From sequence record MW735835.1: a DNA stretch of 64,000 nucleotides, one strand, 5' to 3'. The notes below the pieces were generated by a model that saw nothing but the letters and a program-made list of their open reading frames with translations, had not been told where the DNA came from and ran no database searches. Source of the stretch: Pseudomonas phage pPa_SNUABM_DT01. A program made the position numbers and the translations under genes. Positions within the stretch are counted from its first letter, which is position 1, and the number at the start of each line of letters is the position of its first letter. Positions 1 to 64,000 of the stretch are shown here, piece by piece.

Positions 1-106
1 TGATCTGCCACGGCTCGACAGCGGTCTTGTTGGTAAAGTTGAAGATGTCCAGCAACATCTCGTTTGCGGGCTTGTTATACCGCAGGGGACGTACGTAAGC
101 AGACAT
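1..106 (-). CDS. Hypothetical protein, N-terminal 35 codons only (gene runs off the window start)
   Basis: The reverse complement of 1-106 begins ATG TCT GCT TAC... and translates MSAYVRPLRYNKPANEMLLDIFNFTNKTAVEPWQI. An AAGAGG RBS lies 7 nt upstream, at 108-120 on the minus strand. The gene is co-directional with the downstream minus-strand genes. Confidence 0.5.
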   Translation of the reverse strand, partial: MSAYVRPLRYNKPANEMLLDIFNFTNKTAVEPWQI

Positions 107-115
107 GTGAACCTC

Positions 116-559
116 TTAGGCTTTCTGGATGGTCATCTGACCGTACCACCGCAGGGAGTTTGCAGCTGCCTGTAGGGTAAAGGACGGTGTGTTGAAGACC
201 ACTGAATCGAAGTCGCTCTGAGCGAAGACGATGCCGGTCTTGGCGGAGATCGCATTGCCTACGTCGTGGCTGAGGATCTCGCCGTCGAACGGCACAGGGA
301 ACGGCGTGCTGAACAGAGCACCCAAATCGATGCGTTTGATCGTGATGTCGCACTGACCACTGAAGCGGTTCGCCTCCGAGTTCGGGAGCGAAGCGCGGGC
401 CTTTATGCGCAGCACGATGTCAGGGCCATTGCTGCTGACCACGGAAACCAGTTCCACGAAACGCGGATTAAACTGGGTGCCGTGCACTTCATTGAAAGCA
501 ATCAGCGCGGCCTCGAACGGTTCGTACTTGAGCAGCTGCTCGAGGGTAAAGTTGGCCAT
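116..559 (-). CDS. Hypothetical protein (147 aa)
   Basis: Intact ORF tightly packed between flanking minus-strand genes (a 2-nt gap to the upstream stop). GC-rich third codon positions match the neighbouring genes. Confidence 0.6.
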   Translation of the reverse strand: MANFTLEQLLKYEPFEAALIAFNEVHGTQFNPRFVELVSVVSSNGPDIVLRIKARASLPNSEANRFSGQCDITIKRIDLGALFSTPFPVPFDGEILSHDVGNAISAKTGIVFAQSDFDSVVFNTPSFTLQAAANSLRWYGQMTIQKA

Positions 560-561
560 GA

Positions 562-1545
562 TCAGTTCGCCTTGTAGTCGATGGTCAGCTCGCCGGTGTA
601 ACGCAGGTTGTCAGCCCGGAAGACGATAGTCAACGTCACCAGCTGACCAGAAGGCACTGGCTGGTAGGTTTCGATCTCCACGTCAACCAATGCGATAGGC
701 AAGCCGGTCTGCTGAGCCACCGCAGCGATCATGTACATGGTGGTCGGGACACTCGGACCCTGGACCACGAACTGTGCACCGCTCTGGCTCCAGCCAAAAT
801 CGTAACGGGTGTAGACCAGTTCGACATTGCCCAGGTAGTAGCCATCACCGGAAGCAGTGGCCACGATCTTGGTGTTGTCGTACCGGTAACCGCTGATCTT
901 TTCCGGCGTACCAAACGTCATCCGAGCCGGCTCCAGAGGGTACGGCAGAGTGGCGTTGTTATCGGCTTGCATCTGGGTGATGAGTCTGGCCTGGGCCTCG
1001 CCAGTGAAGTCGGCTGCCGCGCGGAACCCACTGAGAGTGGTGTCAGCGATGACATCGACCAGCTGTCGCTGTTTCGGCTTGAGCACGAAAGTGTCCGACC
1101 CGTAGAGCAGGAACTGGCCCGGATTCATCGTCAGAGTGACGTTACCCAGTGCATTGACCGGAGCGTTCACCACCTGGTCCGAACGATCGGCCAAACCGTT
1201 GGCATGGCAGAAGATCGCCATCAGCTCTTTGGTGGTGGTGGGGAGGTCTGCTCGGATGGTCGAACCGAACTTGCTCTTGAGCGCTGCCAGTGCGATCCGG
1301 CGGTACCGGATGTCCTGGCTGTTCTGATAACCCCACAGGGAGACATCAGCTTTACTGCGGTTGATCGACACAGCAGTCTTGGCAAACTGAGCATCAGCCT
1401 CCACGCGAATGGGGCCGTATTGGAATCCCGAAGCATCTACGCCCGCAGTAAGCAAAGAGCCCAGGAGGCGCTGGAACGCCTCCTGGTCGGATTCCTTCAG
1501 TGCTGCCAGGGTCAACTGGGCGCCACTAAGGATTTGTGAAGGCAT
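562..1545 (-). CDS. Hypothetical protein (327 aa), possibly virion-associated
   Basis: Long ORF. Its start overlaps the stop of the upstream 729-aa gene by 20 nt (operon-like coupling). No recognisable motif. Confidence 0.65.
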   Translation of the reverse strand: MPSQILSGAQLTLAALKESDQEAFQRLLGSLLTAGVDASGFQYGPIRVEADAQFAKTAVSINRSKADVSLWGYQNSQDIRYRRIALAALKSKFGSTIRADLPTTTKELMAIFCHANGLADRSDQVVNAPVNALGNVTLTMNPGQFLLYGSDTFVLKPKQRQLVDVIADTTLSGFRAAADFTGEAQARLITQMQADNNATLPYPLEPARMTFGTPEKISGYRYDNTKIVATASGDGYYLGNVELVYTRYDFGWSQSGAQFVVQGPSVPTTMYMIAAVAQQTGLPIALVDVEIETYQPVPSGQLVTLTIVFRADNLRYTGELTIDYKAN

Positions 1546-3715
1546 CGGTTTCTGTCCTGTCGAAAAGGTCAGCGATTGGCTTGGACTGGAGGCTCGGGAT
1601 AGCAGCCACTTTACCGTTCAAGGTAGTCAGGTCCACCGTCGGTTGCGTAATCGCCCCGAACAATGTTCCCAGGGACACACCTCGTTCGATGTATTGGTTC
1701 ATCCCAGACATGTCCCAGTCCAACCCGATCTGCATTTCCATGTCGTGAGCAGCGTGCTGATCGAATGCCCGAATGGACACGCCGCTCAGGTCGATCAACT
1801 GCTTCCACTTGGCCTTGCCGTAGAAGTCCAGCGGGACTGCCAAGGTGACCGGGAGACGCATGTGGTGGTGGGAAATGCCGCCTTGGTTGTGCCAGCGGAT
1901 GTGCGGCCAGTCAAACATCATGACCGCTTCTTCGTTGATCTGTTGAATGAACTGGATGCTGTAGGACGACAGCTGCGACATGATGTTCAGCATCGCACGC
2001 TGGATGTCTTTCAGGGTCATGGCGGTGCGCAACGACAGACCAGTGGCCTGGTTGAGGATACCGAGCATGATTTCATCAAGTTCAGACGGGGTGTAGTTCT
2101 CGAAGCTAAGTCCACGGTCACGCAACCACTGGGAATAGTTCTGCCCGTGGTCCATGTCGACTGGGATGTCGGCATAGAAGCGATTGGTCATCAACTGGAT
2201 CTCGGCGTATTGCAGGAGGTCTTCCCGGAACACGTAAAGATCACGGTGCAGGAGCATCCGGGCTTGGATTTCTTGACACGCCTTGAGGAATGAGTCCACC
2301 GACACGTAGTTGGTGATAACGACATTGTCCTTCAAAGCTTCATTGATGAATGCATCGCTGGTGACTTCGCGAGTGGTGATGCTGCGCAGCTCTTCGAAGG
2401 TCGGCAAAGGCATCCGACGTACCCGTTTGGCCATGATCCGAGGGATCTCGACCATCTCCACGCCCAGACGGAGCATGTAGAGGTACTGGTAGACGATGTA
2501 CGCCTCTTTCATGGACAGCTTGAAGCTCTCGCCGCCATTCGGCATCTGCAAAGTCAGCACCGTGCGGTACAAACCCTTGTCTGCGAAGTAGATCCACTGG
2601 TTCAGTAGCACTTCCGAGAGGGTGTACGGCTCGGATTCCTTCAGATCGAGGACGTTCGACTCAAGCGTCTTGGTCTCGACCTCGGCATTGAGGCTTCTGG
2701 CCGCCAATGTCGGGATGTATTCCTCAGCATACTCCTGTTCGGAGAGGTTCGAACGGGCCAACGTGCGCTGAAGATCCAACATCTGTCGGGTATTCTTGAT
2801 GTCTTCACCCAACGCCGACGGAATTCCGTTGATGCTGGAGCGGAAGTACTGAATTTCCGGGTCGTAGTTCTCAGCGACCGCCTCATCTTGTTGCTGGAGG
2901 GTGTATTCGGCCACCGGGAAGTTCCGTTTGGTCATGACTTGCTCGACCAGTTCACGGAAAATCTCGTCTTTACCGTTGTTGCGCATGATGTAACGAATGT
3001 TGCGGTAGAAATACAGCCGCTGGAACTCGTTCATCTCGTTGTAGTACTGGTCCAAGGGACCAAACGACGCCAGGTAACGACGAATGTGGTAGCTGTGCAC
3101 CTTCTCGGTACGGCAGTTGTCCAAACGAATGGACTTGATCTGCTTACCCATGGCCATGAACATCACGCCGAGGCGTGCTGCGATGAACATGCTGTTGTTG
3201 ATGCGGTAATCATCAGCTGCCCAACGGATAAAAAGACCGTTGATCCACTCTTGCAGCTGTGGGATCAGGTTGGTTTCCCGCGATTCGACCAGGGACGGGT
3301 CATAATAGAGAATACTATGATCCGGCGCGGCGATTGCCTTAGCCATATCCACTGGATACAAGATTCCGTGGATAAGCATGTCTTGATGCGGGTACCGAGC
3401 AATCAGCTCTCTATAGTAGCGGGAGTCGTACTGATACTCTCGCCACGTGGCTCGGTGGATGTCCATGTTCTCACGGGTGAAATCAATCTCCTCGTGGGTA
3501 TCCATGGAGGTGACTTTCATGGGCGTGTCAGTAGAGTGGTACTGACCCGCCAGGTTGAGGTAGTATTTCCAGGTCTCTGGCTTGCCGGCGAGTACTTCGT
3601 GTCCCATGATGGACAGTCGGCTGTTGATGATCTCGCAAGTCGCCTCATCCTTCACCACCATAGTGGCAGCCAACCTGACCACCGACTCGTGATAGATCTG
3701 ATAAAGAGTACTCAT
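1526..3715 (-). CDS. Large hypothetical protein (729 aa)
   Basis: Uninterrupted 2.2-kb ORF. It is divergent from the 1191-aa gene across a 31-bp gap that contains an AAGAGG RBS for the plus-strand gene. No catalytic motif recognised. Confidence 0.75.
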   Translation of the reverse strand: MSTLYQIYHESVVRLAATMVVKDEATCEIINSRLSIMGHEVLAGKPETWKYYLNLAGQYHSTDTPMKVTSMDTHEEIDFTRENMDIHRATWREYQYDSRYYRELIARYPHQDMLIHGILYPVDMAKAIAAPDHSILYYDPSLVESRETNLIPQLQEWINGLFIRWAADDYRINNSMFIAARLGVMFMAMGKQIKSIRLDNCRTEKVHSYHIRRYLASFGPLDQYYNEMNEFQRLYFYRNIRYIMRNNGKDEIFRELVEQVMTKRNFPVAEYTLQQQDEAVAENYDPEIQYFRSSINGIPSALGEDIKNTRQMLDLQRTLARSNLSEQEYAEEYIPTLAARSLNAEVETKTLESNVLDLKESEPYTLSEVLLNQWIYFADKGLYRTVLTLQMPNGGESFKLSMKEAYIVYQYLYMLRLGVEMVEIPRIMAKRVRRMPLPTFEELRSITTREVTSDAFINEALKDNVVITNYVSVDSFLKACQEIQARMLLHRDLYVFREDLLQYAEIQLMTNRFYADIPVDMDHGQNYSQWLRDRGLSFENYTPSELDEIMLGILNQATGLSLRTAMTLKDIQRAMLNIMSQLSSYSIQFIQQINEEAVMMFDWPHIRWHNQGGISHHHMRLPVTLAVPLDFYGKAKWKQLIDLSGVSIRAFDQHAAHDMEMQIGLDWDMSGMNQYIERGVSLGTLFGAITQPTVDLTTLNGKVAAIPSLQSKPIADLFDRTETDAFTNP

Positions 3716-3746
3716 CGTTTAGATTCCAGATGGATAAGAGGTAAAC

Positions 3747-6700
3747 ATGAATGACCAAGTGAGGCGGTTTCCGCAGTTCGCTGGCCAGCGTTCGATCCCG
3801 AACGAGGTAAAGGCTGCGATCTCGAAACTCGGCGCAGATCCGCACGGTTCCGCCAATAAACGCGGAAATATGCGGCTACCCGATGGTCGTGTGATGGCAC
3901 ACGTTGCCAACACGACCATCGGTAACATCCGCGATGCACGCAACCTCTTCCAAATCCTGCCGGACATGGACTATGCGCGGCAGATCCTGATCTCGGCCAC
4001 CATCTCCCCCGGTGACCTGACGGACACGAAGGTTCTGTACAGCCTGGCGGATGACTCGCTCGATAGCAACCTGTCCGGACCTCTCTTGAGGATGGTCCAG
4101 GAGTTCTTCGATAATTCCTATAGGATTAGGCCGCTGCTACACCCGATCCTGAACGACGTTATGTTCGAGACGGGCTCCTATCCGATCATGATGATGCCTG
4201 AGTCGTCTATCGACCGAATCATCAACTCGGAGAACTATGGCGGCGTGTCCATGGAGTCTGCCCAACAGACCCTCGACGCGTACATGCAGGAAGAAACCAA
4301 GGATGGCAAGTACATCCCGTGGGGCATCCTGGGTAACGCCAACGCAGCCAAGGACAACGTCGATAGCTACACCGGCGTGTCGTTTGAAAGTCTGACCTTC
4401 AACGGTAGCAGCTACAACTCGGCGGTGCAAACCACCGAACTGAAGGTATCGTTCGAAAACCTGCTGGTGGACAACGAGGCCAACAAGAAGTACCGCAGTG
4501 ACCTGCAAGTGCAGTCCACTGAGATGAACAAGATCCTCAACAGCAAGGGATCGACGGTTGACGTCATCGACAACCTGACCATCCTGAAGCGTCCGCAGAT
4601 CGTGGAGACCCGTCGTAAGTTGGCCGTGCGCCGCATTTATGGCGGCAAGCTGCATCAGCGCGCTTCGCTGGAAAGTCGTGCTCAGAACGGCGACAGAGAT
4701 GCAGCACGTAACCTGGCCGCTGTTGAACGCAGCATGTACCAGAAGCGCCGCTACCAGCACATCCCTGTCCAGCCGATCATGACCCACTCCCAGACCGGCA
4801 CCGAGACCTATGGTCATCCGCTGGTCATGCACCTGCCGTCGGAATCGGTGATCCCGATCCACGTCCCAGGCAACCCGGCTGAACACGTTGGCTACTACGT
4901 CATGTTGGACATCGATGGCAACCCCATCAGCGTGGCTGATCAGACGTCGTACTACGACGACATCAAGTCGCAGATGAACAACGTGGACAGCTACGCCTCG
5001 CAAATCATCCAACAGGCCCGTCGGGGCTTCGAGGGGATGGGCGACTTCCACAACGAGATCATCGACGAGATGGGCAAGGTGTATTCCGAGGCCATCGAAC
5101 GTGATCTGCTGGCGCGGCTGCGTGCCGGTGCCCTCTCTGGCAACTACGAGCTGGGCAAGACCGAGAACATCAACCGCATCATGTTCGGTCGTCACATGAA
5201 GGGTCAGAAGACCATCATGCTGTACGTGCCTGCTGAACTGATGACTTACATCGCATTCGACTACAACGAGTTCGGTGTCGGTAAATCGGTCCTGGAAGAC
5301 GGCAAGATCCTGGGCGCTATCCGTGCCTCGCTGATGCTGTCCAACACCCTGGCTACCCTCAACAACGCGGTCGGTGGTAAGACCATCGAGATCGAGCTGG
5401 ACCCTGAAGACGAAGACCCGGTATCCACGGTGGAGTTCATGCTCTCCGAGTACGCCAAGGTCAACGCCCAAGGCTTCAGTCGCATCATCGGTTCTACTCA
5501 CCCGTTGGGCCTGGCTGACCAGATCCAAAACCACGGCGTCAACGTGGTGGTCTCGGGTAACACCCGTTATCCGGAAACCAAGCTCAACGTCAGCTCGCGT
5601 GATGGCACCAACAAGCCCATCGACTCTGATTTCGAAGAGACGATGCGTAAGCGTCACATCCAGATGTTCGGCTTGTCGCCGGAGGTCATGGAGGGCATCA
5701 ACCAGGCTGACTTCGCGACTACGGTCGTGCAGAACAACCTGATGCTGCTCAAACGCGTGATCATGAACCAGGAGAAGTTCGAGCCATTCCTCACCGACTT
5801 CGTGCGGCGGTACATCTTGAACAGCGGTACCTTCCTGGAAGACATGCGTGCCTTGATCATCGAGAACAAGACGCTCATCCCAGACCACATCAAGCAAGAC
5901 GAACGCTTCAAGGACGACGAAGCCGCTCAGGTGGATGCGTTCCTGTTCGAGTTCATCGACAGCCTGATGGTAGGTCTGCCTTCGCCGGAAGTGGGCGACA
6001 TCAGAAAGGCCATGGAGTCTTTCGATTCGTACAGCGAGGCGCTGGACAAGGTCATCGACGCGTACGTCAACGAGGAGATGTTTGCTGCCGATTACTCGGT
6101 GGGCATGGAACAACTCATCCCCAACATCAAAGCGGTCACCAAAGCGGAGTTCCAACGCCGCTGGTTGCGCAAGCACAACGTCATGCCCGAGCTGGATGTG
6201 TTCAACACGGTCAGGGAAGAAGATCAAGGCCCAGCCTTCGATCTCCTGGGCGCGGCGGAAGAACACCTCGACGGCCTCAATGGCTCCATTGCCAGCTACG
6301 TCAAACGTCTGGTTAAGGCAGCCAAGAAGCGCGCCAAAGTGCTCGAGAAACTCACCGAAGAGAAGACCGAACTGGAAAATCTCAAGAACGACGCCGCCGG
6401 CGCCGGTGGTGACGACTACGGCAGCGATGCCGGAGGCGGTGATGGTGGTGATGATCTGGGTGACGGCGGTGACGCCGGTCTGGATCTGGATGGCGGTGAT
6501 GCAGGAGACGGGGGTACTGACGAGGGCGGAGACGGCCTTGACATGGACCTCGATGGAGGTGACGGCACTGACACCGGCGATGCCGGTGATGGCACCGATG
6601 GTCTCGACCTTGACGGTGGAGATGGTGCTGACGGTACCGACGGTGGTGAATCCGGCGCCGATGCAGAGCTTGCCGCTCTGGACGCTGGTGGGGAGGGCGG

Positions 6701-7322
6701 TGACGCAGAACCTGCTGCCGCTGAAGCTGCATCTGCTGATGCTGACCTGGCTCTGGATGACACTGCTGCTGACGCTACTGGCGATGAGGCTCCGGCCGAA
6801 CCCGCAGAGGCTGACGCAGACCTCGACCTGGATGAAGGTGATGGAACCGGAACTGACACCGACGCAGACAATGCAGGTGCTGGTGACGATCTGGATCTGG
6901 ATGCAGGCACTGAACAACCGGCAGAAAACGAAGGCGCTGAGTCTGAATTGGAAGTAGAGGACGAACCTGAAGCTGCTCCTGAGCCGAAGGAAGACACCCC
7001 TGCTGAACAACCGGCTGAGAGCAACGTAGAACCGGTCACTGAAGAAAACCTCCAGATCAAGGATATCCCGATCGAAGAGGAAGAAGAGCCTGAACTGGAA
7101 GGCGCTGCTGCCACTGACGAACCCGCTGCTCCGGCAGAAGGTACCGACGGTGAACAGCCTGCTGCGGAAGAACCTGAGCCGGAACTGGAGGAGACCCCAG
7201 AAGCCCCGCAGGTAGACGACGAAGCAAACAAGCCAGAAGGTGAGGAAGAAGAGGAAGAGAGCAAGGATAAGTCCGACAAGGACGATCTGGATCTCGACCT
7301 GCCGACTCCTCCTAAGGCGTAA
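3747..7322 (+). CDS. Large protein (1191 aa) with a ~320-aa C-terminal acidic low-complexity tail rich in D/G/E/A/P
   Basis: ATG at 3747 preceded by AAGAGGTAAAC. The N-terminal ~870 aa are of complex composition. The C-terminus holds tandem acidic repeats of the form LDLDGGDAGDGG / GGDGTDTGDAGDG and ends ...DLDLDLPTPPKA. Confidence 0.8.
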   Translation: MNDQVRRFPQFAGQRSIPNEVKAAISKLGADPHGSANKRGNMRLPDGRVMAHVANTTIGNIRDARNLFQILPDMDYARQILISATISPGDLTDTKVLYSLADDSLDSNLSGPLLRMVQEFFDNSYRIRPLLHPILNDVMFETGSYPIMMMPESSIDRIINSENYGGVSMESAQQTLDAYMQEETKDGKYIPWGILGNANAAKDNVDSYTGVSFESLTFNGSSYNSAVQTTELKVSFENLLVDNEANKKYRSDLQVQSTEMNKILNSKGSTVDVIDNLTILKRPQIVETRRKLAVRRIYGGKLHQRASLESRAQNGDRDAARNLAAVERSMYQKRRYQHIPVQPIMTHSQTGTETYGHPLVMHLPSESVIPIHVPGNPAEHVGYYVMLDIDGNPISVADQTSYYDDIKSQMNNVDSYASQIIQQARRGFEGMGDFHNEIIDEMGKVYSEAIERDLLARLRAGALSGNYELGKTENINRIMFGRHMKGQKTIMLYVPAELMTYIAFDYNEFGVGKSVLEDGKILGAIRASLMLSNTLATLNNAVGGKTIEIELDPEDEDPVSTVEFMLSEYAKVNAQGFSRIIGSTHPLGLADQIQNHGVNVVVSGNTRYPETKLNVSSRDGTNKPIDSDFEETMRKRHIQMFGLSPEVMEGINQADFATTVVQNNLMLLKRVIMNQEKFEPFLTDFVRRYILNSGTFLEDMRALIIENKTLIPDHIKQDERFKDDEAAQVDAFLFEFIDSLMVGLPSPEVGDIRKAMESFDSYSEALDKVIDAYVNEEMFAADYSVGMEQLIPNIKAVTKAEFQRRWLRKHNVMPELDVFNTVREEDQGPAFDLLGAAEEHLDGLNGSIASYVKRLVKAAKKRAKVLEKLTEEKTELENLKNDAAGAGGDDYGSDAGGGDGGDDLGDGGDAGLDLDGGDAGDGGTDEGGDGLDMDLDGGDGTDTGDAGDGTDGLDLDGGDGADGTDGGESGADAELAALDAGGEGGDAEPAAAEAASADADLALDDTAADATGDEAPAEPAEADADLDLDEGDGTGTDTDADNAGAGDDLDLDAGTEQPAENEGAESELEVEDEPEAAPEPKEDTPAEQPAESNVEPVTEENLQIKDIPIEEEEEPELEGAAATDEPAAPAEGTDGEQPAAEEPEPELEETPEAPQVDDEANKPEGEEEEEESKDKSDKDDLDLDLPTPPKA
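6390..7319 (+). repeat. Coding low-complexity acidic repeat region (Asp/Gly/Glu/Ala/Pro-rich) inside the 1191-aa gene
   Basis: Repeated GAT/GAC/GGT/GGC codon runs (GGTGACGGCGGTGACGCCGGTCTGGATCTGGATGGCGGTGAT...). This region generates the spurious antisense ORFs 6382-6732 and 6416-7369. Confidence 0.8.
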
Positions 7323-7325
7323 CAG

Positions 7326-7358
7326 CATAGAGCGGGAGCCATTGGCTCCCGCTCTATG
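7326..7358. terminator. GC-rich palindromic hairpin between convergent genes (CATAGAGCGGGAGCC-att-GGCTCCCGCTCTATG)
   Basis: Perfect 15-bp inverted repeat lying 4 nt after the stop of the 1191-aa gene and 8 nt before the stop of the minus-strand 224-aa gene. No U-tract follows. Confidence 0.55.
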
Positions 7359-7365
7359 TCGCGTG

Positions 7366-8040
7366 TCACAGATCGCCGATATTGGTCGATGGGTACGCTC
7401 GATTCGGACCCCAGATAATGCGGACGGCACCCTTACCACCAGCCGAGTGGTTATACGGGTAGCCAGGACCAGCGTTATAAGAACCACCACCACCACCGAA
7501 GTCACTACCAGTACGAACAGCTGGCCAGTTATAGCCAGCAGGGCGAACGGTGTACTGTGTCCAGGTTTTGATGTTGAAGCCGTATTCGTTGTTGGCGGGG
7601 GCTAGACCACCTGCGTTACCACCACCTATCGAAGGACTGTTAAGGTAAGTAGGTGCTGCATCCATACCCTGGATCTTCCCACCGAGTGGATCTTCCGAAG
7701 AATACCCAAATGCGGTGGCAGGGGAGCCGATGCCGGACACTGCTCCTGCTCCACCACCCGGTGGCACTACGATGGTGTATTTTTCACCTGGGGTAACGGG
7801 GATGTCGTTGATGTACCGGACGTTACCACCTCGTCCGTTATGACACAGTGCAGCACTGGAAGAACTGCGAGCACCACCACCGGCACCGACCATGGCCAAG
7901 CTGATACTGTAGACGTTATCCGGACAAGTCCATTCGAATGTACCTACGGTGGTGAAGTACTGCTGACCATTCACCAGCGTCAGCTTTTTAGCAGGAGGCC
8001 CACCTGCAAGAAGAAAGGTTCTCACGTTGTGATCTCTCAA
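7366..8040 (-). CDS. Glycine-rich protein (224 aa), probable virion/fibre-associated glycine-rich domain protein
   Basis: The ORF carries poly-Gly blocks (GAGGGA, GGGAGAVSGIG, GGGNAGG, FGGGGGSYNAGPGYPYNHSAGGKGAVRIIWGPN). A C-terminal Gly-rich ...G.AVRIIW motif is typical of phage Gly-rich domain proteins. Confidence 0.55.
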   Translation of the reverse strand: MRDHNVRTFLLAGGPPAKKLTLVNGQQYFTTVGTFEWTCPDNVYSISLAMVGAGGGARSSSSAALCHNGRGGNVRYINDIPVTPGEKYTIVVPPGGGAGAVSGIGSPATAFGYSSEDPLGGKIQGMDAAPTYLNSPSIGGGNAGGLAPANNEYGFNIKTWTQYTVRPAGYNWPAVRTGSDFGGGGGSYNAGPGYPYNHSAGGKGAVRIIWGPNRAYPSTNIGDL

Positions 8041-8249
8041 TCAGTTAAAAAAGGTCGTACATAGGATTTCCCCGTAATTTATTCCGGGTGGGGGTAATCC
8101 TCTGAATAAATTCGAAATGCTATAAAAAGCATTGTCGGAGCCTGCGTAGACAATGCGCTAGCGGAGGAGCGAAGCGACGACTTCTTCTATTCTTTTCTGT
8201 GGGACGCGAGTCCGAGTACAGTATGAAGTACTCCTAGGCTCATCTGGAC

Positions 8250-8465
8250 GTGACTATGGACATCAAACTGTTTTCTGACGTAGCGTTGTTTCTGGCATTG
8301 TTGGTCTCTACAGTGACCATCAGTCATTGTGCAGGTTTCGTGAAGCATAACAACATCCAACCGATCAAGATCCATCTGGATGCAATCGAGATGTTGAACA
8401 TCGTATTGACCCTGACGATTGCAGCAAAGATCGGTATCCAGGTATGGAATTGGAGTAATCCCTGA
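8250..8465 (+). CDS. Small hydrophobic protein (71 aa), putative membrane protein
   Basis: The ORF lies in the lower-GC island. It has a hydrophobic segment, LFSDVALFLALLVSTVTI. Its start site is uncertain. Confidence 0.35.
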   Translation: MTMDIKLFSDVALFLALLVSTVTISHCAGFVKHNNIQPIKIHLDAIEMLNIVLTLTIAAKIGIQVWNWSNP

Positions 8466-8680
8466 TGTACACCCTTGCGTTGATGGTCATTGCCCTGTGC
8501 TTAGTGTTTTCGATCATCGTGACTTTCGATGTCCACCACAAGTTGAGTTACACCAGTATCCGAGATCACCGTAAGGTCTTGAGGCTGGCAGGGACGGTGC
8601 AGATCTTGATCCTCCTGTGGATCATTGGTGTCATCCTGTATCGCCACGTGCGCATTGTGAACGGATGGTGGCCACTATGA
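8465..8680 (+). CDS. Small membrane protein (71 aa, two predicted TM helices)
   Basis: Predicted helices are LALMVIALCLVFSIIVTF and VQILILLWIIGVILY. The ATG overlaps the previous stop (ATGA-type coupling). Confidence 0.45.
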   Translation: MYTLALMVIALCLVFSIIVTFDVHHKLSYTSIRDHRKVLRLAGTVQILILLWIIGVILYRHVRIVNGWWPL

Positions 8681-8898
8681 GCGAGATCTCTGAGAAAGCC
8701 CAACTGGAAGCGGATCTGGCGTACATCGATGCTATCTTGATTGCCATTGATGATGCAGCAGAGAAACGTCAACAGGCCCTCCATACGAAGCATAAGGACT
8801 ACCTGTCACCTTCTGTCGTAGAAGCCCGGAATACCCTGTCTATCCGTCGGGTAGGGATCGCGGCTAAGCTGCAACGGATCAAGCTCATCGGGCGTTAG
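8677..8898 (+). CDS. Small hypothetical protein (73 aa)
   Basis: The ATG at 8677 overlaps the TGA of the upstream gene (ACTATGAGC). The translation MSEISEKAQLEADLAYIDAILIAIDDAAEKRQQ... is hydrophilic and helical. Confidence 0.4.
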   Translation: MSEISEKAQLEADLAYIDAILIAIDDAAEKRQQALHTKHKDYLSPSVVEARNTLSIRRVGIAAKLQRIKLIGR

Positions 8899-9156
8899 AT
8901 AGAGGGGTGGAAATCTCAGCTAACTCCCCCAAGACGGATAAGCAAAAATCAAAGCGTAGCAGGGGGCTTTTCCCTGCTTATGCTCCGCGTCACCGTGAAA
9001 TTCGGGGAGGACGGAAGCTGCATCTAGTTATATAGCTTTTAGACACCCTATTTATATCGGGATTAAGAATTCCATCCGAATCAATTATAACGATACATCA
9101 TTAACATGAAGTGGCGTCACTTCTTCGCCCTAATCTTCCAACTTACTGGAGGCATA

Positions 9157-9360
9157 ATGAAACCGTATATCTGGATAGTCCTCATCATCGGCGCTATCTT
9201 CTTCTTTTCGGGATGTCTCCTCGGCCGTGCTGAAGGTGGGGAGGCAGAACGGCAAGTGACTGTTCGCGAGATGGTGACCTTTACGTTTATCGTTAATGGC
9301 GGAACGACCATGGCGCTGGGTCTGATATGGATGATCACCTTCCATGTTCAAACTGGCTAA
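9157..9360 (+). CDS. Small membrane protein (67 aa)
   Basis: A GGAGG RBS (ACTGGAGGCATAATG) precedes the internal ATG at 9157. The translation is MKPYIWIVLIIGAIFFFSGCLLG... with a second hydrophobic segment GGTTMALGLIWMITF. Confidence 0.45.
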   Translation: MKPYIWIVLIIGAIFFFSGCLLGRAEGGEAERQVTVREMVTFTFIVNGGTTMALGLIWMITFHVQTG

Positions 9361-9519
9361 ATGGTAAATAAATACTAGGTCGGGTAATGATGTAGGGGAA
9401 GGGTACCAGCATCCCCGGGACAGACCAGGCGCGCGGTTAGGCAACGGCCACCGCCCCTGGCTGTCAGCTATGCCGCGTGACAGGTAGTCTACACTAACGA
9501 TGCACTATGGGGACTCGTC

Positions 9520-9714
9520 ATGAGTGAAGCCGTAGCACTGCTCCGTCGTTCTACCGAGACAAAGCAAGATACCCTGGACCTCCATTCACCGGAGATAGAG
9601 GCTAAGAACCGTGAGGCACTCCTGCTGGTCAGGAAACTACTTCGCGATTCAGTGGTCATGCCAGTGAATGAGATCGTGCTGCACAGGCTTTACCAACCCG
9701 AGTTGATTGCGTAA
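9520..9714 (+). CDS. Small hypothetical protein (64 aa)
   Basis: ORF with a GGGGA motif upstream of the ATG. A hairpin follows it at 9786-9819. Confidence 0.4.
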   Translation: MSEAVALLRRSTETKQDTLDLHSPEIEAKNREALLLVRKLLRDSVVMPVNEIVLHRLYQPELIA

Positions 9715-9785
9715 CCGCTACACCACTAAAACTCTTTACTATGCTGCTGCTCCTTCAGCATTAACCCGTAGCCGACATTGTCGGT

Positions 9786-9819
9786 CCTACCCAGAGCCTC
9801 CCATAGGGCTCTGGGTAGG
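9786..9819 (+). terminator. Hairpin CCTACCCAGAGCC-tcccata-GGGCTCTGGGTAGG
   Basis: A 13-bp inverted repeat read directly from the sequence. It sits downstream of the 9520-9714 ORF and upstream of the 9852 gene. Confidence 0.5.
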
Positions 9820-9851
9820 GGGTCTATTCCCTTTGACCATGAGAGGTAACC

Positions 9852-10229
9852 ATGAAGTTCCTACGTAGACTGTACGCTCGAATCTGTCACCGCATCACCG
9901 GTGAGATGCCCACCCTGTACGAAGGCTATATGTACGGCATGGGTTTCACGCCTCCGAACTTCCTGATCCGTTTCAGACCAGGCTGTCCCTTTGTCAAGAA
10001 CAACGTCCCTGTCTCCCTCAACCATCAGGTGATCCACCTCAGCTATTACGATCAGAACGGTCTGGGGGATTTCTCCTACGTCATGACACTCAAAGACGAG
10101 CAAGATCGTCTCATCAAGATCCGTACCGGTAAGAAAGAGATCGGAGACATCGGCATCGAGTTCGTCCCGTTCTATGACATCTTCATCCGGCCTGGGCTTG
10201 CTCAGCCGATAGAGTCTATCGAGAGCTAG
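9852..10229 (+). CDS. Hypothetical protein (125 aa)
   Basis: A GAGAGGTAACC RBS precedes the ATG. The stop codon lies inside the terminator palindrome. Confidence 0.6.
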   Translation: MKFLRRLYARICHRITGEMPTLYEGYMYGMGFTPPNFLIRFRPGCPFVKNNVPVSLNHQVIHLSYYDQNGLGDFSYVMTLKDEQDRLIKIRTGKKEIGDIGIEFVPFYDIFIRPGLAQPIESIES

Positions 10230-10263
10230 GGGATATCCCCTAGCTTCTTTTTTCTTTGTCAGA
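10224..10263 (+). terminator. Intrinsic terminator: perfect 22-bp palindrome AGCTAGGGGATATCCCCTAGCT followed by TTCTTTTTTCTTTGTCAGA
   Basis: A palindrome plus T-tract, read directly from the sequence. The T-rich 19-mer recurs verbatim at 47237-47255. Confidence 0.75.
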
Positions 10264-10355
10264 AAGTCGATTCGAATATTTTTCAGCAATACATAGTACT
10301 GGTGATCCACTGGAATAATCCATTGGTTAACCATGTACTGAACTGGAGATACATC

Positions 10356-10880
10356 ATGCTGAAGAATGTCCTGGGTGTTGCTGCTGTTGCTGGCGTAGCT
10401 TTCGTTGGTTACAAAGCCATTCGCCACTTCAAGAAAGACAGCCCTGCCGAGCTGCAAGTGTCGGCAAAGGAAGCAGTTGATAACGCACTGAAGGGCGTGC
10501 GTGAAGACCTGGCCAAGCCGGCTCCGGCCAAGTCCGATCTGCACCAGACCTTCGAGGCCTACTACGCCACCATCGCCACGTCGATTGGTTTCGAGCAGTC
10601 CTGGAAGAACGGCACCGACTACCTGAACGGTGCCATCAAGAACGTGAAGCTGGAAGATGGCAAGCTGGCCAAGTCGATCGACGATCACGGTCGTCGCATC
10701 ATCCTGATCGGCACTCAACACGGCACCATCGTGCTGTTCGAGCGTTTCAGCCCGCAAGTCCCCAACCAGCCGTTCGTCGTGGTTCACAACGAGCCACGTG
10801 AGCTGATCAACGACATCCCGCGCAGCAACCTGACCATGGAACAATTCGTTTCCGTGGTCGGCACGTTCGCAAAGCGTTAA
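10356..10880 (+). CDS. Hypothetical protein (174 aa) with an N-terminal signal/TM segment
   Basis: The internal ATG at 10356 is preceded by GGAGATACATC. The N-terminus is MLKNVLGVAAVAGVAFVGYKAI. The track ORF from 10302 has a poorer start context. Confidence 0.65.
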   Translation: MLKNVLGVAAVAGVAFVGYKAIRHFKKDSPAELQVSAKEAVDNALKGVREDLAKPAPAKSDLHQTFEAYYATIATSIGFEQSWKNGTDYLNGAIKNVKLEDGKLAKSIDDHGRRIILIGTQHGTIVLFERFSPQVPNQPFVVVHNEPRELINDIPRSNLTMEQFVSVVGTFAKR

Positions 10881-10887
10881 TGATGAA

Positions 10888-10909
10888 GGGCTGGGGTCAC
10901 ACCCAGCCC
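10888..10909 (+). terminator. Hairpin GGGCTGGG-gtcaca-CCCAGCCC after the 10356-10880 gene
   Basis: An 8-bp GC stem lying 8 nt after the stop codon. Confidence 0.45.
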
Positions 10910-10983
10910 CATCACTTAGTTTCATTCCGAGAGTGAGACTAAGTGATGGACCGTGTACCCACAATCCCAACTGGAGATAGAAC

Positions 10984-11184
10984 ATGACTAAGTTCTTCAG
11001 GTTGGTAAATGGTGAGTACCTTCCCATGAGTACTAGCGAGCTTAGGTTCTACCCGCTAGTGAAGTTTCTGAAGGAAACCTTTTACCAACTTCCCGACGGC
11101 CAAATGGTCAAGTCGGCTGTCGTACCAACCGAGTATCCCGAACTCATCGACGAGTTCACCAGCGCCCTCATGGCGTCTGAATAA
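10984..11184 (+). CDS. Small hypothetical protein (66 aa)
   Basis: ORF with an upstream GGAGATAGAAC motif. Confidence 0.5.
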   Translation: MTKFFRLVNGEYLPMSTSELRFYPLVKFLKETFYQLPDGQMVKSAVVPTEYPELIDEFTSALMASE

Positions 11185-11206
11185 CCCTGTTCTTAGGAGA
11201 ACAATC

Positions 11207-11770
11207 ATGAAAGTTTCCAAAGCCCCGGTTACCTCCACTGTAGCCGCCCTGATGTCCGCTGCCCGTGTTACTGAACCGACGCGCGTTGAGTGGGGCAGTG
11301 GTACCCGCGTTGAGTTCAAGCGCGGTAACAACCATTCTGGCATCGCCCTGAAATACGTGATGGACGACTACGATCGCGAAAGCATCTGGTTGTCTTCCGA
11401 ATGGAGCGATCTGGATAGCGACAAACAAGACCTGGTGCTGGCTGCGGCTATCAAGCTCGGCTACACCTGCTTCATGGTCAACAAGGACCTGGTCTCCATC
11501 ATCTCCTCGATCCACACCGTGATCATCGAGCCGGATGTGAGCGTCAAGTCCAAACCCCGTCATGCCACTTCCTGGGAGAACGCTCAGGAGTACGGCCTGT
11601 CGGGTTATCGCAAGAACGCCGATCGCCGTGTCGAGACCAAAGTCGAAACCGGCCCGGTCACCGTCAGCACCAACGTGAAAGTCACCGGTAAGGGTCTGAT
11701 GATCGGTCTGGGTGTCCTGGCTGTAGGCCTGGGCATCTGCGCCATCGCAGCCTCTGTATCCGACAACTGA
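11207..11770 (+). CDS. Hypothetical protein (187 aa) with a C-terminal TM anchor
   Basis: An AGGAGAACAATC RBS precedes the ATG. The C-terminus is KGLMIGLGVLAVGLGICAIAASV. Confidence 0.65.
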   Translation: MKVSKAPVTSTVAALMSAARVTEPTRVEWGSGTRVEFKRGNNHSGIALKYVMDDYDRESIWLSSEWSDLDSDKQDLVLAAAIKLGYTCFMVNKDLVSIISSIHTVIIEPDVSVKSKPRHATSWENAQEYGLSGYRKNADRRVETKVETGPVTVSTNVKVTGKGLMIGLGVLAVGLGICAIAASVSDN

Positions 11771-11801
11771 TCCATAACCCCGTCCCATTAGGAGAGACAC
11801 C

Positions 11802-12080
11802 ATGCAACAAGCCCAAGCCGCCAAGAAAGAATACCACGACGCCAACGGCAAGTTCTTCACCCGTCGTGAGACCCCCGACATGGTCTACTGGGAACTGTGC
11901 CGTTACGGTTCCTCGGTGTCCGATGCCCAAGCGGTAGAAGACATCAAGAAGAACGGCTACAAGCGTGTGGAAACCCGTGGCCAGAACGATCACGTCTACG
12001 TGAAAGTCTCGGTGCTGCTGGCCACCACTGCGAAAGACGAAGTGCTGAAAGAAATCAACGCCCACATGGGCATCCAGTAA
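11802..12080 (+). CDS. Small hypothetical protein (92 aa)
   Basis: An AGGAGAGACACC RBS precedes the ATG. The hairpin at 12095-12118 follows. Confidence 0.6.
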   Translation: MQQAQAAKKEYHDANGKFFTRRETPDMVYWELCRYGSSVSDAQAVEDIKKNGYKRVETRGQNDHVYVKVSVLLATTAKDEVLKEINAHMGIQ

Positions 12081-12094
12081 GCGTTGAGTCTCTC

Positions 12095-12118
12095 AGAGGG
12101 GTTCGTAAGAGCCCCTCT
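12095..12118 (+). terminator. Hairpin AGAGGGG-ttcgtaagag-CCCCTCT
   Basis: A 7-bp GC stem lying 15 nt after the stop of the 11802-12080 gene. Confidence 0.45.
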
Positions 12119-12156
12119 CGGAGAAACAACCCATAACCTAATCTTGGAGATACACC

Positions 12157-12579
12157 ATGTCTTATTACACCTACCAGCTGAACCCTGGTGCTGAATCCGC
12201 CGTCAAAGCCGTCACCCATGATGGCAAGCGCGGTACCGTAGAAGCTGGTCTGTGGGTCGATTACGAAGTCGCTGGTGACACGATGGTGGTCAAAGCCATC
12301 GCCAGCGGTATCCTCCCACCTGTAACCATCACCCGCTTCACTTCCTTCAATCGCCTGGCCCAAGGCGATCAAGGAGTGATCGCCGTAGTGGCAAAATCCC
12401 TCAACATGAAGAAGATCAAAGTCGGCTCCGACACTGTCCACCTGGTGGATTCTGCGGCAGAATCGGACAAGGTCTTCAGCAAAATCAAACGTGACAGTGC
12501 ACTGAAGACTCTGGGCGTTCTGGCCGGGGTTGCCGTAGTCATCGGCGTTGGTTCCTGGCTGTCCAACCGTAACAACTAA
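12157..12579 (+). CDS. Hypothetical protein (140 aa) with a C-terminal TM anchor
   Basis: A TTGGAGATACACC RBS precedes the ATG. The C-terminal hydrophobic segment is LGVLAGVAVVIGVGSWL. Confidence 0.65.
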   Translation: MSYYTYQLNPGAESAVKAVTHDGKRGTVEAGLWVDYEVAGDTMVVKAIASGILPPVTITRFTSFNRLAQGDQGVIAVVAKSLNMKKIKVGSDTVHLVDSAAESDKVFSKIKRDSALKTLGVLAGVAVVIGVGSWLSNRNN

Positions 12580-12603
12580 CCACACCTGAAAGGAGGAGTG
12601 GCC

Positions 12604-12825
12604 ATGTCTAGCATCAACAAGCAAATCATCGCCACTCGTCTCCGTGTGGCCAAGAACTTCAATCTCCTGATCGGCGCTGGCGTTGACAGCATGGTCGCCG
12701 CGGAGATTGTCAGTAAGCACAACAACCTGGCCTTCAACGACATCCGTGTCGCTGACGACCGCATCGTAATCGAATACAAGACCTGTACTTCCAAACACAG
12801 TGTCGATTTCCCTATCGCTGCATAA
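12604..12825 (+). CDS. Small hypothetical protein (73 aa)
   Basis: An AAGGAGGAG RBS lies 5 nt before the ATG at 12604. The track starts this ORF at GTG 12598. Confidence 0.55.
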   Translation: MSSINKQIIATRLRVAKNFNLLIGAGVDSMVAAEIVSKHNNLAFNDIRVADDRIVIEYKTCTSKHSVDFPIAA

Positions 12826-12836
12826 GGAGCAATACC

Positions 12837-13004
12837 ATGGATAAGAAAGAAGTTGCGCTGTACGTTGGAGCTGCTGTTGTTGGTACTATCATCGGTACCG
12901 TCACTGGCAACTGGCTGAGCAAGAAACTGTTCCACCCGCTGATGTGCGATTGCGACAAGTGCAAAGCTGAGAACGATGCGCTGGCTGCCAAAGGCAACAA
13001 GTAA
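12837..13004 (+). CDS. Unlisted small membrane protein (55 aa) with a C-terminal CDCDKC motif
   Basis: A TAAGGAGCAATACC RBS precedes the ATG at 12837. The translation is MDKKEVALYVGAAVVGTIIGTVTGNWLSKKLFHPLMCDCDKCKAENDALAAKGNK, with one TM helix. It is absent from the ORF track (below 60 aa). Confidence 0.45.
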   Translation: MDKKEVALYVGAAVVGTIIGTVTGNWLSKKLFHPLMCDCDKCKAENDALAAKGNK

Positions 13005-13013
13005 GACAGCATA

Positions 13014-13059
13014 AGAGGGAGGGCAACCTCCCTCTATCCTCTCATCTCATTTTATCTTT
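13014..13059 (+). terminator. Hairpin AGAGGGAGG-gcaa-CCTCCCTCT plus T-rich tail
   Basis: It lies immediately after the 12837-13004 ORF. It belongs to the CATAAGAGGGAG hairpin family. Confidence 0.55.
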
Positions 13060-13071
13060 GGAGGATCTGGC

Positions 13072-13809
13072 ATGAGCGAGATCTTGGTTGTAGAACTTCG
13101 TCGAGGTAAGCTTGGCAAAGAAGAACAACTGTTGGTCGATATGGCCAATGAATTGGGTATCGAGGTACAGACCACGTACGAGAAAGTGGTCTCTCGTAAC
13201 CAATTCGCCTTCAACGAGAATCACATCGTTGCGGGTGGGGTGCAATTTATCAAACATGCGCTCCGGGCCTACGGTAAAGAGTTGCCAGTTGAGAACTCTT
13301 ATCCGGAATGCTTGCACAAGTACTTGAAACGTGAAGTGAGGAAGGTTCGCACTCTGCGCGAAGCCAAGGCGATGCTCGATGAGGGCAGAACACTCTTCAT
13401 CAAACCGTGCAACATAAAGCGATTCACAGGCTTCGTCACCTGCGATCGAAACGACTTCCGGTTTAATGGCGCATCGGATCAAACGCCGGTGTGGATTTCC
13501 GAACCGGTGCAGTTCGACAGTGAATGGCGCTGTTATGTGGCCAACGGTATCATCGTGGGCGTGGAGTTCACTGACAATAGCGGTATGATTTCAGTCAAGC
13601 CTCACGTAGGCGTCATCTACGATGCCGTGCGGATCTTGACGGAGAATGGTGGTCATGCGGGTTATGCCATTGATTTCGGTGTCCTGAAGAACGGCCAGAC
13701 TGTGTTGGTTGAACTCAACGACGGTTTCTCCATAGGTGCCTACGGTGACATAGACCCAGAAGCGTACTGGGAAGTCATCCGTCAACGCTGGAAAGAGATG
13801 ATCCGCTAG
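13072..13809 (+). CDS. ATP-grasp fold protein (245 aa)
   Basis: The C-terminal portion (...GMISVKPHVGVIYDAVRILTENGGHAGYAIDFGVLKNGQTVLVELNDGFSIGAYGD) resembles the ATP-grasp C-terminal Mg/ATP-binding region (hhhElN..f). The N-terminal half is consistent with the phage ATP-grasp_4-like family. Confidence 0.55.
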   Translation: MSEILVVELRRGKLGKEEQLLVDMANELGIEVQTTYEKVVSRNQFAFNENHIVAGGVQFIKHALRAYGKELPVENSYPECLHKYLKREVRKVRTLREAKAMLDEGRTLFIKPCNIKRFTGFVTCDRNDFRFNGASDQTPVWISEPVQFDSEWRCYVANGIIVGVEFTDNSGMISVKPHVGVIYDAVRILTENGGHAGYAIDFGVLKNGQTVLVELNDGFSIGAYGDIDPEAYWEVIRQRWKEMIR

Positions 13810-13817
13810 ACGGCATA

Positions 13818-13861
13818 AGAGGGAGCCCTAGGGCTCCCTCTAGCTTTCTTTTTTCTTTTTT
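13818..13861 (+). terminator. Intrinsic terminator: perfect palindrome AGAGGGAGCCCTAGGGCTCCCTCT followed by TAGCTTTCTTTTTTCTTTTTT
   Basis: A 24-bp palindrome plus T-tract, lying between the convergent ATP-grasp gene and the endolysin gene. Confidence 0.75.
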
Positions 13862-13863
13862 GC

Positions 13864-14634
13864 TTACGCGATGCGCAGGTTGCTCGGATGCAGACCTTCC
13901 ACCAACTTCTGCTCGACCTTGGCCGCAGCTTCCGCTTTGGTGATCAGACCGTCCTTGTTTGCATCCAGGCCCTTGTTCTGCATGTAGGCTTTGGACTTGG
14001 CGTTCGCTTCGCTGAACAGCACGTAGTCTTCAGGCTTACCGACAGCAACCGGGTAGAGGATGCGCATGTAGACGTCGGAAAGGGTCTGCAACTTGCCTGC
14101 GTAGGGCTTGAAGAAGTTGTAGACGTAGGTCAGCTGTTCTTCAGCGGTCATCTTCAGAAGCTTGGCCACGGTGGTGCCAGCATCCTTAGCGGCCGCATCG
14201 CCGAACTGGATGATGCCGTAGTACGGAGCACCCGCGCCGTTCTTGATGGTCGGGGAGAACGTACCGCCGGTCTCGAACGCCATGCAGGCCATCAACTGAT
14301 CCTGACCCTGCCAGCCCATCTTCAGCTTCTGGGCGATCTCGCCAGTCTTGAAGCAGAAGTCCAGGGACACCCGTTCAGACCACGCAGGAGCCTTGCAGTA
14401 AGCGAAAAGCAGGACACCAATACCATCGGGTGCATTCGACGGTTTGGACATCGTGGAGGCCTTCCTACGGGCGTTCAGGAACGCCCCGTGAGATGCCGGA
14501 CCCCACAGGCCGTCAATGACGCCGGTGTAGAGGCCCATGGCCTTCATGTTGCGCTGAAGTTCCTTCAGCTGTTCCTTAGTTGCTGCCATTGCCAAGGCCC
14601 TCGAGGAAAGTCTGCATGGCCGGATACATGTCAC
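13864..14634 (-). CDS. Endolysin: N-terminal peptidoglycan-binding domain plus C-terminal lysozyme-like/lytic transglycosylase domain
   Basis: The PG_binding_1-like segment is LKELQRNMKAMGLYTGVIDGLWGPASHGAF. The catalytic-like segment is ACMAFETGGTFSPTIKNGAGAPYYGIIQF. This architecture matches phiKZ gp144-type endolysins. The alternative start MAATKEQ at 14589 would reduce the overlap with the upstream gene. Confidence 0.7.
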   Translation of the reverse strand: MTCIRPCRLSSRALAMAATKEQLKELQRNMKAMGLYTGVIDGLWGPASHGAFLNARRKASTMSKPSNAPDGIGVLLFAYCKAPAWSERVSLDFCFKTGEIAQKLKMGWQGQDQLMACMAFETGGTFSPTIKNGAGAPYYGIIQFGDAAAKDAGTTVAKLLKMTAEEQLTYVYNFFKPYAGKLQTLSDVYMRILYPVAVGKPEDYVLFSEANAKSKAYMQNKGLDANKDGLITKAEAAAKVEQKLVEGLHPSNLRIA

Positions 14635-15226
14635 GCAGCTTGGTGAATGGGAGGTTGCTGATCTGGGCGGACTGCGGCTGTTCGATGCCAGTGACCTTCC
14701 AGTCGAAACGCAGGCCCTGCTGGGTCAGCGTCAACGGAGTCGAACTGGTTGCCTCGAACTTGGTGATGTGCACCGCGTTCTGGTAAGACCACTTGGTTTT
14801 CTCCAGCACACGCCACAGTGCTGCCGATGCCACCTGCTCAGCGGACTCCTGAGCGTAGGTCAGCAGGCTCATGGAGTCGGCCAGGACCTTGGCGTTCAGG
14901 AAGTCGTTGATGATGGCGTCTTCCACGTAGAGCATCTTCGGCGTGATGGTGCCCTTGGTGCGGAAGTACAGACGGGAGATCTGCGGACGGTTACGCGGGA
15001 TGTACGGTTGAGCGTTGCCACCTTCGTGAGGGGCATCGGCTTCTTCCGGCCACCACTCGATGGTGTAACCCACGATGGCGTATTGCAGATCGCTCAGGAA
15101 GTTGAAGACCGTGGCTTCCTTGATGCGGCAGTTGGCGCGCAGTTGCACACCGGAGTTGTCGATCAGGCGCAGGCAGCGGAAATGCCCACGATCTGCACCG
15201 GCATAGAGGGGTTGTTCTTCAGCCAC
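14576..15226 (-). CDS. Hypothetical protein (216 aa), last gene of the radical-SAM operon
   Basis: ORF co-directional with, and tightly abutting, the upstream oxygenase gene. Confidence 0.6.
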   Translation of the reverse strand: MAEEQPLYAGADRGHFRCLRLIDNSGVQLRANCRIKEATVFNFLSDLQYAIVGYTIEWWPEEADAPHEGGNAQPYIPRNRPQISRLYFRTKGTITPKMLYVEDAIINDFLNAKVLADSMSLLTYAQESAEQVASAALWRVLEKTKWSYQNAVHITKFEATSSTPLTLTQQGLRFDWKVTGIEQPQSAQISNLPFTKLRDMYPAMQTFLEGLGNGSN

Positions 15227-15235
15227 GATGGCCTC

Positions 15236-15826
15236 CTAAAGGTCTTTGACGACGTAGTACTCGTGCAGCAGACTCAGCCGCATCTCTTCCGTCACGTGCG
15301 TCACGCTGTGCTGGATATAGCTGGGGAAGATGTAGACATCACCAGCTTTGGGTGAGATGCGATAGTTGCCGAAATGGAACTGACGCATGGGTTTGGGATA
15401 CCCGCGACATGCGTTACCACGAGGGTCGAACATGTTCAAACCATTTGCCGAGTCCGACGGGTAGCAAATTGCCGACAGGACAGACCCGGGATGGTAATGC
15501 GGATACAGGCCTTCACCGCTTTCGATCCACTTGCCATTGGTCTCGACGTAGAACTCTTCCATGCTGGTGCCGAAGGCATGCTTGGAGAACTCTTTGACCG
15601 CCGGAGTGATCACGTCGTCACGGATCTCGATGATCAGTGGCATGACATCGCGCAGGACTTTCACCTGCGAGGCGTCTTCGCCCTGGGTCATGGTGAACAG
15701 CAGGAAGATCTCTTCTGCGTAGGCTTCCATGTCGAAGCGGTCAGCCACGTTGAAGTGTGCAATCTCGGTTTTCCACGGTTGGATGATTTCCACGTTACGC
15801 TCCATTAACAGAAATGATGCCCTCAT
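15236..15826 (-). CDS. Putative 2OG-Fe(II) oxygenase (PF13759-like family), 196 aa
   Basis: The metal-site signature is LYPHYHPGSVLSAICYP...GLNMFDPRG...AGDVYIFPSYIQHSV...MRLSLLHEY. This follows the H.H...H pattern and the RiSiSFN-like ending of the 2OG-FeII_Oxy_5 family, which is common in cyanophages. Confidence 0.6.
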   Translation of the reverse strand: MRASFLLMERNVEIIQPWKTEIAHFNVADRFDMEAYAEEIFLLFTMTQGEDASQVKVLRDVMPLIIEIRDDVITPAVKEFSKHAFGTSMEEFYVETNGKWIESGEGLYPHYHPGSVLSAICYPSDSANGLNMFDPRGNACRGYPKPMRQFHFGNYRISPKAGDVYIFPSYIQHSVTHVTEEMRLSLLHEYYVVKDL

Positions 15827-16226
15827 CCGTGCACTCGAGCAGACAGTACCGGACAGTCTGCGGAGCCCAACCCGAATTGATCCAATCAGGGATCTCCTTT
15901 AGACGCTCAATAATGGCGTCGTAGGTGGCTTGGTCTTGGTCGTAAGTGACGAAGTAAGGATCTTGACCCAGGAACAGGTCCTCATCACGCAAGGTCTCGT
16001 AAATGTCAATCCCGAAGAGTTCATTCAGCTTGTAGGCGTAAATGATCGCTACCGAGTAAGACTTGGCCGGGTAGTAAAGCGGGAAGGTCGCCTCTTTGAA
16101 GTAGTGCAGGGCGTTTTCGATCTTCTCCTCGCTCTCGACCATCTCCATCAACTCGAAGTCGTCGGTGTGGTCTCGGACAAGTTGGTTGTACAGGCGCTGG
16201 TTGTCTTTATACGGATGGGAACTCAT
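15795..16226 (-). CDS. Hypothetical protein (143 aa)
   Basis: The ORF overlaps both neighbours by 20-32 nt, indicating operon-style coupling. Confidence 0.55.
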   Translation of the reverse strand: MSSHPYKDNQRLYNQLVRDHTDDFELMEMVESEEKIENALHYFKEATFPLYYPAKSYSVAIIYAYKLNELFGIDIYETLRDEDLFLGQDPYFVTYDQDQATYDAIIERLKEIPDWINSGWAPQTVRYCLLECTDEGIISVNGA

Positions 16227-16659
16227 AGTTGCTCACAAACGAGATGCGCAACTCATCATGAGGTGACCGCTCAACATGATGCAACAGTCGAGCTGAGAAG
16301 ATGACCAAGCGGCCTTCCTTCGGGTGCACACGGTGATGGTTGCCTTGTTGATCGTGGATCACCAATGGTCCTTCGGCATCCAGTAGGTAGAGTACCGAAG
16401 TGAACACATGAGGCAGGTGATCATGAGGGGTGAGGCCTCCCGGACCGATGTGCACGTGGTTCGCACAGATGACCAAGTCCTGGAGTTGCAGATGCTGCTG
16501 CGTCAGGGGCAGGATTGTTTCGTCCGCCCACTTGATCAGGTCTTCATTGATCACGACATCTTTGTCGATCTCGCAGAAAGCCTGATCTACGACCCAGTCG
16601 GGGACAGGTATCCCTTCAACCTGGAAGAACAAAGGCTCGTTCATACCAGCACGTCCCAT
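16207..16659 (-). CDS. Second 2OG-Fe(II) oxygenase-like cupin protein (150 aa)
   Basis: The signature is LTPHDHLPHVFTSVLYLL...EGRLVIFSARLLHHV...ELRISFVSNY, the same PF13759-like pattern as the 15236 gene. Confidence 0.55.
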   Translation of the reverse strand: MGRAGMNEPLFFQVEGIPVPDWVVDQAFCEIDKDVVINEDLIKWADETILPLTQQHLQLQDLVICANHVHIGPGGLTPHDHLPHVFTSVLYLLDAEGPLVIHDQQGNHHRVHPKEGRLVIFSARLLHHVERSPHDELRISFVSNYEFPSV

Positions 16660-17666
16660 TTATTTTTCATGTTGACAAGGCAGGTATCGTGCTTGAGATG
16701 ATTCATGACCGCATGGATATCGCCACGCGCACAACGATCCAAATGCAAGCACTTCCCACACTCAGGCGAATGACTGCGCTGCACCAACTGCTCGAAGTAC
16801 ATCTCTTCTTCGAACTGCTCGAGGTTGATCCCAATCCATGGCTTCTTCAGTTCGAAGTCTGGCGCAAAGATGGGGAACTTCTCGATCAAGGTAGGTGTGT
16901 AGTACAACTTGCCTTGTCGGTAGGTAGCCTCCAGACTGTCCGTCTTGGGCTTGATCAGGAACCGGTTGTACTGGGTATCCTTGCAGGCCTGAATGACGTC
17001 ACAGAAGCGACTGAAGGCGTTCAGGAATGCTTGCCGGTTGACGAGGTCATCGAAGCCCTTACGCACATGCGGAAACACGTACTCGACCAAACGACGCATG
17101 CCGAATTCCAGCTCATGGATTTGCTGATTGGTCTCCACGGAGAAGTTCTCAATGGAGTCGCCAGTCATGTTCACCGTCAGGTACAGCAGCTCGAACTTCA
17201 CGTCCGGCAGGTGGTCAATCACGTACCGGACACGCTGACGGATCAAGTCCTGGTGCTTAGGGTTGTTGATACTCTTGAGCGGGAAGGGTGTCGCCAAGGT
17301 GAAAGACTTGCCTTTCATCAGGACGTTGATCTTCTCGCAGAGCACATCGAGCCCTGTGTCGTCTAACAAGGCCAAGGGCAATACCACGCTGTCAAAGCGT
17401 TCAGCGAGTCCCTGGATCAGAGCATGTTCCAGGATACCGACACTCGCCTTAGAGGCAATGACGTCCACCGGACCAATGGTGAACTCCCGCAAGCGGTAGC
17501 CTTCCTGCTTCATGTCATCGACCAGATCCAACAGATCCCGTCGATCTTTGTTGAACGGACCGGGATCGAAGTCCCGGTCTACCATGCAACCCACGCAGTG
17601 GTACTTACAGCCTTGAAGAATCTCAAGCGTCAGGTTGAACGCTCTGTTCGGAACCAGTGCTGACAT
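16641..17666 (-). CDS. Radical SAM enzyme with C-terminal SPASM/twitch Cys cluster (341 aa), paralog 1
   Basis: The N-terminal motif is GCKYHCVGC (Cx3Cx2C) at residues 20-28. The C-terminal cluster is ...SPECGKCLHLDRCARG... Confidence 0.8.
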   Translation of the reverse strand: MSALVPNRAFNLTLEILQGCKYHCVGCMVDRDFDPGPFNKDRRDLLDLVDDMKQEGYRLREFTIGPVDVIASKASVGILEHALIQGLAERFDSVVLPLALLDDTGLDVLCEKINVLMKGKSFTLATPFPLKSINNPKHQDLIRQRVRYVIDHLPDVKFELLYLTVNMTGDSIENFSVETNQQIHELEFGMRRLVEYVFPHVRKGFDDLVNRQAFLNAFSRFCDVIQACKDTQYNRFLIKPKTDSLEATYRQGKLYYTPTLIEKFPIFAPDFELKKPWIGINLEQFEEEMYFEQLVQRSHSPECGKCLHLDRCARGDIHAVMNHLKHDTCLVNMKNKWDVLV

Positions 17667-18672
17667 ATTGGAGCCCTACCAGGCAGTCTTTTATTTTCAT
17701 GCGTTCCATGATGTTGATGATGCCCTTCTCACTGCAACTGGACATGTAGACGCAGGACATGCATGGCGTATCTGCCAGATAGTCCAGGGCGCGTTCTAGG
17801 GCCTTCTGACGGGTGTTCAGAAGATTCTCCATAGTCCAGGGGCGGGGAATGACGAAGTCGTCTTCTAGGAAGGGACAATCGTCTTTGAGGAAGGGTACCC
17901 AGTACAGCTTGCTGTCGGTGTACAGCAAGTTCACCATAGTGCCGGTGTGGTAGCAGAGATCGGGGTTACGGCGGCGCTCATCCTCACCCGACAGACCCGA
18001 GTAGAACTGGGTGATGCGGTGAGACATACGCTTGATGTTCTGGGCGACCATCAGGTCCTTCACTGGCACACGCCCGTACGGGATGTTCAGGATGTCGTCC
18101 TTGTCCACCGGGAAGTCGACCTTGAAACCGTTCTTCATCATCTCGTCGAAGTCTTCGCCCACGGTGTCCGTGGTGCAGTTGACCACAAAGCCTGCTTCGT
18201 TGAGGTAGGCCTTTTTCAAGTGCTCCTTCACGAAGTCCAGCTTGGAGACGATCATCTTGCTGAACTTGTCCGACTTGAAGAACGATGGCGCAGCTGGCAT
18301 CAGGAACCGCACAGCCTTGCCGGGTATGGCCTCGTCGATCTCTTCGCACATGACCTTGTACAGGTCCATGTTCTTCTCAAGGAACGCCGCGTTGAAGGTG
18401 ACCTGATGAAACCCCTGAGCCATCTCACGGAACACCGGATGTTCCATGACCTCAGCCACGTTGTCCGCAGACATGTAGTCGGTCGGGCCGATCCCCATGT
18501 CGAACGCCACGTAGCCATTGGCCACCATTTCGTTGACCAAGGCAGCCAGTTTAGGAATGTCATCGACATCCCCTCCCAACTCACGGTCAATCATGCAGCC
18601 GGCGCAATGGTTCGCGCAACCCCGGAAGATGTCCAGGGTGATTTCCAGCCGTTGACGATGTTGTACGATCAT
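17623..18672 (-). CDS. Radical SAM/SPASM enzyme (349 aa), paralog 2
   Basis: The N-terminal motif is GCANHCAGC. The C-terminal cluster is PCMSCVYMSSCSEKG...DC. Closest in sequence to paralog 1. Confidence 0.8.
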   Translation of the reverse strand: MIVQHRQRLEITLDIFRGCANHCAGCMIDRELGGDVDDIPKLAALVNEMVANGYVAFDMGIGPTDYMSADNVAEVMEHPVFREMAQGFHQVTFNAAFLEKNMDLYKVMCEEIDEAIPGKAVRFLMPAAPSFFKSDKFSKMIVSKLDFVKEHLKKAYLNEAGFVVNCTTDTVGEDFDEMMKNGFKVDFPVDKDDILNIPYGRVPVKDLMVAQNIKRMSHRITQFYSGLSGEDERRRNPDLCYHTGTMVNLLYTDSKLYWVPFLKDDCPFLEDDFVIPRPWTMENLLNTRQKALERALDYLADTPCMSCVYMSSCSEKGIINIMERMKIKDCLVGLQYVSTGSEQSVQPDA

Positions 18673-19601
18673 TTCTTACGTCCAGCCCAATTGTCCAATA
18701 GACCCCGGAAGCCGTTACAGGAATTCTTCAGGGAGGTGACTTCACGCAAGTGTTCGGAAAGGCAGTTGCCAAAGTACGGGCAGGAGGAGCAGAAGGGATT
18801 GTCTTGGACCCGGTCGCGTTCAAAACCACACCAGTCCAGATACCCTTGTACTCCATCGACCGTCAGGAAATACTCACGGTCGTCCTTGTCGAACTCCAGT
18901 ACTGCAAAATCCCCAGAGGGCGTGATGTAGATGTGGTCGTCGCTGAATGCATTGCGCTTACCTTCTACCGCCTCTTTTACTTGGGTCTCGTTCTCGAAGT
19001 AGAACTTGCGTGCAGGATGCTTGATCACTGCCCATACAAACTCTTCGAATTCCTTGAACGACACCTCGTGCTCGTTAGCCTGGTTGGTGCTGTACGGCTT
19101 GATCTCACACCCCATGAGGTGCGGGAACATGTTCATCGTCTCGACGTAATCGTCAGGCGTTGTCTTATCGAGGAACGCACGACTGGCCAGCGTCAGCACG
19201 TTGAAGCGCTGACTCAGCAGGAACATGTTGTTCAACACCAGCTCATGTTTCTCACGGGCTTCGAAGTCGTACGACACCGAGATCATGAACGCCTTGTCAT
19301 GGACGATGTCTGGCACGTGAGACAGGTTGGTCACCAGCACGATGTCAGTGATCCCACGGGTCAACAGAACCTGCTTGACGCCAATGAGGTACTCTTGAGG
19401 CAGCACCAGCACCTCACCACCGTAGATGTCGACATGACCAATTTCGAAGTGCTCCATCAGAGCATCGAGCCGATCAGCAAAGACATCCACAGGCAACAGA
19501 GTGCGGTCGCTTAACTGTTGCTCGGTGAGGTAACAAAACGAGCACCGGAAGTTGCAGTAGTACCAGGGGTTGAAGCTGATGTTGAGGCTGGGTTTGGCCA
19601 T
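18669..19601 (-). CDS. Radical SAM/SPASM enzyme (310 aa), paralog 3
   Basis: The N-terminal motif is YCNFRCSFC. A GGE SAM-binding motif (YGGEVLVLP) is present. The C-terminal cluster is FCSSCPYFGNC...SC. The stop overlaps the next start (ATGA). Confidence 0.8.
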   Translation of the reverse strand: MAKPSLNISFNPWYYCNFRCSFCYLTEQQLSDRTLLPVDVFADRLDALMEHFEIGHVDIYGGEVLVLPQEYLIGVKQVLLTRGITDIVLVTNLSHVPDIVHDKAFMISVSYDFEAREKHELVLNNMFLLSQRFNVLTLASRAFLDKTTPDDYVETMNMFPHLMGCEIKPYSTNQANEHEVSFKEFEEFVWAVIKHPARKFYFENETQVKEAVEGKRNAFSDDHIYITPSGDFAVLEFDKDDREYFLTVDGVQGYLDWCGFERDRVQDNPFCSSCPYFGNCLSEHLREVTSLKNSCNGFRGLLDNWAGRKK

Positions 19602-19780
19602 GATTGCAACGATTCCAGGAAGCGGCGTTGGTAGGGATGCAGGGGCTTGGTGTGACCGAGCGCCATCTCGGCAAAATCAGCGAGGTTGTCTCGGCAACGC
19701 TTGACGACTACTTTCTTGAGGACTTCGGGGATCTCAAGCTTGAGTTCGTATCCCGGAGGGAAGAATGCCATTTGATCCAT
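19511..19780 (-). CDS. Small protein (89 aa by ORF) wedged between two rSAM genes; its 3' end overlaps the start of paralog 3 by about 90 nt
   Basis: The ATG lies 3 nt after the stop of the 19783 gene. The translation is MDQMAFFPPGYELKLEIPEVLKKVVVKRCRDNLADFAEMALGHTKPLHPYQRRFLESLQS... The C-terminal 30 codons have odd composition, so the true end is uncertain. Confidence 0.35.
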   Translation of the reverse strand: MDQMAFFPPGYELKLEIPEVLKKVVVKRCRDNLADFAEMALGHTKPLHPYQRRFLESLQSWPNPASTSASTPGTTATSGARFVTSPSNS

Positions 19781-19782
19781 GA

Positions 19783-20874
19783 TTAACCTTTCGCGATGAG
19801 TTGGACGGATTCGTCCTCGTAAGGGGTCGGTGTCAGATGGGCCGACATGCCATTGATCTCGATGATCTTGGCTGCCTGACTCTTCATCTTCCGACAGTGG
19901 TGTTCGGTCAAGCCAAACCGCTTGGTGTCCGAGATGGTCTTACGGCAACCATTGCAGATGGCAAACATCGGGCAGATGTAGCAGGATTCCTTCATCGACT
20001 GAAGGTGTTCCTGATCCCGTAACGGCAGGACCAGTTCCTTGCCAGACATCTCGGTCTCGAAGTCAATCGGGAACGCCATGTCGTCAGCAAAGGCACCGCA
20101 GGAGAAGTAATGACCACCGGGCTGCAAGGTACGGATACCTTCATCGCAGTTGCGAGCCAGAGGACACGTGGTGTGCTTGCCTTTAAGGCGCTTGGCCATC
20201 TGTTTGGTGTTGTACTCCCACTCCATCAGACCGGCTTCGTAGATCTGGATGTAGTGGCCGTAGATATCGGCTTGGGTGAAGAAGTTGTTCTCACTACCCA
20301 TCACCGTGCCGCGGTTGTTCACTTCAGGCCCAGAGGCCACGACATGGTTCACCTTGGCCTCGACACCCATCTCCTTGGCCAGCCTGACCGTATCCAAGAC
20401 AGTGTGCTCGTTGTCCTTGTCGATCACCGCAATGAAGTCCAAGCGGTAGCCGATGCGTTCAAAGAACAGGTCCGAGACCTTACGGAAATCCTCTTCAGTG
20501 AACGGCGTACCATCACCCTTCAGGCGTTTGTCGCCGTATTGGAACGACGTGGTGATGCCCAGACGTTCATGCTTGAACAACTCTTCCCACATCTCGGGCT
20601 TCTTGTAGAAAGCCCAGAGGTTAGAAGTGAAGCTGATGGATGCATCGCAGTTGTTGCGGTCCAGGATGGCGATCATGTCCCAGTAGTACTGGGGCGGCAT
20701 CATCAGAGGATCGCCACCGTTGACGATGATGGTGTTGGTATCGGGGAAGCGCTGAATGAAGCGTTCGATCTGATCCAGCTCAACGATGTCCTTGGGGTCC
20801 TCGGACAGGTAAGTACTGGAGCAGAACGTGCACTTGAAGTTACAGGCTACCGTTGGCTTGACGATGAGATCCAA
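19783..20874 (-). CDS. Radical SAM/SPASM enzyme (363 aa), paralog 4
   Basis: The N-terminal motif is ACNFKCTFC. The SAM-binding motif is NGGDPLMMP. The seven-Cys C-terminal SPASM region is TTCPLARNCDEG...FSCGAF...CYICPMFAICNGC. Confidence 0.8.
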   Translation of the reverse strand: MDLIVKPTVACNFKCTFCSSTYLSEDPKDIVELDQIERFIQRFPDTNTIIVNGGDPLMMPPQYYWDMIAILDRNNCDASISFTSNLWAFYKKPEMWEELFKHERLGITTSFQYGDKRLKGDGTPFTEEDFRKVSDLFFERIGYRLDFIAVIDKDNEHTVLDTVRLAKEMGVEAKVNHVVASGPEVNNRGTVMGSENNFFTQADIYGHYIQIYEAGLMEWEYNTKQMAKRLKGKHTTCPLARNCDEGIRTLQPGGHYFSCGAFADDMAFPIDFETEMSGKELVLPLRDQEHLQSMKESCYICPMFAICNGCRKTISDTKRFGLTEHHCRKMKSQAAKIIEINGMSAHLTPTPYEDESVQLIAKG

Positions 20875-21028
20875 TTGCCTGCTCCTGAGGTTGAGTGGTC
20901 CAAAGGTTGAAGTAATCGCGCTTGTCGATCTTGTCCGGGTTCTCGATAGTGAGTTGTTTCAGCTTCTCGGCTATTTCTTTTTCGGACATCTTGAGAAAAT
21001 TACGGGGAGGTACGGCCATGGCAGTCAC
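20840..21028 (-). CDS. Small ORF (62 aa; 49 aa from the internal start MSEKEIAEKLKQ...) between rSAM paralogs 5 and 4
   Basis: The translation is MTAMAVPPRNFLKMSEKEIAEKLKQLTIENPDKIDKRDYFNLWTTQPQEQAIGSHRQANGSL. The N-terminal half is helical and charged, and the C-terminal half is aromatic-rich (YFNLW). The 3' end overlaps the paralog-4 start by 35 nt. Confidence 0.3.
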   Translation of the reverse strand: MTAMAVPPRNFLKMSEKEIAEKLKQLTIENPDKIDKRDYFNLWTTQPQEQAIGSHRQANGSL

Positions 21029-21088
21029 CCTCTTTAAAGAAAAGATTCATAAGAAAGGTTCCGCATGTTTTAAGACACACGGCATAAA

Positions 21089-21107
21089 GGCCCGGTCTAG
21101 CCGGGCC
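21089..21107. terminator. Hairpin GGCCCGG-tctag-CCGGGCC inside the operon
   Basis: A 7-bp GC stem in the 88-bp gap between the 21117 gene and the 20840 ORF, preceded by GCATAAAG. Confidence 0.4.
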
Positions 21108-21116
21108 CCTATGTTG

Positions 21117-22124
21117 TCACGCAAGGATCACCTTGAACATGGCCTTGATCGAGCAGTCTTTCGACTTCTCGCCCAGGACCGTGTCATGCAGGAAACACCG
21201 TAGGCCACAGCGCTGATAGAACTCGCAACTGAAGCACCCGTAGTGTTCCACAAATGTCACTTCTGCGTTGTCCTTCGCGATCAGGCCTTCCTTCTCATCG
21301 AGGATTGCATCTTTGCCCGCTTCAGACCAACAGGTACTGATCACCCCATCCTTGTTGATGATCTTGGTGGAACGGCACGTGGTCTCGTTGACGACGTTAC
21401 GTTTCCAGTCCTTGATCGGATAGGAGTTCGGGTACTTGTCGTTCAGCTTGATGTACAGCTGACTGATCAGGTCTTCGTCGGGTTGATGATAGGCGTACAG
21501 CTGACTGGGGATGTAATGATCGAAGTACACGTCGTACTTGTCACAGAGCCAGACGAACTCGTCACCTTCCTTGCCATCGAGGAAGATTTGGATGTTCTGC
21601 TTGGTGATCACCACGTTGACCGTCTGAACGTACTCGCCCAGGACTTCGAGGTTCTGGAAGAACAGTTCACGCTGAGCACCATTGAAGCGCCCAGCAGGGT
21701 CGTAGGACGTGGCTAGCCAAACACGTGGGTCGATCAGCCGGAGCCGTTCGATCAGGTGCTTGACGCGGTCGGTGTTGTGGTAGACGAGATTGGTACCGAA
21801 GACCAACTTGACATCCTTGAAGTGTTCCAAGCACATCTTGCCGACTTGGTAGTACGCCTCGAAGACGTCATCACCAATCTCGTTCATGAACAGTTCACCG
21901 CCGGTGATGTTGACCACCATAGCCGTGTCTGGGTGCGTGGTTGCCAAGAGCTTGGCAGCCTTCTCGATCATCAGATCCCCGTCGAGACCCACTTTGGAAT
22001 CATGGTCCTGGTGGCAGAACGAGCAACGCATGTTGCACAGCTCGAACAGGATCAGGTGGGCTTCTTTCCACTTGCCCTTCTTGTCACGCAGGATGTCTAC
22101 AACAGGGATCAGGTCCATTACCAA
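21117..22124 (-). CDS. Radical SAM/SPASM enzyme (335 aa), paralog 5
   Basis: The N-terminal motif is LCNMRCSFC. The SAM-binding motif is TGGELFMN. The C-terminal cluster is ...TCWSEAG...GCFSCEFYQRCGLRC. Confidence 0.8.
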   Translation of the reverse strand: MVMDLIPVVDILRDKKGKWKEAHLILFELCNMRCSFCHQDHDSKVGLDGDLMIEKAAKLLATTHPDTAMVVNITGGELFMNEIGDDVFEAYYQVGKMCLEHFKDVKLVFGTNLVYHNTDRVKHLIERLRLIDPRVWLATSYDPAGRFNGAQRELFFQNLEVLGEYVQTVNVVITKQNIQIFLDGKEGDEFVWLCDKYDVYFDHYIPSQLYAYHQPDEDLISQLYIKLNDKYPNSYPIKDWKRNVVNETTCRSTKIINKDGVISTCWSEAGKDAILDEKEGLIAKDNAEVTFVEHYGCFSCEFYQRCGLRCFLHDTVLGEKSKDCSIKAMFKVILA

Positions 22125-23173
22125 CGCGCTCCGGTGAGAGCCGCCTTCAGGCCTGCCAGGTCAGTGGTCAGGATGTGGCGGATCAGGTTCTCGTCGTACT
22201 TGCCGGTGTCACGCATCGCCAGGGCAATACGCATCTCGCCAGCAAACATGTCGGTCACACGACGCAGGCAGTTCTCGGGTTCACGCATGTTGGCTTCGTC
22301 GTTCAGCAGCGAGAGGATCTGAGCAGCACGGCGGGACGAGGATTCGTCTTCGAGCTGGTGCATCAGTTCAACGGCCTCCATCAGCATGCCCTTGATCCAG
22401 ACGTCGGTCGGACGGAAGTCGTACAGGCCCGGACGGAGCAACTGTTGAGACGCCAGGTGCGGCAGATTGAGGCAACCTTCGAACACGGTCGGTGCGTTCA
22501 GCAAGGTGTCGACGTCGGCGCCGGCCAGTTCCCAGTTCTCGGGACGGGTCAGGTGACGAGCCCAGACGTCCATGGCATCGTGGGCGTTCGACAGTGCGAT
22601 ACGACGCAGGATGTTCTTGGTGGTCTTCGGGATCTTGCCGACACGGGCATCGGTACGCAGGCGAGCAATGTGCCACTCCAGCGAGAGGGCTTCCGGGTTA
22701 CGGAGTACCAGCTCGTTCATGGCCTCTTGCAGCGGTTCGTCCTTGTCGAACAGCGCCTGCACGACCTTGGTGTCGATCTTGATGCTGGACAGCACATCGA
22801 CGCGAGGTTCGCCCATGGCGACGATCAGGCTGTTGAAGGTGGCCTTCTTGCACACGAAGAACCAACGGAAGTTCTCGAAGTCGATCTTCGGGAACAACGC
22901 CTTGATCAACATGGCGTACAGGCGGGTATAGGTGTCGCTGTCGCAGTACACCATGACCTTGTCCTTGCTCTCGAGCGCTGCACCGAAGACCTCGGTGAAT
23001 TGCTCGGGTTCGAACTGGTCGAGGCTCTGGGCGAAACCCAGCTGCACACCGACTTCTTCGAACTCGCCCGGGCTGTGTTTCCAGCCGATCTGGGGCGAGA
23101 TGGTAATGACGTTCTTCGAGCGGTCAATCCGCAGTTCGGAGTCGACGTACGCCTGGTTAAACAGATGGTACAT
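22118..23173 (-). CDS. Hypothetical protein (351 aa) within the rSAM operon
   Basis: The ORF overlaps both neighbours (7 and 17 nt). No motif recognised. Confidence 0.65.
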   Translation of the reverse strand: MYHLFNQAYVDSELRIDRSKNVITISPQIGWKHSPGEFEEVGVQLGFAQSLDQFEPEQFTEVFGAALESKDKVMVYCDSDTYTRLYAMLIKALFPKIDFENFRWFFVCKKATFNSLIVAMGEPRVDVLSSIKIDTKVVQALFDKDEPLQEAMNELVLRNPEALSLEWHIARLRTDARVGKIPKTTKNILRRIALSNAHDAMDVWARHLTRPENWELAGADVDTLLNAPTVFEGCLNLPHLASQQLLRPGLYDFRPTDVWIKGMLMEAVELMHQLEDESSSRRAAQILSLLNDEANMREPENCLRRVTDMFAGEMRIALAMRDTGKYDENLIRHILTTDLAGLKAALTGARW

Positions 23174-24032
23174 GTTCGATACCTTTCAGGACATTGAGGT
23201 TGGACTGGAGTTCCGCACGTCCAGCTTGCTCGAGTCGAACCAGCTGCTCGGGTTCGCTCAGCGACAGCAGACCCAGGAAGTAGGGGTTGTGCTCGCTATC
23301 GAAGAAGGCGAACAGGTTCTTGCCGGCGAAGCAGTACTCGTTGAAGAACATCTTGTTCCAGCACCAGTCTTCTTCCGGGATGTCTTGCATCAGCACCGGG
23401 AACAACGGGTGTTGGATGAGCTTCACGAAGTTCAGGCCCAGCAGGCTTTCACCTTCGATCTCGGGGTAGTTGGCTACCTGATCCTTCAGCGTGGCGTAGC
23501 TGTGCAGGGCGTAGACCGGGACCATGCAGACGTTCTGCATCCAGGTCTCGAGGATGTCGCGATGCTCCTCGATGAACGGGACGGGATTGAACGGCAGCAG
23601 GTAAGGCTTGCCCGACGCAGCCAAAAGCAAGTTGATGGCCAGGTCTTCCATCTCAGGCAGATTCACCATGGAGGTGATGTAGAGATAGTCCTTCAGCATG
23701 TCCAACTTGGCTTCCAGCGAGGAGAACTTGATCTCGCACTTGATGTCCAGGTTGGTTAGGTAGGTGATCAGCACACTGCCTTTGTACTTGCTGTTGTCGT
23801 AGTCGACGATGAACTTCACGTTCTCCGAGAACTTACGCTTGAGCGTCAGCATCGGGATCGGAACGGTCACTTCGAGCACGACCAACTTGTCCCGCCACTC
23901 CTGCTCTTCTTTCAAGAGCAGTTTGTATTCCAGCTTCATGCCGAGAGACATGCTGTTCAGGCGCTCTCGGTCTTTTCTCGGATTGCCGGTCAACTTGTGC
24001 CGTTTGCGGAACTCGTCGAGTTGCTTCTCCAT
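23157..24032 (-). CDS. Hypothetical protein (291 aa) within the rSAM operon
   Basis: A long ORF with codon usage matching the rest of the operon. Confidence 0.65.
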   Translation of the reverse strand: MEKQLDEFRKRHKLTGNPRKDRERLNSMSLGMKLEYKLLLKEEQEWRDKLVVLEVTVPIPMLTLKRKFSENVKFIVDYDNSKYKGSVLITYLTNLDIKCEIKFSSLEAKLDMLKDYLYITSMVNLPEMEDLAINLLLAASGKPYLLPFNPVPFIEEHRDILETWMQNVCMVPVYALHSYATLKDQVANYPEIEGESLLGLNFVKLIQHPLFPVLMQDIPEEDWCWNKMFFNEYCFAGKNLFAFFDSEHNPYFLGLLSLSEPEQLVRLEQAGRAELQSNLNVLKGIEHVPSV

Positions 24033-24044
24033 GGTGAACTCCTA

Positions 24045-24581
24045 TTACCGGCGGCCGCGAGCAGAGTGACAGCTCGTGTGGCAGCTGGTGTGACAGATGG
24101 TATTTTGCAGGGTGAGGACCTGTGCACGGCAGGCATTCTGATAAGCGCTCAGGAGAGCGTTACATGCGTTGTTATAGACGTTGAGGTCCATGTTGGTGCC
24201 TTCGGTCAGAGCGCCGAGGTTAGCACCAGAGGCGAAATCCACTCCATAGACCGTATGACCAACAGCGGTCACATCGAAGATCAGTTCCTGACCAACAGCG
24301 TAATGGGTACGCCAGATCAGGACACGGCACGTCCGAATACCACTGAATAGGTTGGCCACGTAACGAAGAACCTGGGTGGCTTGCAGTGCTTGCGGCTCAC
24401 CGGCGGTGAATTGCTCGGTAGCGAACAGTGCGCCTTTGCCACCGGTAGTGCCAGCGAACCAGCCTGGCAGGCCATTCGGCGGTACGTTGTTGGTACCCCA
24501 GGCGATACCGGCGTTCATGTTGTTGCTGAGAATCGTGTTGGCGTTGGCAGCCAGTCGACTCCGACGAATCACTTCGGTCAT
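24045..24581 (-). CDS. Cys/His-repeat protein (178 aa) ending ...NTICHTSCHTSCHSARGRR
   Basis: The ATG overlaps the stop of the upstream rSAM gene at 24583. The C-terminal 40 residues (NNACNALLSAYQNACRAQVLTLQNTICHTSCHTSCHSARGRR) hold seven Cys, including a tandem CHTS repeat. Confidence 0.6.
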   Translation of the reverse strand: MTEVIRRSRLAANANTILSNNMNAGIAWGTNNVPPNGLPGWFAGTTGGKGALFATEQFTAGEPQALQATQVLRYVANLFSGIRTCRVLIWRTHYAVGQELIFDVTAVGHTVYGVDFASGANLGALTEGTNMDLNVYNNACNALLSAYQNACRAQVLTLQNTICHTSCHTSCHSARGRR

Positions 24582-24582
24582 A

Positions 24583-25623
24583 TCACACCTTCAGAATCAG
24601 ATTGGTCTGTTGCGTTCGACCGGAGAGGTAACGCAGGGTGTTCTTGAGACCCCCACAGCGACCCTTCTGCCAAGGCAGTCGGTGACAGTCGCCCCCACAC
24701 AGATCAAACACGTCGCACGTAATGCACGTATCGCCCCAAGTCAGTTCTTTGGCTTGTTGCTCCACCCGGCCATCCGAAATAAGGAAAGCGTCGACACCAT
24801 CCTCCAAGCGTGCATGGTGCAGCTTAGCGGCAGCGTTAGGGCAACCAGACAAAGAACCGTCCGAGTTGATGGTCACCAGGTTCTGCTCGCAGTTGCGGCA
24901 GTTGGTGTCCACCTTGACGACGTTCTTCTTGAGCTTTTCCTCGAGGATGTCGAGGGTCTTGATGCGCACACGTGGCTTGCGTTCTTTGTAGCGCAGGTAC
25001 AGCGCAAGGTACCAGTTGTCCTGGTCCTCATTGTTAGGGAAGATCTCGGGGTTATCGACAGCACTGCCATCGTTGGTCAACCGTTCCAAGGACGCTTCAT
25101 CCACTGCAAAGCTGTCCAACTGGTCCATCAGCCAATCGGGCGACATGGCGATGAGTTGCTTGCTGACCGACACCTTGACATTGATGCCCACGCCGTGGGA
25201 CTTCAGGGTCTCGAGGTTCTTCTTCCATAGCTGGAACTGCTTGTCGTTGCTCCAGCGAATCCAGTGGTCCCAGCTGGTCCCAATGAATGCACCGAAGTAA
25301 TCCTTGATGAAGGCGATGTGCTCATCCGTCAACTTGAAGGTCAGGTTGCTGGCGGCACACATCGACACGTTCGGCAGATCCACGAAGTGATCAGCGAAAC
25401 GCTTGAGCTTTTCCAACGGGACCAGGAACGGTTCCCCACCATGGAACTCCATGTGGTAGTGCGTGCTCTTGGGGTACTTGGACATGAAGTCCTTCACCCA
25501 ATCGCTGACCTGGTCCGGATCGAACGGGGTCTTATCCCCGGCCTTGCCGTTGGTGAAACAATGCTGACAGTTCAGATTGCAAGTGCCCGTGGTCTTGACA
25601 TAGATGGTTTTGTAGGCGTTCAC
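24583..25623 (-). CDS. Radical SAM/SPASM enzyme (346 aa), paralog 6
   Basis: The N-terminal motif is TCNLNCQHC. The SAM-binding motif is HGGEPFLVP. The C-terminal SPASM region is CRNCEQN...GCPNAA...CITCDVFDLCGGDC. Confidence 0.8.
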   Translation of the reverse strand: MNAYKTIYVKTTGTCNLNCQHCFTNGKAGDKTPFDPDQVSDWVKDFMSKYPKSTHYHMEFHGGEPFLVPLEKLKRFADHFVDLPNVSMCAASNLTFKLTDEHIAFIKDYFGAFIGTSWDHWIRWSNDKQFQLWKKNLETLKSHGVGINVKVSVSKQLIAMSPDWLMDQLDSFAVDEASLERLTNDGSAVDNPEIFPNNEDQDNWYLALYLRYKERKPRVRIKTLDILEEKLKKNVVKVDTNCRNCEQNLVTINSDGSLSGCPNAAAKLHHARLEDGVDAFLISDGRVEQQAKELTWGDTCITCDVFDLCGGDCHRLPWQKGRCGGLKNTLRYLSGRTQQTNLILKV

Positions 25624-26177
25624 AGCTTCGCTTCCAAAAAGAGTTCCAAGCCGAAACTAATCATCAGGGAACTGTCGACATTGATGGCCTGGTGAAGTTC
25701 ACCACGCGGAATATGGATGCTGTCCCCGGCAGTGAGTTCGATCTCGCCATCAGGGAACTTGAAAACTTTACGGCCTTCGACCATGTAGATGACGACGTCA
25801 TCTAGGTCTGTGTGCATCGGGAAGCTGACGCCCCCTTTCGGCGAAATGAAAAGATGAGCGCTCACTGGCCCCACGTGTCCGAAATGCGCAGCAAGCCGCG
25901 CACAGTTCTGGAACATGGTGGCATTGAGGCGCTCGATCCCTTCGATCTTGACCGGGCAATCGCTGTTCTCCAGGAAGTCAGACTGACTGTAGAGGTCGAA
26001 CGATTGCGCGTTCTTGATGTATTTCACCAGGCACTGCTCGTACAGATGCGGGCTTGACAGCAGAAGGTCCACATCGAGAAGCTCAGGAGTGATCCCCTCG
26101 AATTGAAAACCAAGACGTTCGAACATGTTCAAGCCCTCTCTGAAGTTGGTGTCTATAGGATTGCCTAGAAGGATCAA
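25620..26177 (-). CDS. Cupin-fold (JmjC/cupin_4-like) putative oxygenase (185 aa), first gene of the operon
   Basis: The His/Asp metal-site pattern is FPMHTDLDDVVIYMVEGRKVFKF...LTAGDSIHIPRGELHQA. The gene is coupled by overlap to the next rSAM gene. Confidence 0.55.
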   Translation of the reverse strand: MILLGNPIDTNFREGLNMFERLGFQFEGITPELLDVDLLLSSPHLYEQCLVKYIKNAQSFDLYSQSDFLENSDCPVKIEGIERLNATMFQNCARLAAHFGHVGPVSAHLFISPKGGVSFPMHTDLDDVVIYMVEGRKVFKFPDGEIELTAGDSIHIPRGELHQAINVDSSLMISFGLELFLEAKL

Positions 26178-27748
26178 TCCTGCCAGAGCGGCGGCCAGAC
26201 CTGCTGCCAGACACTGTTCACGGAGGCGTACAGACGGCCACCGGCGTTCAGCAGGGCAATGGTCGGATCGCTACCCAGGTTCGGGTCATTAGCCCCCGGA
26301 GCAGCGAAGCCGGTCCAGGTAGCCGGCCACAGTTGGCGCCAGGCACCAGAGATGTAACCTTGCAGGGTGCTACCCACTACACGAAGCGAGGTGTTCTGCG
26401 AGACGTTGATCTTCACATAACGCGAATCGTGGTCACCCGACTGCACGTGATCGTACATCCCGCCTGCGGTGAGCAGGTAGGCATCGGAGTTCAGCGTACG
26501 GGAACGAGTGATGGCGTTCGGCAGGTTGCCGAGGCCCACTTGTGCCTTGGTCGTTTGGTGCGGGTTGTTGAGGTTGGACACGTGGGAGTTGATCAGGTTA
26601 CCGGCGATTGCGTCGATGGCCTGCTTGGTCCGCAGAGGTGTCATGAACCGGTCATTGAGAACACCGGCTACCGCTTCGGCTTGGGTGGCGGTCTGGAAGT
26701 TGTCTACCAGGCCCAGGCCCACCTGTGCTTTCGTGGTGTTGTGCGGGTTGTTCTTATCGTTGACGTGGTTCTGGATGAGGGTACCGGCGTGGACCATGAT
26801 GGCCTGGTAAGTGCGCTGCGGCGTCATGAACGCGTTAGCAGCAGTACCGGCTTCGGCTTGAGCCTGGGTCGCTGTCGGGAAGTTGTCCACGCTACCGAGC
26901 CCGACTTGGGCCTTGGTGGTATTGTGGGGGTTGTTCTTGTCCGCGATGTGCGTGTCGACGGCTTCATTGGCCAGACGAGCAGCAAGCACTGCCACCAGAC
27001 TCGGGGTCATGTACTTGTTGTTCACGACACCGGCCAGCGCTTCTGCGTTGGTGGCGATACCGTAGTTCTCGACCGAACCCAACCCTACCTGCGCCTTGGT
27101 GGTGCGGTGTGGGTTGTTGAAGTCGTTCAGGTGCGCATCGACTTTGTCATCCAGAGCATCGATGTTCGCCTGGAGCTGGTCACGGATGAATTGCATCTGT
27201 TGACGCAGTTCGTCGTGAGACGCCTCATCACCCACCAGGATGGCATTGGTGATGCGTTCCAGCTGCCATACGACGTATTCCCAGCCATAGCTGTCGCCGA
27301 TGTCGTGGATGTGCGGAGCCGGCGGGTAAGCCGTCGGACGACCGATGATCGAACCCCACTTGATGGGGCGTTCATCGAGGTCCAGCTCAGCGATGAGGTC
27401 AGCCAGGGCACCCAGGTTCCAGGAGTACTCGCCACCGACGACTTGGTAGTCCATGCGGACTGCAACCGGGGCTTGTACCTTCAGAACGACGGCACACTGC
27501 ACGTCCTTGCCGCTGCGCAGAGAAGCTTGAGCGAATGGTTGAGCGAGCACGTAGTCGTCGACCGGAATCAACGGCTCACCGGTGTCGTCGTTGACCAGGA
27601 CCATGCTCTCAGTGTAGAACGGGCCAGCCTTGGGAACGAAGACCCGCTCGTTGTTGGCGGAGATCTCTCGGCGTTCCCCGACGATCTTGTTCGTCGGCGA
27701 GGTACCCTTGAGATCAAGAGGGTACTGAATGATCGGTGGTACTGGCAT
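26174..27748 (-). CDS. Tail fibre protein (524 aa) with four tandem ~47-aa repeats
   Basis: Repeats of the form NNPHxTTKAQVGLGxVxNFxTATxAxAxAGxxxxxFMTPxRTxQAI occur four times. The N-terminal ~100 aa are homologous to the N-terminus of the adjacent 797-aa fibre. Confidence 0.75.
   Translation of the reverse strand: MPVPPIIQYPLDLKGTSPTNKIVGERREISANNERVFVPKAGPFYTESMVLVNDDTGEPLIPVDDYVLAQPFAQASLRSGKDVQCAVVLKVQAPVAVRMDYQVVGGEYSWNLGALADLIAELDLDERPIKWGSIIGRPTAYPPAPHIHDIGDSYGWEYVVWQLERITNAILVGDEASHDELRQQMQFIRDQLQANIDALDDKVDAHLNDFNNPHRTTKAQVGLGSVENYGIATNAEALAGVVNNKYMTPSLVAVLAARLANEAVDTHIADKNNPHNTTKAQVGLGSVDNFPTATQAQAEAGTAANAFMTPQRTYQAIMVHAGTLIQNHVNDKNNPHNTTKAQVGLGLVDNFQTATQAEAVAGVLNDRFMTPLRTKQAIDAIAGNLINSHVSNLNNPHQTTKAQVGLGNLPNAITRSRTLNSDAYLLTAGGMYDHVQSGDHDSRYVKINVSQNTSLRVVGSTLQGYISGAWRQLWPATWTGFAAPGANDPNLGSDPTIALLNAGGRLYASVNSVWQQVWPPLWQD
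26520..27140 (-). repeat. Coding tandem repeat (~141-bp units) in the 524-aa fibre gene
   Basis: Four repeat units read from the translation. The same units appear as look-alike antisense ORFs in the six-frame track (26508-26810, 26883-27065). Confidence 0.7.
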
Positions 27749-27784
27749 GGATTACTCCATTTCCTAAAAGGGGATCGAATAATG

Positions 27785-27810
27785 ACACGCTCCGCCGAAA
27801 CGGAGCGTGT
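27785..27810 (-). terminator. Perfect hairpin ACACGCTCCG-ccgaaa-CGGAGCGTGT between the two fibre genes
   Basis: A 10-bp inverted repeat. On the minus-strand transcript it is followed by a short U-rich run before the RBS/ATG of the 524-aa fibre gene. Confidence 0.55.
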
Positions 27811-27816
27811 TCATGG

Positions 27817-30210
27817 TCAGGCGAACAGGTTGGTCATCGCGTTATCGATAACCGAGATCAGCCCATCGCAGAGCAGACCAATGTCGTTGTCCACCTTGGC
27901 CGCGGTCGATTTCGGAGTCATGTACAGGTTGGTCGCAGTGCCAGTTACAGCTTGAGCGTCAGTCGCCGTACCGTAGTTGTTGACGCTGCCGAGGCCCACC
28001 TGAGCCTTCGTCACTTGCATCGGGTTGTCCCGACGGGCAATGAAGGTTTGCAGGGCTTCGATATCTGCCGAACCGTCAGCGATGACTTCCGGGTACACGA
28101 TGCCAGCAGGTTCTACACGGATCAGATCCGCGACATCTTCCCACACGGGGTATTCAGCCCCAACGAACCGCTTGAAGGACAGTTCGGTGATGGTCAGACG
28201 GTTACGCGAACCGGTGGACTTCAGCCACACTTCCATGATCGCATCGGTACCGGTGCCCACAGCCAGCACACCGATCTCGATGGGCTTGTCGGCAGGCGAC
28301 AGATGCTTGACCGAGGCACCCTTGAGCACCATCAGGAACGGACCAGCGCCATCGATGTTGTCGTACACCGCACCGATCTCTACCAGCACCGTGTGGTGTT
28401 TGAAATCACCGAGGCTATCGTCGTCACGACCACCGCTGATCAACAGGGTCAGGTCAGCAGTCAGGTCTTCAGCAGTGTTGCTGAAATGACCCAGCTTGAC
28501 CCAGTTCGTTGGCGCCTGGACTTCGTTGCCCACGTCATCGAACAGCTGCGGCATCGGCGGTACATCCCACTGGATGGAACTGCCTTCCACGGCCGTGGCC
28601 ATGTCTGCCTTAACCTGAGCGTAGGTCTTGCCGTCGAACTTGCTGGTGTCGGCCGCTTTACCGGTCAGGATGTCGGTTTTGGCTTCGAGGTAGGTCTTAC
28701 CTTCGAACTTCAGCGCGTTACCCGCAGTCTGGGTGGCCAGCCAAGCGATCATCTCTGCCTGACTCATGCCGTAGACACGGTTGGAGTTGGCAGCGGTGTC
28801 GTTCAGCCCGATCTTGTCCTCGAGGAGGGTATCGATCTCTTGCTCGGTGTACGTGCCGACCTGTGCAGCGGTCACCCGGTGTGGGTTGGTGTAGTCGGTC
28901 ACGTGAGCATTGGAGCTGTCACCCACAAGTTCGTTGATCGCATAACGCACCTGGAGCGGGGTCATGTAACGATCGTTGGCAGTGGCTGCCCGAGACTCGG
29001 CTTCCGTAGCGATGCCGTAGTTCTGAACGAGGCCCAGACCTACTTGTGCTTTGGTAGTGCCGTGTGGGTTGTTGAAGTTGTTGACGTGATCGCTCACGCC
29101 CGAACCAACGGTCTGGCTCAGCACCAGCGCCAGCAGACGCGGGGTGATGATGCCGGAGTCATCCACGCCCGACAGGGCCGCAGAGTCACTGGCAACGGGG
29201 ATGTTCGGGACGTTACCCAGACCTACCTGAGCCTTGGTCGTTTGGTGCGGGTTGTTCTTATCGGCAACGTGAGCATCGAAGGCATTGCCAATGATGGCGA
29301 CGATGGCCTCACGGACACGAACCGGGGTCATGTAACGGGCAGCGGATGCACCGGCCTCGGCTTCTGCCTGAGTGGCGATCGCGTAGTTCTGCACGTTACC
29401 CAGGCCGACCTGAGTCTTGGTGACCTGGTGAGGATTGTTCATGTCGGCCATGTGCAGGTTGAGGTTTGCCTGCGCGGTCGCATCGATCAGCTGCTTGACG
29501 CGCAGCGGCGTCATGAAGCGATTGTTCGCTGTACCGGTGGTCGCTTCACCAACGGTAGCCGTCGGGAAGTTATCGACCAGACCCAGACCCACTTGGGCCT
29601 TGGTCACATCGTGCGGGTTACTCTTGTCCGCCAAGTGGTCAGCCAGGCCGCCAGCGTTCTTCATCAGAATCGCTTGTTCGATGTCACCCAGTTCGTCGAC
29701 CACTTCCGACATGCCGACGAAATCGTCGATATTGAAGTCGTGGTTGACCACCGGGAACTGATGCGGCAATTCGACGACCTGTTCCCAGGTGCCGATACGC
29801 GGGTTGAAGGCGACGTTGAGCAGCAGCTCGCTGTACTTCTGATCATCGAGCACCCACTCGCCGCCGATGTTCTGGTATTCCATCCGCAGCTGACCGGCCA
29901 AGTTGCGGTCATAGAACGTGATGGCACCGTAGACGGGCAGTCCAATGGTATGCGATGCGTGAGCGAAGTGGTAACCGAAGTTATAGTGCACGCCCTCTTC
30001 GAGGGCCTGACCTAGTGCCGGATTGTTGGTGTTGGCTCCAGCCGGATAGAGGCGGAGTTTAACGCTTTCGGCATAAAACGGGCCACTGCGCGGAATGATG
30101 TAATAATGGTCGAACATCCCACGAGATTGGATCTGTTGGGTTTCGACCACCTTATTCGTCGCCGCAGTCCCCGTCGGATCGAAAGGGTATTGTGGAAGGA
30201 CAGTACTCAT
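27817..30210 (-). CDS. Tail fibre protein (797 aa) with at least six copies of the same ~47-aa repeat
   Basis: Repeats of the form KSNPHDVTKAQVGLGLVDNFPTAT... occur five times in tandem plus a degenerate copy, and a distal copy DNPMQVTKAQVGLGSVNNYGTAT lies near the C-terminus. The N-terminus is paralogous to the 524-aa fibre. Confidence 0.75.
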   Translation of the reverse strand: MSTVLPQYPFDPTGTAATNKVVETQQIQSRGMFDHYYIIPRSGPFYAESVKLRLYPAGANTNNPALGQALEEGVHYNFGYHFAHASHTIGLPVYGAITFYDRNLAGQLRMEYQNIGGEWVLDDQKYSELLLNVAFNPRIGTWEQVVELPHQFPVVNHDFNIDDFVGMSEVVDELGDIEQAILMKNAGGLADHLADKSNPHDVTKAQVGLGLVDNFPTATVGEATTGTANNRFMTPLRVKQLIDATAQANLNLHMADMNNPHQVTKTQVGLGNVQNYAIATQAEAEAGASAARYMTPVRVREAIVAIIGNAFDAHVADKNNPHQTTKAQVGLGNVPNIPVASDSAALSGVDDSGIITPRLLALVLSQTVGSGVSDHVNNFNNPHGTTKAQVGLGLVQNYGIATEAESRAATANDRYMTPLQVRYAINELVGDSSNAHVTDYTNPHRVTAAQVGTYTEQEIDTLLEDKIGLNDTAANSNRVYGMSQAEMIAWLATQTAGNALKFEGKTYLEAKTDILTGKAADTSKFDGKTYAQVKADMATAVEGSSIQWDVPPMPQLFDDVGNEVQAPTNWVKLGHFSNTAEDLTADLTLLISGGRDDDSLGDFKHHTVLVEIGAVYDNIDGAGPFLMVLKGASVKHLSPADKPIEIGVLAVGTGTDAIMEVWLKSTGSRNRLTITELSFKRFVGAEYPVWEDVADLIRVEPAGIVYPEVIADGSADIEALQTFIARRDNPMQVTKAQVGLGSVNNYGTATDAQAVTGTATNLYMTPKSTAAKVDNDIGLLCDGLISVIDNAMTNLFA
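28833..29643 (-). repeat. Coding tandem repeat array in the 797-aa fibre gene
   Basis: Same repeat family as 26520-27140. A look-alike antisense ORF lies at 29435-29761. Confidence 0.7.
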
Positions 30211-30352
30211 TTAAGCTCTCCGTGGGGGAACTCCATCGGTTTCAAATAGCCGCGTGGAAGGCCTCGAAATCTGAGTCATTCTTTAAAAACAAAGTCTGTT
30301 TAATATTGGATATCAAACAACTGGCATACCATTATCGTGGGAGACTCGATAA

Positions 30353-31654
30353 ATGTACGAATACCAAGGCGCTTTGGTCAAGCACCGTAAGCCTGACGTC
30401 CGCTTTGAAGAAAAGGACGTGAAGGATATCGCGGTCAAGACCCTCCTGCGTGATTATGCCGAGGTCTACCTCACCCTGACTCATCCGAGTCTGGAAGGGA
30501 AACACACCCTCGTGTTGACCGAAGTGGCAGACCGGACAGGCAGCCTTCTCGAAACCACCACCGTAGCGCAGTGGTTGGTCGATAACGGCAATCTGACCCT
30601 GCCCACGCACGAAGGAATCCCATTCACCAAGACCAGTGTCGTCATGGCGCGTGATGCCTGGATGGCAGGGTATCGGGTGGATCGCTGCATCCCCAATGGT
30701 TCTCCGTTCAACGACGCCATTGACTCGGACAAGACCGACATCTGGCTGACTCGCGACGACACCGACTACGTGGATGTCCAACGCCACTGCTTGGGCACAG
30801 TCAACGGCCTGTTCCACCGGGTGGATGCAGACAACGATGGCGTCTACCTGAAAGACGGCGGTATCACGTTCCGTAAAACCCAGAACGCGCTGGTCGGTCT
30901 GGTGAGTTTCAAGAACATCGGTCGAGTGCACACTGCCAGCATCACGCCGGACATGGTGTACAACCCCGACATCACCAAGCGTTACTCGGACAACTTCTAC
31001 CTGAAGGTCCCGTTCGACACCAGCAACAAGGTAATGGGCATCGTGATCGGTGGTTACCTGCATCTGCACACCAACGACATCCAAGTCATCGGCGGCAATG
31101 CGATGAAGGTACGCATGAACAAGATCCCGTTCCTGGATCGTTACATGGTTTCGCGCTACCTGATCGACCAGTCGTCTATGGAACGCTTCCACGAGGTGTC
31201 GGCCACCAACGAATTGGACTATGACCTGCAAGGGTTCCTGTCCAATGAATGCATGTTGGAACTGTTGACCCTGAGTCAGTCGTTCATCGTTGGTATCGAA
31301 GTGGATCATCTGACCACCAAGGTGTTCCAGACCTCGCGCACTCATCTGCCGGGTCGGTTCTACCATGACCAACGTCCCCTGCTGCCGCTGCGTACCCAAC
31401 TGGGCCTGATGCCCTCGTACATCAGTGAAGAAGAGAACGGTGTCTGGGTTATCCGGGTGGACAACAACCTGCAACAACACCGCTTCATGAACACCCGTGA
31501 TTACAGCCTCCAACCCAAGGTCGATGAGAAACGCATCTCCTCGGAACCGGAGACGCTGGCCCGCGGCGAACTCGTACAGTGGGCAACCCACACGGTCGAG
31601 ATCAAGGTTCCTGAAGTGCAAGTCCCGGCAGACATCCTGCCAATCGTGCCCTAA
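30353..31654 (+). CDS. Hypothetical protein (433 aa), possibly baseplate/tail-associated by position
   Basis: A clean ORF with a divergent AT-rich 142-bp region upstream. A hairpin terminator follows at 31662-31686. Confidence 0.7.
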   Translation: MYEYQGALVKHRKPDVRFEEKDVKDIAVKTLLRDYAEVYLTLTHPSLEGKHTLVLTEVADRTGSLLETTTVAQWLVDNGNLTLPTHEGIPFTKTSVVMARDAWMAGYRVDRCIPNGSPFNDAIDSDKTDIWLTRDDTDYVDVQRHCLGTVNGLFHRVDADNDGVYLKDGGITFRKTQNALVGLVSFKNIGRVHTASITPDMVYNPDITKRYSDNFYLKVPFDTSNKVMGIVIGGYLHLHTNDIQVIGGNAMKVRMNKIPFLDRYMVSRYLIDQSSMERFHEVSATNELDYDLQGFLSNECMLELLTLSQSFIVGIEVDHLTTKVFQTSRTHLPGRFYHDQRPLLPLRTQLGLMPSYISEEENGVWVIRVDNNLQQHRFMNTRDYSLQPKVDEKRISSEPETLARGELVQWATHTVEIKVPEVQVPADILPIVP

Positions 31655-31661
31655 CGGCAAA

Positions 31662-31686
31662 AGAGGAGGGCCAGTGGCCCTCCTCT
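31662..31686. terminator. Hairpin AGAGGAGGGCC-agt-GGCCCTCCTCT between convergent genes
   Basis: An 11-bp GC stem lying 8 nt after the stop of the 30353-31654 gene and 9 nt before the stop of the minus-strand PAAR-like gene. Confidence 0.55.
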
Positions 31687-31694
31687 ATGCTGTC

Positions 31695-31958
31695 TTACGG
31701 GATGTCCATATCACTGGAGCCTGTGGCTCCGTGGCCGCACGAGGCGACGCTTCCGACCCGAGTCACGGGAATGCCATTGATCGTCATCCAAGGACTTGCT
31801 GTGGAGATTACAGGGGCGTTGTGAGGGGGTTGTCCGTGGCCACTGACGCCATCACCCAGCAACGAGATGGGTTTACCGTTCCAGGTCCAATTGGGAGCGC
31901 CTGGTCCAGTGATCACAGCGCCAGCAGAGTCGGCTCCGACTAACGATACGATGCCCAT
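31695..31958 (-). CDS. PAAR-like spike-tip protein (87 aa); the true gene is the 3' part of the track's 207-aa ORF
   Basis: The internal ATG at 31958-31956 overlaps the TGA of the upstream gene (ATGA). The translation is MGIVSLVGADSAGAVITGPGAPNWTWNGKPISLLGDGVSGHGQPPHNAPVISTASPWMTINGIPVTRVGSVASCGHGATGSSDMDIP. The ...INGxPxxRxGDxxxCGH... layout is typical of PAAR domains. Confidence 0.55.
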   Translation of the reverse strand: MGIVSLVGADSAGAVITGPGAPNWTWNGKPISLLGDGVSGHGQPPHNAPVISTASPWMTINGIPVTRVGSVASCGHGATGSSDMDIP

Positions 31959-32755
31959 CAGCTCATCCCTTTGAAGGTTGGCGTTACGAGAGTGGTGCCG
32001 CTCGCTTCCAAGGTGAAGACACTGCCTCCACCATTCAAAGTGATCTTCATCGCCTTGACATCGACGTTCTGATCGGCCTTGAGGAATATGTTCTGCGGAG
32101 CGTACCCGTTGATGTTGCGCTTGTTCAGCTCGAAGAATGTGCCCAGTTGGTTCATCAACTTGATGTGCACGTCCTTGGAATTGATGAAGCCGTAGTTGCC
32201 GAGGTTGTCCTGCGCGACGATCTTGCCATTGCCAGCGTCGATCTGAAGATCGTAGGTACAGTACTCGCCATTCATCTGGCTGGTGCTGATCGTGATGGTC
32301 TTGGAGTGGCTGGACCATTCGATGAAGTACATGTGTTCCGGGTCATCACCGGCCTGTTCCACCGCAGGGTTGGCATTGATGCCGAAGACTACGGTTTCCA
32401 GACGACGCAGGTTCTCATCGAGGTTCTGACAGCGCCAGTAGTACTTGTCGTTGCTACCGAATTGGTACAGGTCGATTCGTTCACCCCGACGTACGTTCGG
32501 CGGGGTCTTGCGGTTACCTTCTGGCAACCAGATGGCTGGGACAGTCTGCCCGACAAAGCTCTGACCAGCGGTTTCTTTACCTTCCAGGTTCTGGCCTTGG
32601 TACTCCAGGGTATCTACGCGATCGACGGTCTCGCCGTCTTGGAACCCCAGCTTCTCGTGGGAGTTGACCATGAGTTCGCGTGAACCCATCTTGAGGTTCT
32701 CGGCAGCAGTGCCGATGGCAACCCGCCGGAACATACTGACACCGTTATCGAACAT
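31958..32755 (-). CDS. Hypothetical protein (265 aa) translationally coupled to the PAAR-like gene; candidate baseplate hub/spike component
   Basis: The stop overlaps the PAAR-like start. Composition is beta-rich. Assigned by position next to PAAR and near the tail fibres. Confidence 0.6.
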   Translation of the reverse strand: MFDNGVSMFRRVAIGTAAENLKMGSRELMVNSHEKLGFQDGETVDRVDTLEYQGQNLEGKETAGQSFVGQTVPAIWLPEGNRKTPPNVRRGERIDLYQFGSNDKYYWRCQNLDENLRRLETVVFGINANPAVEQAGDDPEHMYFIEWSSHSKTITISTSQMNGEYCTYDLQIDAGNGKIVAQDNLGNYGFINSKDVHIKLMNQLGTFFELNKRNINGYAPQNIFLKADQNVDVKAMKITLNGGGSVFTLEASGTTLVTPTFKGMS

Positions 32756-32820
32756 AACAACCTCTTGTTTAACAAAACAGTACGGACCTATCCTACAGAA
32801 TTAGGGGAAGGACTCTATCA

Positions 32821-35289
32821 ATGTTTATCTCTGAGTTAGTCTTGCACAGGTGCAGACGCTTTTATCTGAAGGGGATTGAGACGCTCAAGATAGACCCGTC
32901 CTTGAAAACTCAGATCATCCTGGGTACCAACGGATCGGGCAAGTCGAGCTTGCTCAAGATCGGTTTCACTGTGCTCCCTGCTGATGCACGAGACTTCCTG
33001 AAAGGGGGGTATAAGTACATCAAGGTGCTGCACAATGGCCGAGTGTACGAACTCAAGAACAGCTTCGAAGGTAAATCGCCTACCCACAGTTTCATTGTGG
33101 ACGGTGAGGAACTGAACGAAGGCATGACCGGTGCGGTACAACGCGAACTGGTCCGTGAGCACTTTGGCATGACTCAGGAACTGCACCAGGTTCTGTCTGG
33201 TCAATTGAAGTTCACTGAGATGAACGCCATCCAGCGCCGTGAGTGGATCACCCTCTTGTCGTCTGCTGACTTCGAGTACGTGATCAAACTACATGGTCGT
33301 ATCAAGCGAGCCGTGCGCGATACCAACGCGGTCATCAAGCACCTGTCGGGTCGTCTGGTCAATGAATCGGCCAAGAAGGTCGATGAAGCCACTTTCAACA
33401 GCCTGCGTCGTCAGTCCCAAGAGGTCTACGATAAGCTGATGTCGTTGCACCAGCATTCCAAGCGTGAAGGGCTGCCGGATACGTTCGACTACTACAACCG
33501 TGAGTACCACAGCCTCTCTGCGGAGATCGAGTCCCTGCTGCACCATGCTTCTGCATTGAAGTCGGAAGTCCCGGTGATCGTCAAGGACACGGACAACGAT
33601 GCAGTCATCGCATTGAAGGACAGTCTGCGTACTCGGGTCCAGATGCTCGAAGCGGCCTTGCACGAAGTCTCCGATCGTCACCAAGAGATCGACAAGCAGT
33701 TGCACGACCTCAGCGAGCTGGAAGATGTAGACCCGGTCATGCTGGAAGAGCAGATCATGGCCTACACGGACCACTTGCTCGAACTCAAGGGAAAGTTCCG
33801 TACCAGCAGCGACAGCACCAAGTTGCCTAACCACGAGTACTGCTTCGCCACCATCCGTGAAACGATGGACCTGCTGCATGACGTGGTGATCGCAGACGCA
33901 TCTTACCTGGACCGCAATGTCCATGTGGAGAAGCAACGTGAGTTGTCCGAACTCCAGAACAACATGATGAAGGGTCAGTCCCGCATCGGTGAGCTAGAGT
34001 ACCGACTGGACCACATCCGCAACTGCGCCAGCGTGCAATGCCCGAACTGCAACCATTCTTTCAAGGAAGGGGTGTCGGGTAACGAGGAAAGTGAGATCCG
34101 GCAGTTGCTGGAGAAGGGCTATTCCTTCCGCCGCAATACGGAAGAGAAGATCGCATCGATCACGTCATGGATGCGTGAAGCTCACGCCATTGGCGAAGTG
34201 ATGTATACCCTCCAGAACCTACGGGATCATAACCCAGACCTGTCACAACTCTGGTACCTCATCACCACCAACGGTGGCTTTGAGGCAGGGCGTGCCCTGA
34301 TCCCGTTGTGCAACGACTTCATTGGTGACGTGAAGAACAACCTCGCCATCATTGAAGCCGAACGTGAACTCAAGCCGTTGTTAGAACGGCGTCAGCAATT
34401 GCAACAGGCTGATGGTTCCACGCACCTTCGGGAAGTGGCACACAGCCTGAGTGAACGGGTGGTCGATCTGAAGGGTCACCTCATCGATGCACGTGAGACC
34501 TTAAAGGAAGTCGAGGCGTTCCACGTCAAGATGACCGAATCGCGTCAGATCTCGCAAGCCGTTGAGATGGGCATGGCCCGACTGAACGAGCTGATGGACT
34601 CCATGGTCAAGTTCGTGGCCGTGGAAGAGATCGAAGCCCAGGTCAAGCGTCATCAGGTGCAGCTCGGTATGCTGGAGCAATCCCTGGCCGAAGCTGAAGT
34701 GCAGATGGGCATCGTCAATGACCTCAACCGTTCCTTGGAAGAGGCTCGGGATGAAGAGGAAGCCCTGATCGAATTGGAGAAGCTGCTGTCCCCGAAAGAC
34801 GGCATCATCGCTGAGCAGATCCTGGTCTTCATCAACACCTTCATTGGCGCCATCAACGATGTCATTGCGAAGGTGTGGGGTTACAACCTTGCACTGGACA
34901 CCTGCAACCTCGAAGAAGGTGAGCTGGATTACAAGTTCCCGATGTACATCCACAACACCGACAACATGATCGATGACATTCGCTTCGGTTCCGACAGTCA
35001 GATAGACATCGTTAACCAAGCGTTCGTCCTGGTCGTGTACCAGTTCCTGGAGCTACAGGGGTATCCTCTGTACCTCGACGAGCTGGGTCGTACCTTTGAC
35101 GAAGTGCATCGACTCAACCTGACGCTCGCGCTGAAGGACCTGATGGACGATGAGACCTACTCGCAGGTGTTCTTCATCAGTCACTCGTTCGAAAGCCAGA
35201 ACAGCTACCCCAATAGCCAGCTGGTGGTGATTGATGACTCGCATGTGTCCCTCAAACGGACATACAACGAGCATGTGGAGATCCTGTAA
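32821..35289 (+). CDS. Rad50/SbcC-like SMC-family ATPase (822 aa)
   Basis: The N-terminal Walker A is GTNGSGKSSLLK. Long coiled-coil regions are predicted. A mid-protein zinc-hook motif (RNCASVQCPNCNH, i.e. CPxC) sits near residue 405. The C-terminal Walker B/D-loop is PLYLDELGRTFDEVH. Confidence 0.8.
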   Translation: MFISELVLHRCRRFYLKGIETLKIDPSLKTQIILGTNGSGKSSLLKIGFTVLPADARDFLKGGYKYIKVLHNGRVYELKNSFEGKSPTHSFIVDGEELNEGMTGAVQRELVREHFGMTQELHQVLSGQLKFTEMNAIQRREWITLLSSADFEYVIKLHGRIKRAVRDTNAVIKHLSGRLVNESAKKVDEATFNSLRRQSQEVYDKLMSLHQHSKREGLPDTFDYYNREYHSLSAEIESLLHHASALKSEVPVIVKDTDNDAVIALKDSLRTRVQMLEAALHEVSDRHQEIDKQLHDLSELEDVDPVMLEEQIMAYTDHLLELKGKFRTSSDSTKLPNHEYCFATIRETMDLLHDVVIADASYLDRNVHVEKQRELSELQNNMMKGQSRIGELEYRLDHIRNCASVQCPNCNHSFKEGVSGNEESEIRQLLEKGYSFRRNTEEKIASITSWMREAHAIGEVMYTLQNLRDHNPDLSQLWYLITTNGGFEAGRALIPLCNDFIGDVKNNLAIIEAERELKPLLERRQQLQQADGSTHLREVAHSLSERVVDLKGHLIDARETLKEVEAFHVKMTESRQISQAVEMGMARLNELMDSMVKFVAVEEIEAQVKRHQVQLGMLEQSLAEAEVQMGIVNDLNRSLEEARDEEEALIELEKLLSPKDGIIAEQILVFINTFIGAINDVIAKVWGYNLALDTCNLEEGELDYKFPMYIHNTDNMIDDIRFGSDSQIDIVNQAFVLVVYQFLELQGYPLYLDELGRTFDEVHRLNLTLALKDLMDDETYSQVFFISHSFESQNSYPNSQLVVIDDSHVSLKRTYNEHVEIL

Positions 35290-35636
35290 TGAAAGCGCAG
35301 ATCGACAAACGCACGCTGAAGTTCTACATCGGCGCGGCAACCACTGGAGAAGGGCCGGGTAAGTGGACCTGGCCTGGACGTGACTTACCGTTCCTGTACC
35401 AGCGGGAGTGGAACATCAATTCCAGTTGCTCCATTGAGCCCGACCTCGACACCTGGAAGAAATACGGGTGTGTGGTAGCGTTCATCTATGGACAAGGCCT
35501 GCGCTTGATGAAGTTCGATGAGTTCTTCACTCACTTCGGTGAGGCTGAGGCAACGGAGATGCTTTCGAAGTCGCGTGGGACGTACCTCAAGGAGTCTAAG
35601 GACGAAATCCTCGACACCCTGGGCTGTCCTCGATGA
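35289..35636 (+). CDS. Hypothetical protein (115 aa)
   Basis: The ATG overlaps the stop of the Rad50-like gene (TAATG). It shows no Mre11/SbcD phosphoesterase motifs. Confidence 0.5.
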   Translation: MKAQIDKRTLKFYIGAATTGEGPGKWTWPGRDLPFLYQREWNINSSCSIEPDLDTWKKYGCVVAFIYGQGLRLMKFDEFFTHFGEAEATEMLSKSRGTYLKESKDEILDTLGCPR

Positions 35637-35642
35637 AGCAAA

Positions 35643-35674
35643 CATACGGGAGGGGCACTAGCCCCTCCCGTATG
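35643..35674. terminator. Hairpin CATACGGGAGGGGC-acta-GCCCCTCCCGTATG between convergent genes
   Basis: A perfect 14-bp inverted repeat belonging to the CATA...TATG hairpin family. Confidence 0.6.
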
Positions 35675-35679
35675 CTGCG

Positions 35680-37056
35680 TTACTCCAGTTCAGGCTCGCC
35701 AGTACCGCCACCCAGGGACTCGTCGTTATACGAGTACTTGGAAGCAACGATCAACTGGAAACGATCCAGGGTGTAGGAGACGTACAGCACGCCGTCTCGG
35801 ACCAAACGAGTGAACTTCACCGGTACGGCCGAGTCAGGGGTCATCTCTTCAGCTACAGTCAGCATTTCTGCCAGTGCGAGCACGAAGCGACGGGTCTCCG
35901 GATTCATCCGCATGAAATCGAGCGAGGTCGAGTCCACGTTGATGTAATCGTAGTACCGCTGAACGAACGAGGTGATACCATCACGGTTGTGCGGACCACC
36001 TGCTACGGTGACGGTGATGGCCTTGTGGCTGGCACCGAACACTTCAGCGTTGCTGTCGAGGTATTCCTCGGTGTAACCCTCACCCTTGACCAGGCGCTTG
36101 AGCTGCGCCTTACCGGCGTTCATGTTGGTCACGGAGCTGTACAGGCCTGCTTCCAGTTCCCGGTTGGGAATGGAGTAGTTGCCCCACAGTGGAACGAACA
36201 CGAACTCGGTGGAGGTGAAGATCTCCGGGAAGATCTCAGCCCACTCTTCCTTGGTGTGAGTCGAGTTGTCCAGGATGTAATCCCGGATGGCCTCTTTGAT
36301 CGCATCGACGTTGTTACCGGCGATGCCGTAGATCATCGGAGTCCAGTAGGTTGCGATGCGGCGGGTCTTATCCGTCGGGTCGGTCGGGTCGAACCACTCG
36401 TACATCGGACCGCTGATGTAGGTCTCAGGATAGACTTCCTGAATTTCCTGCACCCGGGCCATCTTCAGCTCATGGGTGAAATCGGCCAGGGCCGTGATCA
36501 CCGCAGTCCGCCCCAGGAAGAACACGTCCAGCTCTTGTACCGGCGGTACCACTTCGATGTGGTACTCGTCGTACTGCTGTTCGAAGGTTTCCGAGGCGAA
36601 CCACAGCTTGTACTGGAGGGTGTCATTGGCGATCGCATGGATCTCGATGACACCCGGCAGCCAGAGGTTCTGACCACCTTGCACCATTTGCCCGACACTG
36701 TGGATCGAGTACTTGGTGCCCCATTGTTGGATGAACGCAGTGCGGAAAGATTCAGCACTGGCAGTGAACTGGCCTGCCAAGGCCCGCTCATACGCCCACT
36801 TGCTCACCAGCAGCAGTTCGCCAGCCAGCACAGGGTTGGTCTGCTCGGCAACACCTTCGCGTTTGCTCGAGAATACGACCAGGGTATGGCCCGGCGCAGA
36901 GGCCGAGTTCAACTTCTCTTTGTTGCGACCATATGTCCATGCCCGATCGGAGAGTTCCCCAATCGGGGAGACTACATCGACCGTGTTGTCGATCAACGCG
37001 GCGATCTGGCAAAAAGCCTTCAGTTTATACATTTCACTCTCCGTTCGGATTGCCAC
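35680..37056 (-). CDS. Hypothetical protein (458 aa)
   Basis: A long ORF. No motif recognised. Confidence 0.7.
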   Translation of the reverse strand: MAIRTESEMYKLKAFCQIAALIDNTVDVVSPIGELSDRAWTYGRNKEKLNSASAPGHTLVVFSSKREGVAEQTNPVLAGELLLVSKWAYERALAGQFTASAESFRTAFIQQWGTKYSIHSVGQMVQGGQNLWLPGVIEIHAIANDTLQYKLWFASETFEQQYDEYHIEVVPPVQELDVFFLGRTAVITALADFTHELKMARVQEIQEVYPETYISGPMYEWFDPTDPTDKTRRIATYWTPMIYGIAGNNVDAIKEAIRDYILDNSTHTKEEWAEIFPEIFTSTEFVFVPLWGNYSIPNRELEAGLYSSVTNMNAGKAQLKRLVKGEGYTEEYLDSNAEVFGASHKAITVTVAGGPHNRDGITSFVQRYYDYINVDSTSLDFMRMNPETRRFVLALAEMLTVAEEMTPDSAVPVKFTRLVRDGVLYVSYTLDRFQLIVASKYSYNDESLGGGTGEPELE

Positions 37057-37115
37057 TTACTTTATGACAATCGTTAAAGAAAACTCGGAACGTCCATACC
37101 ATTTTAGGGATTAAG

Positions 37116-37571
37116 ATGCAACTTCTGGCATTGTTTAAGGTCATCAAGGCGGCCCTCCTCTTCGTGAGAGAGATTTGGCTCCGCGATCGTACCTTCAGAC
37201 AGTTTGTCCGTGAGAATCTCTCCCTGATCGTGACTTCGTTTGGTTTTGTCATCATGACGATGTTCTTCCTCCATGTGGTAGGCATCGTGAAAGATCAGGA
37301 AGCGCAGCTCGTCGAAAACGAGCACTCCATGGCAGCGCTGAAGAAACAGATCGAGAGCGAAATCCCGTTCCTCAAAGAAAAGTTGGAATGGTACCGCGAT
37401 AGATATTACGAACTGAAAGCCCCCAAGCAACCTGCTAAGGGCAACTCACCAACGGCGCATAAGGAACCCACGCCACCTCCAACCCCGCGACCCAAGCCGG
37501 TAGAGAAGCCGACCATCAATCGCCCGCCATCCAACGACATCCAAGAGCGTTGGAAACGGTTAAGTCAATAG
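37116..37571 (+). CDS. Candidate i-spanin-like membrane protein (151 aa): TM helix, coiled coil and Pro-rich tail
   Basis: The TM helix is LSLIVTSFGFVIMTMFFLHVVGIV. A helical heptad-like region (QEAQLVENEHSMAALKKQIESEIPFLKEKLEWYRDRYYELK) follows. The tail PTPPPTPRPKPVEKP is Pro-rich. Confidence 0.45.
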   Translation: MQLLALFKVIKAALLFVREIWLRDRTFRQFVRENLSLIVTSFGFVIMTMFFLHVVGIVKDQEAQLVENEHSMAALKKQIESEIPFLKEKLEWYRDRYYELKAPKQPAKGNSPTAHKEPTPPPTPRPKPVEKPTINRPPSNDIQERWKRLSQ

Positions 37572-37580
37572 GTCCCAACC

Positions 37581-37943
37581 ATGATCGCCAGATTCTTCGA
37601 TGGAAGCAAGGTGTTTTACCTGTTTTGGATTGTGGTATCGCTGGGTTCTTGCACCTACATCCAGACCAACGACAATCGTGTCTTCACCCTGAGCTTGCAG
37701 CCGGATCAGACAGAGTCTGGCTGTGGCGAGTTCAAGCGCAGCATTCACCTGGACCATAAACGGCCCATCTTCCCCAAGGTCGATATAGCGTCCCTGTCCC
37801 CTGACGAAATCAACGACCTATTGATGTCACACACCGAGAAGCTCATCCGCTACCTGGATAATGAGGAGCGATTCCTCCTGGAAGATATCATCCGGCACAA
37901 CCAGAAATGTGCCCCGGACGAGCCCGTAGTTTTTCAGAAATAA
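37581..37943 (+). CDS. Candidate o-spanin-like lipoprotein (120 aa)
   Basis: The N-terminal signal peptide MIARFFDGSKVFYLFWIVVSLGSC carries a lipobox-like L-G-S-C. Additional Cys residues (ESGCGEF, KCAPDE) follow. The gene lies immediately downstream of the i-spanin-like gene. Confidence 0.4.
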   Translation: MIARFFDGSKVFYLFWIVVSLGSCTYIQTNDNRVFTLSLQPDQTESGCGEFKRSIHLDHKRPIFPKVDIASLSPDEINDLLMSHTEKLIRYLDNEERFLLEDIIRHNQKCAPDEPVVFQK

Positions 37944-38000
37944 TCCGGTGTATCTCATGAGCATTTGCCAAGTGCTAAACAATCAAACAAGGGCGCAGTA

Positions 38001-39503
38001 ATGACCGAGGTCAACAAGGACAATCCGACTGGAGTCGCGTACCACGGGGTATTGTACGCGGACGGTGGATTTTACAGCAGCGAACGCGCTGGGGGGTGGG
38101 GTTTACACGGTTACGTGTACTCAGCGGAGAGTTTGCCGGATAAGGCTAAAGGAAGCGGGGTGCCGGGTTCGACACCAACAGCCAAGGGTTACAGTGATAC
38201 CAAGGATGAAACCAAAGCCGTCAACGTCCTCAACTATATCGACAGTTTCGGTGGGGTGCCTAAGGCATCGAGCAACAACCACACCGAACTGCTAGCCGCG
38301 AAGGAGGCACTCACATACGTCCTTGAGAAGGGCTTGCATCAAACGACTATCTACTCGGATTCCGAGTATGTGGTCAAAGGTGTCAATCAGTATCTCGATC
38401 GCTGGAAGCAAACCGGCTGGCGAAACCGCAATGGCGACGAAGTGTCCAACAAGTCGGACTGGCTCGCTGTGGATTCGTTGCTGACGCAACTGCGCGACAA
38501 CCAGAACCAGGTGACTCTGGCCTGGATCAAAGGCCATAACGGCCACACAGGTAATGAGAAAGCGGATTCGTGGGCAGGTAAGGGTAACTGCATCGGCCTG
38601 AACGGATACGATCTCAGCTTCAAGCTCGAACAACCTCCTGAGGGGTACTGGAAGAGCGTGAGCAACTACAACCGAATGCTGGATCAGCCCAAGTGGTACT
38701 TTAGCTCTGATGCGAAGGAGTGCCGACTCTCTAAGGACGGTCGCCACGTTTACTGGACTGGGCAGCACGGGGACGACGAAGACGTCGCCAAACCTCAATC
38801 TGACTCGAGCAACGCGGTACTGTACCTCAAGGAACAGCTCCCGGTGTTGGAGAAGGTGCGAGAGCACTTTGTTGAGAAAGACCATCACCAAGTAGGACAC
38901 CTATTCGTTGGCGCCTTGCGTAACCTCCTGAATGCAAACGTGGCAGAAGACATCCATCGCTTCGGCCTCAAAGTGTTCAAGGGGAATAAAGCCAACTGGA
39001 GCCTTCAGACCGAGAAGAAAGTACCGGTCGTTCATCATGTCACCCCGACGGGGCTGTCCTTCTACAACGTGGACAACCTCACCAACATGACGGTCATCCT
39101 TGACCAGTTCATGGAAGGGGACAAGTCGGTACTTGTGACCGATTTGACTGACCTACTATATGAAGCCGTGGAAAAGAAAGCTGTGACCACGCGGAAACTA
39201 CGTAAGGAGATCGCCAATACGGTGAAGCACCTGGACGTGTCCGTGGGGTACAACACAGCCTTTGCCCGCGAGCTGAGGGCGATGGAAGACGTCCCGAGAA
39301 AGGTAGCGAAAGTTCGCCTGATCGTGGGGTCTGACATCATTGGTCGAAATGCCCTTGCGGCACTCGCTGAAACCGTAAAGCGAGTGGTGGTCCTTACCTG
39401 GCGTGAATCGGACACGGTCATTCGTTACGCAACGGTGATCGAGACGGAGCACGACATCGGTATTTGGGCTAACCCGTTCGGGAATTTCAAACTGGTGAAC
39501 TAA
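38001..39503 (+). CDS. RNase H1-domain protein with a ~300-aa C-terminal extension (about 500 aa from ATG 38001; the track ORF starts at TTG 37965)
   Basis: RnhA-type motifs are VLYADGGF, NNHTELLAAKEAL, TIYSDSEYVVKGVNQYLDRWKQTGW, VTLAWIKGHNGHTGNEKADSWAGKG, giving the D-E-D-D catalytic set. Confidence 0.75.
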   Translation: MTEVNKDNPTGVAYHGVLYADGGFYSSERAGGWGLHGYVYSAESLPDKAKGSGVPGSTPTAKGYSDTKDETKAVNVLNYIDSFGGVPKASSNNHTELLAAKEALTYVLEKGLHQTTIYSDSEYVVKGVNQYLDRWKQTGWRNRNGDEVSNKSDWLAVDSLLTQLRDNQNQVTLAWIKGHNGHTGNEKADSWAGKGNCIGLNGYDLSFKLEQPPEGYWKSVSNYNRMLDQPKWYFSSDAKECRLSKDGRHVYWTGQHGDDEDVAKPQSDSSNAVLYLKEQLPVLEKVREHFVEKDHHQVGHLFVGALRNLLNANVAEDIHRFGLKVFKGNKANWSLQTEKKVPVVHHVTPTGLSFYNVDNLTNMTVILDQFMEGDKSVLVTDLTDLLYEAVEKKAVTTRKLRKEIANTVKHLDVSVGYNTAFARELRAMEDVPRKVAKVRLIVGSDIIGRNALAALAETVKRVVVLTWRESDTVIRYATVIETEHDIGIWANPFGNFKLVN

Positions 39504-39513
39504 GGGTTCGGCT

Positions 39514-39894
39514 ATGTACCGATCAGTTGCGATGAACCAATCTCACGGATTTTGGACATCGGCCAAACGGACACTGTTCGTGGTCAGTCTGTATTTCCGT
39601 CTGATTCGGAACTACGATCCTGACGAGTCCCTGCTCGCTGAGTTCAACAGGCTCTTCTACTTGGTCAATGACCCAAGGTCCTTGTCCTTCCCGGCCATGA
39701 CGGCTCGGGTGTTGTGGAAAGGGAACATGGTCGATCAGGTGGTGGAGTGCTGTGAGCAAGGAGATTTCAAGCAGGCTGTTGAACTGGTCTACGGCACCGT
39801 GCCCAAGTGGCTTCGGTACCTGGACAGGGAAACGATGCTTCGTGACGTCGAGCGTGTATTACGGCAATCGCAGCACCGTGAACAAATCGCATGA
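39514..39894 (+). CDS. Hypothetical protein (126 aa)
   Basis: ORF with AAGGG upstream. It is followed by the hairpin at 39904-39930. Confidence 0.5.
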   Translation: MYRSVAMNQSHGFWTSAKRTLFVVSLYFRLIRNYDPDESLLAEFNRLFYLVNDPRSLSFPAMTARVLWKGNMVDQVVECCEQGDFKQAVELVYGTVPKWLRYLDRETMLRDVERVLRQSQHREQIA

Positions 39895-39903
39895 TGCGGC
39901 ATA

Positions 39904-39937
39904 GATGGGAGGGACTCGTGCCCTCCCATCGACTTTT
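39904..39937. terminator. Hairpin GATGGGAGGG-actcgtg-CCCTCCCATC plus TTTT, between convergent genes
   Basis: A 10-bp GC stem preceded by GGCATA and followed by GACTTTTATG. Confidence 0.6.
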
Positions 39938-39948
39938 ATGCGCGTTGC

Positions 39949-40803
39949 TTATTTTCGCATCTCTTTCATGCTGTCTTTCATGGCTTCAGAGAACTGACGC
40001 ACACGGAACAGCAGGGTGCCGTAGGATTCCATTTCCTTGGCCATCAGCAGGGTCAGGTCGACCAGCTGTTGGATGCCGATGTCCACGGCTTCCTGGTTGG
40101 ACAGGCTCTTGTCGGCGATGGCAGCTTGTACAGCGGCCATTACGCCGCCAGCCAAGGTCATGGCACGATCAACGGCGTCCACTGCCTTCTTGGCCGGATG
40201 GGCCTTATCGAGGGCGATGGTGTCGTTGAGGTTGTTGTAGGTGGTGCGGATGTCAGTTTGACGTTCTACCACCGAACCCAACATGCGCGTGATGTGGTTG
40301 CTCTTGCCGTCGAAGTAGGTCTGGCCGATGTTCACCATGCTGGTGGTCAGGCCCAGGCCCATCGGGCCGTTGTGACCGATGCCGGAGGCGGAAGTGAGCA
40401 GCGTGGGGTCGTAGGTAATGCGGCCCAGGGTCTCACAGAAGCTACGCAGCATGTATTCCAGTTTGGTAGCGTCGCTCATGGCTTGCTTCAGAGCAGCCGA
40501 GTACGGTACCCATTGACCCACGAAGCCCTCAGGAACGATGACGGGCTTGTTGGACGCATCCACGAAACCTACTTTGGCCACGAAGCCTTCGAGGTCGCGC
40601 GGGGTCAGGCCGGTGATGGCCAGAGCAGTGAACTTCATCTGGTTGAAGAAGCCACTGGCGGCGCGGAAGAACTGTGCCCCACGGTCGCGCATCTTCATGG
40701 GGTTGACGTTCGGCATGCCGTGTTCCATGGAGATGGTGCGCGCCATGCGCTCCAGCGATTCCAGGGAGACGCTGTCGAAATCGTCGACGATGTTCTGGTT
40801 CAT
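39949..40803 (-). CDS. Hypothetical protein (284 aa)
   Basis: A long ORF that is divergent from the RecA-like gene. No motif recognised. Confidence 0.7.
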   Translation of the reverse strand: MNQNIVDDFDSVSLESLERMARTISMEHGMPNVNPMKMRDRGAQFFRAASGFFNQMKFTALAITGLTPRDLEGFVAKVGFVDASNKPVIVPEGFVGQWVPYSAALKQAMSDATKLEYMLRSFCETLGRITYDPTLLTSASGIGHNGPMGLGLTTSMVNIGQTYFDGKSNHITRMLGSVVERQTDIRTTYNNLNDTIALDKAHPAKKAVDAVDRAMTLAGGVMAAVQAAIADKSLSNQEAVDIGIQQLVDLTLLMAKEMESYGTLLFRVRQFSEAMKDSMKEMRK

Positions 40804-40889
40804 TCAGGATGACTCCGTGTTAAAAGAAAGTAGTTTTTCATATCGTTTGCGCACCAACCGTACACCTTCTCAAATGGAAAAGAGTCAAC

Positions 40890-42497
40890 ATGTCTAACAG
40901 TCCCTTTGCCAAGTTCAAGAAGGCGCCTTCGATTCGTCCGATGTGGAACATCGGGGCGCTCTTCGACATCCAGACCGGTAAGTACTACAAGGGCAAGTAT
41001 GGCGAGTCGATCCTGTGCGGTGGTCTGAACCACTTCACCGGCGTTGCTGGCCTGCCCAACATGTTCAAAACCGTAATCTCGCTGTTCCAGCTGGGTTCGG
41101 TCATGAACCGGGTCTCGCTCGCCATTATGATGGCGCATGACTCAGAGAATACGCTCTCGCCGGGGCGGATCACGAACGTCTTCAGGCAATTCCCTGAGCT
41201 GTTCGGTCGCGATTTGATCGATGACGAACGCCTGCTCTTCACCGACGCCAACACCTACACCGGTAACGGCTGGTGGAACGCCATGCGTGAATACGCTGAC
41301 GATCGCCGCAACAACAAAGACATCCTCATCACCACCCCGTTCGTCGATGACAACACGGGTGAGCTGATCAAGATTCCGTCTCCGACACTGGTCTTCCTCG
41401 ACTCGCTGTCCGGCCTTCAGACCGAAGGCGTCATGGACATGTACGAGAAAGGCGACGTCGGCGGCAAAGAACTGAACATGGTCGCCATGAAAGGCGCCGG
41501 TGCGAAATCCCAGCTGATCGACCAAGTGACCGGGGTGACCGGTGGTTCGGGCGTACACTTCCTGATGACAGCGCACGTCGGGCAAGAGTACCAGCTGGAC
41601 ATGTACAAGCCCAACGTCAAGAAGCTCAAGTTCCTCAAGGGCGATCTCAAGCTCAAGAAGGTGCCGGAGAACTTCTCGTTCCTTACCGCGAACTGCTGGT
41701 ACTGCGTGGCCCTCGTTCCGCTGATCGACGGCGACAAGCTGCCTGAGTTCCCGCGTGACGAAGACGACGATCTGAAGGGCGATACCGACCTGATCTGTAT
41801 CACGTTGGTCAACCTGCGTGGTAAGTCCGGTCCGTCGGGCATCCCGTTCGAGGTCGTGGTATCTCAGTCCGAAGGTCTGAAGACCGAACTGACCGAGTTC
41901 CTGTACTGCAAGGGTTACGACTACTACGGTATCAGCGACAAAGACGGCAACAAGGCCAAAGGCAAGCCGAACTTCCGTCTGGACCTGTACCCGAACGTCA
42001 ACATGACCCGTAAGACCATCCGTGGTCTGATGGAAAGTGACTCTCGCCTGAGCCGGGCGATGAACATCACTGCTGAACTGTGCATGATGCGCAACCTGTG
42101 GCACGACGAACTGCCGGATGAACTGCGTTGCAGCCCGAAAGAACTGTACGACGACATCAAGGCGAAGGGTTACGACTGGGACCTGCTGCTCGACACCCGC
42201 GGCTTCTGGCTGCCGCTCGAGGAACAAGGCACCTACGTCGACATCCCGTTCCTGTCGACCATGGACCTGCTCAACATGCGCGCGGGCACCTACCGCCCGT
42301 ACTGGTACGACGCTGCGCTGAAAGCCAAAGGCGTCGCTACCGCTGCAATCGCCACCGTTTCGGAGGCGAGCGCAGGTACTGACACTGGCAAGGTCGTCAC
42401 CCCGGCAGCCGTTGCCGAAGCGACCAAAGCCAAGAAGGTGACGGGTGCCGATCTCCTCAAAGAGATCGCAGATCGTCAGGGGGCGAAAGCTTCCTAA
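40890..42497 (+). CDS. RecA/UvsX-like ATPase (535 aa) with a C-terminal extension
   Basis: The non-canonical P-loop GVAGLPNMFKTV parallels UvsX-type GPSKSFKS. A RecA-like Walker B/strand follows (ILITTPFVDDNTGELIKIPSPTLVFLDSLSGL). The C-terminus is Ala/Thr/Lys-rich. Confidence 0.5.
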   Translation: MSNSPFAKFKKAPSIRPMWNIGALFDIQTGKYYKGKYGESILCGGLNHFTGVAGLPNMFKTVISLFQLGSVMNRVSLAIMMAHDSENTLSPGRITNVFRQFPELFGRDLIDDERLLFTDANTYTGNGWWNAMREYADDRRNNKDILITTPFVDDNTGELIKIPSPTLVFLDSLSGLQTEGVMDMYEKGDVGGKELNMVAMKGAGAKSQLIDQVTGVTGGSGVHFLMTAHVGQEYQLDMYKPNVKKLKFLKGDLKLKKVPENFSFLTANCWYCVALVPLIDGDKLPEFPRDEDDDLKGDTDLICITLVNLRGKSGPSGIPFEVVVSQSEGLKTELTEFLYCKGYDYYGISDKDGNKAKGKPNFRLDLYPNVNMTRKTIRGLMESDSRLSRAMNITAELCMMRNLWHDELPDELRCSPKELYDDIKAKGYDWDLLLDTRGFWLPLEEQGTYVDIPFLSTMDLLNMRAGTYRPYWYDAALKAKGVATAAIATVSEASAGTDTGKVVTPAAVAEATKAKKVTGADLLKEIADRQGAKAS

Positions 42498-42562
42498 TAC
42501 TCTGAGGCCGCTGTGCGTGGGCGCGGCGGCCTTATCCCAACAAGCCCACTGGAGACATTGCC

Positions 42563-42847
42563 ATGAGCAACTCGGTTGTGTCCGCCGTCGTAGACATGCT
42601 GGCGGATAAGAACCCCAACGCGGCGACTCGGTTCGCTCGCAACTTCAACCCCCCGGTGCGGGACGAGAACGAAGAGATTCGTGCGCTCAACCGTTTCTGG
42701 CGTGATCAGCTGTCCTCGCTGCACACTTCGACCATCTCGGCTCGTAGCTGCCTCGTTGACGACATCCGCCCGCGTGATTGGCTGCGCCATTTCCGCGACC
42801 TGGTTCTCCCCACCATCGTGGCTCACGATCTGCCCACCGTTCATTGA
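42563..42847 (+). CDS. Small hypothetical protein (94 aa)
   Basis: ORF with GGAGACATTGCC preceding the ATG. Confidence 0.55.
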   Translation: MSNSVVSAVVDMLADKNPNAATRFARNFNPPVRDENEEIRALNRFWRDQLSSLHTSTISARSCLVDDIRPRDWLRHFRDLVLPTIVAHDLPTVH

Positions 42848-42856
42848 GGAAATTCC

Positions 42857-43558
42857 ATGACCAGCCGTCAAAAGGTCACTGCATTCATCGTGAACGCGAT
42901 TGCGGACATTATTCCGGGTGACCGGTACAATGCCGATCTGACCCAGCAACGTCTGGACGCAATGTCGGATGCAGAGTTTGACCAGTATATCCGGTCGCTC
43001 GCGAAACCGGAAACTGAGGAAGGTCGAGCAACGCAGGAAATCCTGCCGTTCTACTCACCCAACCTGAAAGATCCGCGCATCACCATGGAAAACCTCCTGG
43101 TCGTCGCGGACAAGATCGGTCACAAGTTCTTCCAACAGCTCTGGCTGACCGATCCACACACCGGTCGGGTATTCCTGACCCCGCAGAAGTATCTCGTGCT
43201 TGACATGACCGTACGTCGTCAGGCCCAGATGCTCACCAAGAAGTCCTCCATCCCGGAAAACGCCAGGCACGTCGACGAAATGTCCGGTCAGGTTACTGGG
43301 AAGTCGAAGGGCTCCAAGATTTCGTTCCCCGAGCTGCAAGCGCAACTCGCCCAAGGGCTTGAGAACACCCTGATCGAAGAGATCAAGGTGCGCGGGGGCG
43401 ATCGGACGGCGCAAGTCGAGTTCGATCGTCAGCTAATCGAGCACGGGGAAGCCAGCATCTCTGATGTCACTGCCGGTGGCGGTGTCACCAAGTCAACCTC
43501 GTCTGTGGCCATCCTGTTCCGTGGTGCCATGATCGACAACAACATGGATGAAGTCTAA
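42857..43558 (+). CDS. Hypothetical protein (233 aa)
   Basis: GAGGAAATTCC precedes the ATG. The gene is tightly coupled to the downstream gene (TAATG). Confidence 0.65.
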   Translation: MTSRQKVTAFIVNAIADIIPGDRYNADLTQQRLDAMSDAEFDQYIRSLAKPETEEGRATQEILPFYSPNLKDPRITMENLLVVADKIGHKFFQQLWLTDPHTGRVFLTPQKYLVLDMTVRRQAQMLTKKSSIPENARHVDEMSGQVTGKSKGSKISFPELQAQLAQGLENTLIEEIKVRGGDRTAQVEFDRQLIEHGEASISDVTAGGGVTKSTSSVAILFRGAMIDNNMDEV

Positions 43559-44064
43559 TGACAGAAGGCGGCTACGCAGTCCACGACAAACGTATCCTGG
43601 AAGACCTCAAGCAAGCGCTGCGGAATTGGTGCAACATCTTCTTTGCCGATCCGATTACCGCGGCCCTTGGGGTGAAGGAACACATCGTCAACAATGACCT
43701 TCCAGAGCTGCGCCGTATCCGCTGGTATGCCACCAGTGACGAGATGGCCGCAGAGAAGCTCTGGCTGCGTTACATCGATAACCAGGAACTGGAAGCCAAC
43801 TCCGAGCTGCGCAACACGGTGTTTGACTTCTACATGTCCGGTGCGACTTACATCTGGCTACACACCCCTGTGGCTTCGGGTCATCTGGACCAGTTCATCG
43901 GCCATTTGACCCAGAGCCTCACCTGGGCTAAGAGCTGCAAGTTCGTCCCAGAAGCAGCCCGTGAGTACATGTCGACCCCCGAGGAAATGAAGACCTTCCT
44001 CAAGGGTAACCATTGGGCCGTCTTCATGGTGTTGCTGTCGATGTCGGAACTGTCACTCCAGTAG
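43558..44064 (+). CDS. Hypothetical protein (168 aa)
   Basis: The ATG overlaps the upstream stop. Confidence 0.6.
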   Translation: MTEGGYAVHDKRILEDLKQALRNWCNIFFADPITAALGVKEHIVNNDLPELRRIRWYATSDEMAAEKLWLRYIDNQELEANSELRNTVFDFYMSGATYIWLHTPVASGHLDQFIGHLTQSLTWAKSCKFVPEAAREYMSTPEEMKTFLKGNHWAVFMVLLSMSELSLQ

Positions 44065-44107
44065 TCGACTTTTCATCAGCAATACATTATCCTTACGAGG
44101 ATGCAAC

Positions 44108-44914
44108 GTGAATAACAACGTGTTCAACCTGCTGTTCGATCTCGATGCGATGTTTGATACGCGCATGGGGACTTTGTTGAACCTGAGTGAAGATGTGCAC
44201 ACGTTCCTGCCCATTCAGGAGTACCGCAATCGGACCAAGGACGATTTCGGGAAACTGACGGGCGGGCGTATTACTCAGGAAGCCTTTGAAGAGCGGTACG
44301 CCAAGCGCGACATCATGGTCTTGCGCCGTAGTCTGATCACCGGCCTCGTGCCGGTCGTTATGAGCTACATCGAAACTCTGCGTGAGCGGCTCTTCCGGGG
44401 TGTGGACGTCAGCGCCATCAACATCGACATCAACATCCATCCGTATATCTTGCCAGGCCCTATCGTGCAGACCATCAAGGACTGCTTGCGGGGCATCATG
44501 CCGACCTATGTCAGCATCTCTGCGGTGAGCTACGACCTGGACAAGCTCAACCTTGACTTTGTCGGGCAGCACTACAGTGGCTGGGCAACGTACGACATCC
44601 ACAAGTGGTTGGAGAAGTACCATGAGGCTTTGCTGCTCAAGCCGGTAAACGGACTTTCGGCCATAATCCCCAAGCTCTTTGTGCAAGAGCCTGGGGATCG
44701 TTCTGGACCGGAATCAGAGTTCTTCAACGGGGTGGATCGTCATGGTCTGCTGGAGATGGTCATGGAGGATTTCATCCACCTTGAACATGTTCCGGTCAGT
44801 GACTTCTGCTTCGTTGTACCGGGCAGCTACAAGATGCTGGAGGATCAGTCCTCTTCGCGTTCAGCAGCAGCGGCGTTCTCGGAAGCTTCTACGGCGGCTA
44901 CGAAGTCGTCGTAG
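44108..44914 (+). CDS. Hypothetical protein (268 aa), GTG start
   Basis: GAGGA lies 7 nt before the GTG at 44108. The 3' end overlaps the convergent 44845-45393 gene by 70 nt. Confidence 0.55.
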   Translation: MNNNVFNLLFDLDAMFDTRMGTLLNLSEDVHTFLPIQEYRNRTKDDFGKLTGGRITQEAFEERYAKRDIMVLRRSLITGLVPVVMSYIETLRERLFRGVDVSAINIDINIHPYILPGPIVQTIKDCLRGIMPTYVSISAVSYDLDKLNLDFVGQHYSGWATYDIHKWLEKYHEALLLKPVNGLSAIIPKLFVQEPGDRSGPESEFFNGVDRHGLLEMVMEDFIHLEHVPVSDFCFVVPGSYKMLEDQSSSRSAAAAFSEASTAATKSS

Positions 44915-45393
44915 TTCACAGGCTGAGTGCCCTGGGTGGTGACATCCGGGACCAGCTTGGGGGCGGGCAGTGCAGCAGCCGGGTCGGCACGCTGAGTGAT
45001 GGCCGGCATGCTGCCCACTTCCACAGCGAACGGGTTGCGGCCATTGAGCATGCGCAGCAGTTCGTTGTTGGCTTGGGCCAGACGCTCGGTCTCGCTGCCT
45101 TGTGCTTCTTCCACGTCGATCTTCCGCGTGGTGAGTGCAGCGGAGTCCAGGTCGCGGAGCAGTTGCAGGTTCAGGTTCAGTTCTTTGTCGTCAGACGGGA
45201 TGCCGCGCTTGAAACGATCCTCCAGGATCTTCAGGCGGATACCCTGCGTGGTCTTGATGACCGCACTGGGATCGACATCTTGGTTGACCGCAAGCGGACG
45301 GTTTTCAGAGGCGAGATACTCACCATCCTTAACAGGATCGAGGTCGTCGCCGAGGGGAATCAACGTGCCTTCAAGGGGCTTCTGGGCAGACAT
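44845..45393 (-). CDS. Hypothetical protein (182 aa)
   Basis: ORF with typical codon usage. The C-terminal region is acidic and Ala-rich. Confidence 0.6.
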   Translation of the reverse strand: MSAQKPLEGTLIPLGDDLDPVKDGEYLASENRPLAVNQDVDPSAVIKTTQGIRLKILEDRFKRGIPSDDKELNLNLQLLRDLDSAALTTRKIDVEEAQGSETERLAQANNELLRMLNGRNPFAVEVGSMPAITQRADPAAALPAPKLVPDVTTQGTQPVNYDDFVAAVEASENAAAAEREED

Positions 45394-45435
45394 GGGATAA
45401 TCTCCAAACAGTATTCATCCATAGGATCAGTTGCG

Positions 45436-45936
45436 ATGGGCAAGGAACCATCAAGTATGCGTAAGCTTTTCACATGGATATTCGGCAGTAAGGAGCCCGA
45501 ACCGATCGTCGGTAAGGACATTTATGAAACACTCATCAACCAATTAGGAGACATCGATGACCTAGTAGCTAAGAAATTCAGTGCATCGCAAACCAGACGA
45601 GTCGCGATTGAAACCGCGACAGCCAACATCGAGGAGTTGGCGGACTATCTGGTTGAAGCGTCGGCTTTTGTCAGCAAGGGCGAGACTTTCCCGCAGCGTT
45701 GGCAAGACCAAGTACTGAAGTACGAGACTCGCACCCTCGAGCAATATATCGCAGAAGCCGGTGAGCTTATCCATCCGTTGGATTGGATCAAAGCCCATCA
45801 GCACAACATCGTAAAGCTGTTGGACGCCTTCATGAAGATGGATGCTGCCGACCGTGACTACTACCAACGTAAGTGCAACTTCGTAGTCGAAGATATCCTC
45901 GAACTGATTAAGTCAAGTCGGGAGTGTGTTCGATGA
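45436..45936 (+). CDS. Hypothetical protein (166 aa); the true start is inside the track ORF 45073-45936
   Basis: The internal ATG at 45436 (MGKEPSSMRKLFTWIFGSKEP...) avoids overlap with the minus-strand gene at 44845-45393. The upstream portion of the track ORF is antisense to that gene. Confidence 0.55.
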   Translation: MGKEPSSMRKLFTWIFGSKEPEPIVGKDIYETLINQLGDIDDLVAKKFSASQTRRVAIETATANIEELADYLVEASAFVSKGETFPQRWQDQVLKYETRTLEQYIAEAGELIHPLDWIKAHQHNIVKLLDAFMKMDAADRDYYQRKCNFVVEDILELIKSSRECVR

Positions 45937-45957
45937 ACATCCAGGAAATCATCCATC

Positions 45958-46572
45958 ATGAGCAAAGAACAACTTCGCATGATGAACGCAGACGACAAAC
46001 TGATTGGCGAGGCTGGCAACCCGCTGACCAACCTGTTCCGTCGTGTTCTACTTGCTTTGGAACTGGAGCCTAAACTCTGGAACCGTAAGCTCACCACCTT
46101 CCTCCAAAGCCCGCTCTCTCGTGTTCCCAAGAATGCGAAGGACATTGGTCAGGAGCGAAACAACTTCAACCGCGCGATTGCTAAGCGGTTCATCACGTTC
46201 AAGACCTTTCAGAAAGCCATTCAAATCATGGGATGCGTTCGCTATTCTATGAGCATCACGTTGGAGATGCGGGATGGCAGGAAAGTGGAAGTCTCCACAG
46301 GGATGATCAAAAATCCCTACGCGGCACTGGATACCCTCCAGTACGCAGTGTCTGGTAAAGGCGTAAGCCCTGAGCAGGACAACGTCGATTACGATGAAGA
46401 TATGGAGATGGAAACCCACATCACTGACGAAACCGTCGGCGACATGATTCATCAGATCGATGATGATAGACCCGTGCCCTTCCCTAGCATCACCCGCGAT
46501 CCGTCTCGGCGTGCACGCAAAGATGCAGTGGTCTCGTCGTTTATGTCCGCCCAAAAAGACCCCAAGAACTGA
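45958..46572 (+). CDS. Hypothetical protein (204 aa)
   Basis: ORF lying 20 nt after the previous stop. Confidence 0.6.
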   Translation: MSKEQLRMMNADDKLIGEAGNPLTNLFRRVLLALELEPKLWNRKLTTFLQSPLSRVPKNAKDIGQERNNFNRAIAKRFITFKTFQKAIQIMGCVRYSMSITLEMRDGRKVEVSTGMIKNPYAALDTLQYAVSGKGVSPEQDNVDYDEDMEMETHITDETVGDMIHQIDDDRPVPFPSITRDPSRRARKDAVVSSFMSAQKDPKN

Positions 46573-46616
46573 CAGTGGTCATACGGTCGTCTACCCAGCT
46601 ATAACAGGATACAGCT

Positions 46617-47201
46617 ATGTCTACTGACATCCAAGCGAAACACCCCGCCAACGCGCCCTTCGATCCCGCGGAAGATGGCAAGACGCACATCAACGTCTAC
46701 TCCCGTGGCGCCACTGCATTCGGCCGCTCCCTGAGCAACCTCGCCGACTGCAACATCGAACACCCCTATTTCGGCCACTTCCGCACCCTGGAAGGGCTGT
46801 GGTTCTGGATGAAGACCGGACAGAAGGACGACTCCTTCCGGATCATCAAGGGCCTTGCTGCCCGCGACTTGGGCAAGAGCATGGAAAGCTCGCACTACCC
46901 GCTGTTCAGCAAGATGTTCAAGCTGGGCATGCTCGAGAAGCTGGAACGCAGTCCGCAGCTGCAACGTGAGCTGGTGGAAAACGAACTGCCGCTGGCGCAC
47001 TACTACGTGTACGGCAAGAAGCAGATCATGCAGGATCGCCACCAGTGGCAACTGGACTTCTGGCTCCTGCTGCGCGCCGCGCTCAAGACCACGGGCAACC
47101 TCGACACCATTCGCGCTGAGCTGGTCGACAGCATCAAGTACCACCTGGACAACCAAGCCCAGGAGGACAAAGCGAACGGTCCGGGTACCCCGGCACAGTG
47201 A
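46617..47201 (+). CDS. Candidate NADAR (YbiA-like) domain protein (194 aa)
   Basis: INVYSRGATAFGRSLSNLADCNIEHPYFGHFRTLEGLWFWMK resembles the NADAR core (FY...LSNF...F.S.EHYFQA.K). Confidence 0.6.
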   Translation: MSTDIQAKHPANAPFDPAEDGKTHINVYSRGATAFGRSLSNLADCNIEHPYFGHFRTLEGLWFWMKTGQKDDSFRIIKGLAARDLGKSMESSHYPLFSKMFKLGMLEKLERSPQLQRELVENELPLAHYYVYGKKQIMQDRHQWQLDFWLLLRAALKTTGNLDTIRAELVDSIKYHLDNQAQEDKANGPGTPAQ

Positions 47202-47205
47202 CCGC

Positions 47206-47255
47206 ATGGGGCCTTCGGGCCCCATGACTCACTCCTTTCTTTTTTCTTTGTCAGA
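47206..47255 (+). terminator. Intrinsic terminator: hairpin ATGGGGCC-ttcg-GGCCCCAT followed by TCCTTTCTTTTTTCTTTGTCAGA
   Basis: The hairpin is followed by a U-tract. The T-rich 19-mer is identical to 10245-10263. Confidence 0.7.
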
Positions 47256-47263
47256 GGTCGGAA

Positions 47264-48268
47264 ATGTCATTGATCTCCAACCCGTTGTTCAAGACGGACA
47301 ACACCGAGAAACTCGCGGTAGGGGACGCCTACGACATCTCCAGCACCCGGCCGATCAACAAGATCTTTGATGCGGCTAAGGACGGCGCTTCTAAGCTGTT
47401 CGACCGTGCTGGTGGTATCAACGGCATCGCTTCGGGTCTCCAGAGCATTATCTCCGCAAAGATGTCCGGTGCCACCGGTAAGCAGATGCTGGAAGCTGGC
47501 CTCGGCATGTTCAACACCAGTACCATTGGGATCTTGCGCGATGCCTCTAACGGTATCCTGGATCGTGCTGGTACATTCCTTGACTTAGACCCCTCGATGA
47601 TAGACCGGGTCAAGTCGGCAGGCAGTGACGTCGCCAACCGCATGCAGTACGGTGGATTCGACGACTTTACCAGCTATGGTTCATTGACCACGCTGATTGG
47701 TGACATGGCCGGCTATCCTCAGTTGGCCGAATACGTCAACATGGGCATGGAGGCGGCGGTATGGGGCAGTGCGATTTCCCAGACCATCGACTACGGTCAG
47801 TACCATTACATGGACGATGTGAAGCAGTATATCGATCCTGAGGTTTATCGCCAGGCACTGATCTACAGCATCCCGTCTGTGGCCACTTCTGGTGAACTCA
47901 CCGCAGTCACGACATTGTTGGGTCAGCTCACCGCAGCTGAAGTCTACGCCAACAAGCCTGACTTCGTTAAGGTGTTCCTCCAGCGGTTCAAGATGCCGCA
48001 GACCCCGCCTGCGGACTTCGTTGCTTACAGCAGGGAAGTTGTGAACACCTGTAGTCAGATCCAGACGGGCTGGTACACCTACAAACGTGGTGCGGAAACT
48101 ATCTACGATCTGACCTGCCTAACCACCGCGTCGGAAGATGCACAGCGTCTGTTGCAACTGCACCCAGAACTTGGTGTCATCGTGCAGATCGCTCCGGAGT
48201 TCCCAGAGCAGACAGTGGATGAGAACATCCATCAACAGTTCTCGTTGATGATCATGACGTTGACATAA
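47264..48268 (+). CDS. Hypothetical protein (334 aa)
   Basis: CAGAGGTCGGAA precedes the ATG. A 34-bp palindrome follows the gene. Confidence 0.65.
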   Translation: MSLISNPLFKTDNTEKLAVGDAYDISSTRPINKIFDAAKDGASKLFDRAGGINGIASGLQSIISAKMSGATGKQMLEAGLGMFNTSTIGILRDASNGILDRAGTFLDLDPSMIDRVKSAGSDVANRMQYGGFDDFTSYGSLTTLIGDMAGYPQLAEYVNMGMEAAVWGSAISQTIDYGQYHYMDDVKQYIDPEVYRQALIYSIPSVATSGELTAVTTLLGQLTAAEVYANKPDFVKVFLQRFKMPQTPPADFVAYSREVVNTCSQIQTGWYTYKRGAETIYDLTCLTTASEDAQRLLQLHPELGVIVQIAPEFPEQTVDENIHQQFSLMIMTLT

Positions 48269-48272
48269 CGGA

Positions 48273-48306
48273 CATAGGGCCCAGGGCAGCTGCCCTGGGC
48301 CCTATG
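48273..48306. terminator. Perfect 34-bp palindrome CATAGGGCCCAGGGCAGCTGCCCTGGGCCCTATG between convergent genes
   Basis: Read directly from the sequence. It is centred on GCAGCTGC. Confidence 0.65.
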
Positions 48307-48311
48307 TCGCA

Positions 48312-50384
48312 TCATCGACGATCTGTTGCCAGAGCGAACGCTTTTGCCACGTCGCCAATGATACCCGACATGCTCCACATGACCGCACGTTCTGGGGAAT
48401 GCGCATCATCGAACGCTGCTTGCTGACGAGCCAGACGGATCGCCCATTTACGCAGCCCGTTGATCTCTGCTTCCAGCGGGATGCCGGCCAGGATCGACAG
48501 GAAGTCGGTATAACTGTTGTCATCGTCGTAGGTCGAGCCCAAGAACATCGAGGCTACCGCTACGCCGTTCTCGCCGCCCACAGATGGGATACCACCACCG
48601 AGCCAGGAGATACCTGCACCCACACCGTAACCAGCCGCTTGTACCACACGGTCCGACAGTTCGAACGCAGGGTTGAGCGGCATGTTAATGGCGTTGGTCA
48701 GGTCCAACAGACCCAGTTGGCAATCCACGCCGAGGAAGCCCCCGGTGTTGTTCCAACCGATGTCACCGACACCACGGGTGAACGTCAACGAATCGACGAT
48801 CGCCAGACGGGAGTGAGCACGACCCTGAGCGAAGTACTCGATCAGGAACGGAGCAGTGTGCGACTGCTTACCAGTAGCCAGAGGCACAGACATGGCAAAC
48901 AGGCAGCACATCGGCAGGATCAGGTTCTGCAAGCGCGACACGGGGTCGCCGTACGGGCTTCGCAGCGGGATACTCAGCGACAGCTTGTTGAAGTCACAGC
49001 TGGAGCTGTCCCACACTTTCGGGATGTCGACGTAAGCCGAGCCGGCGAGCTGTGCAAGGCCTTGAATGCCGATACCCTGGCCGATACCAGTGGCGAAGTC
49101 TTTCAACGCACCAAGGGCACCAGAGACGATCCCAGACCCATCGATGTTGCCGTCAAACATGGAGAAGCGAGTCTCACGGGCCGAGGCCGAGATGGCGTTG
49201 ATCTGTTGTCCGACCGAAGCTTCCTTGGTACCGTTGTTGAACGACTCCGACTGAGTGCCGGTGTAGTCCACACGCAGGGACAAGAATTCAGAGCCCATAC
49301 GGGCTTCGGCCATCAATGCATCCTTGGCACGATTGATGACATCGTCACCCATCCGACCAGTCTTCTCAGCGTTCTCGGTCCGGGAAGCCTCTTGCGAGAT
49401 CTTACCCAGCATCTCACTGTCTTTCCAGATCTTGACGTAACCTTCGTAGCTGTTGTCGACCTTACCCACCAGGGCGTAGACGTCACCCATGTCCTCACCG
49501 TAGAGACGTTTCTTGAACGCCTCACGCATCGCTGCTTTACTGGTGATGCCGTTGAGTTCATCGTCGAGAAGGTTACGACGATGGTTGACCAGACGCTGAC
49601 CACGCTGAGCCACAGCGAACACGTCAATGCCACCGTTCTTCCGGTAGATCGATGGGATCAGGTTGTGGTAGGTCTCCACATCCGTGGCCGAGATCCCGTC
49701 TTCGTTCCCGTAGAGTGCCTTGGCACCCTCGTAGATCGGACGCGGGATGATGCCCATGTTGGCTGCGATGCCGTTGACCATCGACGACACCCCACTCCAG
49801 TAGGGCAGCATGGACGGCTTCAGGTAGTAGTACTTCGACGCCGGACGGCGGAAGAAGAAGTTGACAGCCTTACTTACCAGGATCGCAGGCATCAGCGGGA
49901 TAGTCGCTACCGACCCCAATGCCCAACCCAGCGAGTAGAAGAATCCAGGCGCTCGACCCGAACGGGCCATGGAGGCAGCCGGGATCGAGTAGTAGTTCGC
50001 ATAGAACGACGTCAAGCTGTTGAACTGCGGGAAGCCCATACGGAAGTGAACTACCTGCATGTTGTCGTCGAACTTCTCGGAGTACACACGCCCCATGCCG
50101 TTGGTCGACGTGGAGTTGGTGCTGTTGGTCCGCGTGACCTTCGGAACGAGGATACTTTTACCCCGTGCCTCAGATCGACTAAGGATGTTGTGTTTCAAGT
50201 CAGCATAACGGGTGAACTGGGGCAATGGGTTGATAACGTAGTTACCGCCCAAGGTCGTGTCAGTGGCTTTCTGCATCGACGTCGAGTAGATCCGGTTGAT
50301 CACCGCGTCAGTGCCACCGATCACCTGATCAGCGGGCAGCAAGAAAGCCGATTTCACCCAGCTGTCATCCAGAATGTTATCCAT
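48312..50384 (-). CDS. Large hypothetical protein (690 aa), probably virion-associated by adjacency to the giant transglycosylase gene
   Basis: A long ORF lying downstream of, and co-directional with, the 2106-aa gene. Confidence 0.75.
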   Translation of the reverse strand: MDNILDDSWVKSAFLLPADQVIGGTDAVINRIYSTSMQKATDTTLGGNYVINPLPQFTRYADLKHNILSRSEARGKSILVPKVTRTNSTNSTSTNGMGRVYSEKFDDNMQVVHFRMGFPQFNSLTSFYANYYSIPAASMARSGRAPGFFYSLGWALGSVATIPLMPAILVSKAVNFFFRRPASKYYYLKPSMLPYWSGVSSMVNGIAANMGIIPRPIYEGAKALYGNEDGISATDVETYHNLIPSIYRKNGGIDVFAVAQRGQRLVNHRRNLLDDELNGITSKAAMREAFKKRLYGEDMGDVYALVGKVDNSYEGYVKIWKDSEMLGKISQEASRTENAEKTGRMGDDVINRAKDALMAEARMGSEFLSLRVDYTGTQSESFNNGTKEASVGQQINAISASARETRFSMFDGNIDGSGIVSGALGALKDFATGIGQGIGIQGLAQLAGSAYVDIPKVWDSSSCDFNKLSLSIPLRSPYGDPVSRLQNLILPMCCLFAMSVPLATGKQSHTAPFLIEYFAQGRAHSRLAIVDSLTFTRGVGDIGWNNTGGFLGVDCQLGLLDLTNAINMPLNPAFELSDRVVQAAGYGVGAGISWLGGGIPSVGGENGVAVASMFLGSTYDDDNSYTDFLSILAGIPLEAEINGLRKWAIRLARQQAAFDDAHSPERAVMWSMSGIIGDVAKAFALATDRR

Positions 50385-50404
50385 ACATGACCTCTGAAAA
50401 GAAA

Positions 50405-50436
50405 AGAGGTGTGAGGGGTGTTACCCCCTCACACCT
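50405..50436 (-). terminator. Hairpin GAGGTGTGAGGGG-tgtta-CCCCTCACACCTC between co-directional minus-strand genes
   Basis: A 13-bp GC stem in the 59-bp gap. Confidence 0.5.
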
Positions 50437-50443
50437 CAGTCGC

Positions 50444-53400
50444 TTATACCCGTGCTACGGACACCACTCCCTTCGGTGCAGCTTTAGGAGTGTTGATCGA
50501 TGGGTTCTGCGTCGTCTGAGTCGAGGCTTGCAGCTCTTGAGCTTGCTGGCCAGGAGTCGGCATCGGCAGACCACCGGACTTCACGAGGTTCACGAGGATG
50601 GTCAGCTGTTCAAGCTGGTCTTCGTTCACGTCGATCAGTCGGCCCATGTTCTTGTCCATGCCACCGTAGGTGTTGGCGGCATTTGCAGATTGGGTAGAAG
50701 TTTGAGTCTCAGCCACGCGAGCTGCCACTTCCATCGGTGCAGTGGTGTTCTGCACTTGGCGGGCATCTGCCTTTTCCGCAAGGTTTGCGTTGTCGGCCGG
50801 TGCGGCTTGTGCCACAGTATTTGGAGCACTTGTGGTGTCCGTATCGCCGGCGGGTTTGACCATCGAGGGTACGCTGGCCGAACTGCCGCTGGTGTCTGTA
50901 GCATTCCCACCCGAAGCCACCGCCGTCCCATCGTCTGCCTTCACAACGCCACCGTTGATGCTTTGAGCGACTTGTGCCGCGTCGGCCTTACGGTGTTTCG
51001 TCAACTTAGCGTCGAAGTCGTTGTATACAGCAGCAACAGTCCGAGGGTTGCCGTTCCGATCGTAGAAGATCGACGGGTTGGATTTCGCCTGGTCAGCGCC
51101 TACGTGGTTGATGGCCGGATCACCAGGTGGTGCCGCAAGGAAGCGCTTGGCTCCGTACGGACCGAGGAAGTGAGCCATGTAGACGTCGGTGTCCGTCACA
51201 TTGCTCTTCACCTTCTTGATGACGTCGATGTTTTCCTTGATGAATTCCAGGCCAAGGAGTGCGTTAGCACGAGGATCATGCTGGGTCGTGTTGGGGTTGA
51301 TGCCGTACTTCGCCGCGTACTTCTTCATCAGCTCCGCCCAAGTGCCTTTAATCACTTGGTAGAACGAAGCTGCCGAGGAGAGGACTCCTGCGGAAGGGTT
51401 CTTCGGGTTCTTGTACGGGATGGCATTCGGACGGAAGCCCGATTCCACACCAGCAATGGACGCAGCCAGAGCCGGGTCTACCCCCACCATGTTGGCCGCA
51501 GCCATCAAGGTGTCTTTCACGTTATCCCACCCATCGCCTTTCGGCTCAGGGATGCTGTTGATGTTACCGCCCGAACCACCACCCGGGTGCGAGATCGGTG
51601 TACCCGGGGTGAATGCAGCCGCACCCGACGGTTGTACCGATTGGCCAGACGGACTGACCGCACCTTGTTGTGCCGGCTTGGAATCGCCACCAAAGCCCAG
51701 AGCGTCTTTCGCGCCTTTCCACATGCTGCCAAACCAGCTATCGGATTCACCCGATTGGCTACCTTGACTGCCGGAGCTTGGGCCCTGTTGGCCATCGGCC
51801 GAGGCAGGACGATTGATCTGGGTCTGGTCCTTCTCGATGATCTTGCCGTCTTTGTCGCGGACTTGACCAGCAATCGGAGCGGTGTTCTCCTGGAGGGTCT
51901 TGTCTTTGATCTTGGTGGAGAGCAGGTACAGCGGCTCCTTCACCGACTCGGGATCATCGTTGAGGGCGTAACCAGGCCACGGCGATTCAGTGATATCCCA
52001 CACGGAGATCTCAGCTTCACCACGGGCGTTGGCGGTTTCCCTCAATACATCGACCAGCTCTTCCGTCTTCAGGCGGTCTGCTGCATCCTTGGCGTCAATG
52101 TTAGCACGCCGGCGGACAGACGAGCAGTATTGCAGGAAGGTCGGCATGAACCGGCGATAGAACCAGATGTACACGTTCTCGGCTTCGTTCCCGATGGGGG
52201 AGAAGATCGACTCAGCGATACCGTGACACTCACTTGGGTCGTCGAAGAACGCTTGGTTGCCTTTGTCGTACTTGACACGGTCCCAGAGGCTGTTCTCCAG
52301 CATCTCCAGGTGGCCCGACTTGATGGCGAGCATTTCAGTCAGACCGTAGACACGATAACGGACAGGTTTGCCGTCATCCAGTTCTGTTGCAGCGCCTGGC
52401 TTCATCATCAGCAATGCCGCACCAGCCGCGGCTGGTGCACTGGTCATGCCTGTCTTCAGCAGGGCACCTGGACCGCCTGTTGCTTTCTGAATGCTCTGTA
52501 CCGGCGGAACATCCGTCTTGCTGGCGGTTGGGATCGCGGACTTGGACCCGGTATCGACGTTAGCGGCCTCGAGGCGTTTCGCCGCTTGGCCACGGATCTG
52601 GCTACCGATGACACCAGAAGCCACAGCCCCGGCCATCTTCTCGCCACTCGTCTTATCCTTGTCCTCTTCCTTCTTGATGTATTCCTTGATCTCGTCCTTG
52701 GCTTCAGCAATGACGTCTTTCACGTCACCGGCATCCATGTCCAGCTCCTCGTCTTCGAAGGGACTGACCATGGCGTTGAACACTTCCGGTTGATCGTACA
52801 TGGCAACCTTGTCAGCAAACTGGAACGCTGCCTTACCGGTTACTTTTGCATCGATCTGCGTCAGGTCCGTGGACTTGGTCAAAGCGTAATAGTTGGAGAC
52901 GTGCTTCAGGTACACTGCCGCGAAACGTCCCTTCAAGAACTGACCGGCCCTGGCAAAGAGTTCGTTCTCCTCAGCAGGGATTTCGGTGTCGATCTTGAGA
53001 ATTTTGGTGAGAGCTTCCACTGGTACGGATTGGGAGTTCACCGTTGCCTTACCTTCGGAGTCAACCGAGGTGTATTGGGCGAACAGTTTCTCCAGCTCAA
53101 CGAGTTGCTTGAACTCTTCGGAGTCAGCCTTAGGCTTGATACCGTACTGAGCCATCCGGATACGGGTCAGGGGAGGCAGCTTTTCTTTGTTCTGGGCGTA
53201 GATGTACGCACCGATGGCGATACCTGCACCAACGATACCGATCACCGCCAGTACTGGAGCACTGACGAGACCAGCAGCACCGATCAAGGCACCCAACGCG
53301 GCACGCCCGGCCATGCCGGCTACGAGGCGAGTCAACGGGTTGGTCAGAATACCACCTGCCAACCGAGCAGCGCCGCCTACACCACGGAACGCAGTCTTGG

Positions 53401-56400
53401 TAGTCCACCATGCCGCTTTCGCCGCATTCTTGGTGAGCCACGCACCACCTTTGAGACCGCCCTTCAGAATCCGTCCTGCGGTACCCATCTTGTCGAGTTG
53501 ACGACCGCCCCAGTTGGCGATCTTGCCCAAACGACCAACGCGTCCAGCTCGACGAGCAGCCGTACGGCCTGCACGACCACCTTTACGTTTGCCATCCGGA
53601 CCGTCACCACCACCGAACCAGTCACCGATGGAATCCATGATCCCACCGCCTTCTTCGTCGTCACCGTCACCCTTGTTGCCCAGCTGCGCCATCAGAGTGG
53701 CCAGAGCACCATTCTTGGCGAACAGGCCTTGGATCTCACTCCCTTTACCTTTGGCTGCTTCCTTGACTTTCTCAATGGCTGCATCGCGCTTGGCTTGCAG
53801 GTCCTTGTAGCTGCCCTTGCGGACGCGCTCTTGGGTTACCTGCTTCAGGGTTTCGTACTGGAGTTGAACAGAGCGAAGTGCCAGGGTCAGCATGTCTTCA
53901 TCTTTGTCGCCAGTCAGCTCGCTCGAGACATCCGCGCCAGCTTTCCCGCCTCCAAAGAACCGCATCAGACGCTTCATGCGCGGCCTGAACTTCTTCTTCT
54001 CTTCCGCAGCCTTACGGCCGAGGTTGTCCACGAATTCACCCGGCTTGCCGGTGCCACGCATCTCGTTGATGGTGTTGCCCAAGCTATTGATCCTGGCTTT
54101 CCCGCCAGCGATCATGCCGGATGTCCATACACCAGCACCACTGGTTTTGAACTTGGCGTACTTGTCAGCGAAAGTGCCTTGGACCTTTCCTTTATAGTCC
54201 GCGATCACACCGCTGTCGACGATGTCGTTGTACTTGGCAATGGTCCGGCCTTTGAGGTCGACCACGTCGCCCTGGATATCCTCCCAACGCTTCAGGACTT
54301 CGCCCGTTGCCTTGTCTTTGTACTCGCCCGCACGGAGCTTGTACTCCTGGAGGATAGGGTGGTCCTCACCCTGAATCCAGATGTCCTTGGCGGTTGCCTT
54401 GAACTCACCGAATTTCTTCTGGCCTTTCTTGTACTGCCCGCGGCTCCAGTCAGACAGCTTCTTGCTGTTTTCACTGACGCTGCCTTTGAACCCACGCCAC
54501 CCGTTCTGGATGTCGCCGTAGAGTTGGCTAGAACCACCGCCACCCCCACAACCGCACTTGGTCAGTTCCTTGAGCAGGTCCACGGTCTCCGAGTGGAAGT
54601 CCCGCGACTCACGGATCAACGTGATGAGGGTACTCTTGTCTCCTAGGAACCTTTCGAGTCCGGATCTTCGAGTTTCGCCTTCACCTCGTTCAGACACCAT
54701 GCGATCAGCTCGATTAGCACTATCGGCAAGAGCAGCACTAATTTTGCCAACGATACCACCACGATCCCCAAGCTTACCAGCAAGATCAGGAGCATTCGGC
54801 CCGCTTTGCGGAGTTCCTGCTTTGCCTGCATTGTCATCTTCATCGAGTATCGAACTCCAGATCTTGTCAAAGTTGATCCGGTCTTCCCGGCCTTGACGTT
54901 CGATGAAACCCAGCTTACGCAGGGAGTCCTTACCCAAGACGTCGCCCAAGATGCGGATACGGTCACCCGCAGCAGGGATCATGCTCGTCATCCCGAGGAA
55001 CTTATCGCGGATGTCGTTGAAGCGCGACTTACCTTCGGTGCTCCCGTCGGCCATGTTGCCGTCGAGGTCGAGGTTAAACGTATCAATGATGAGCGACGTG
55101 ATCTCATCGACAACACCGACGTCTTCGTTGGGGTACGAAGCCGGATCGGCCAGGCGCTTAGGTACGAGGTCGTTCCCGTTGGCCAGTTCGTCGAGGATCT
55201 TGCGCTTCAGAACCCGCTGAGCTTTCGAGGACATGGTGTCCCCGCCGATCTCCTTCAGGAAGTCCTCTGCGGCCAGGCGCAGCGAATCCCGTTCAGAGCG
55301 GTTCAGGATCTGACGGCTTACGTCTTGAAGCTGTTCTTTCTCGGAGGTGAAGCCACCCCGAATGACGTTGTAAACCCGGCGGTCTTCCTTGGACTCACCA
55401 GTGACCGCGATGCGGCTCCAGTGAGCGATCTCCGACAGGTAACCCGGAATGATCTCGATCAACGAGCGACGCGCGATGGCGTCAAAGGTCGCGACTTCAT
55501 CCAGTTTGGTGACCGACGTACCGCCTGGGCGCGAGTCCAGCGAGAACTGCGGCAGGAAGTTCTTGAACATCTGGGTTGCGATTGCACGGAACCCGGTGCC
55601 CTCGGTCTTGGACTGAGCGTATTCGTTGATCCGCTGCGGGATACCAGAGAAGGTATTGCGCAGCTTCTCACCACCACGAGCAATGTACTTGTTCTTAGCG
55701 AGGTAAGGCGACAGGTGGAGCGAGGCATAATCCCGCACCGTCGACCCAATCATCGAGCCGATCACATTACCTGCCATCTCGTGCTTGTCGATGTCCTCGC
55801 CACCCATGGCGTTCATCTGACGCATCGGGTCCAGAACGCCCTGCACCATGCCGGAGACGTTGTTCATCACCTGCGAGGCGTAGTTCTGGGTCCAGTTCGA
55901 GATGGTGTTCAGACCCGCACCCATCAGGCGCTGGTGAGCCAACTGGCTGAACATTTCGCTACCGCGGATTTTCACCGCTTCAGGCAGCGCCGTGTTCTTC
56001 CGGATGTTCTCCAGGATGACGGTGTGTTTCTGAGTCGCTTCCGTCATGATGTCGACGAGCTGGCGCTGCGTCGCAAACTGACGATAGTTGAGTTCCAGCA
56101 TCTTCTGCTGGTACTTCGCAGTGACCTTGTCCTGATAACCAACCAGGCGGGCCATGCTCTTGTTGATTGCAGTCAGTACCTGAATGTTGGATTTGAAGCG
56201 CTCTTGGTCGAGGGCTTTTTCTTCCAGATTCTGGGCAGCATCTTGCTTACGTTGTTCTTCGTCGGCAGCGCCCTTGGCTTTGAAGATTTCAGCCAGGGCA
56301 GCAATCTCAGACTCTTCCTGTTCACGCTTATAATCAGCGTCCGACTTGACTTGGTAGTCGGTGTCTTCTTCCAGGGAGTCGTTGATCCGTTTAACCAGTT

Positions 56401-56764
56401 TCGCAGGGAGGACCTTGTTGCCCACCATCTGCATGGCTTTTTGACCGAAACGCTTACTGCCACGAACGATCTCTGGGGAATCTCCAGTTATCTTATCGTA
56501 TAGCGATCGGGCATCGGATGCGACGTTTGAAACGGTGTCTGCGGCAAGGCCGTAGCCTGCTGGCAGGGCCATCGTCATGGCTTTGCGCAAAGCGGCCGGG
56601 GTGGCCAATTCTTCTTTGGCCCCTTGCAGCGCACCTTTGACTACACGAGTGACTGGCTTCCGGGAATTCTCGTCTGGCTCTTCATCGCCCTTCCATTCAG
56701 GAATGTCGAAATCGAAGCTATCGAGATCCATGTTGTCCAAGTCGATGTCGTCTTTCTTTGCCAT
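50444..56764 (-). CDS. Giant virion-type protein (2106 aa) with a C-terminal lytic transglycosylase (SLT) domain
   Basis: The SLT domain is AASIAGVESGFRPNAIPYKNPKNPSAGVLSSAASFYQ...MAHFLGPYGAKRFLAAPP...AKSNPSIFYDRNGNPRTVAAVYNDFDAKLTKHRK, closely resembling the catalytic C-terminus of phiKZ KZ144/gp181. There is an acidic N-terminus, a long hydrophobic segment (GALIGAAGLVSAPVLAVIGIVGAGIAIGAYIYA) and an S/T/A-rich C-terminal tail. Confidence 0.9.
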   Translation of the reverse strand: MAKKDDIDLDNMDLDSFDFDIPEWKGDEEPDENSRKPVTRVVKGALQGAKEELATPAALRKAMTMALPAGYGLAADTVSNVASDARSLYDKITGDSPEIVRGSKRFGQKAMQMVGNKVLPAKLVKRINDSLEEDTDYQVKSDADYKREQEESEIAALAEIFKAKGAADEEQRKQDAAQNLEEKALDQERFKSNIQVLTAINKSMARLVGYQDKVTAKYQQKMLELNYRQFATQRQLVDIMTEATQKHTVILENIRKNTALPEAVKIRGSEMFSQLAHQRLMGAGLNTISNWTQNYASQVMNNVSGMVQGVLDPMRQMNAMGGEDIDKHEMAGNVIGSMIGSTVRDYASLHLSPYLAKNKYIARGGEKLRNTFSGIPQRINEYAQSKTEGTGFRAIATQMFKNFLPQFSLDSRPGGTSVTKLDEVATFDAIARRSLIEIIPGYLSEIAHWSRIAVTGESKEDRRVYNVIRGGFTSEKEQLQDVSRQILNRSERDSLRLAAEDFLKEIGGDTMSSKAQRVLKRKILDELANGNDLVPKRLADPASYPNEDVGVVDEITSLIIDTFNLDLDGNMADGSTEGKSRFNDIRDKFLGMTSMIPAAGDRIRILGDVLGKDSLRKLGFIERQGREDRINFDKIWSSILDEDDNAGKAGTPQSGPNAPDLAGKLGDRGGIVGKISAALADSANRADRMVSERGEGETRRSGLERFLGDKSTLITLIRESRDFHSETVDLLKELTKCGCGGGGGSSQLYGDIQNGWRGFKGSVSENSKKLSDWSRGQYKKGQKKFGEFKATAKDIWIQGEDHPILQEYKLRAGEYKDKATGEVLKRWEDIQGDVVDLKGRTIAKYNDIVDSGVIADYKGKVQGTFADKYAKFKTSGAGVWTSGMIAGGKARINSLGNTINEMRGTGKPGEFVDNLGRKAAEEKKKFRPRMKRLMRFFGGGKAGADVSSELTGDKDEDMLTLALRSVQLQYETLKQVTQERVRKGSYKDLQAKRDAAIEKVKEAAKGKGSEIQGLFAKNGALATLMAQLGNKGDGDDEEGGGIMDSIGDWFGGGDGPDGKRKGGRAGRTAARRAGRVGRLGKIANWGGRQLDKMGTAGRILKGGLKGGAWLTKNAAKAAWWTTKTAFRGVGGAARLAGGILTNPLTRLVAGMAGRAALGALIGAAGLVSAPVLAVIGIVGAGIAIGAYIYAQNKEKLPPLTRIRMAQYGIKPKADSEEFKQLVELEKLFAQYTSVDSEGKATVNSQSVPVEALTKILKIDTEIPAEENELFARAGQFLKGRFAAVYLKHVSNYYALTKSTDLTQIDAKVTGKAAFQFADKVAMYDQPEVFNAMVSPFEDEELDMDAGDVKDVIAEAKDEIKEYIKKEEDKDKTSGEKMAGAVASGVIGSQIRGQAAKRLEAANVDTGSKSAIPTASKTDVPPVQSIQKATGGPGALLKTGMTSAPAAAGAALLMMKPGAATELDDGKPVRYRVYGLTEMLAIKSGHLEMLENSLWDRVKYDKGNQAFFDDPSECHGIAESIFSPIGNEAENVYIWFYRRFMPTFLQYCSSVRRRANIDAKDAADRLKTEELVDVLRETANARGEAEISVWDITESPWPGYALNDDPESVKEPLYLLSTKIKDKTLQENTAPIAGQVRDKDGKIIEKDQTQINRPASADGQQGPSSGSQGSQSGESDSWFGSMWKGAKDALGFGGDSKPAQQGAVSPSGQSVQPSGAAAFTPGTPISHPGGGSGGNINSIPEPKGDGWDNVKDTLMAAANMVGVDPALAASIAGVESGFRPNAIPYKNPKNPSAGVLSSAASFYQVIKGTWAELMKKYAAKYGINPNTTQHDPRANALLGLEFIKENIDVIKKVKSNVTDTDVYMAHFLGPYGAKRFLAAPPGDPAINHVGADQAKSNPSIFYDRNGNPRTVAAVYNDFDAKLTKHRKADAAQVAQSINGGVVKADDGTAVASGGNATDTSGSSASVPSMVKPAGDTDTTSAPNTVAQAAPADNANLAEKADARQVQNTTAPMEVAARVAETQTSTQSANAANTYGGMDKNMGRLIDVNEDQLEQLTILVNLVKSGGLPMPTPGQQAQELQASTQTTQNPSINTPKAAPKGVVSVARV

Positions 56765-56839
56765 CGAAATTCTCCAAATTGGCTTATAATACTAAGCCTC
56801 CTTCATACCAACTGTCTAAATGACTCCGAAATTTACGGG

Positions 56840-58543
56840 ATGCCTTTTATGACCGCCGATATGCAGCCCATCAACGGGCCTGTGGGACCCAGCATCCAGT
56901 ACGCTGAAGTCCCCGCAAAAGTCTGGCCGATGGTCCTGACGAAAGAGCGGGTGAGCCGGATGACTCCGGTGACCAGCTTGGACATCTACGACGGGGCCAG
57001 CAGCGAGTTCCACGATCAAGGTCTGTACTCGACTGCGATCTTTGGCCGTGTTGGTTCGGACGAGCGTGACACCACGTTCTCCTACATCGACCTGAAGGTG
57101 CGCATCTTCCACCCGAAGATCTTCCGTGACCTGATGAGCCTAAAGTCCATCTACCGCGGCATCTGCTCCGGGCGTGAGACGGCCATCTTCGATCCGGTGA
57201 CCAAGGACTTCGTTGCAGACAGTTCCGAGAAGGCTGAAACCGGCTACAGTTTCTTCGTACGCCACTTCCCTGAACTGCAACTGCGCAAGTCGAAGTCCCC
57301 GACTCGTCAGATCCGGGTGGAGTTCATCAACAAGTGGAAAGATGCAGCCCTCACCCGCTACATCCCTGTGTTGCCAGCAGGTATCCGTGACATCGAGATC
57401 GATGACAACGGCATGGCAACCAAGAACGAGATCCACGACCTCTACTACCGCGCGCTGTCCATCTCGAACACCATCCCGGTGACCTCCGACATGGAAAGTC
57501 CGGCCCTGGACATCGCCCGTAACGCGTTGACCAACTGCCTGTCCGAGATCTACGACCTGATCGAAGGCATGCTGGCTGGCAAGAACGGCTTCATCCTCGA
57601 CAAGTGGGCTTCGCGGCGTGTGGTCTACGGTACGCGTAACGTACTGACCGTGATGGACACCTCCATTGCGGACCTGAACAACGACAACGCCCCTGGTTTC
57701 GATGCGACCACCCTCGGCCTGTTCCAGGTCATCAAGGGCATGACGCCGCTGACCATCCACCACATGCGTCGGACCTTCGGCAATCAGATCCAAGCCGGTG
57801 AAGGCCAGGCTCAACTGATCGACAAGAAGACCTTGCGGCCAGTCTGGGTGACCCTGTCGCCCGATTCACGCGACCAGTGGACCACTCGTGACGGCCTGAC
57901 TGCGGTTATCGACCGTTACCAGATGGTCGAGATGCGTAACCGCCCTGTGGAGATCGAGGATCACTACCTCGCGCTGATCTACCGGGGTCCGGACAACACC
58001 TTCCGCATCTTCTTCGACATCGCCGAACTGCCGGATCACCTCGATCCGATGAACGTGCACCCGATCAACCTGGTCGAGCTGCTGTACCTGTGCGGTTATG
58101 CGTACTGGAACAAGTACTTCGCTCAGATCTGTCGTTACCCGATCTCCGGTAACCGCTCCATCTATGCTTCCCGCGTTTACGTCAAGACCACGGTGGTCGG
58201 TGAACGTCGTGTGGAGCTGAATGAGATGTGGGAACCGTACACCGATGAAGACCATGTGGCGCTCGAGTTTCCAAAACCGGGTTCGACCTCCTATATGGAC
58301 ACGCAGTCCCCGCACAGCACCAAGCTGGTCGGCCTGCAAGCGGACTTCGACGGTGACACCGGTTCGGCAACACTGATCATGTCCAAGGAAGCCATGCAAG
58401 AGAACGATCGTACTCTGCGTTCACGCCAGTACTGGGTGGATACCGACGGCTCCCTCATTTCTTCGTACGACTACGACACCCTCAAGTACGTCGTCACCAA
58501 CCTGACAGGACGATTCAAACATGGGCGTAATGTTTCTCTATGA
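56840..58543 (+). CDS. Multisubunit RNA polymerase beta-prime-like subunit, N-terminal fragment (about 567 aa from ATG 56840)
   Basis: The catalytic motif GLQADFDGDTGSATL matches NADFDGD. The N-terminal region GLYSTAIFGRVGSDERDTTFSYIDLKVRIFHPKIF resembles the beta-prime clamp segment (GLFCERIFGP...IELAAPVAHIWF). The track ORF starts earlier at 56624, which overlaps the upstream gene. Confidence 0.8.
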   Translation: MPFMTADMQPINGPVGPSIQYAEVPAKVWPMVLTKERVSRMTPVTSLDIYDGASSEFHDQGLYSTAIFGRVGSDERDTTFSYIDLKVRIFHPKIFRDLMSLKSIYRGICSGRETAIFDPVTKDFVADSSEKAETGYSFFVRHFPELQLRKSKSPTRQIRVEFINKWKDAALTRYIPVLPAGIRDIEIDDNGMATKNEIHDLYYRALSISNTIPVTSDMESPALDIARNALTNCLSEIYDLIEGMLAGKNGFILDKWASRRVVYGTRNVLTVMDTSIADLNNDNAPGFDATTLGLFQVIKGMTPLTIHHMRRTFGNQIQAGEGQAQLIDKKTLRPVWVTLSPDSRDQWTTRDGLTAVIDRYQMVEMRNRPVEIEDHYLALIYRGPDNTFRIFFDIAELPDHLDPMNVHPINLVELLYLCGYAYWNKYFAQICRYPISGNRSIYASRVYVKTTVVGERRVELNEMWEPYTDEDHVALEFPKPGSTSYMDTQSPHSTKLVGLQADFDGDTGSATLIMSKEAMQENDRTLRSRQYWVDTDGSLISSYDYDTLKYVVTNLTGRFKHGRNVSL

Positions 58544-61500
58544 CCGCTATGTGAAATTGTTCGGTATCCGTCGGTTGGGTGAGATGGAAAACCCACGTGT
58601 ACGACCAATCGCTCGATTCGGTCTGCCCCGTGGGACCAACTTCCACTACCAACCGATGAACGAAACCGAACTGGGCCCCAGTGGGACCTCGCCGGTCATC
58701 GCAGCAGCGCAGCGTCTGGTGTACATTGACCATGTGCCCGACCTGTTGGCGAAAGAAGGGAACCCGCGTCCTACTTTCAAGCTGCTTGCTCCGATGATGC
58801 AGCAGTACCGTCGCGAGAACATGCAGATCCGTCCGATGAAGGACTACGATCAGGCTGCCAAAGAACCGCTGAACATGATTGTGGTGAACTACGCCATGGT
58901 CAGCCAGATGTTCAAGTACCAGCGCTCGGCGCTGAGTCGTTGGTGGGCTTGGCGTAACCTGCGTGGCACTCAGTGGGAACGCTTCAACCGCATGAAGACC
59001 ACGCACGAGCGTCATCACATCGTGGTCTTTGATTGCCCGAACTCGCTGCCTGCTCTGTCGGACCTGCGTAAAGCAGAACGCGCCATGACCCCGGCACTGA
59101 TGCAGGTTTTCAACACCCGCGAGCGTCTGGATTTGCTCGACCTGTTCATCTGGTTGGGTGAGAACCGCAAGTCGACCCCCATGGGCGTGCTGGATGAATC
59201 CCGCCTGCACGAGATCGACCTGATCATCCGTCGTGAAACTGGCTTCATCAGCATCAACCTCGGGCTGCTCAACAGCTTCCGTAAGGCTGGCGCTGGTGTG
59301 TCCATGGAATCCTTCGCCGACCAACCGGTCAGTGAGGACTTCGACTTCGAGGAAACTTACCAGCGTTACGTCTCCATGGAGATGGCTGGTGACGACACCC
59401 TCGATGAGGACATGCAGGTCTCGATGGAAGCTGCTCCTGGGTTGGACCCGAAGATCATCCAGCTGCGTTTCCTCAAGCTGCTGACCAAGATCATCGATCA
59501 GACCAACCCGATCGTGACAGCTCCTGCCGAACAGCAAGTGGAGGCCATGACCGAGGCGAAAGCTGAGGAAGAGGCTGCCCAGGCAGAAGAAGAACAGGCA
59601 CAGGAAGAACAACTCCTCGCAGAGACCGGCGCTGATGAACTGCTGGTCAACGAAGAGGAAGAGTTGGCTGCGGCGTTGGACGAACCGGCACAACCGGCCA
59701 ACGATTCCGAGCTGACGGACGAAGATGGTAACCTGATCATTGAGACCGGCAACCAGAACAAGGAAGCCGAGATCCAAGTGGTGGGCACGAGTAACATCAC
59801 GCACACCCTGACCAGTACCATCCAGTCGAAGATCGAAGACCTGGTGGACAAGGAGCTGATCACGGCGGCGCAATACCGTCGCATGCAGCGCCTAGCGGAA
59901 TCGTACAAGACCATGGAGAACCCATGGGACAAGTCGAAGACCGTCGAACAGTCCCTCGAGATCCCGTTCGAAGACCTCGCGCTCCAAGAGTCCGAGAACT
60001 ACCCGCAGATGGATGCCATCCGTGACCAATCGATGCGCCAGTCTACCGTCGAGAAGATGGATAGCCAGTACATCGAAAAGGTGATGAAGGGCGATATCCT
60101 GAACGCGGTGATGTCTGTTCAAAAGGCAGGCATCGCGGTGACCGGCTACGAGATCGAGACCGTCAAGGATGCGGTCAGCAACTACGAGATCCACCGGATT
60201 CAGTTGACCCCGGTGACGGGCAAACCGTCCACCATCAGCTTCCGTGTCCCGATCGTTGACAAGCGGGGTGTTTACATCTCCAACGGTCAGCGTTATCGCA
60301 TGCGGACCCAGAAAGCCGACGTACCGATCCGTAAGGTCAGCCCGATTCGGGTCGCCCTGACGTCGTACTACTCCAAGATGTTCGTGGAGCGTTCGCAGCG
60401 TGCGACGTTCAACTACGACGCTTGGGTTGGCAAGCAAATCATCGCTAAGGGCCTGGACCCGGCAGACACCAGCATCACCAACGTAAAGGTCGCTGACGTG
60501 GCCGACTACGAGCTGGACGTACCGACTGCGTACACCGTGATCGGTAGCCGCGTGATGAGCTTCGAGGCCAATGGCCATTACTGGTTCGACTACAAGAACC
60601 GAGAGCGTTCCCGCCTCTTCGACATGAAGCTGGTGGAGAAGATCGAAGCTGAGCACAAAGGCATGATCGTCTGCGGTCGCCGTGACCAGCGTTACATCAC
60701 GGTTGACAAGGACAACGCGTTCTACCTGCTCGACGAGAAGACCGGTCAGGTGACTGAACTGGGTCAAATCGAAGACGTGTTGGCGCTGCAACGCGACAAG
60801 TCTCCGGTGGGCATGGCCGAGATCAGTATCTTCGGCAAGATCATGCCAATCGGTATCGCGCTGTCGTACCTGCTCGGTCTGGATCGTCTCCTGGAGATGA
60901 CCAAGGCGAAGTACCGTGTGGTTCCGCTCGGCACCCGTCTGCAAATGTCGGATGACGAGTACGCCATCAAGTTCCTGGACGAGACCCTGGTGTTGGAGAA
61001 ATCTGACGTCCAATCGAGTCTGATCTTTGCAGGCTTCCTGCATTACCACAAGCACATCCGTAGCTTCTCGCGTCACAGCTTCAACGCGAAGGATGTGTAC
61101 TTCAATATCCTCGAGGCCAACGGCATTGGGCTGCGCTACATGCGCGAACTCGACCTCATGAACGCCATGTGGGTTGACCCGATCACCAAAGGCATCCTGG
61201 AATGGATGAAGGAACCGACCGAGTTCGTACCGTTGCTGATCCGTGCAGTGGAACTGCTCGTGACCCGTTACGTCCCTCAGAACGTCGAGGGCGCAGATGG
61301 GTTGGTCGAAGGGCAAGAACGTGCCAAGGGCTACGAACGTATCCCGGGTGCGATCTACGGTGAGCTGGTGCGGTCCATCCGCGTCTACAACTCCCGCTCT
61401 GCCTCGAACACCTCTTCGGTCTCCATGAAGCCACATGAAGTGTGGACCAACATCGTTCAAGACCCGGCCTCGGCGCTGGTCGACGACATCAACCCGATCC

Positions 61501-62912
61501 AGAACCTCAAGCAGAAAGAGATCATCACTTACGGTGGCCGTGGTGGCCGCAGTAGTCGGTCGATGACTGCTGAATCGCGTCTGTACAAGGAAAGCGACAT
61601 CGGGTTCATCTCGGAATCCACCGTGGACTCCGGTGACGTGGCGGTAATCACCTACATGTCGCCGAACGCGAACATCACCAGTGTGCGCGGCACGATTCGG
61701 AAGTACGATAAGGAAAAGGACGGCGCAGCTAACATCGTGTCGACCTCTGCCCTGATCTCTCCGTTTGCTGACCGAGACGACCCTAAGCGGGTGAACTTCA
61801 TCGGTATCCAGCAGTCTCACGTGATCTCTTCCGAGGGCTACCGTGAGTCCCCCATCAGCACCGGCTACGATCATGTTCTCGCTCACCGCGTGGATGAGAT
61901 CTTCGCCGTACCCGCCAGCAAGAACGGCGAGGTGGTGGAACGCACCGACGAGCACATCGTTGTTGCGTACGAAGATGGTACCTTCGAACACCTTGACCTG
62001 AGTACGCAGTACGGTATCTCGGCAGGGGCAGTCTACCCGCAGTACCAAGCCTCCACGTTCCAACTGGGCGACAAGGTCCAGAAGGGCGACATCCTCAAGT
62101 ACAACTCGGGCTTCTTCAAGCCGAGTCGTTTCCACCCACGTCAAGTGCAGTGGAAGGCTGGGGTCATCGCTCGGACGGCTTTGATGGAAGCCTCGTACAC
62201 CCTCGAGGACTCCTCGGCAATCGACGACTGGCTCGCCAAGCAATTGGGGTCGGAAGTCACCAAGGTCAAGACCATTGTTGTACGGTTTGACCAGACCATT
62301 CGGAACCTTGTCAAAGAAGGCGAGCATACGGACATCACCAGTATCCTATGCACGATTGAAGATGCTGTAACGGCGGATTCTGGACTCTTCTCTGACGATG
62401 ATCTCGACATCCTTCGCAAGATGGGCTCGGCTACTCCTCAAGCAGGGGCAGTTGGCGAAGTCTCGAAGATCGAGGTCTTCTACCACGGCGACCCGGACGA
62501 CATGTCGGATTCGCTGTTGGAGCTGGTGACCGCTCACGACAAACAACGCCGTAAGGCTGCGAAACGTCTGGGCATGGTTCCGTTCACCGGTCAGGTCGAC
62601 CAATCCCTTCGTATCGACGGGAACGGTCTGGAACTCGATCACGTTGCCATCAAGGTCTACATCACTCACCGTGAAGGCATGGGTGTCGGCGACAAGGCAG
62701 TGTTCTGTAACCAGATGAAGACAGTAGTGGGCCATCGTCTCGACGGGGTCAACGAAACTGCTGACGGGACAAAGATCAATGCCATCTTCGGTGCCAAGTC
62801 CGTAATGGACCGTATCGTCAGCTCGGCTTTGCTGATCGGCATGACGATCTCGACACTCACCGCTATTGGTGAGAAGGCCGCGGACATGTGGACTAACGTG
62901 TCCGAGCAGTGA
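58521..62912 (+). CDS. RNA polymerase beta-like subunit (1463 aa) with an internal acidic insertion; it lacks the extreme C-terminal beta motifs
   Basis: The near-C-terminal block KVYITHREGMGVGDKAVFCNQMKTVVGHRLDGVNETADGTKINAIFGAKSVMDRI aligns to the beta motif K.YLA.KRK...GDKMAGRHGNKGVVS...DGTPVDIVLNPLGVPSRMN. An acidic insert lies at EAKAEEEAAQAEEEQAQEEQLLAE. The start overlaps the previous gene by 23 nt. Confidence 0.75.
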   Translation: MGVMFLYDRYVKLFGIRRLGEMENPRVRPIARFGLPRGTNFHYQPMNETELGPSGTSPVIAAAQRLVYIDHVPDLLAKEGNPRPTFKLLAPMMQQYRRENMQIRPMKDYDQAAKEPLNMIVVNYAMVSQMFKYQRSALSRWWAWRNLRGTQWERFNRMKTTHERHHIVVFDCPNSLPALSDLRKAERAMTPALMQVFNTRERLDLLDLFIWLGENRKSTPMGVLDESRLHEIDLIIRRETGFISINLGLLNSFRKAGAGVSMESFADQPVSEDFDFEETYQRYVSMEMAGDDTLDEDMQVSMEAAPGLDPKIIQLRFLKLLTKIIDQTNPIVTAPAEQQVEAMTEAKAEEEAAQAEEEQAQEEQLLAETGADELLVNEEEELAAALDEPAQPANDSELTDEDGNLIIETGNQNKEAEIQVVGTSNITHTLTSTIQSKIEDLVDKELITAAQYRRMQRLAESYKTMENPWDKSKTVEQSLEIPFEDLALQESENYPQMDAIRDQSMRQSTVEKMDSQYIEKVMKGDILNAVMSVQKAGIAVTGYEIETVKDAVSNYEIHRIQLTPVTGKPSTISFRVPIVDKRGVYISNGQRYRMRTQKADVPIRKVSPIRVALTSYYSKMFVERSQRATFNYDAWVGKQIIAKGLDPADTSITNVKVADVADYELDVPTAYTVIGSRVMSFEANGHYWFDYKNRERSRLFDMKLVEKIEAEHKGMIVCGRRDQRYITVDKDNAFYLLDEKTGQVTELGQIEDVLALQRDKSPVGMAEISIFGKIMPIGIALSYLLGLDRLLEMTKAKYRVVPLGTRLQMSDDEYAIKFLDETLVLEKSDVQSSLIFAGFLHYHKHIRSFSRHSFNAKDVYFNILEANGIGLRYMRELDLMNAMWVDPITKGILEWMKEPTEFVPLLIRAVELLVTRYVPQNVEGADGLVEGQERAKGYERIPGAIYGELVRSIRVYNSRSASNTSSVSMKPHEVWTNIVQDPASALVDDINPIQNLKQKEIITYGGRGGRSSRSMTAESRLYKESDIGFISESTVDSGDVAVITYMSPNANITSVRGTIRKYDKEKDGAANIVSTSALISPFADRDDPKRVNFIGIQQSHVISSEGYRESPISTGYDHVLAHRVDEIFAVPASKNGEVVERTDEHIVVAYEDGTFEHLDLSTQYGISAGAVYPQYQASTFQLGDKVQKGDILKYNSGFFKPSRFHPRQVQWKAGVIARTALMEASYTLEDSSAIDDWLAKQLGSEVTKVKTIVVRFDQTIRNLVKEGEHTDITSILCTIEDAVTADSGLFSDDDLDILRKMGSATPQAGAVGEVSKIEVFYHGDPDDMSDSLLELVTAHDKQRRKAAKRLGMVPFTGQVDQSLRIDGNGLELDHVAIKVYITHREGMGVGDKAVFCNQMKTVVGHRLDGVNETADGTKINAIFGAKSVMDRIVSSALLIGMTISTLTAIGEKAADMWTNVSEQ

Positions 62913-62926
62913 CAAAGTAGTCGATA

Positions 62927-62960
62927 GTCCGGGAGTCGCAAGGCTCCCGGACCTTCCTTT
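62927..62960 (+). terminator. Hairpin GTCCGGGAG-tcgcaagg-CTCCCGGAC followed by CTTCCTTT
   Basis: A 9-bp stem lying 15 nt after the stop of the beta-like gene. Confidence 0.5.
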
Positions 62961-62992
62961 ACAGCGCCTCGAATTTTCACAGGAACTTGCTC

Positions 62993-63187
62993 ATGAGCAA
63001 TGCCAACACCTTCGACAACCTCGCGGTCATCGCGGGGGCTGTTGACCTCTCCGTGGAGATCGTCAACAACCTGGCGGGTAACCTCGTCTCCAGTTATCTG
63101 GACGGCGCACCGGTGAACGACCGCACCATTGCTGCCATTGCAGCTGCCGACATCAACAACGTCATCGAGGGCCGCGACAATGCTTAA
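62993..63187 (+). CDS. Small hypothetical protein (64 aa)
   Basis: ACAGGAAC precedes the ATG at 62993. The stop overlaps the next ATG. Confidence 0.45.
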   Translation: MSNANTFDNLAVIAGAVDLSVEIVNNLAGNLVSSYLDGAPVNDRTIAAIAAADINNVIEGRDNA

Positions 63188-64000
63188 CCGCATCGCTATT
63201 GAAGCCGCCCTGCCAGTCGCTCAGCGTCTGGACGAGCGCAAGCTGCGCGTTCTGCCTGACCAGAACACCCCGCTGCTGAGCCTGACCATGGCCGTGGACC
63301 ATACCCTGGTCGACAACGCCTTGGGCAACAACAGCGACATCGTGGCTGTCCTGCAATCCCGTTCCAACGGCGACGCCCACCGCGTGGCCAAGGCCGACAT
63401 CATCCGTCTGGCCTCCCTGTCCATCGCCCGTCTGCACGACGTGACCCGCACCACCGTGCTTCCCCACATCAAGGAAGTCGCTGCCAAGGTGCAGGAGTAC
63501 GTCAATGCCCGTCGCCTCGAGGCTTCCCTGCCTTATTCCGTGGTGATGCGTGAAGTGCCGCCGGTGTATTCCAACGCCGCGCTGCGCACCCTGGCCGAAC
63601 GCTATCCCGCTGCCTCGCAGCTGGACTACATCGTCCGCAACATCGCTCCGATCACTCTGGAGCGTGTGAAAGAACTGTGCAAGACCGGCATGGCTGGTTT
63701 CGACAGCGAACTCGACGTGACCCTGTCCCAGGGCAACAACGAAGGCTACGCTGAAGTGCTGCAAGTGCTGACCGGCGCCAAGGGCCCGCAGCAGATCTGC
63801 CCGGACTACCTGCCCGGTGTCCTGGTGACCGCTCAAGCTCTGTATGACGCCCCGGAACCCGGCGTGCAGATGACCCTCGTTGAATACAACGACCAGGTCA
63901 ACCGCCTGCTGGCCCGTACCGCTGCGCTGGTGAAAACCGCTCAGCTGCGTTACGACGAGCAAGAGAAGTTCGGCAGCCTCTACAGCGATCGTCCGCGCGA
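63180..64000 (+). CDS. Hypothetical protein, partial (over 273 codons, continuing past the window end)
   Basis: The open frame starts ATG CTT AAC CGC (MLNRIAIEAALPVAQRLDERKL...) and has strong GC3 codon bias matching the phage genes. The competing minus-strand ORF 63162-63962 has antisense-like composition. Confidence 0.55.
   Translation, partial: MLNRIAIEAALPVAQRLDERKLRVLPDQNTPLLSLTMAVDHTLVDNALGNNSDIVAVLQSRSNGDAHRVAKADIIRLASLSIARLHDVTRTTVLPHIKEVAAKVQEYVNARRLEASLPYSVVMREVPPVYSNAALRTLAERYPAASQLDYIVRNIAPITLERVKELCKTGMAGFDSELDVTLSQGNNEGYAEVLQVLTGAKGPQQICPDYLPGVLVTAQALYDAPEPGVQMTLVEYNDQVNRLLARTAALVKTAQLRYDEQEKFGSLYSDRPR

Follow-up and report, generated by a model that had tools for sequence, protein, structure and literature searches.

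Radical-SAM enzymes and iron oxygenases clustered around a small virion protein in a widespread phage cassette

Gene content of the array

The window analyzed here is a stretch of 64,000 nucleotides from Pseudomonas phage pPa_SNUABM_DT01. Between positions 14576 and 26177, the ORF map places 16 ORFs, all co-directional on the minus strand and gap-free, with start/stop overlaps (4-nt ATGA-type or longer) at most junctions (Table 1). An earlier note on this DNA had described a tightly coupled minus-strand array of seventeen genes in a jumbo-phage genome; the coupling is confirmed and the count corrected to 16. The jumbo-phage origin also holds: the 178-aa ORF is 100% identical to PA10_00065 of pPa_SNUABM_DT01, on a 265,520-bp contig. 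The array encodes six proteins with a conserved N-terminal CX3CX2C motif, two PF13759 oxygenases and one JmjC-type cupin. The 216-aa ORF has no family match and no homologue in any fetched locus, and its membership of the cassette is uncertain.

Table 1. Features of the array and its upstream context, in order of transcription
Feature	Position	Strand	Remarks
Two tail-fibre-like proteins (context)	26174..30210	-	directly upstream; phrog_2163, phrog_13857 virion/tail protein, 1e-139
JmjC-type cupin	25620..26177	-	first gene of cassette; PF07883 37.1 bits, PF08007 33 bits, above cut-off
rSAM-A	24583..25623	-	full 8-Cys SPASM domain; CX3CX2C at residues 15-22; phrog_1802, 4e-53
CHS protein (PA10_00065), 178 aa	24045..24581	-	proposed substrate; folded domain residues 7-163, then tail
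CHS tail	24048..24095	-	proposed modification site; residues 163-178, 16 residues
u291	23157..24032	-	conserved accessory protein; no catalytic signature; adjoins CHS gene
u351	22118..23173	-	conserved accessory protein; after u291 in most loci
rSAM-B	21117..22124	-	7-Cys SPASM-type domain; CX3CX2C at residues 30-37
rSAM-C	19783..20874	-	8-Cys SPASM-type domain; PF04055 53.5 bits, above cut-off
Small ORF, 89 aa	19511..19780	-	overlaps rSAM-D start by 91 nt
rSAM-D	18669..19601	-	single 4-Cys auxiliary motif; PF04055 32.2 bits, above cut-off
rSAM-E	17623..18672	-	divergent radical-SAM-like, E/F clade; 4-Cys auxiliary motif
rSAM-F	16641..17666	-	divergent partner of E; 4-Cys auxiliary motif; PF04055 20.9 bits, sub-threshold
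Small 2OG-Fe(II) oxygenase	16207..16659	-	PF13759 28.0 bits, PF13640 27.9 bits, just above cut-off; phrog_81
u143	15795..16226	-	conserved accessory protein; phrog_20737, 7e-39; after rSAM-D in most loci
2OG-Fe(II) oxygenase	15236..15826	-	PF13759 family, 46.6 bits
ORF, 216 aa	14576..15226	-	co-directional, adjacent to array

Radical-SAM enzymes, oxygenases and accessory proteins

All six CX3CX2C strings quoted in the earlier note are present in the ORFs. They had been placed within the first 25 residues; in rSAM-B the motif begins at residue 30, in the other five between residues 11 and 20. Among homologues from metagenomic phage contigs, the three cysteines of the motif are 97-100% conserved in each family. 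For rSAM-A, the motif and C242, C245, C261, C300, C303, C309, C313 and C323 are each at least 97% conserved in 67 sequences, in the canonical SPASM pattern CX10GX4C ... CX2CX5CX3C ... C. Conservation is similarly high in rSAM-B (CX3CX2C 100%, seven C-terminal cysteines 94-98%; 50 sequences) and in rSAM-C (all 11 cysteines 100%; 35 sequences), which is 54-58% identical to proteins of RSF1, RSL2, FLC6 and Atu_ph07. Description of all six as SPASM maturases fits A to C, which have the full motif, but D, E and F retain only the four auxiliary cysteines of CX2CX5C...C. These too are conserved: in rSAM-D, CX3CX2C at 100% and C271, C274, C280 and C295 at 96%; in the E/F family, C19, C23, C26, C304, C307, C313 and C330 (rSAM-E numbering) invariant in 23 sequences; and in rSAM-F, its cysteines at 97-100%.

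The six had also been called paralogous. This stands for A to D (hhalign E 1e-9 to 1e-22; 7.6e-22 for B against A), but E and F are only marginally similar to A (1e-4 for E, across the full length) and by sequence comparison form a separate, divergent clade (1.9e-66 for E against F). PF04055 recognizes C and D above the cut-off, but A (27.2 bits), B (25.0 bits) and F are sub-threshold and rSAM-E itself has no Pfam match; 9 of the 23 members of the E/F family match PF04055, weakly. None of the six reaches the cut-off of the SPASM model TIGR04085, the 25.7 bits of rSAM-A comparing with a cut-off of 27. The best profile matches are to maturases of peptides and proteins, namely anSME, YhhB, PapB, FxsB, AmcB and DynA (for rSAM-A in NCBIfam, anSME 1e-13, YhhB 3e-13 and PapB 2e-12), in support of the minimal anSME-like rSAM/SPASM architecture that had been proposed. 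The failure of curated models to recognize E as a radical-SAM protein, and their weak recognition of F, count against the main reading given below.

Both oxygenases exceed the PF13759 cut-off and the cupin that of PF08007, in agreement with the families suggested earlier. The triad H122-x-D124...H162 of the cupin is invariant in 59 homologues. Among solved sequences the histidyl hydroxylases MINA53 and NO66 come nearest to the cupin, at weak similarity (E 4e-4); it is probably an Fe(II)/2OG protein hydroxylase. In the larger oxygenase, conservation across 22 sequences covers H110-x-H112...H173 and R183. The accessory proteins u291, u351 and u143 are without catalytic residues. For u351, searches of Pfam, NCBIfam and PHROG gave no match; it evolves as fast as the CHS protein, and the evolutionary rates of both u291 and u351 follow that of the variable CHS domain.

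The CHS protein and its invariant tail

The tail of the CHS protein reads C-H-x-S, C-H-x-S, C-H-x-S/A, R-G-R-R, stop, and CHxxCH occurs nowhere else in the 64-kb window. Its cysteines, histidines and arginines are invariant in 77 homologues found by sequence similarity. In 173 distinct DNA tails that match the pattern, synonymous codons vary freely, indicating that selection acts on the protein; the serine at -5 and the glycine at -3 are about 89% conserved in these tails, though the search pattern left both free. The body, in contrast, evolves rapidly, with 27-56% identity between close relatives as compared with 60-80% for rSAM-A, C and E. The family comprises at least 851 clusters at 50% identity, none of them annotated. 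In an AF2 model, pLDDT is 90.7 across the domain and falls to 55-69 in the tail, suggesting that the tail is exposed and flexible. A Pfam search with the CHS protein gave no match, and no N-terminal hydrophobic signal-like segment was seen when its sequence was read by eye. No known fold relatives were found for CHS or u291, and their roles are therefore read from context only.

Conserved gene order

For an unbiased view of synteny, we retrieved 79 viral loci from IMG/VR via u291, a gene other than CHS. In 77 of the 79, a tail-bearing ORF lies directly upstream of u291, and 65 of the 68 distinct upstream ORFs have the full tail. The order is fixed as cupin, rSAM-A, CHS, u291, u351, rSAM-B, C, D and u143, with the CHS gene between rSAM-A and the remaining enzymes in more than 95% of loci and the cupin gene upstream of rSAM-A in nearly all. 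The block sits in the structural, late gene cluster. Here and in most unrelated contigs it lies directly downstream of tail-fibre genes, which in DT01 are transcribed in the same direction and encode proteins with repeated NNPHxTTKAQVGLG units. From lineage to lineage the upstream fibre proteins are wholly different, which is not true of the tail or the enzymes. In rearranged Bdellovibrionota versions the CHS gene is still with the enzymes, and no fibre gene is present in the 8 kb fetched.

Three ORFs had been put forward as candidate substrates. The one at 20840-21028, which is among the 16 ORFs of the array, has no homologue that we could find anywhere, and the 89-aa ORF, which lacks a Cys/His motif, is kept in two close relatives only (L123 and L061; tblastn, 53% identity over 84-90 aa). 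The third is the CHS protein: from the invariance of its tail and the conserved synteny, we infer that it is very probably the substrate, and its tail what the cassette enzymes modify. The self-contained modification pathway proposed earlier is supported as a conserved protein-modification cassette. The array is not novel as such: environmental phages commonly carry the module, and the DT01 genome paper (PMC8541153) already lists the six radical-SAM genes of this phage, without assigning them a specific function. Being common but uncharacterized, the module is therefore not the already-characterized phage module that the earlier note had set against its own proposal.

A homologue in virions

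Agrobacterium phage Atu_ph07 encodes a CHS homologue, gp170 (31.9 kDa; C-terminal end FCHSSCHASCHNSRSRR). The published virion proteome contains it (8 unique peptides, 35% coverage), the C-terminal peptide not being among those reported (PMC6102473, Table S5). None of its neighbours gp165-169, gp171 and gp172, the enzymes included, was detected in that proteome. In the same data, gp170 peaks in gel band 1, the band of highest mass (75-139 kDa proteins), bands 7-8 being where other Atu_ph07 proteins near 30 kDa are most abundant (PMC6102473, Table S5). This position could reflect an SDS-stable oligomer instead of a covalent link. Because the virions were PEG-purified, some contamination is possible, and the annotations of RSF1 and RSL2 do not flag the CHS homologue as a virion protein. 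Since gp170 is a virion protein, the suggestion that the enzymes act on virion proteins fits better than the alternative of a RiPP-like pathway.

A proposed pathway and its alternatives

We consider it probable, though well short of certain, that the cassette is a dedicated pathway acting on one virion protein, probably one associated with the fibres, whose tail it modifies or cross-links. Its substrate would be the CHS protein, a compact, rapidly evolving globular domain bearing a flexible, invariant tail. Late in infection, the core enzymes A to D, joined in the DT01 lineage by E and F, would abstract hydrogen atoms from the tail, leading to cross-links or oxidations; candidate products are Cys thioethers, three-residue His-X-Ser cyclophanes and Cys-to-formylglycine conversions. 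The cupin and the PF13759 oxygenases would contribute hydroxylations, likely on His or Arg, and u291, u351 and u143 may present the substrate or act as assembly factors. Matured CHS would then become part of the virion, probably at the tail fibres or close to them, where the modified tail could serve as a covalent or very stable anchor. Maturation of a folded protein by radical-SAM enzymes has precedents in anSME, QhpD and HxsB/C acting on HxsA (PMC13128918).

Two alternatives, each with a small share of the probability, deserve comparison with this pathway. The first is RiPP-like: the globular part of CHS would be an unusually large leader and the tail a core peptide, which after modification and cleavage would be set free, for instance as a metallophore, toxin or signal. 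The layout recalls a precursor beside its maturases, the best enzyme matches are RiPP maturases, and some contigs have, in tandem, two small paralogues of about 127 aa ahead of arrays of E/F-type radical-SAM genes, an arrangement frequent in RiPP clusters. We nevertheless regard this as unlikely. Profile searches found no protease, transporter or RRE domain in the cassette, an invariant core with a hypervariable leader is the opposite of RiPP conservation, and the 35% coverage of gp170 in virions implies that the body is kept, not discarded.

Equally doubtful is the second, in which the tail stays unmodified and serves in metal binding or docking, and the enzymes act on fibres encoded nearby or on another virion protein. 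Cys/His-rich C-terminal tails are typical metal-binding elements, which favours this explanation; that the tail could bind metal without modification counts against our main reading. The cassette is usually beside fibre genes, and the number of enzymes exceeds the apparent need of 16 residues: to our knowledge, four to six radical-SAM enzymes are more than any known system needs for such a stretch. Other targets, fibres for example, may account for some of these enzymes. Yet CHS is embedded among the enzymes in nearly every locus and remains with them in the rearranged Bdellovibrionota versions, whose 8 kb fetched contain no fibre gene, and the fibres change completely by lineage when the tail and enzymes do not.

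It is much less probable that CHS helps the enzymes, as a small Fe-S or electron carrier or as a scaffold delivering clusters to their many [4Fe-4S] sites. Three cysteines and three histidines could ligate iron or Fe-S clusters, and the six enzymes, each with up to three clusters, would need those clusters to be supplied and reduced. However, no known ferredoxin, Rieske or scaffold site resembles a disordered tail ending in RGRR, and neither the hypervariable body nor presence in virions without any of the enzymes would be expected of such a helper. Least probable of all is a role in nucleic-acid or host metabolism, for which there are phage precedents in QueE and thymidine-hypermodification enzymes (PMC8989533), DHFR genes inserted within the block of RSF1-type phages and the suggestion of the DT01 genome paper (PMC8541153) that the genes serve to repair DNA and boost metabolism, but against which stand a conserved core without a nucleotide-metabolism gene, QueE, MoaA and NrdG models scoring far below peptide-maturase models, and the location among structural, late genes.

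Comparison with known systems

The closest parallels to the proposed pathway are anSME and QhpD, which act on a short Cys/Ser motif within a folded protein (QhpC in the case of QhpD) and not on a free peptide. Like them, the cassette enzymes are about 340-370 aa long and have no RRE domain. rSAM-A shares with anSME the N-terminal CX3CX2C and the 8-Cys SPASM motif CX9-15GX4C...CX2CX5CX3C...C, and anSME is the top NCBIfam match of A and the top PDB sequence match of C. The score, however, is 50.9 bits against an equivalog cut-off of 349, the candidate motif is CHxS three times plus RGRR where that of anSME is C/S-x-P/A-x-R, four to six different enzymes are combined with oxygenases, and the proposed target is a viral structural protein.

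In the HXS anti-phage system, HxsA with its His-Xaa-Ser repeats is matured by the radical-SAM enzymes HxsB and HxsC, with HxsD, and the modification maps to the His and Ser of one repeat (PMC13128918). Both systems pair several radical-SAM enzymes and a small non-catalytic partner with a folded protein, and in both a basic, repeated H-x-S motif is the functional element. The CHS repeats differ in their period of 4, their invariant cysteines and their position at the extreme C-terminus, and CHS has no annotated peptidoglycan-binding domain or visible N-terminal signal-like segment. With the HxsB and HxsC models, scores reach only 20-26 bits where the cut-offs are 268-370, and the cassette is phage-encoded while HXS lies in a bacterial defence island.

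Triceptide synthases are rSAM/SPASM enzymes that link an aromatic residue, including His at C2, to the beta-carbon two positions on; HaaB and HtkB act on His-containing motifs (PMC11499958). The CHS tail offers H-x-S three times, and YhhB, FxsB and AmcB are among the best matches of rSAM-A. Still, the cassette enzymes reach no equivalog threshold, the precursors of triceptides are short and have conserved leaders, and a cyclophane is here a candidate product only. Finally, the cupin resembles the JmjC ribosomal oxygenases MINA53, NO66 and YcfD in its HxD...H triad and in passing PF08007, and those nearest to it hydroxylate His in proteins; it is only weakly similar to them (E 4e-4), has only 185 aa and lacks their dimerization and winged-helix domains.

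Organization of the gene array

The minus strand holds every real gene between 26177 and 14576, and in the ORF map neighbouring genes abut or overlap by a few bases. We call this array the cassette. Its six radical-SAM (rSAM) proteins are rSAM-A to rSAM-F; u291, u351 and u143 are conserved accessory proteins named by their length in amino acids; and CHS, the proposed substrate, is 100% identical to PA10_00065 on the 265,520-bp contig of phage pPa_SNUABM_DT01 (DT01).

Genes of the cassette, in order of transcription from the cupin to the 216-aa ORF, and of its flanks
Feature	Coordinates	Strand	Family match
Cupin	25620-26177	-	
rSAM-A	24583-25623	-	
CHS, 178-aa ORF	24045-24581	-	
u291	23157-24032	-	
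u351	22118-23173	-	
rSAM-B	21117-22124	-	
62-aa ORF, doubtful	20840-21028	-	
rSAM-C	19783-20874	-	
89-aa ORF	19511-19780	-	
rSAM-D	18669-19601	-	
rSAM-E	17623-18672	-	
rSAM-F	16641-17666	-	
Small 2OG oxygenase	16207-16659	-	
u143	15795-16226	-	
PF13759 oxygenase	15236-15826	-	
216-aa ORF	14576-15226	-	
Two tail-fibre-like proteins, upstream of the cassette	26174-27748, 27817-30210	-	phrog_2163 and phrog_13857, E 1e-139
Lysin or hub-like protein, downstream, last gene of the array	13864-14634	-	phrog_4928 and phrog_196 ('baseplate hub')
R2K-clade ATP-grasp protein, convergent, outside the conserved cassette	13072-13809	+	PF18299, 108 bits

Between the plus-strand ATP-grasp gene and the minus-strand array lies a strong, perfect 10-bp hairpin, GC-rich (AGAGGGAGCCCTAGGGCTCCCTCT) and with T-runs (13818-13841), which is likely to be a bidirectional terminator closing a late operon. 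This hairpin at the convergent end was the sole clear feature in a promoter and terminator scan whose sites were no more frequent than in shuffled controls. The array's only sizeable intergenic gap, 88 nt between rSAM-B and rSAM-C (21029-21116), contains a GC-rich hairpin (21089-21107; GGCCCGGTCTAGCCGGGCC) and is a possible site of internal processing or attenuation. The array's last gene encodes a protein that resembles C-terminal parts of large tail proteins and is a probable virion-associated or lytic muramidase; its listed GTG start, 59 nt into the preceding ORF, probably lies too far upstream.

The beginning of rSAM-D shares 91 nt with the 89-aa ORF, which shows 53% identity in two relatives (L123 and L061; L-numbers denote fetched loci); either this ORF is a real overlapping gene or the true start of rSAM-D differs from the listed one. 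The earlier note had proposed this ORF and the 62-aa ORF as modification substrates besides CHS, and we set both aside. Opposite the cassette, long plus-strand ORFs of 195-418 aa (14768-15355, 17947-18930, 21941-23197 and 24376-25230) match no family and are of the kind that coding sequence with 55% G+C usually yields as a by-product.

Radical-SAM enzymes and oxygenases

That all six proteins are rSAM enzymes, as the earlier note had claimed, is very likely from their sequences. The decisive evidence is the CX3CX2C motif, ligand of the SAM-binding [4Fe-4S] cluster and present in all six, whose cysteines are 97-100% conserved among 28-67 homologues per family from metagenomic phage contigs; the C-terminal cysteines are likewise conserved in the same sets. 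At a Pfam gathering threshold of 29.5 bits for PF04055, rSAM-C (53.5) and rSAM-D (32.2) pass, rSAM-A (27.2), rSAM-B (25.0) and rSAM-F (20.9) are sub-threshold, and rSAM-E has no match; within the E/F family, 9 of 23 members match weakly. The 'six radical SAM genes gp057-060, 062, 066' of the DT01 genome paper (PMC8541153) are exactly rSAM-F, E, D, C, B and A; the paper's comment on them is only generic, in terms of DNA repair and host metabolism. In the related Aeromonas phage 332-Vera, eight rSAM genes lie within the structural cluster and were called 'highly unusual' (PMC12390700).

The stronger claim, of six paralogous SPASM maturases, holds for part of the set. Our criterion for SPASM was 7-8 cysteines arranged as CX9-15GX4C ... 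CX2CX5CX3C ... C, for two auxiliary [4Fe-4S] clusters. rSAM-A carries C245-x10-G-x4-C261 ... C300-x2-C303-x5-C309-x3-C313 ... C323, each at least 97% conserved, and the conserved cysteines of this type number seven in rSAM-B and eight in rSAM-C. The full motif is absent from rSAM-D, E and F, where only CX2CX5C...C is conserved; these four cysteines would suffice for at most one auxiliary cluster, an arrangement fitting neither canonical SPASM nor canonical Twitch. By hhalign, rSAM-A to D are mutually linked (E 1e-9 to 1e-22), as are rSAM-E and F (2e-66); rSAM-E reaches rSAM-A at only 1e-4, and rSAM-F joins none of A-D. A profile of rSAM-E/F found nothing significant among PDB sequences; the assignment of these two stands on motifs, weak Pfam matches and hhalign. 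By eye, GGEP, a candidate for the SAM-binding GGE motif, follows the cluster motif at the usual spacing in rSAM-A, and GPTD occupies that place in rSAM-E and F. The claim is thus sound for the SPASM cysteines of A-C and the kinship of A-D, and too strong for the four-cysteine proteins D-F and the divergent pair E/F.

The best NCBIfam matches of rSAM-A and C are peptide and protein maturases (anSME, YhhB, PapB, FxsB, AmcB and DynA), all far under the equivalog cut-offs. The cupin scores above Pfam thresholds for PF08007 (33 bits, cut-off 22) and PF07883 (37.1, cut-off 27.2), and its triad H122-x-D124...H162 is invariant in 59 sequences; its nearest solved sequences, at weak similarity, are the histidyl hydroxylases MINA53 and NO66. 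For PF13759 (threshold 27 bits), the larger oxygenase scores 46.6 and the small 2OG oxygenase 28.0. In the larger one, H110-x-H112...H173 and R183 are conserved, the second metal ligand being His, not Asp. Among the families named in the earlier note, then, PF13759 and PF08007 were found, PF04055 passed for rSAM-C and D, and the TIGR04085 SPASM cut-off (27 bits) was reached by none (rSAM-A 25.7, rSAM-C 17.2, the other four without a match).

Conservation and variants of the cassette

A megablast search with the entire block drew no match from 50,697 phage records; relatives turned up at the protein level only. To guard against circularity, the IMG/VR search was run with an alignment of u291, a protein free of Cys or His motifs. 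Comparing synteny, as the earlier note had advised, bore out a conserved cassette: the order cupin, A, CHS, u291, u351, B, C, D, u143 hardly varies, and in 77 of the 79 loci an ORF ending CHxxCHxxCHxxRxRR lies directly upstream of u291, the two exceptions being one truncated ORF and one two-repeat variant. The 2OG oxygenases are scattered through the cassette in variable number, and rSAM-E/F are shared by DT01's closest relatives and turn up sporadically in other lineages. A DNA-modification role was set aside, the conserved core having no nucleotide-metabolism gene.

A second architecture (L003, L014, L020, L034, L062-L064, L096, L112 and others in IMG/VR) consists of two tandem small CHS paralogues of about 125-140 aa, then a single F-type gene and two to five genes of the E type; occasionally it shares a contig with the cupin/A/C/D/B set in opposite orientation (L063, L109). 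RSF1-type phages (L001) carry an HNH endonuclease and two DHFR-like genes between rSAM-B and rSAM-C (RSF1 80329-81618) and a GIY-YIG nuclease upstream of the cupin, homing-endonuclease-type insertions that interrupt an otherwise conserved cassette. The Ralstonia phage RP31 and also RP12 have a different rSAM cassette with no CHS tail. In RP31 (L229, AP017925: 79172-86742) it comprises ORF072, 073 and 075 and the MgoB-like ORF076, comes after two YomR-like fibre genes and is preceded by the 125-aa His/Tyr-rich ORF070 (...QHTHNYYDYYW...SHTHYSPDGSY, then stop), which lacks the tail. Cassettes of rSAM genes adjoining fibre genes may be a broader theme.

We also scanned species-genome contigs (genome_contigs) with a DNA motif for the tail; of 185,579 species genomes, only 27 contain it (L202-L228). 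About 16 of the 27 are Bdellovibrionota MAGs (Bdellovibrio, Bacteriovoracaceae, Halobacteriovoraceae; for example L213, CAVRCF010000001.1, and L219 and L221), assignments that may contain mis-binned phage contigs; the contigs include ones of 1.29 Mb, 382 kb and 299 kb. CHS, u291, u351 and rSAM genes are present there, but rearranged and bidirectional. These predators either have their own version of the module or harbour it within prophages.

The CHS protein and its tail

CHS ends in a 16-residue tail of three CHxS repeats followed by RGRR. Its homologues in Ralstonia phage RSF1 (...VCHSSCHSSCHGSRGRR, then stop) and Agrobacterium phage Atu_ph07 (...FCHSSCHASCHNSRSRR, then stop) have the same ending, and the rest is barely alignable. 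Because a locus set derived from the motif is circular for tail conservation, we also used the u291-derived and sequence-similarity sets. The consensus V-C-H-[AST]-S-C-H-[SG]-[SN]-C-H-[GS]-S-R-G-R-R is found in 65 of 68 distinct ORFs upstream of u291. A degenerate DNA pattern for the tail plus stop codon (about 47 bits, with an estimated 0.001 or so chance matches in IMG/VR) hit at least 120 viral contigs among the matches listed. Across 173 distinct tails, synonymous Cys, His and Arg codons vary freely, and Ser -5 and Gly -3 are about 89% conserved, though free in the search pattern, so it is the peptide, not the DNA, that is under selection. Tails also vary in length: one is shortened to two repeats (L133, ...CHSNCHINRSRR), and variants at L116:7816-8512 and L217:3907-4266 (a Dysosmobacter segnis BX15 contig) include one expanded tail with several motif copies.

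By profile search, the CHS family comprises at least 251 clusters at 90% identity and at least 851 at 50% identity, 572 of the latter with E <1e-10. Their source names, where given, are 'hypothetical', and a Pfam domain was found in none of them, nor in CHS itself. Two metagenomic CHS proteins had no tblastn match in isolated phages; the wider family is so far uncultured.

Among close relatives, divergence is fastest in the CHS body, u291 and u351 (27-59% identity, with u351 at 64-70% in two), while rSAM-A, C and E keep about 60-80%. From this pattern, u291 and u351 seem to keep pace with the variable CHS domain. The predicted fold of u291 is confident (pLDDT 92.2); like CHS, the protein has no known relative by fold, and it lacks conserved catalytic residues.

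Fibre context and presence in virions

On most unrelated contigs, the cupin is preceded, in order, by a giant structural protein (>1,400 aa), an ORF of about 75 aa with a coiled-coil look on reading and a fibre protein of about 450 aa. The fibre protein has a conserved C-terminal module, RYADLAEKY..D.EY..GTV...GG..E...GV.S..PA..MN...G..ALKGRVPVKV.G...KGD (L134, L161, L193, L176, L153), whose YADLAEKY...GRVPVKV..KGD pattern we take to resemble a Peptidase_G2-type autochaperone module. In the window, fibre genes likewise precede the cassette. The two paralogous fibre-like proteins there contain a unit of about 60 aa in three to five copies, all of them with NNPHxTTKAQVGLGxVxN, and the same pair occurs in close relatives (L005, L061, L123-L129).

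Evidence from virions comes from one PEG-purified phage distantly related to DT01, Atu_ph07, which has the core set of cupin, A, CHS, u291, B, C and D. Its virion proteome (Table S5) includes gp170, of 31.89 kDa, with 8 unique peptides and 35% coverage (PMC6102473); gp170 is the CHS homologue, the numbering being consistent with gp176 and gp177. None of the flanking cupin, rSAM and u291 proteins (gp165-169, 171 and 172) was detected in that proteome (PMC6102473), so Atu_ph07 packages the tail-bearing protein but not the enzymes. CDS 170 is exactly where the second of the authors' structural gene clusters begins. On their gel, gp170 was found in fragments 1-9 with its maximum in fragment 1, which holds proteins of 75-139 kDa, while other proteins near 30 kDa have theirs in fragments 7-8 (PMC6102473). 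After boiling in SDS, gp170 thus runs at a mass far exceeding that of the monomer, which fits, and does not prove, a covalent or extremely stable complex.

Proposed role and alternatives

The most economical reading, and one that we infer with fair probability, is that the cassette is a maturation pathway for a virion protein. The exposed CHxS repeats would be the target of the rSAM/SPASM enzymes, hydroxylations would come from the JmjC cupin and PF13759 oxygenases, u291, u351 and u143 would present or assemble the substrate, and the matured product would be built in near the fibres. Our confidence in any one particular chemistry is far lower than in this general model. By analogy, candidates are thioethers from the three cysteines, as in sacti-/ranthipeptides and QhpD; formylglycine made from Cys, the anSME reaction; a modification resembling the one of +8 Da on the HxsA SHRSS repeat (PMC13128918); and His-X-Ser three-residue cyclophanes, a candidate because His-containing triceptide synthases are known (PMC11499958). 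A bolder version, which we offer tentatively and think rather doubtful, is that rSAM chemistry plus hydroxylation makes an undescribed cross-link, or a protein-derived metal or cofactor site, from Cys, His and Ser of the CHxS repeats at the C-terminus of a hypervariable fibre-tip or adhesin protein, locking that protein covalently onto the virion in what would be a new class of catalysed virion cross-link, and that predatory Bdellovibrionota have this machinery too.

A true RiPP, with the tail released, is unlikely: here the leader-like body is variable and the core invariant, the reverse of what a short RiPP precursor shows, and peptidase, RRE and transporter families occur in no cassette protein (Pfam, NCBIfam and PHROG). 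We would also be surprised if the tail bound metal unmodified while the enzymes acted on fibres or other targets. Very little weight falls on CHS as an Fe-S or electron helper, and hardly any on a role of the cassette in nucleic-acid or host metabolism.

Significance and comparison with known systems

Known targets of radical-SAM maturation are bacterial peptides and a few enzymes. Our literature search found no report of it for virus particles, and no paper characterising the cassette, the CHS tail or a link to virion proteins, in an incomplete search that leaves room for an earlier description. We classify the finding as rSAM-dependent protein maturation, and all functions stated for it are ones that we infer. 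If maturation of a virion protein is the true role, many environmental phages, including jumbo phages of Pseudomonas, Ralstonia, Burkholderia, Agrobacterium and Sinorhizobium, spend four to eight iron-sulfur enzymes on tailoring 16 residues of one structural protein. The family of enzymes and substrates would be new and large, comprising 851 or more substrate clusters, and its motif, which is short, fixed and directly testable, would point to unknown chemistry on Cys-His-x-Ser repeats. It may account for the anchoring or stabilisation of some fibre-associated proteins, which bears on host range, phage engineering and protein-stapling tools. It would also account for the 'highly unusual' rSAM clusters of jumbo-phage genome papers and tie them to a related module in predatory Bdellovibrionota.

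The cassette enzymes would work much as minimal SPASM protein maturases do, yet they miss every equivalog threshold. A specific relation to anSME was set aside (TIGR03942: rSAM-A 50.9 and rSAM-C 38 bits against a cut-off of 349), as was one to HxsB/HxsC (best 26.2, 25.5 and 21 bits against 370 for TIGR03978 and 268 for TIGR03977). The anSME substrate motif is C/S-x-P/A-x-R, whereas the last CHS repeat, C-H-[GS]-S-R, reads C-x-x-x-R and lacks Pro/Ala at position 3. Triceptide systems call for an aromatic-X-X motif in the substrate; CHS has H-x-S three times, and maturase models of the YhhB/FxsB/GrrM/AmcB type score 42-50 bits against cut-offs of 310-445. The closest functional counterpart is the recently described bacterial HXS defence system, in which a pair of rSAM enzymes, with one small partner, matures a folded protein via its HxS repeats (PMC13128918), although the proteins are non-orthologous and the biological setting is opposite. 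An HxsA-type effector is defined by tandem His-Xaa-Ser repeats, a peptidoglycan-binding domain and export; CHS has H-x-S three times, though Cys-spaced and C-terminal, and no Pfam domain. In role, the covalent virion cross-link of the bolder version would be comparable to the HK97 chainmail, except that here dedicated radical enzymes would make it.
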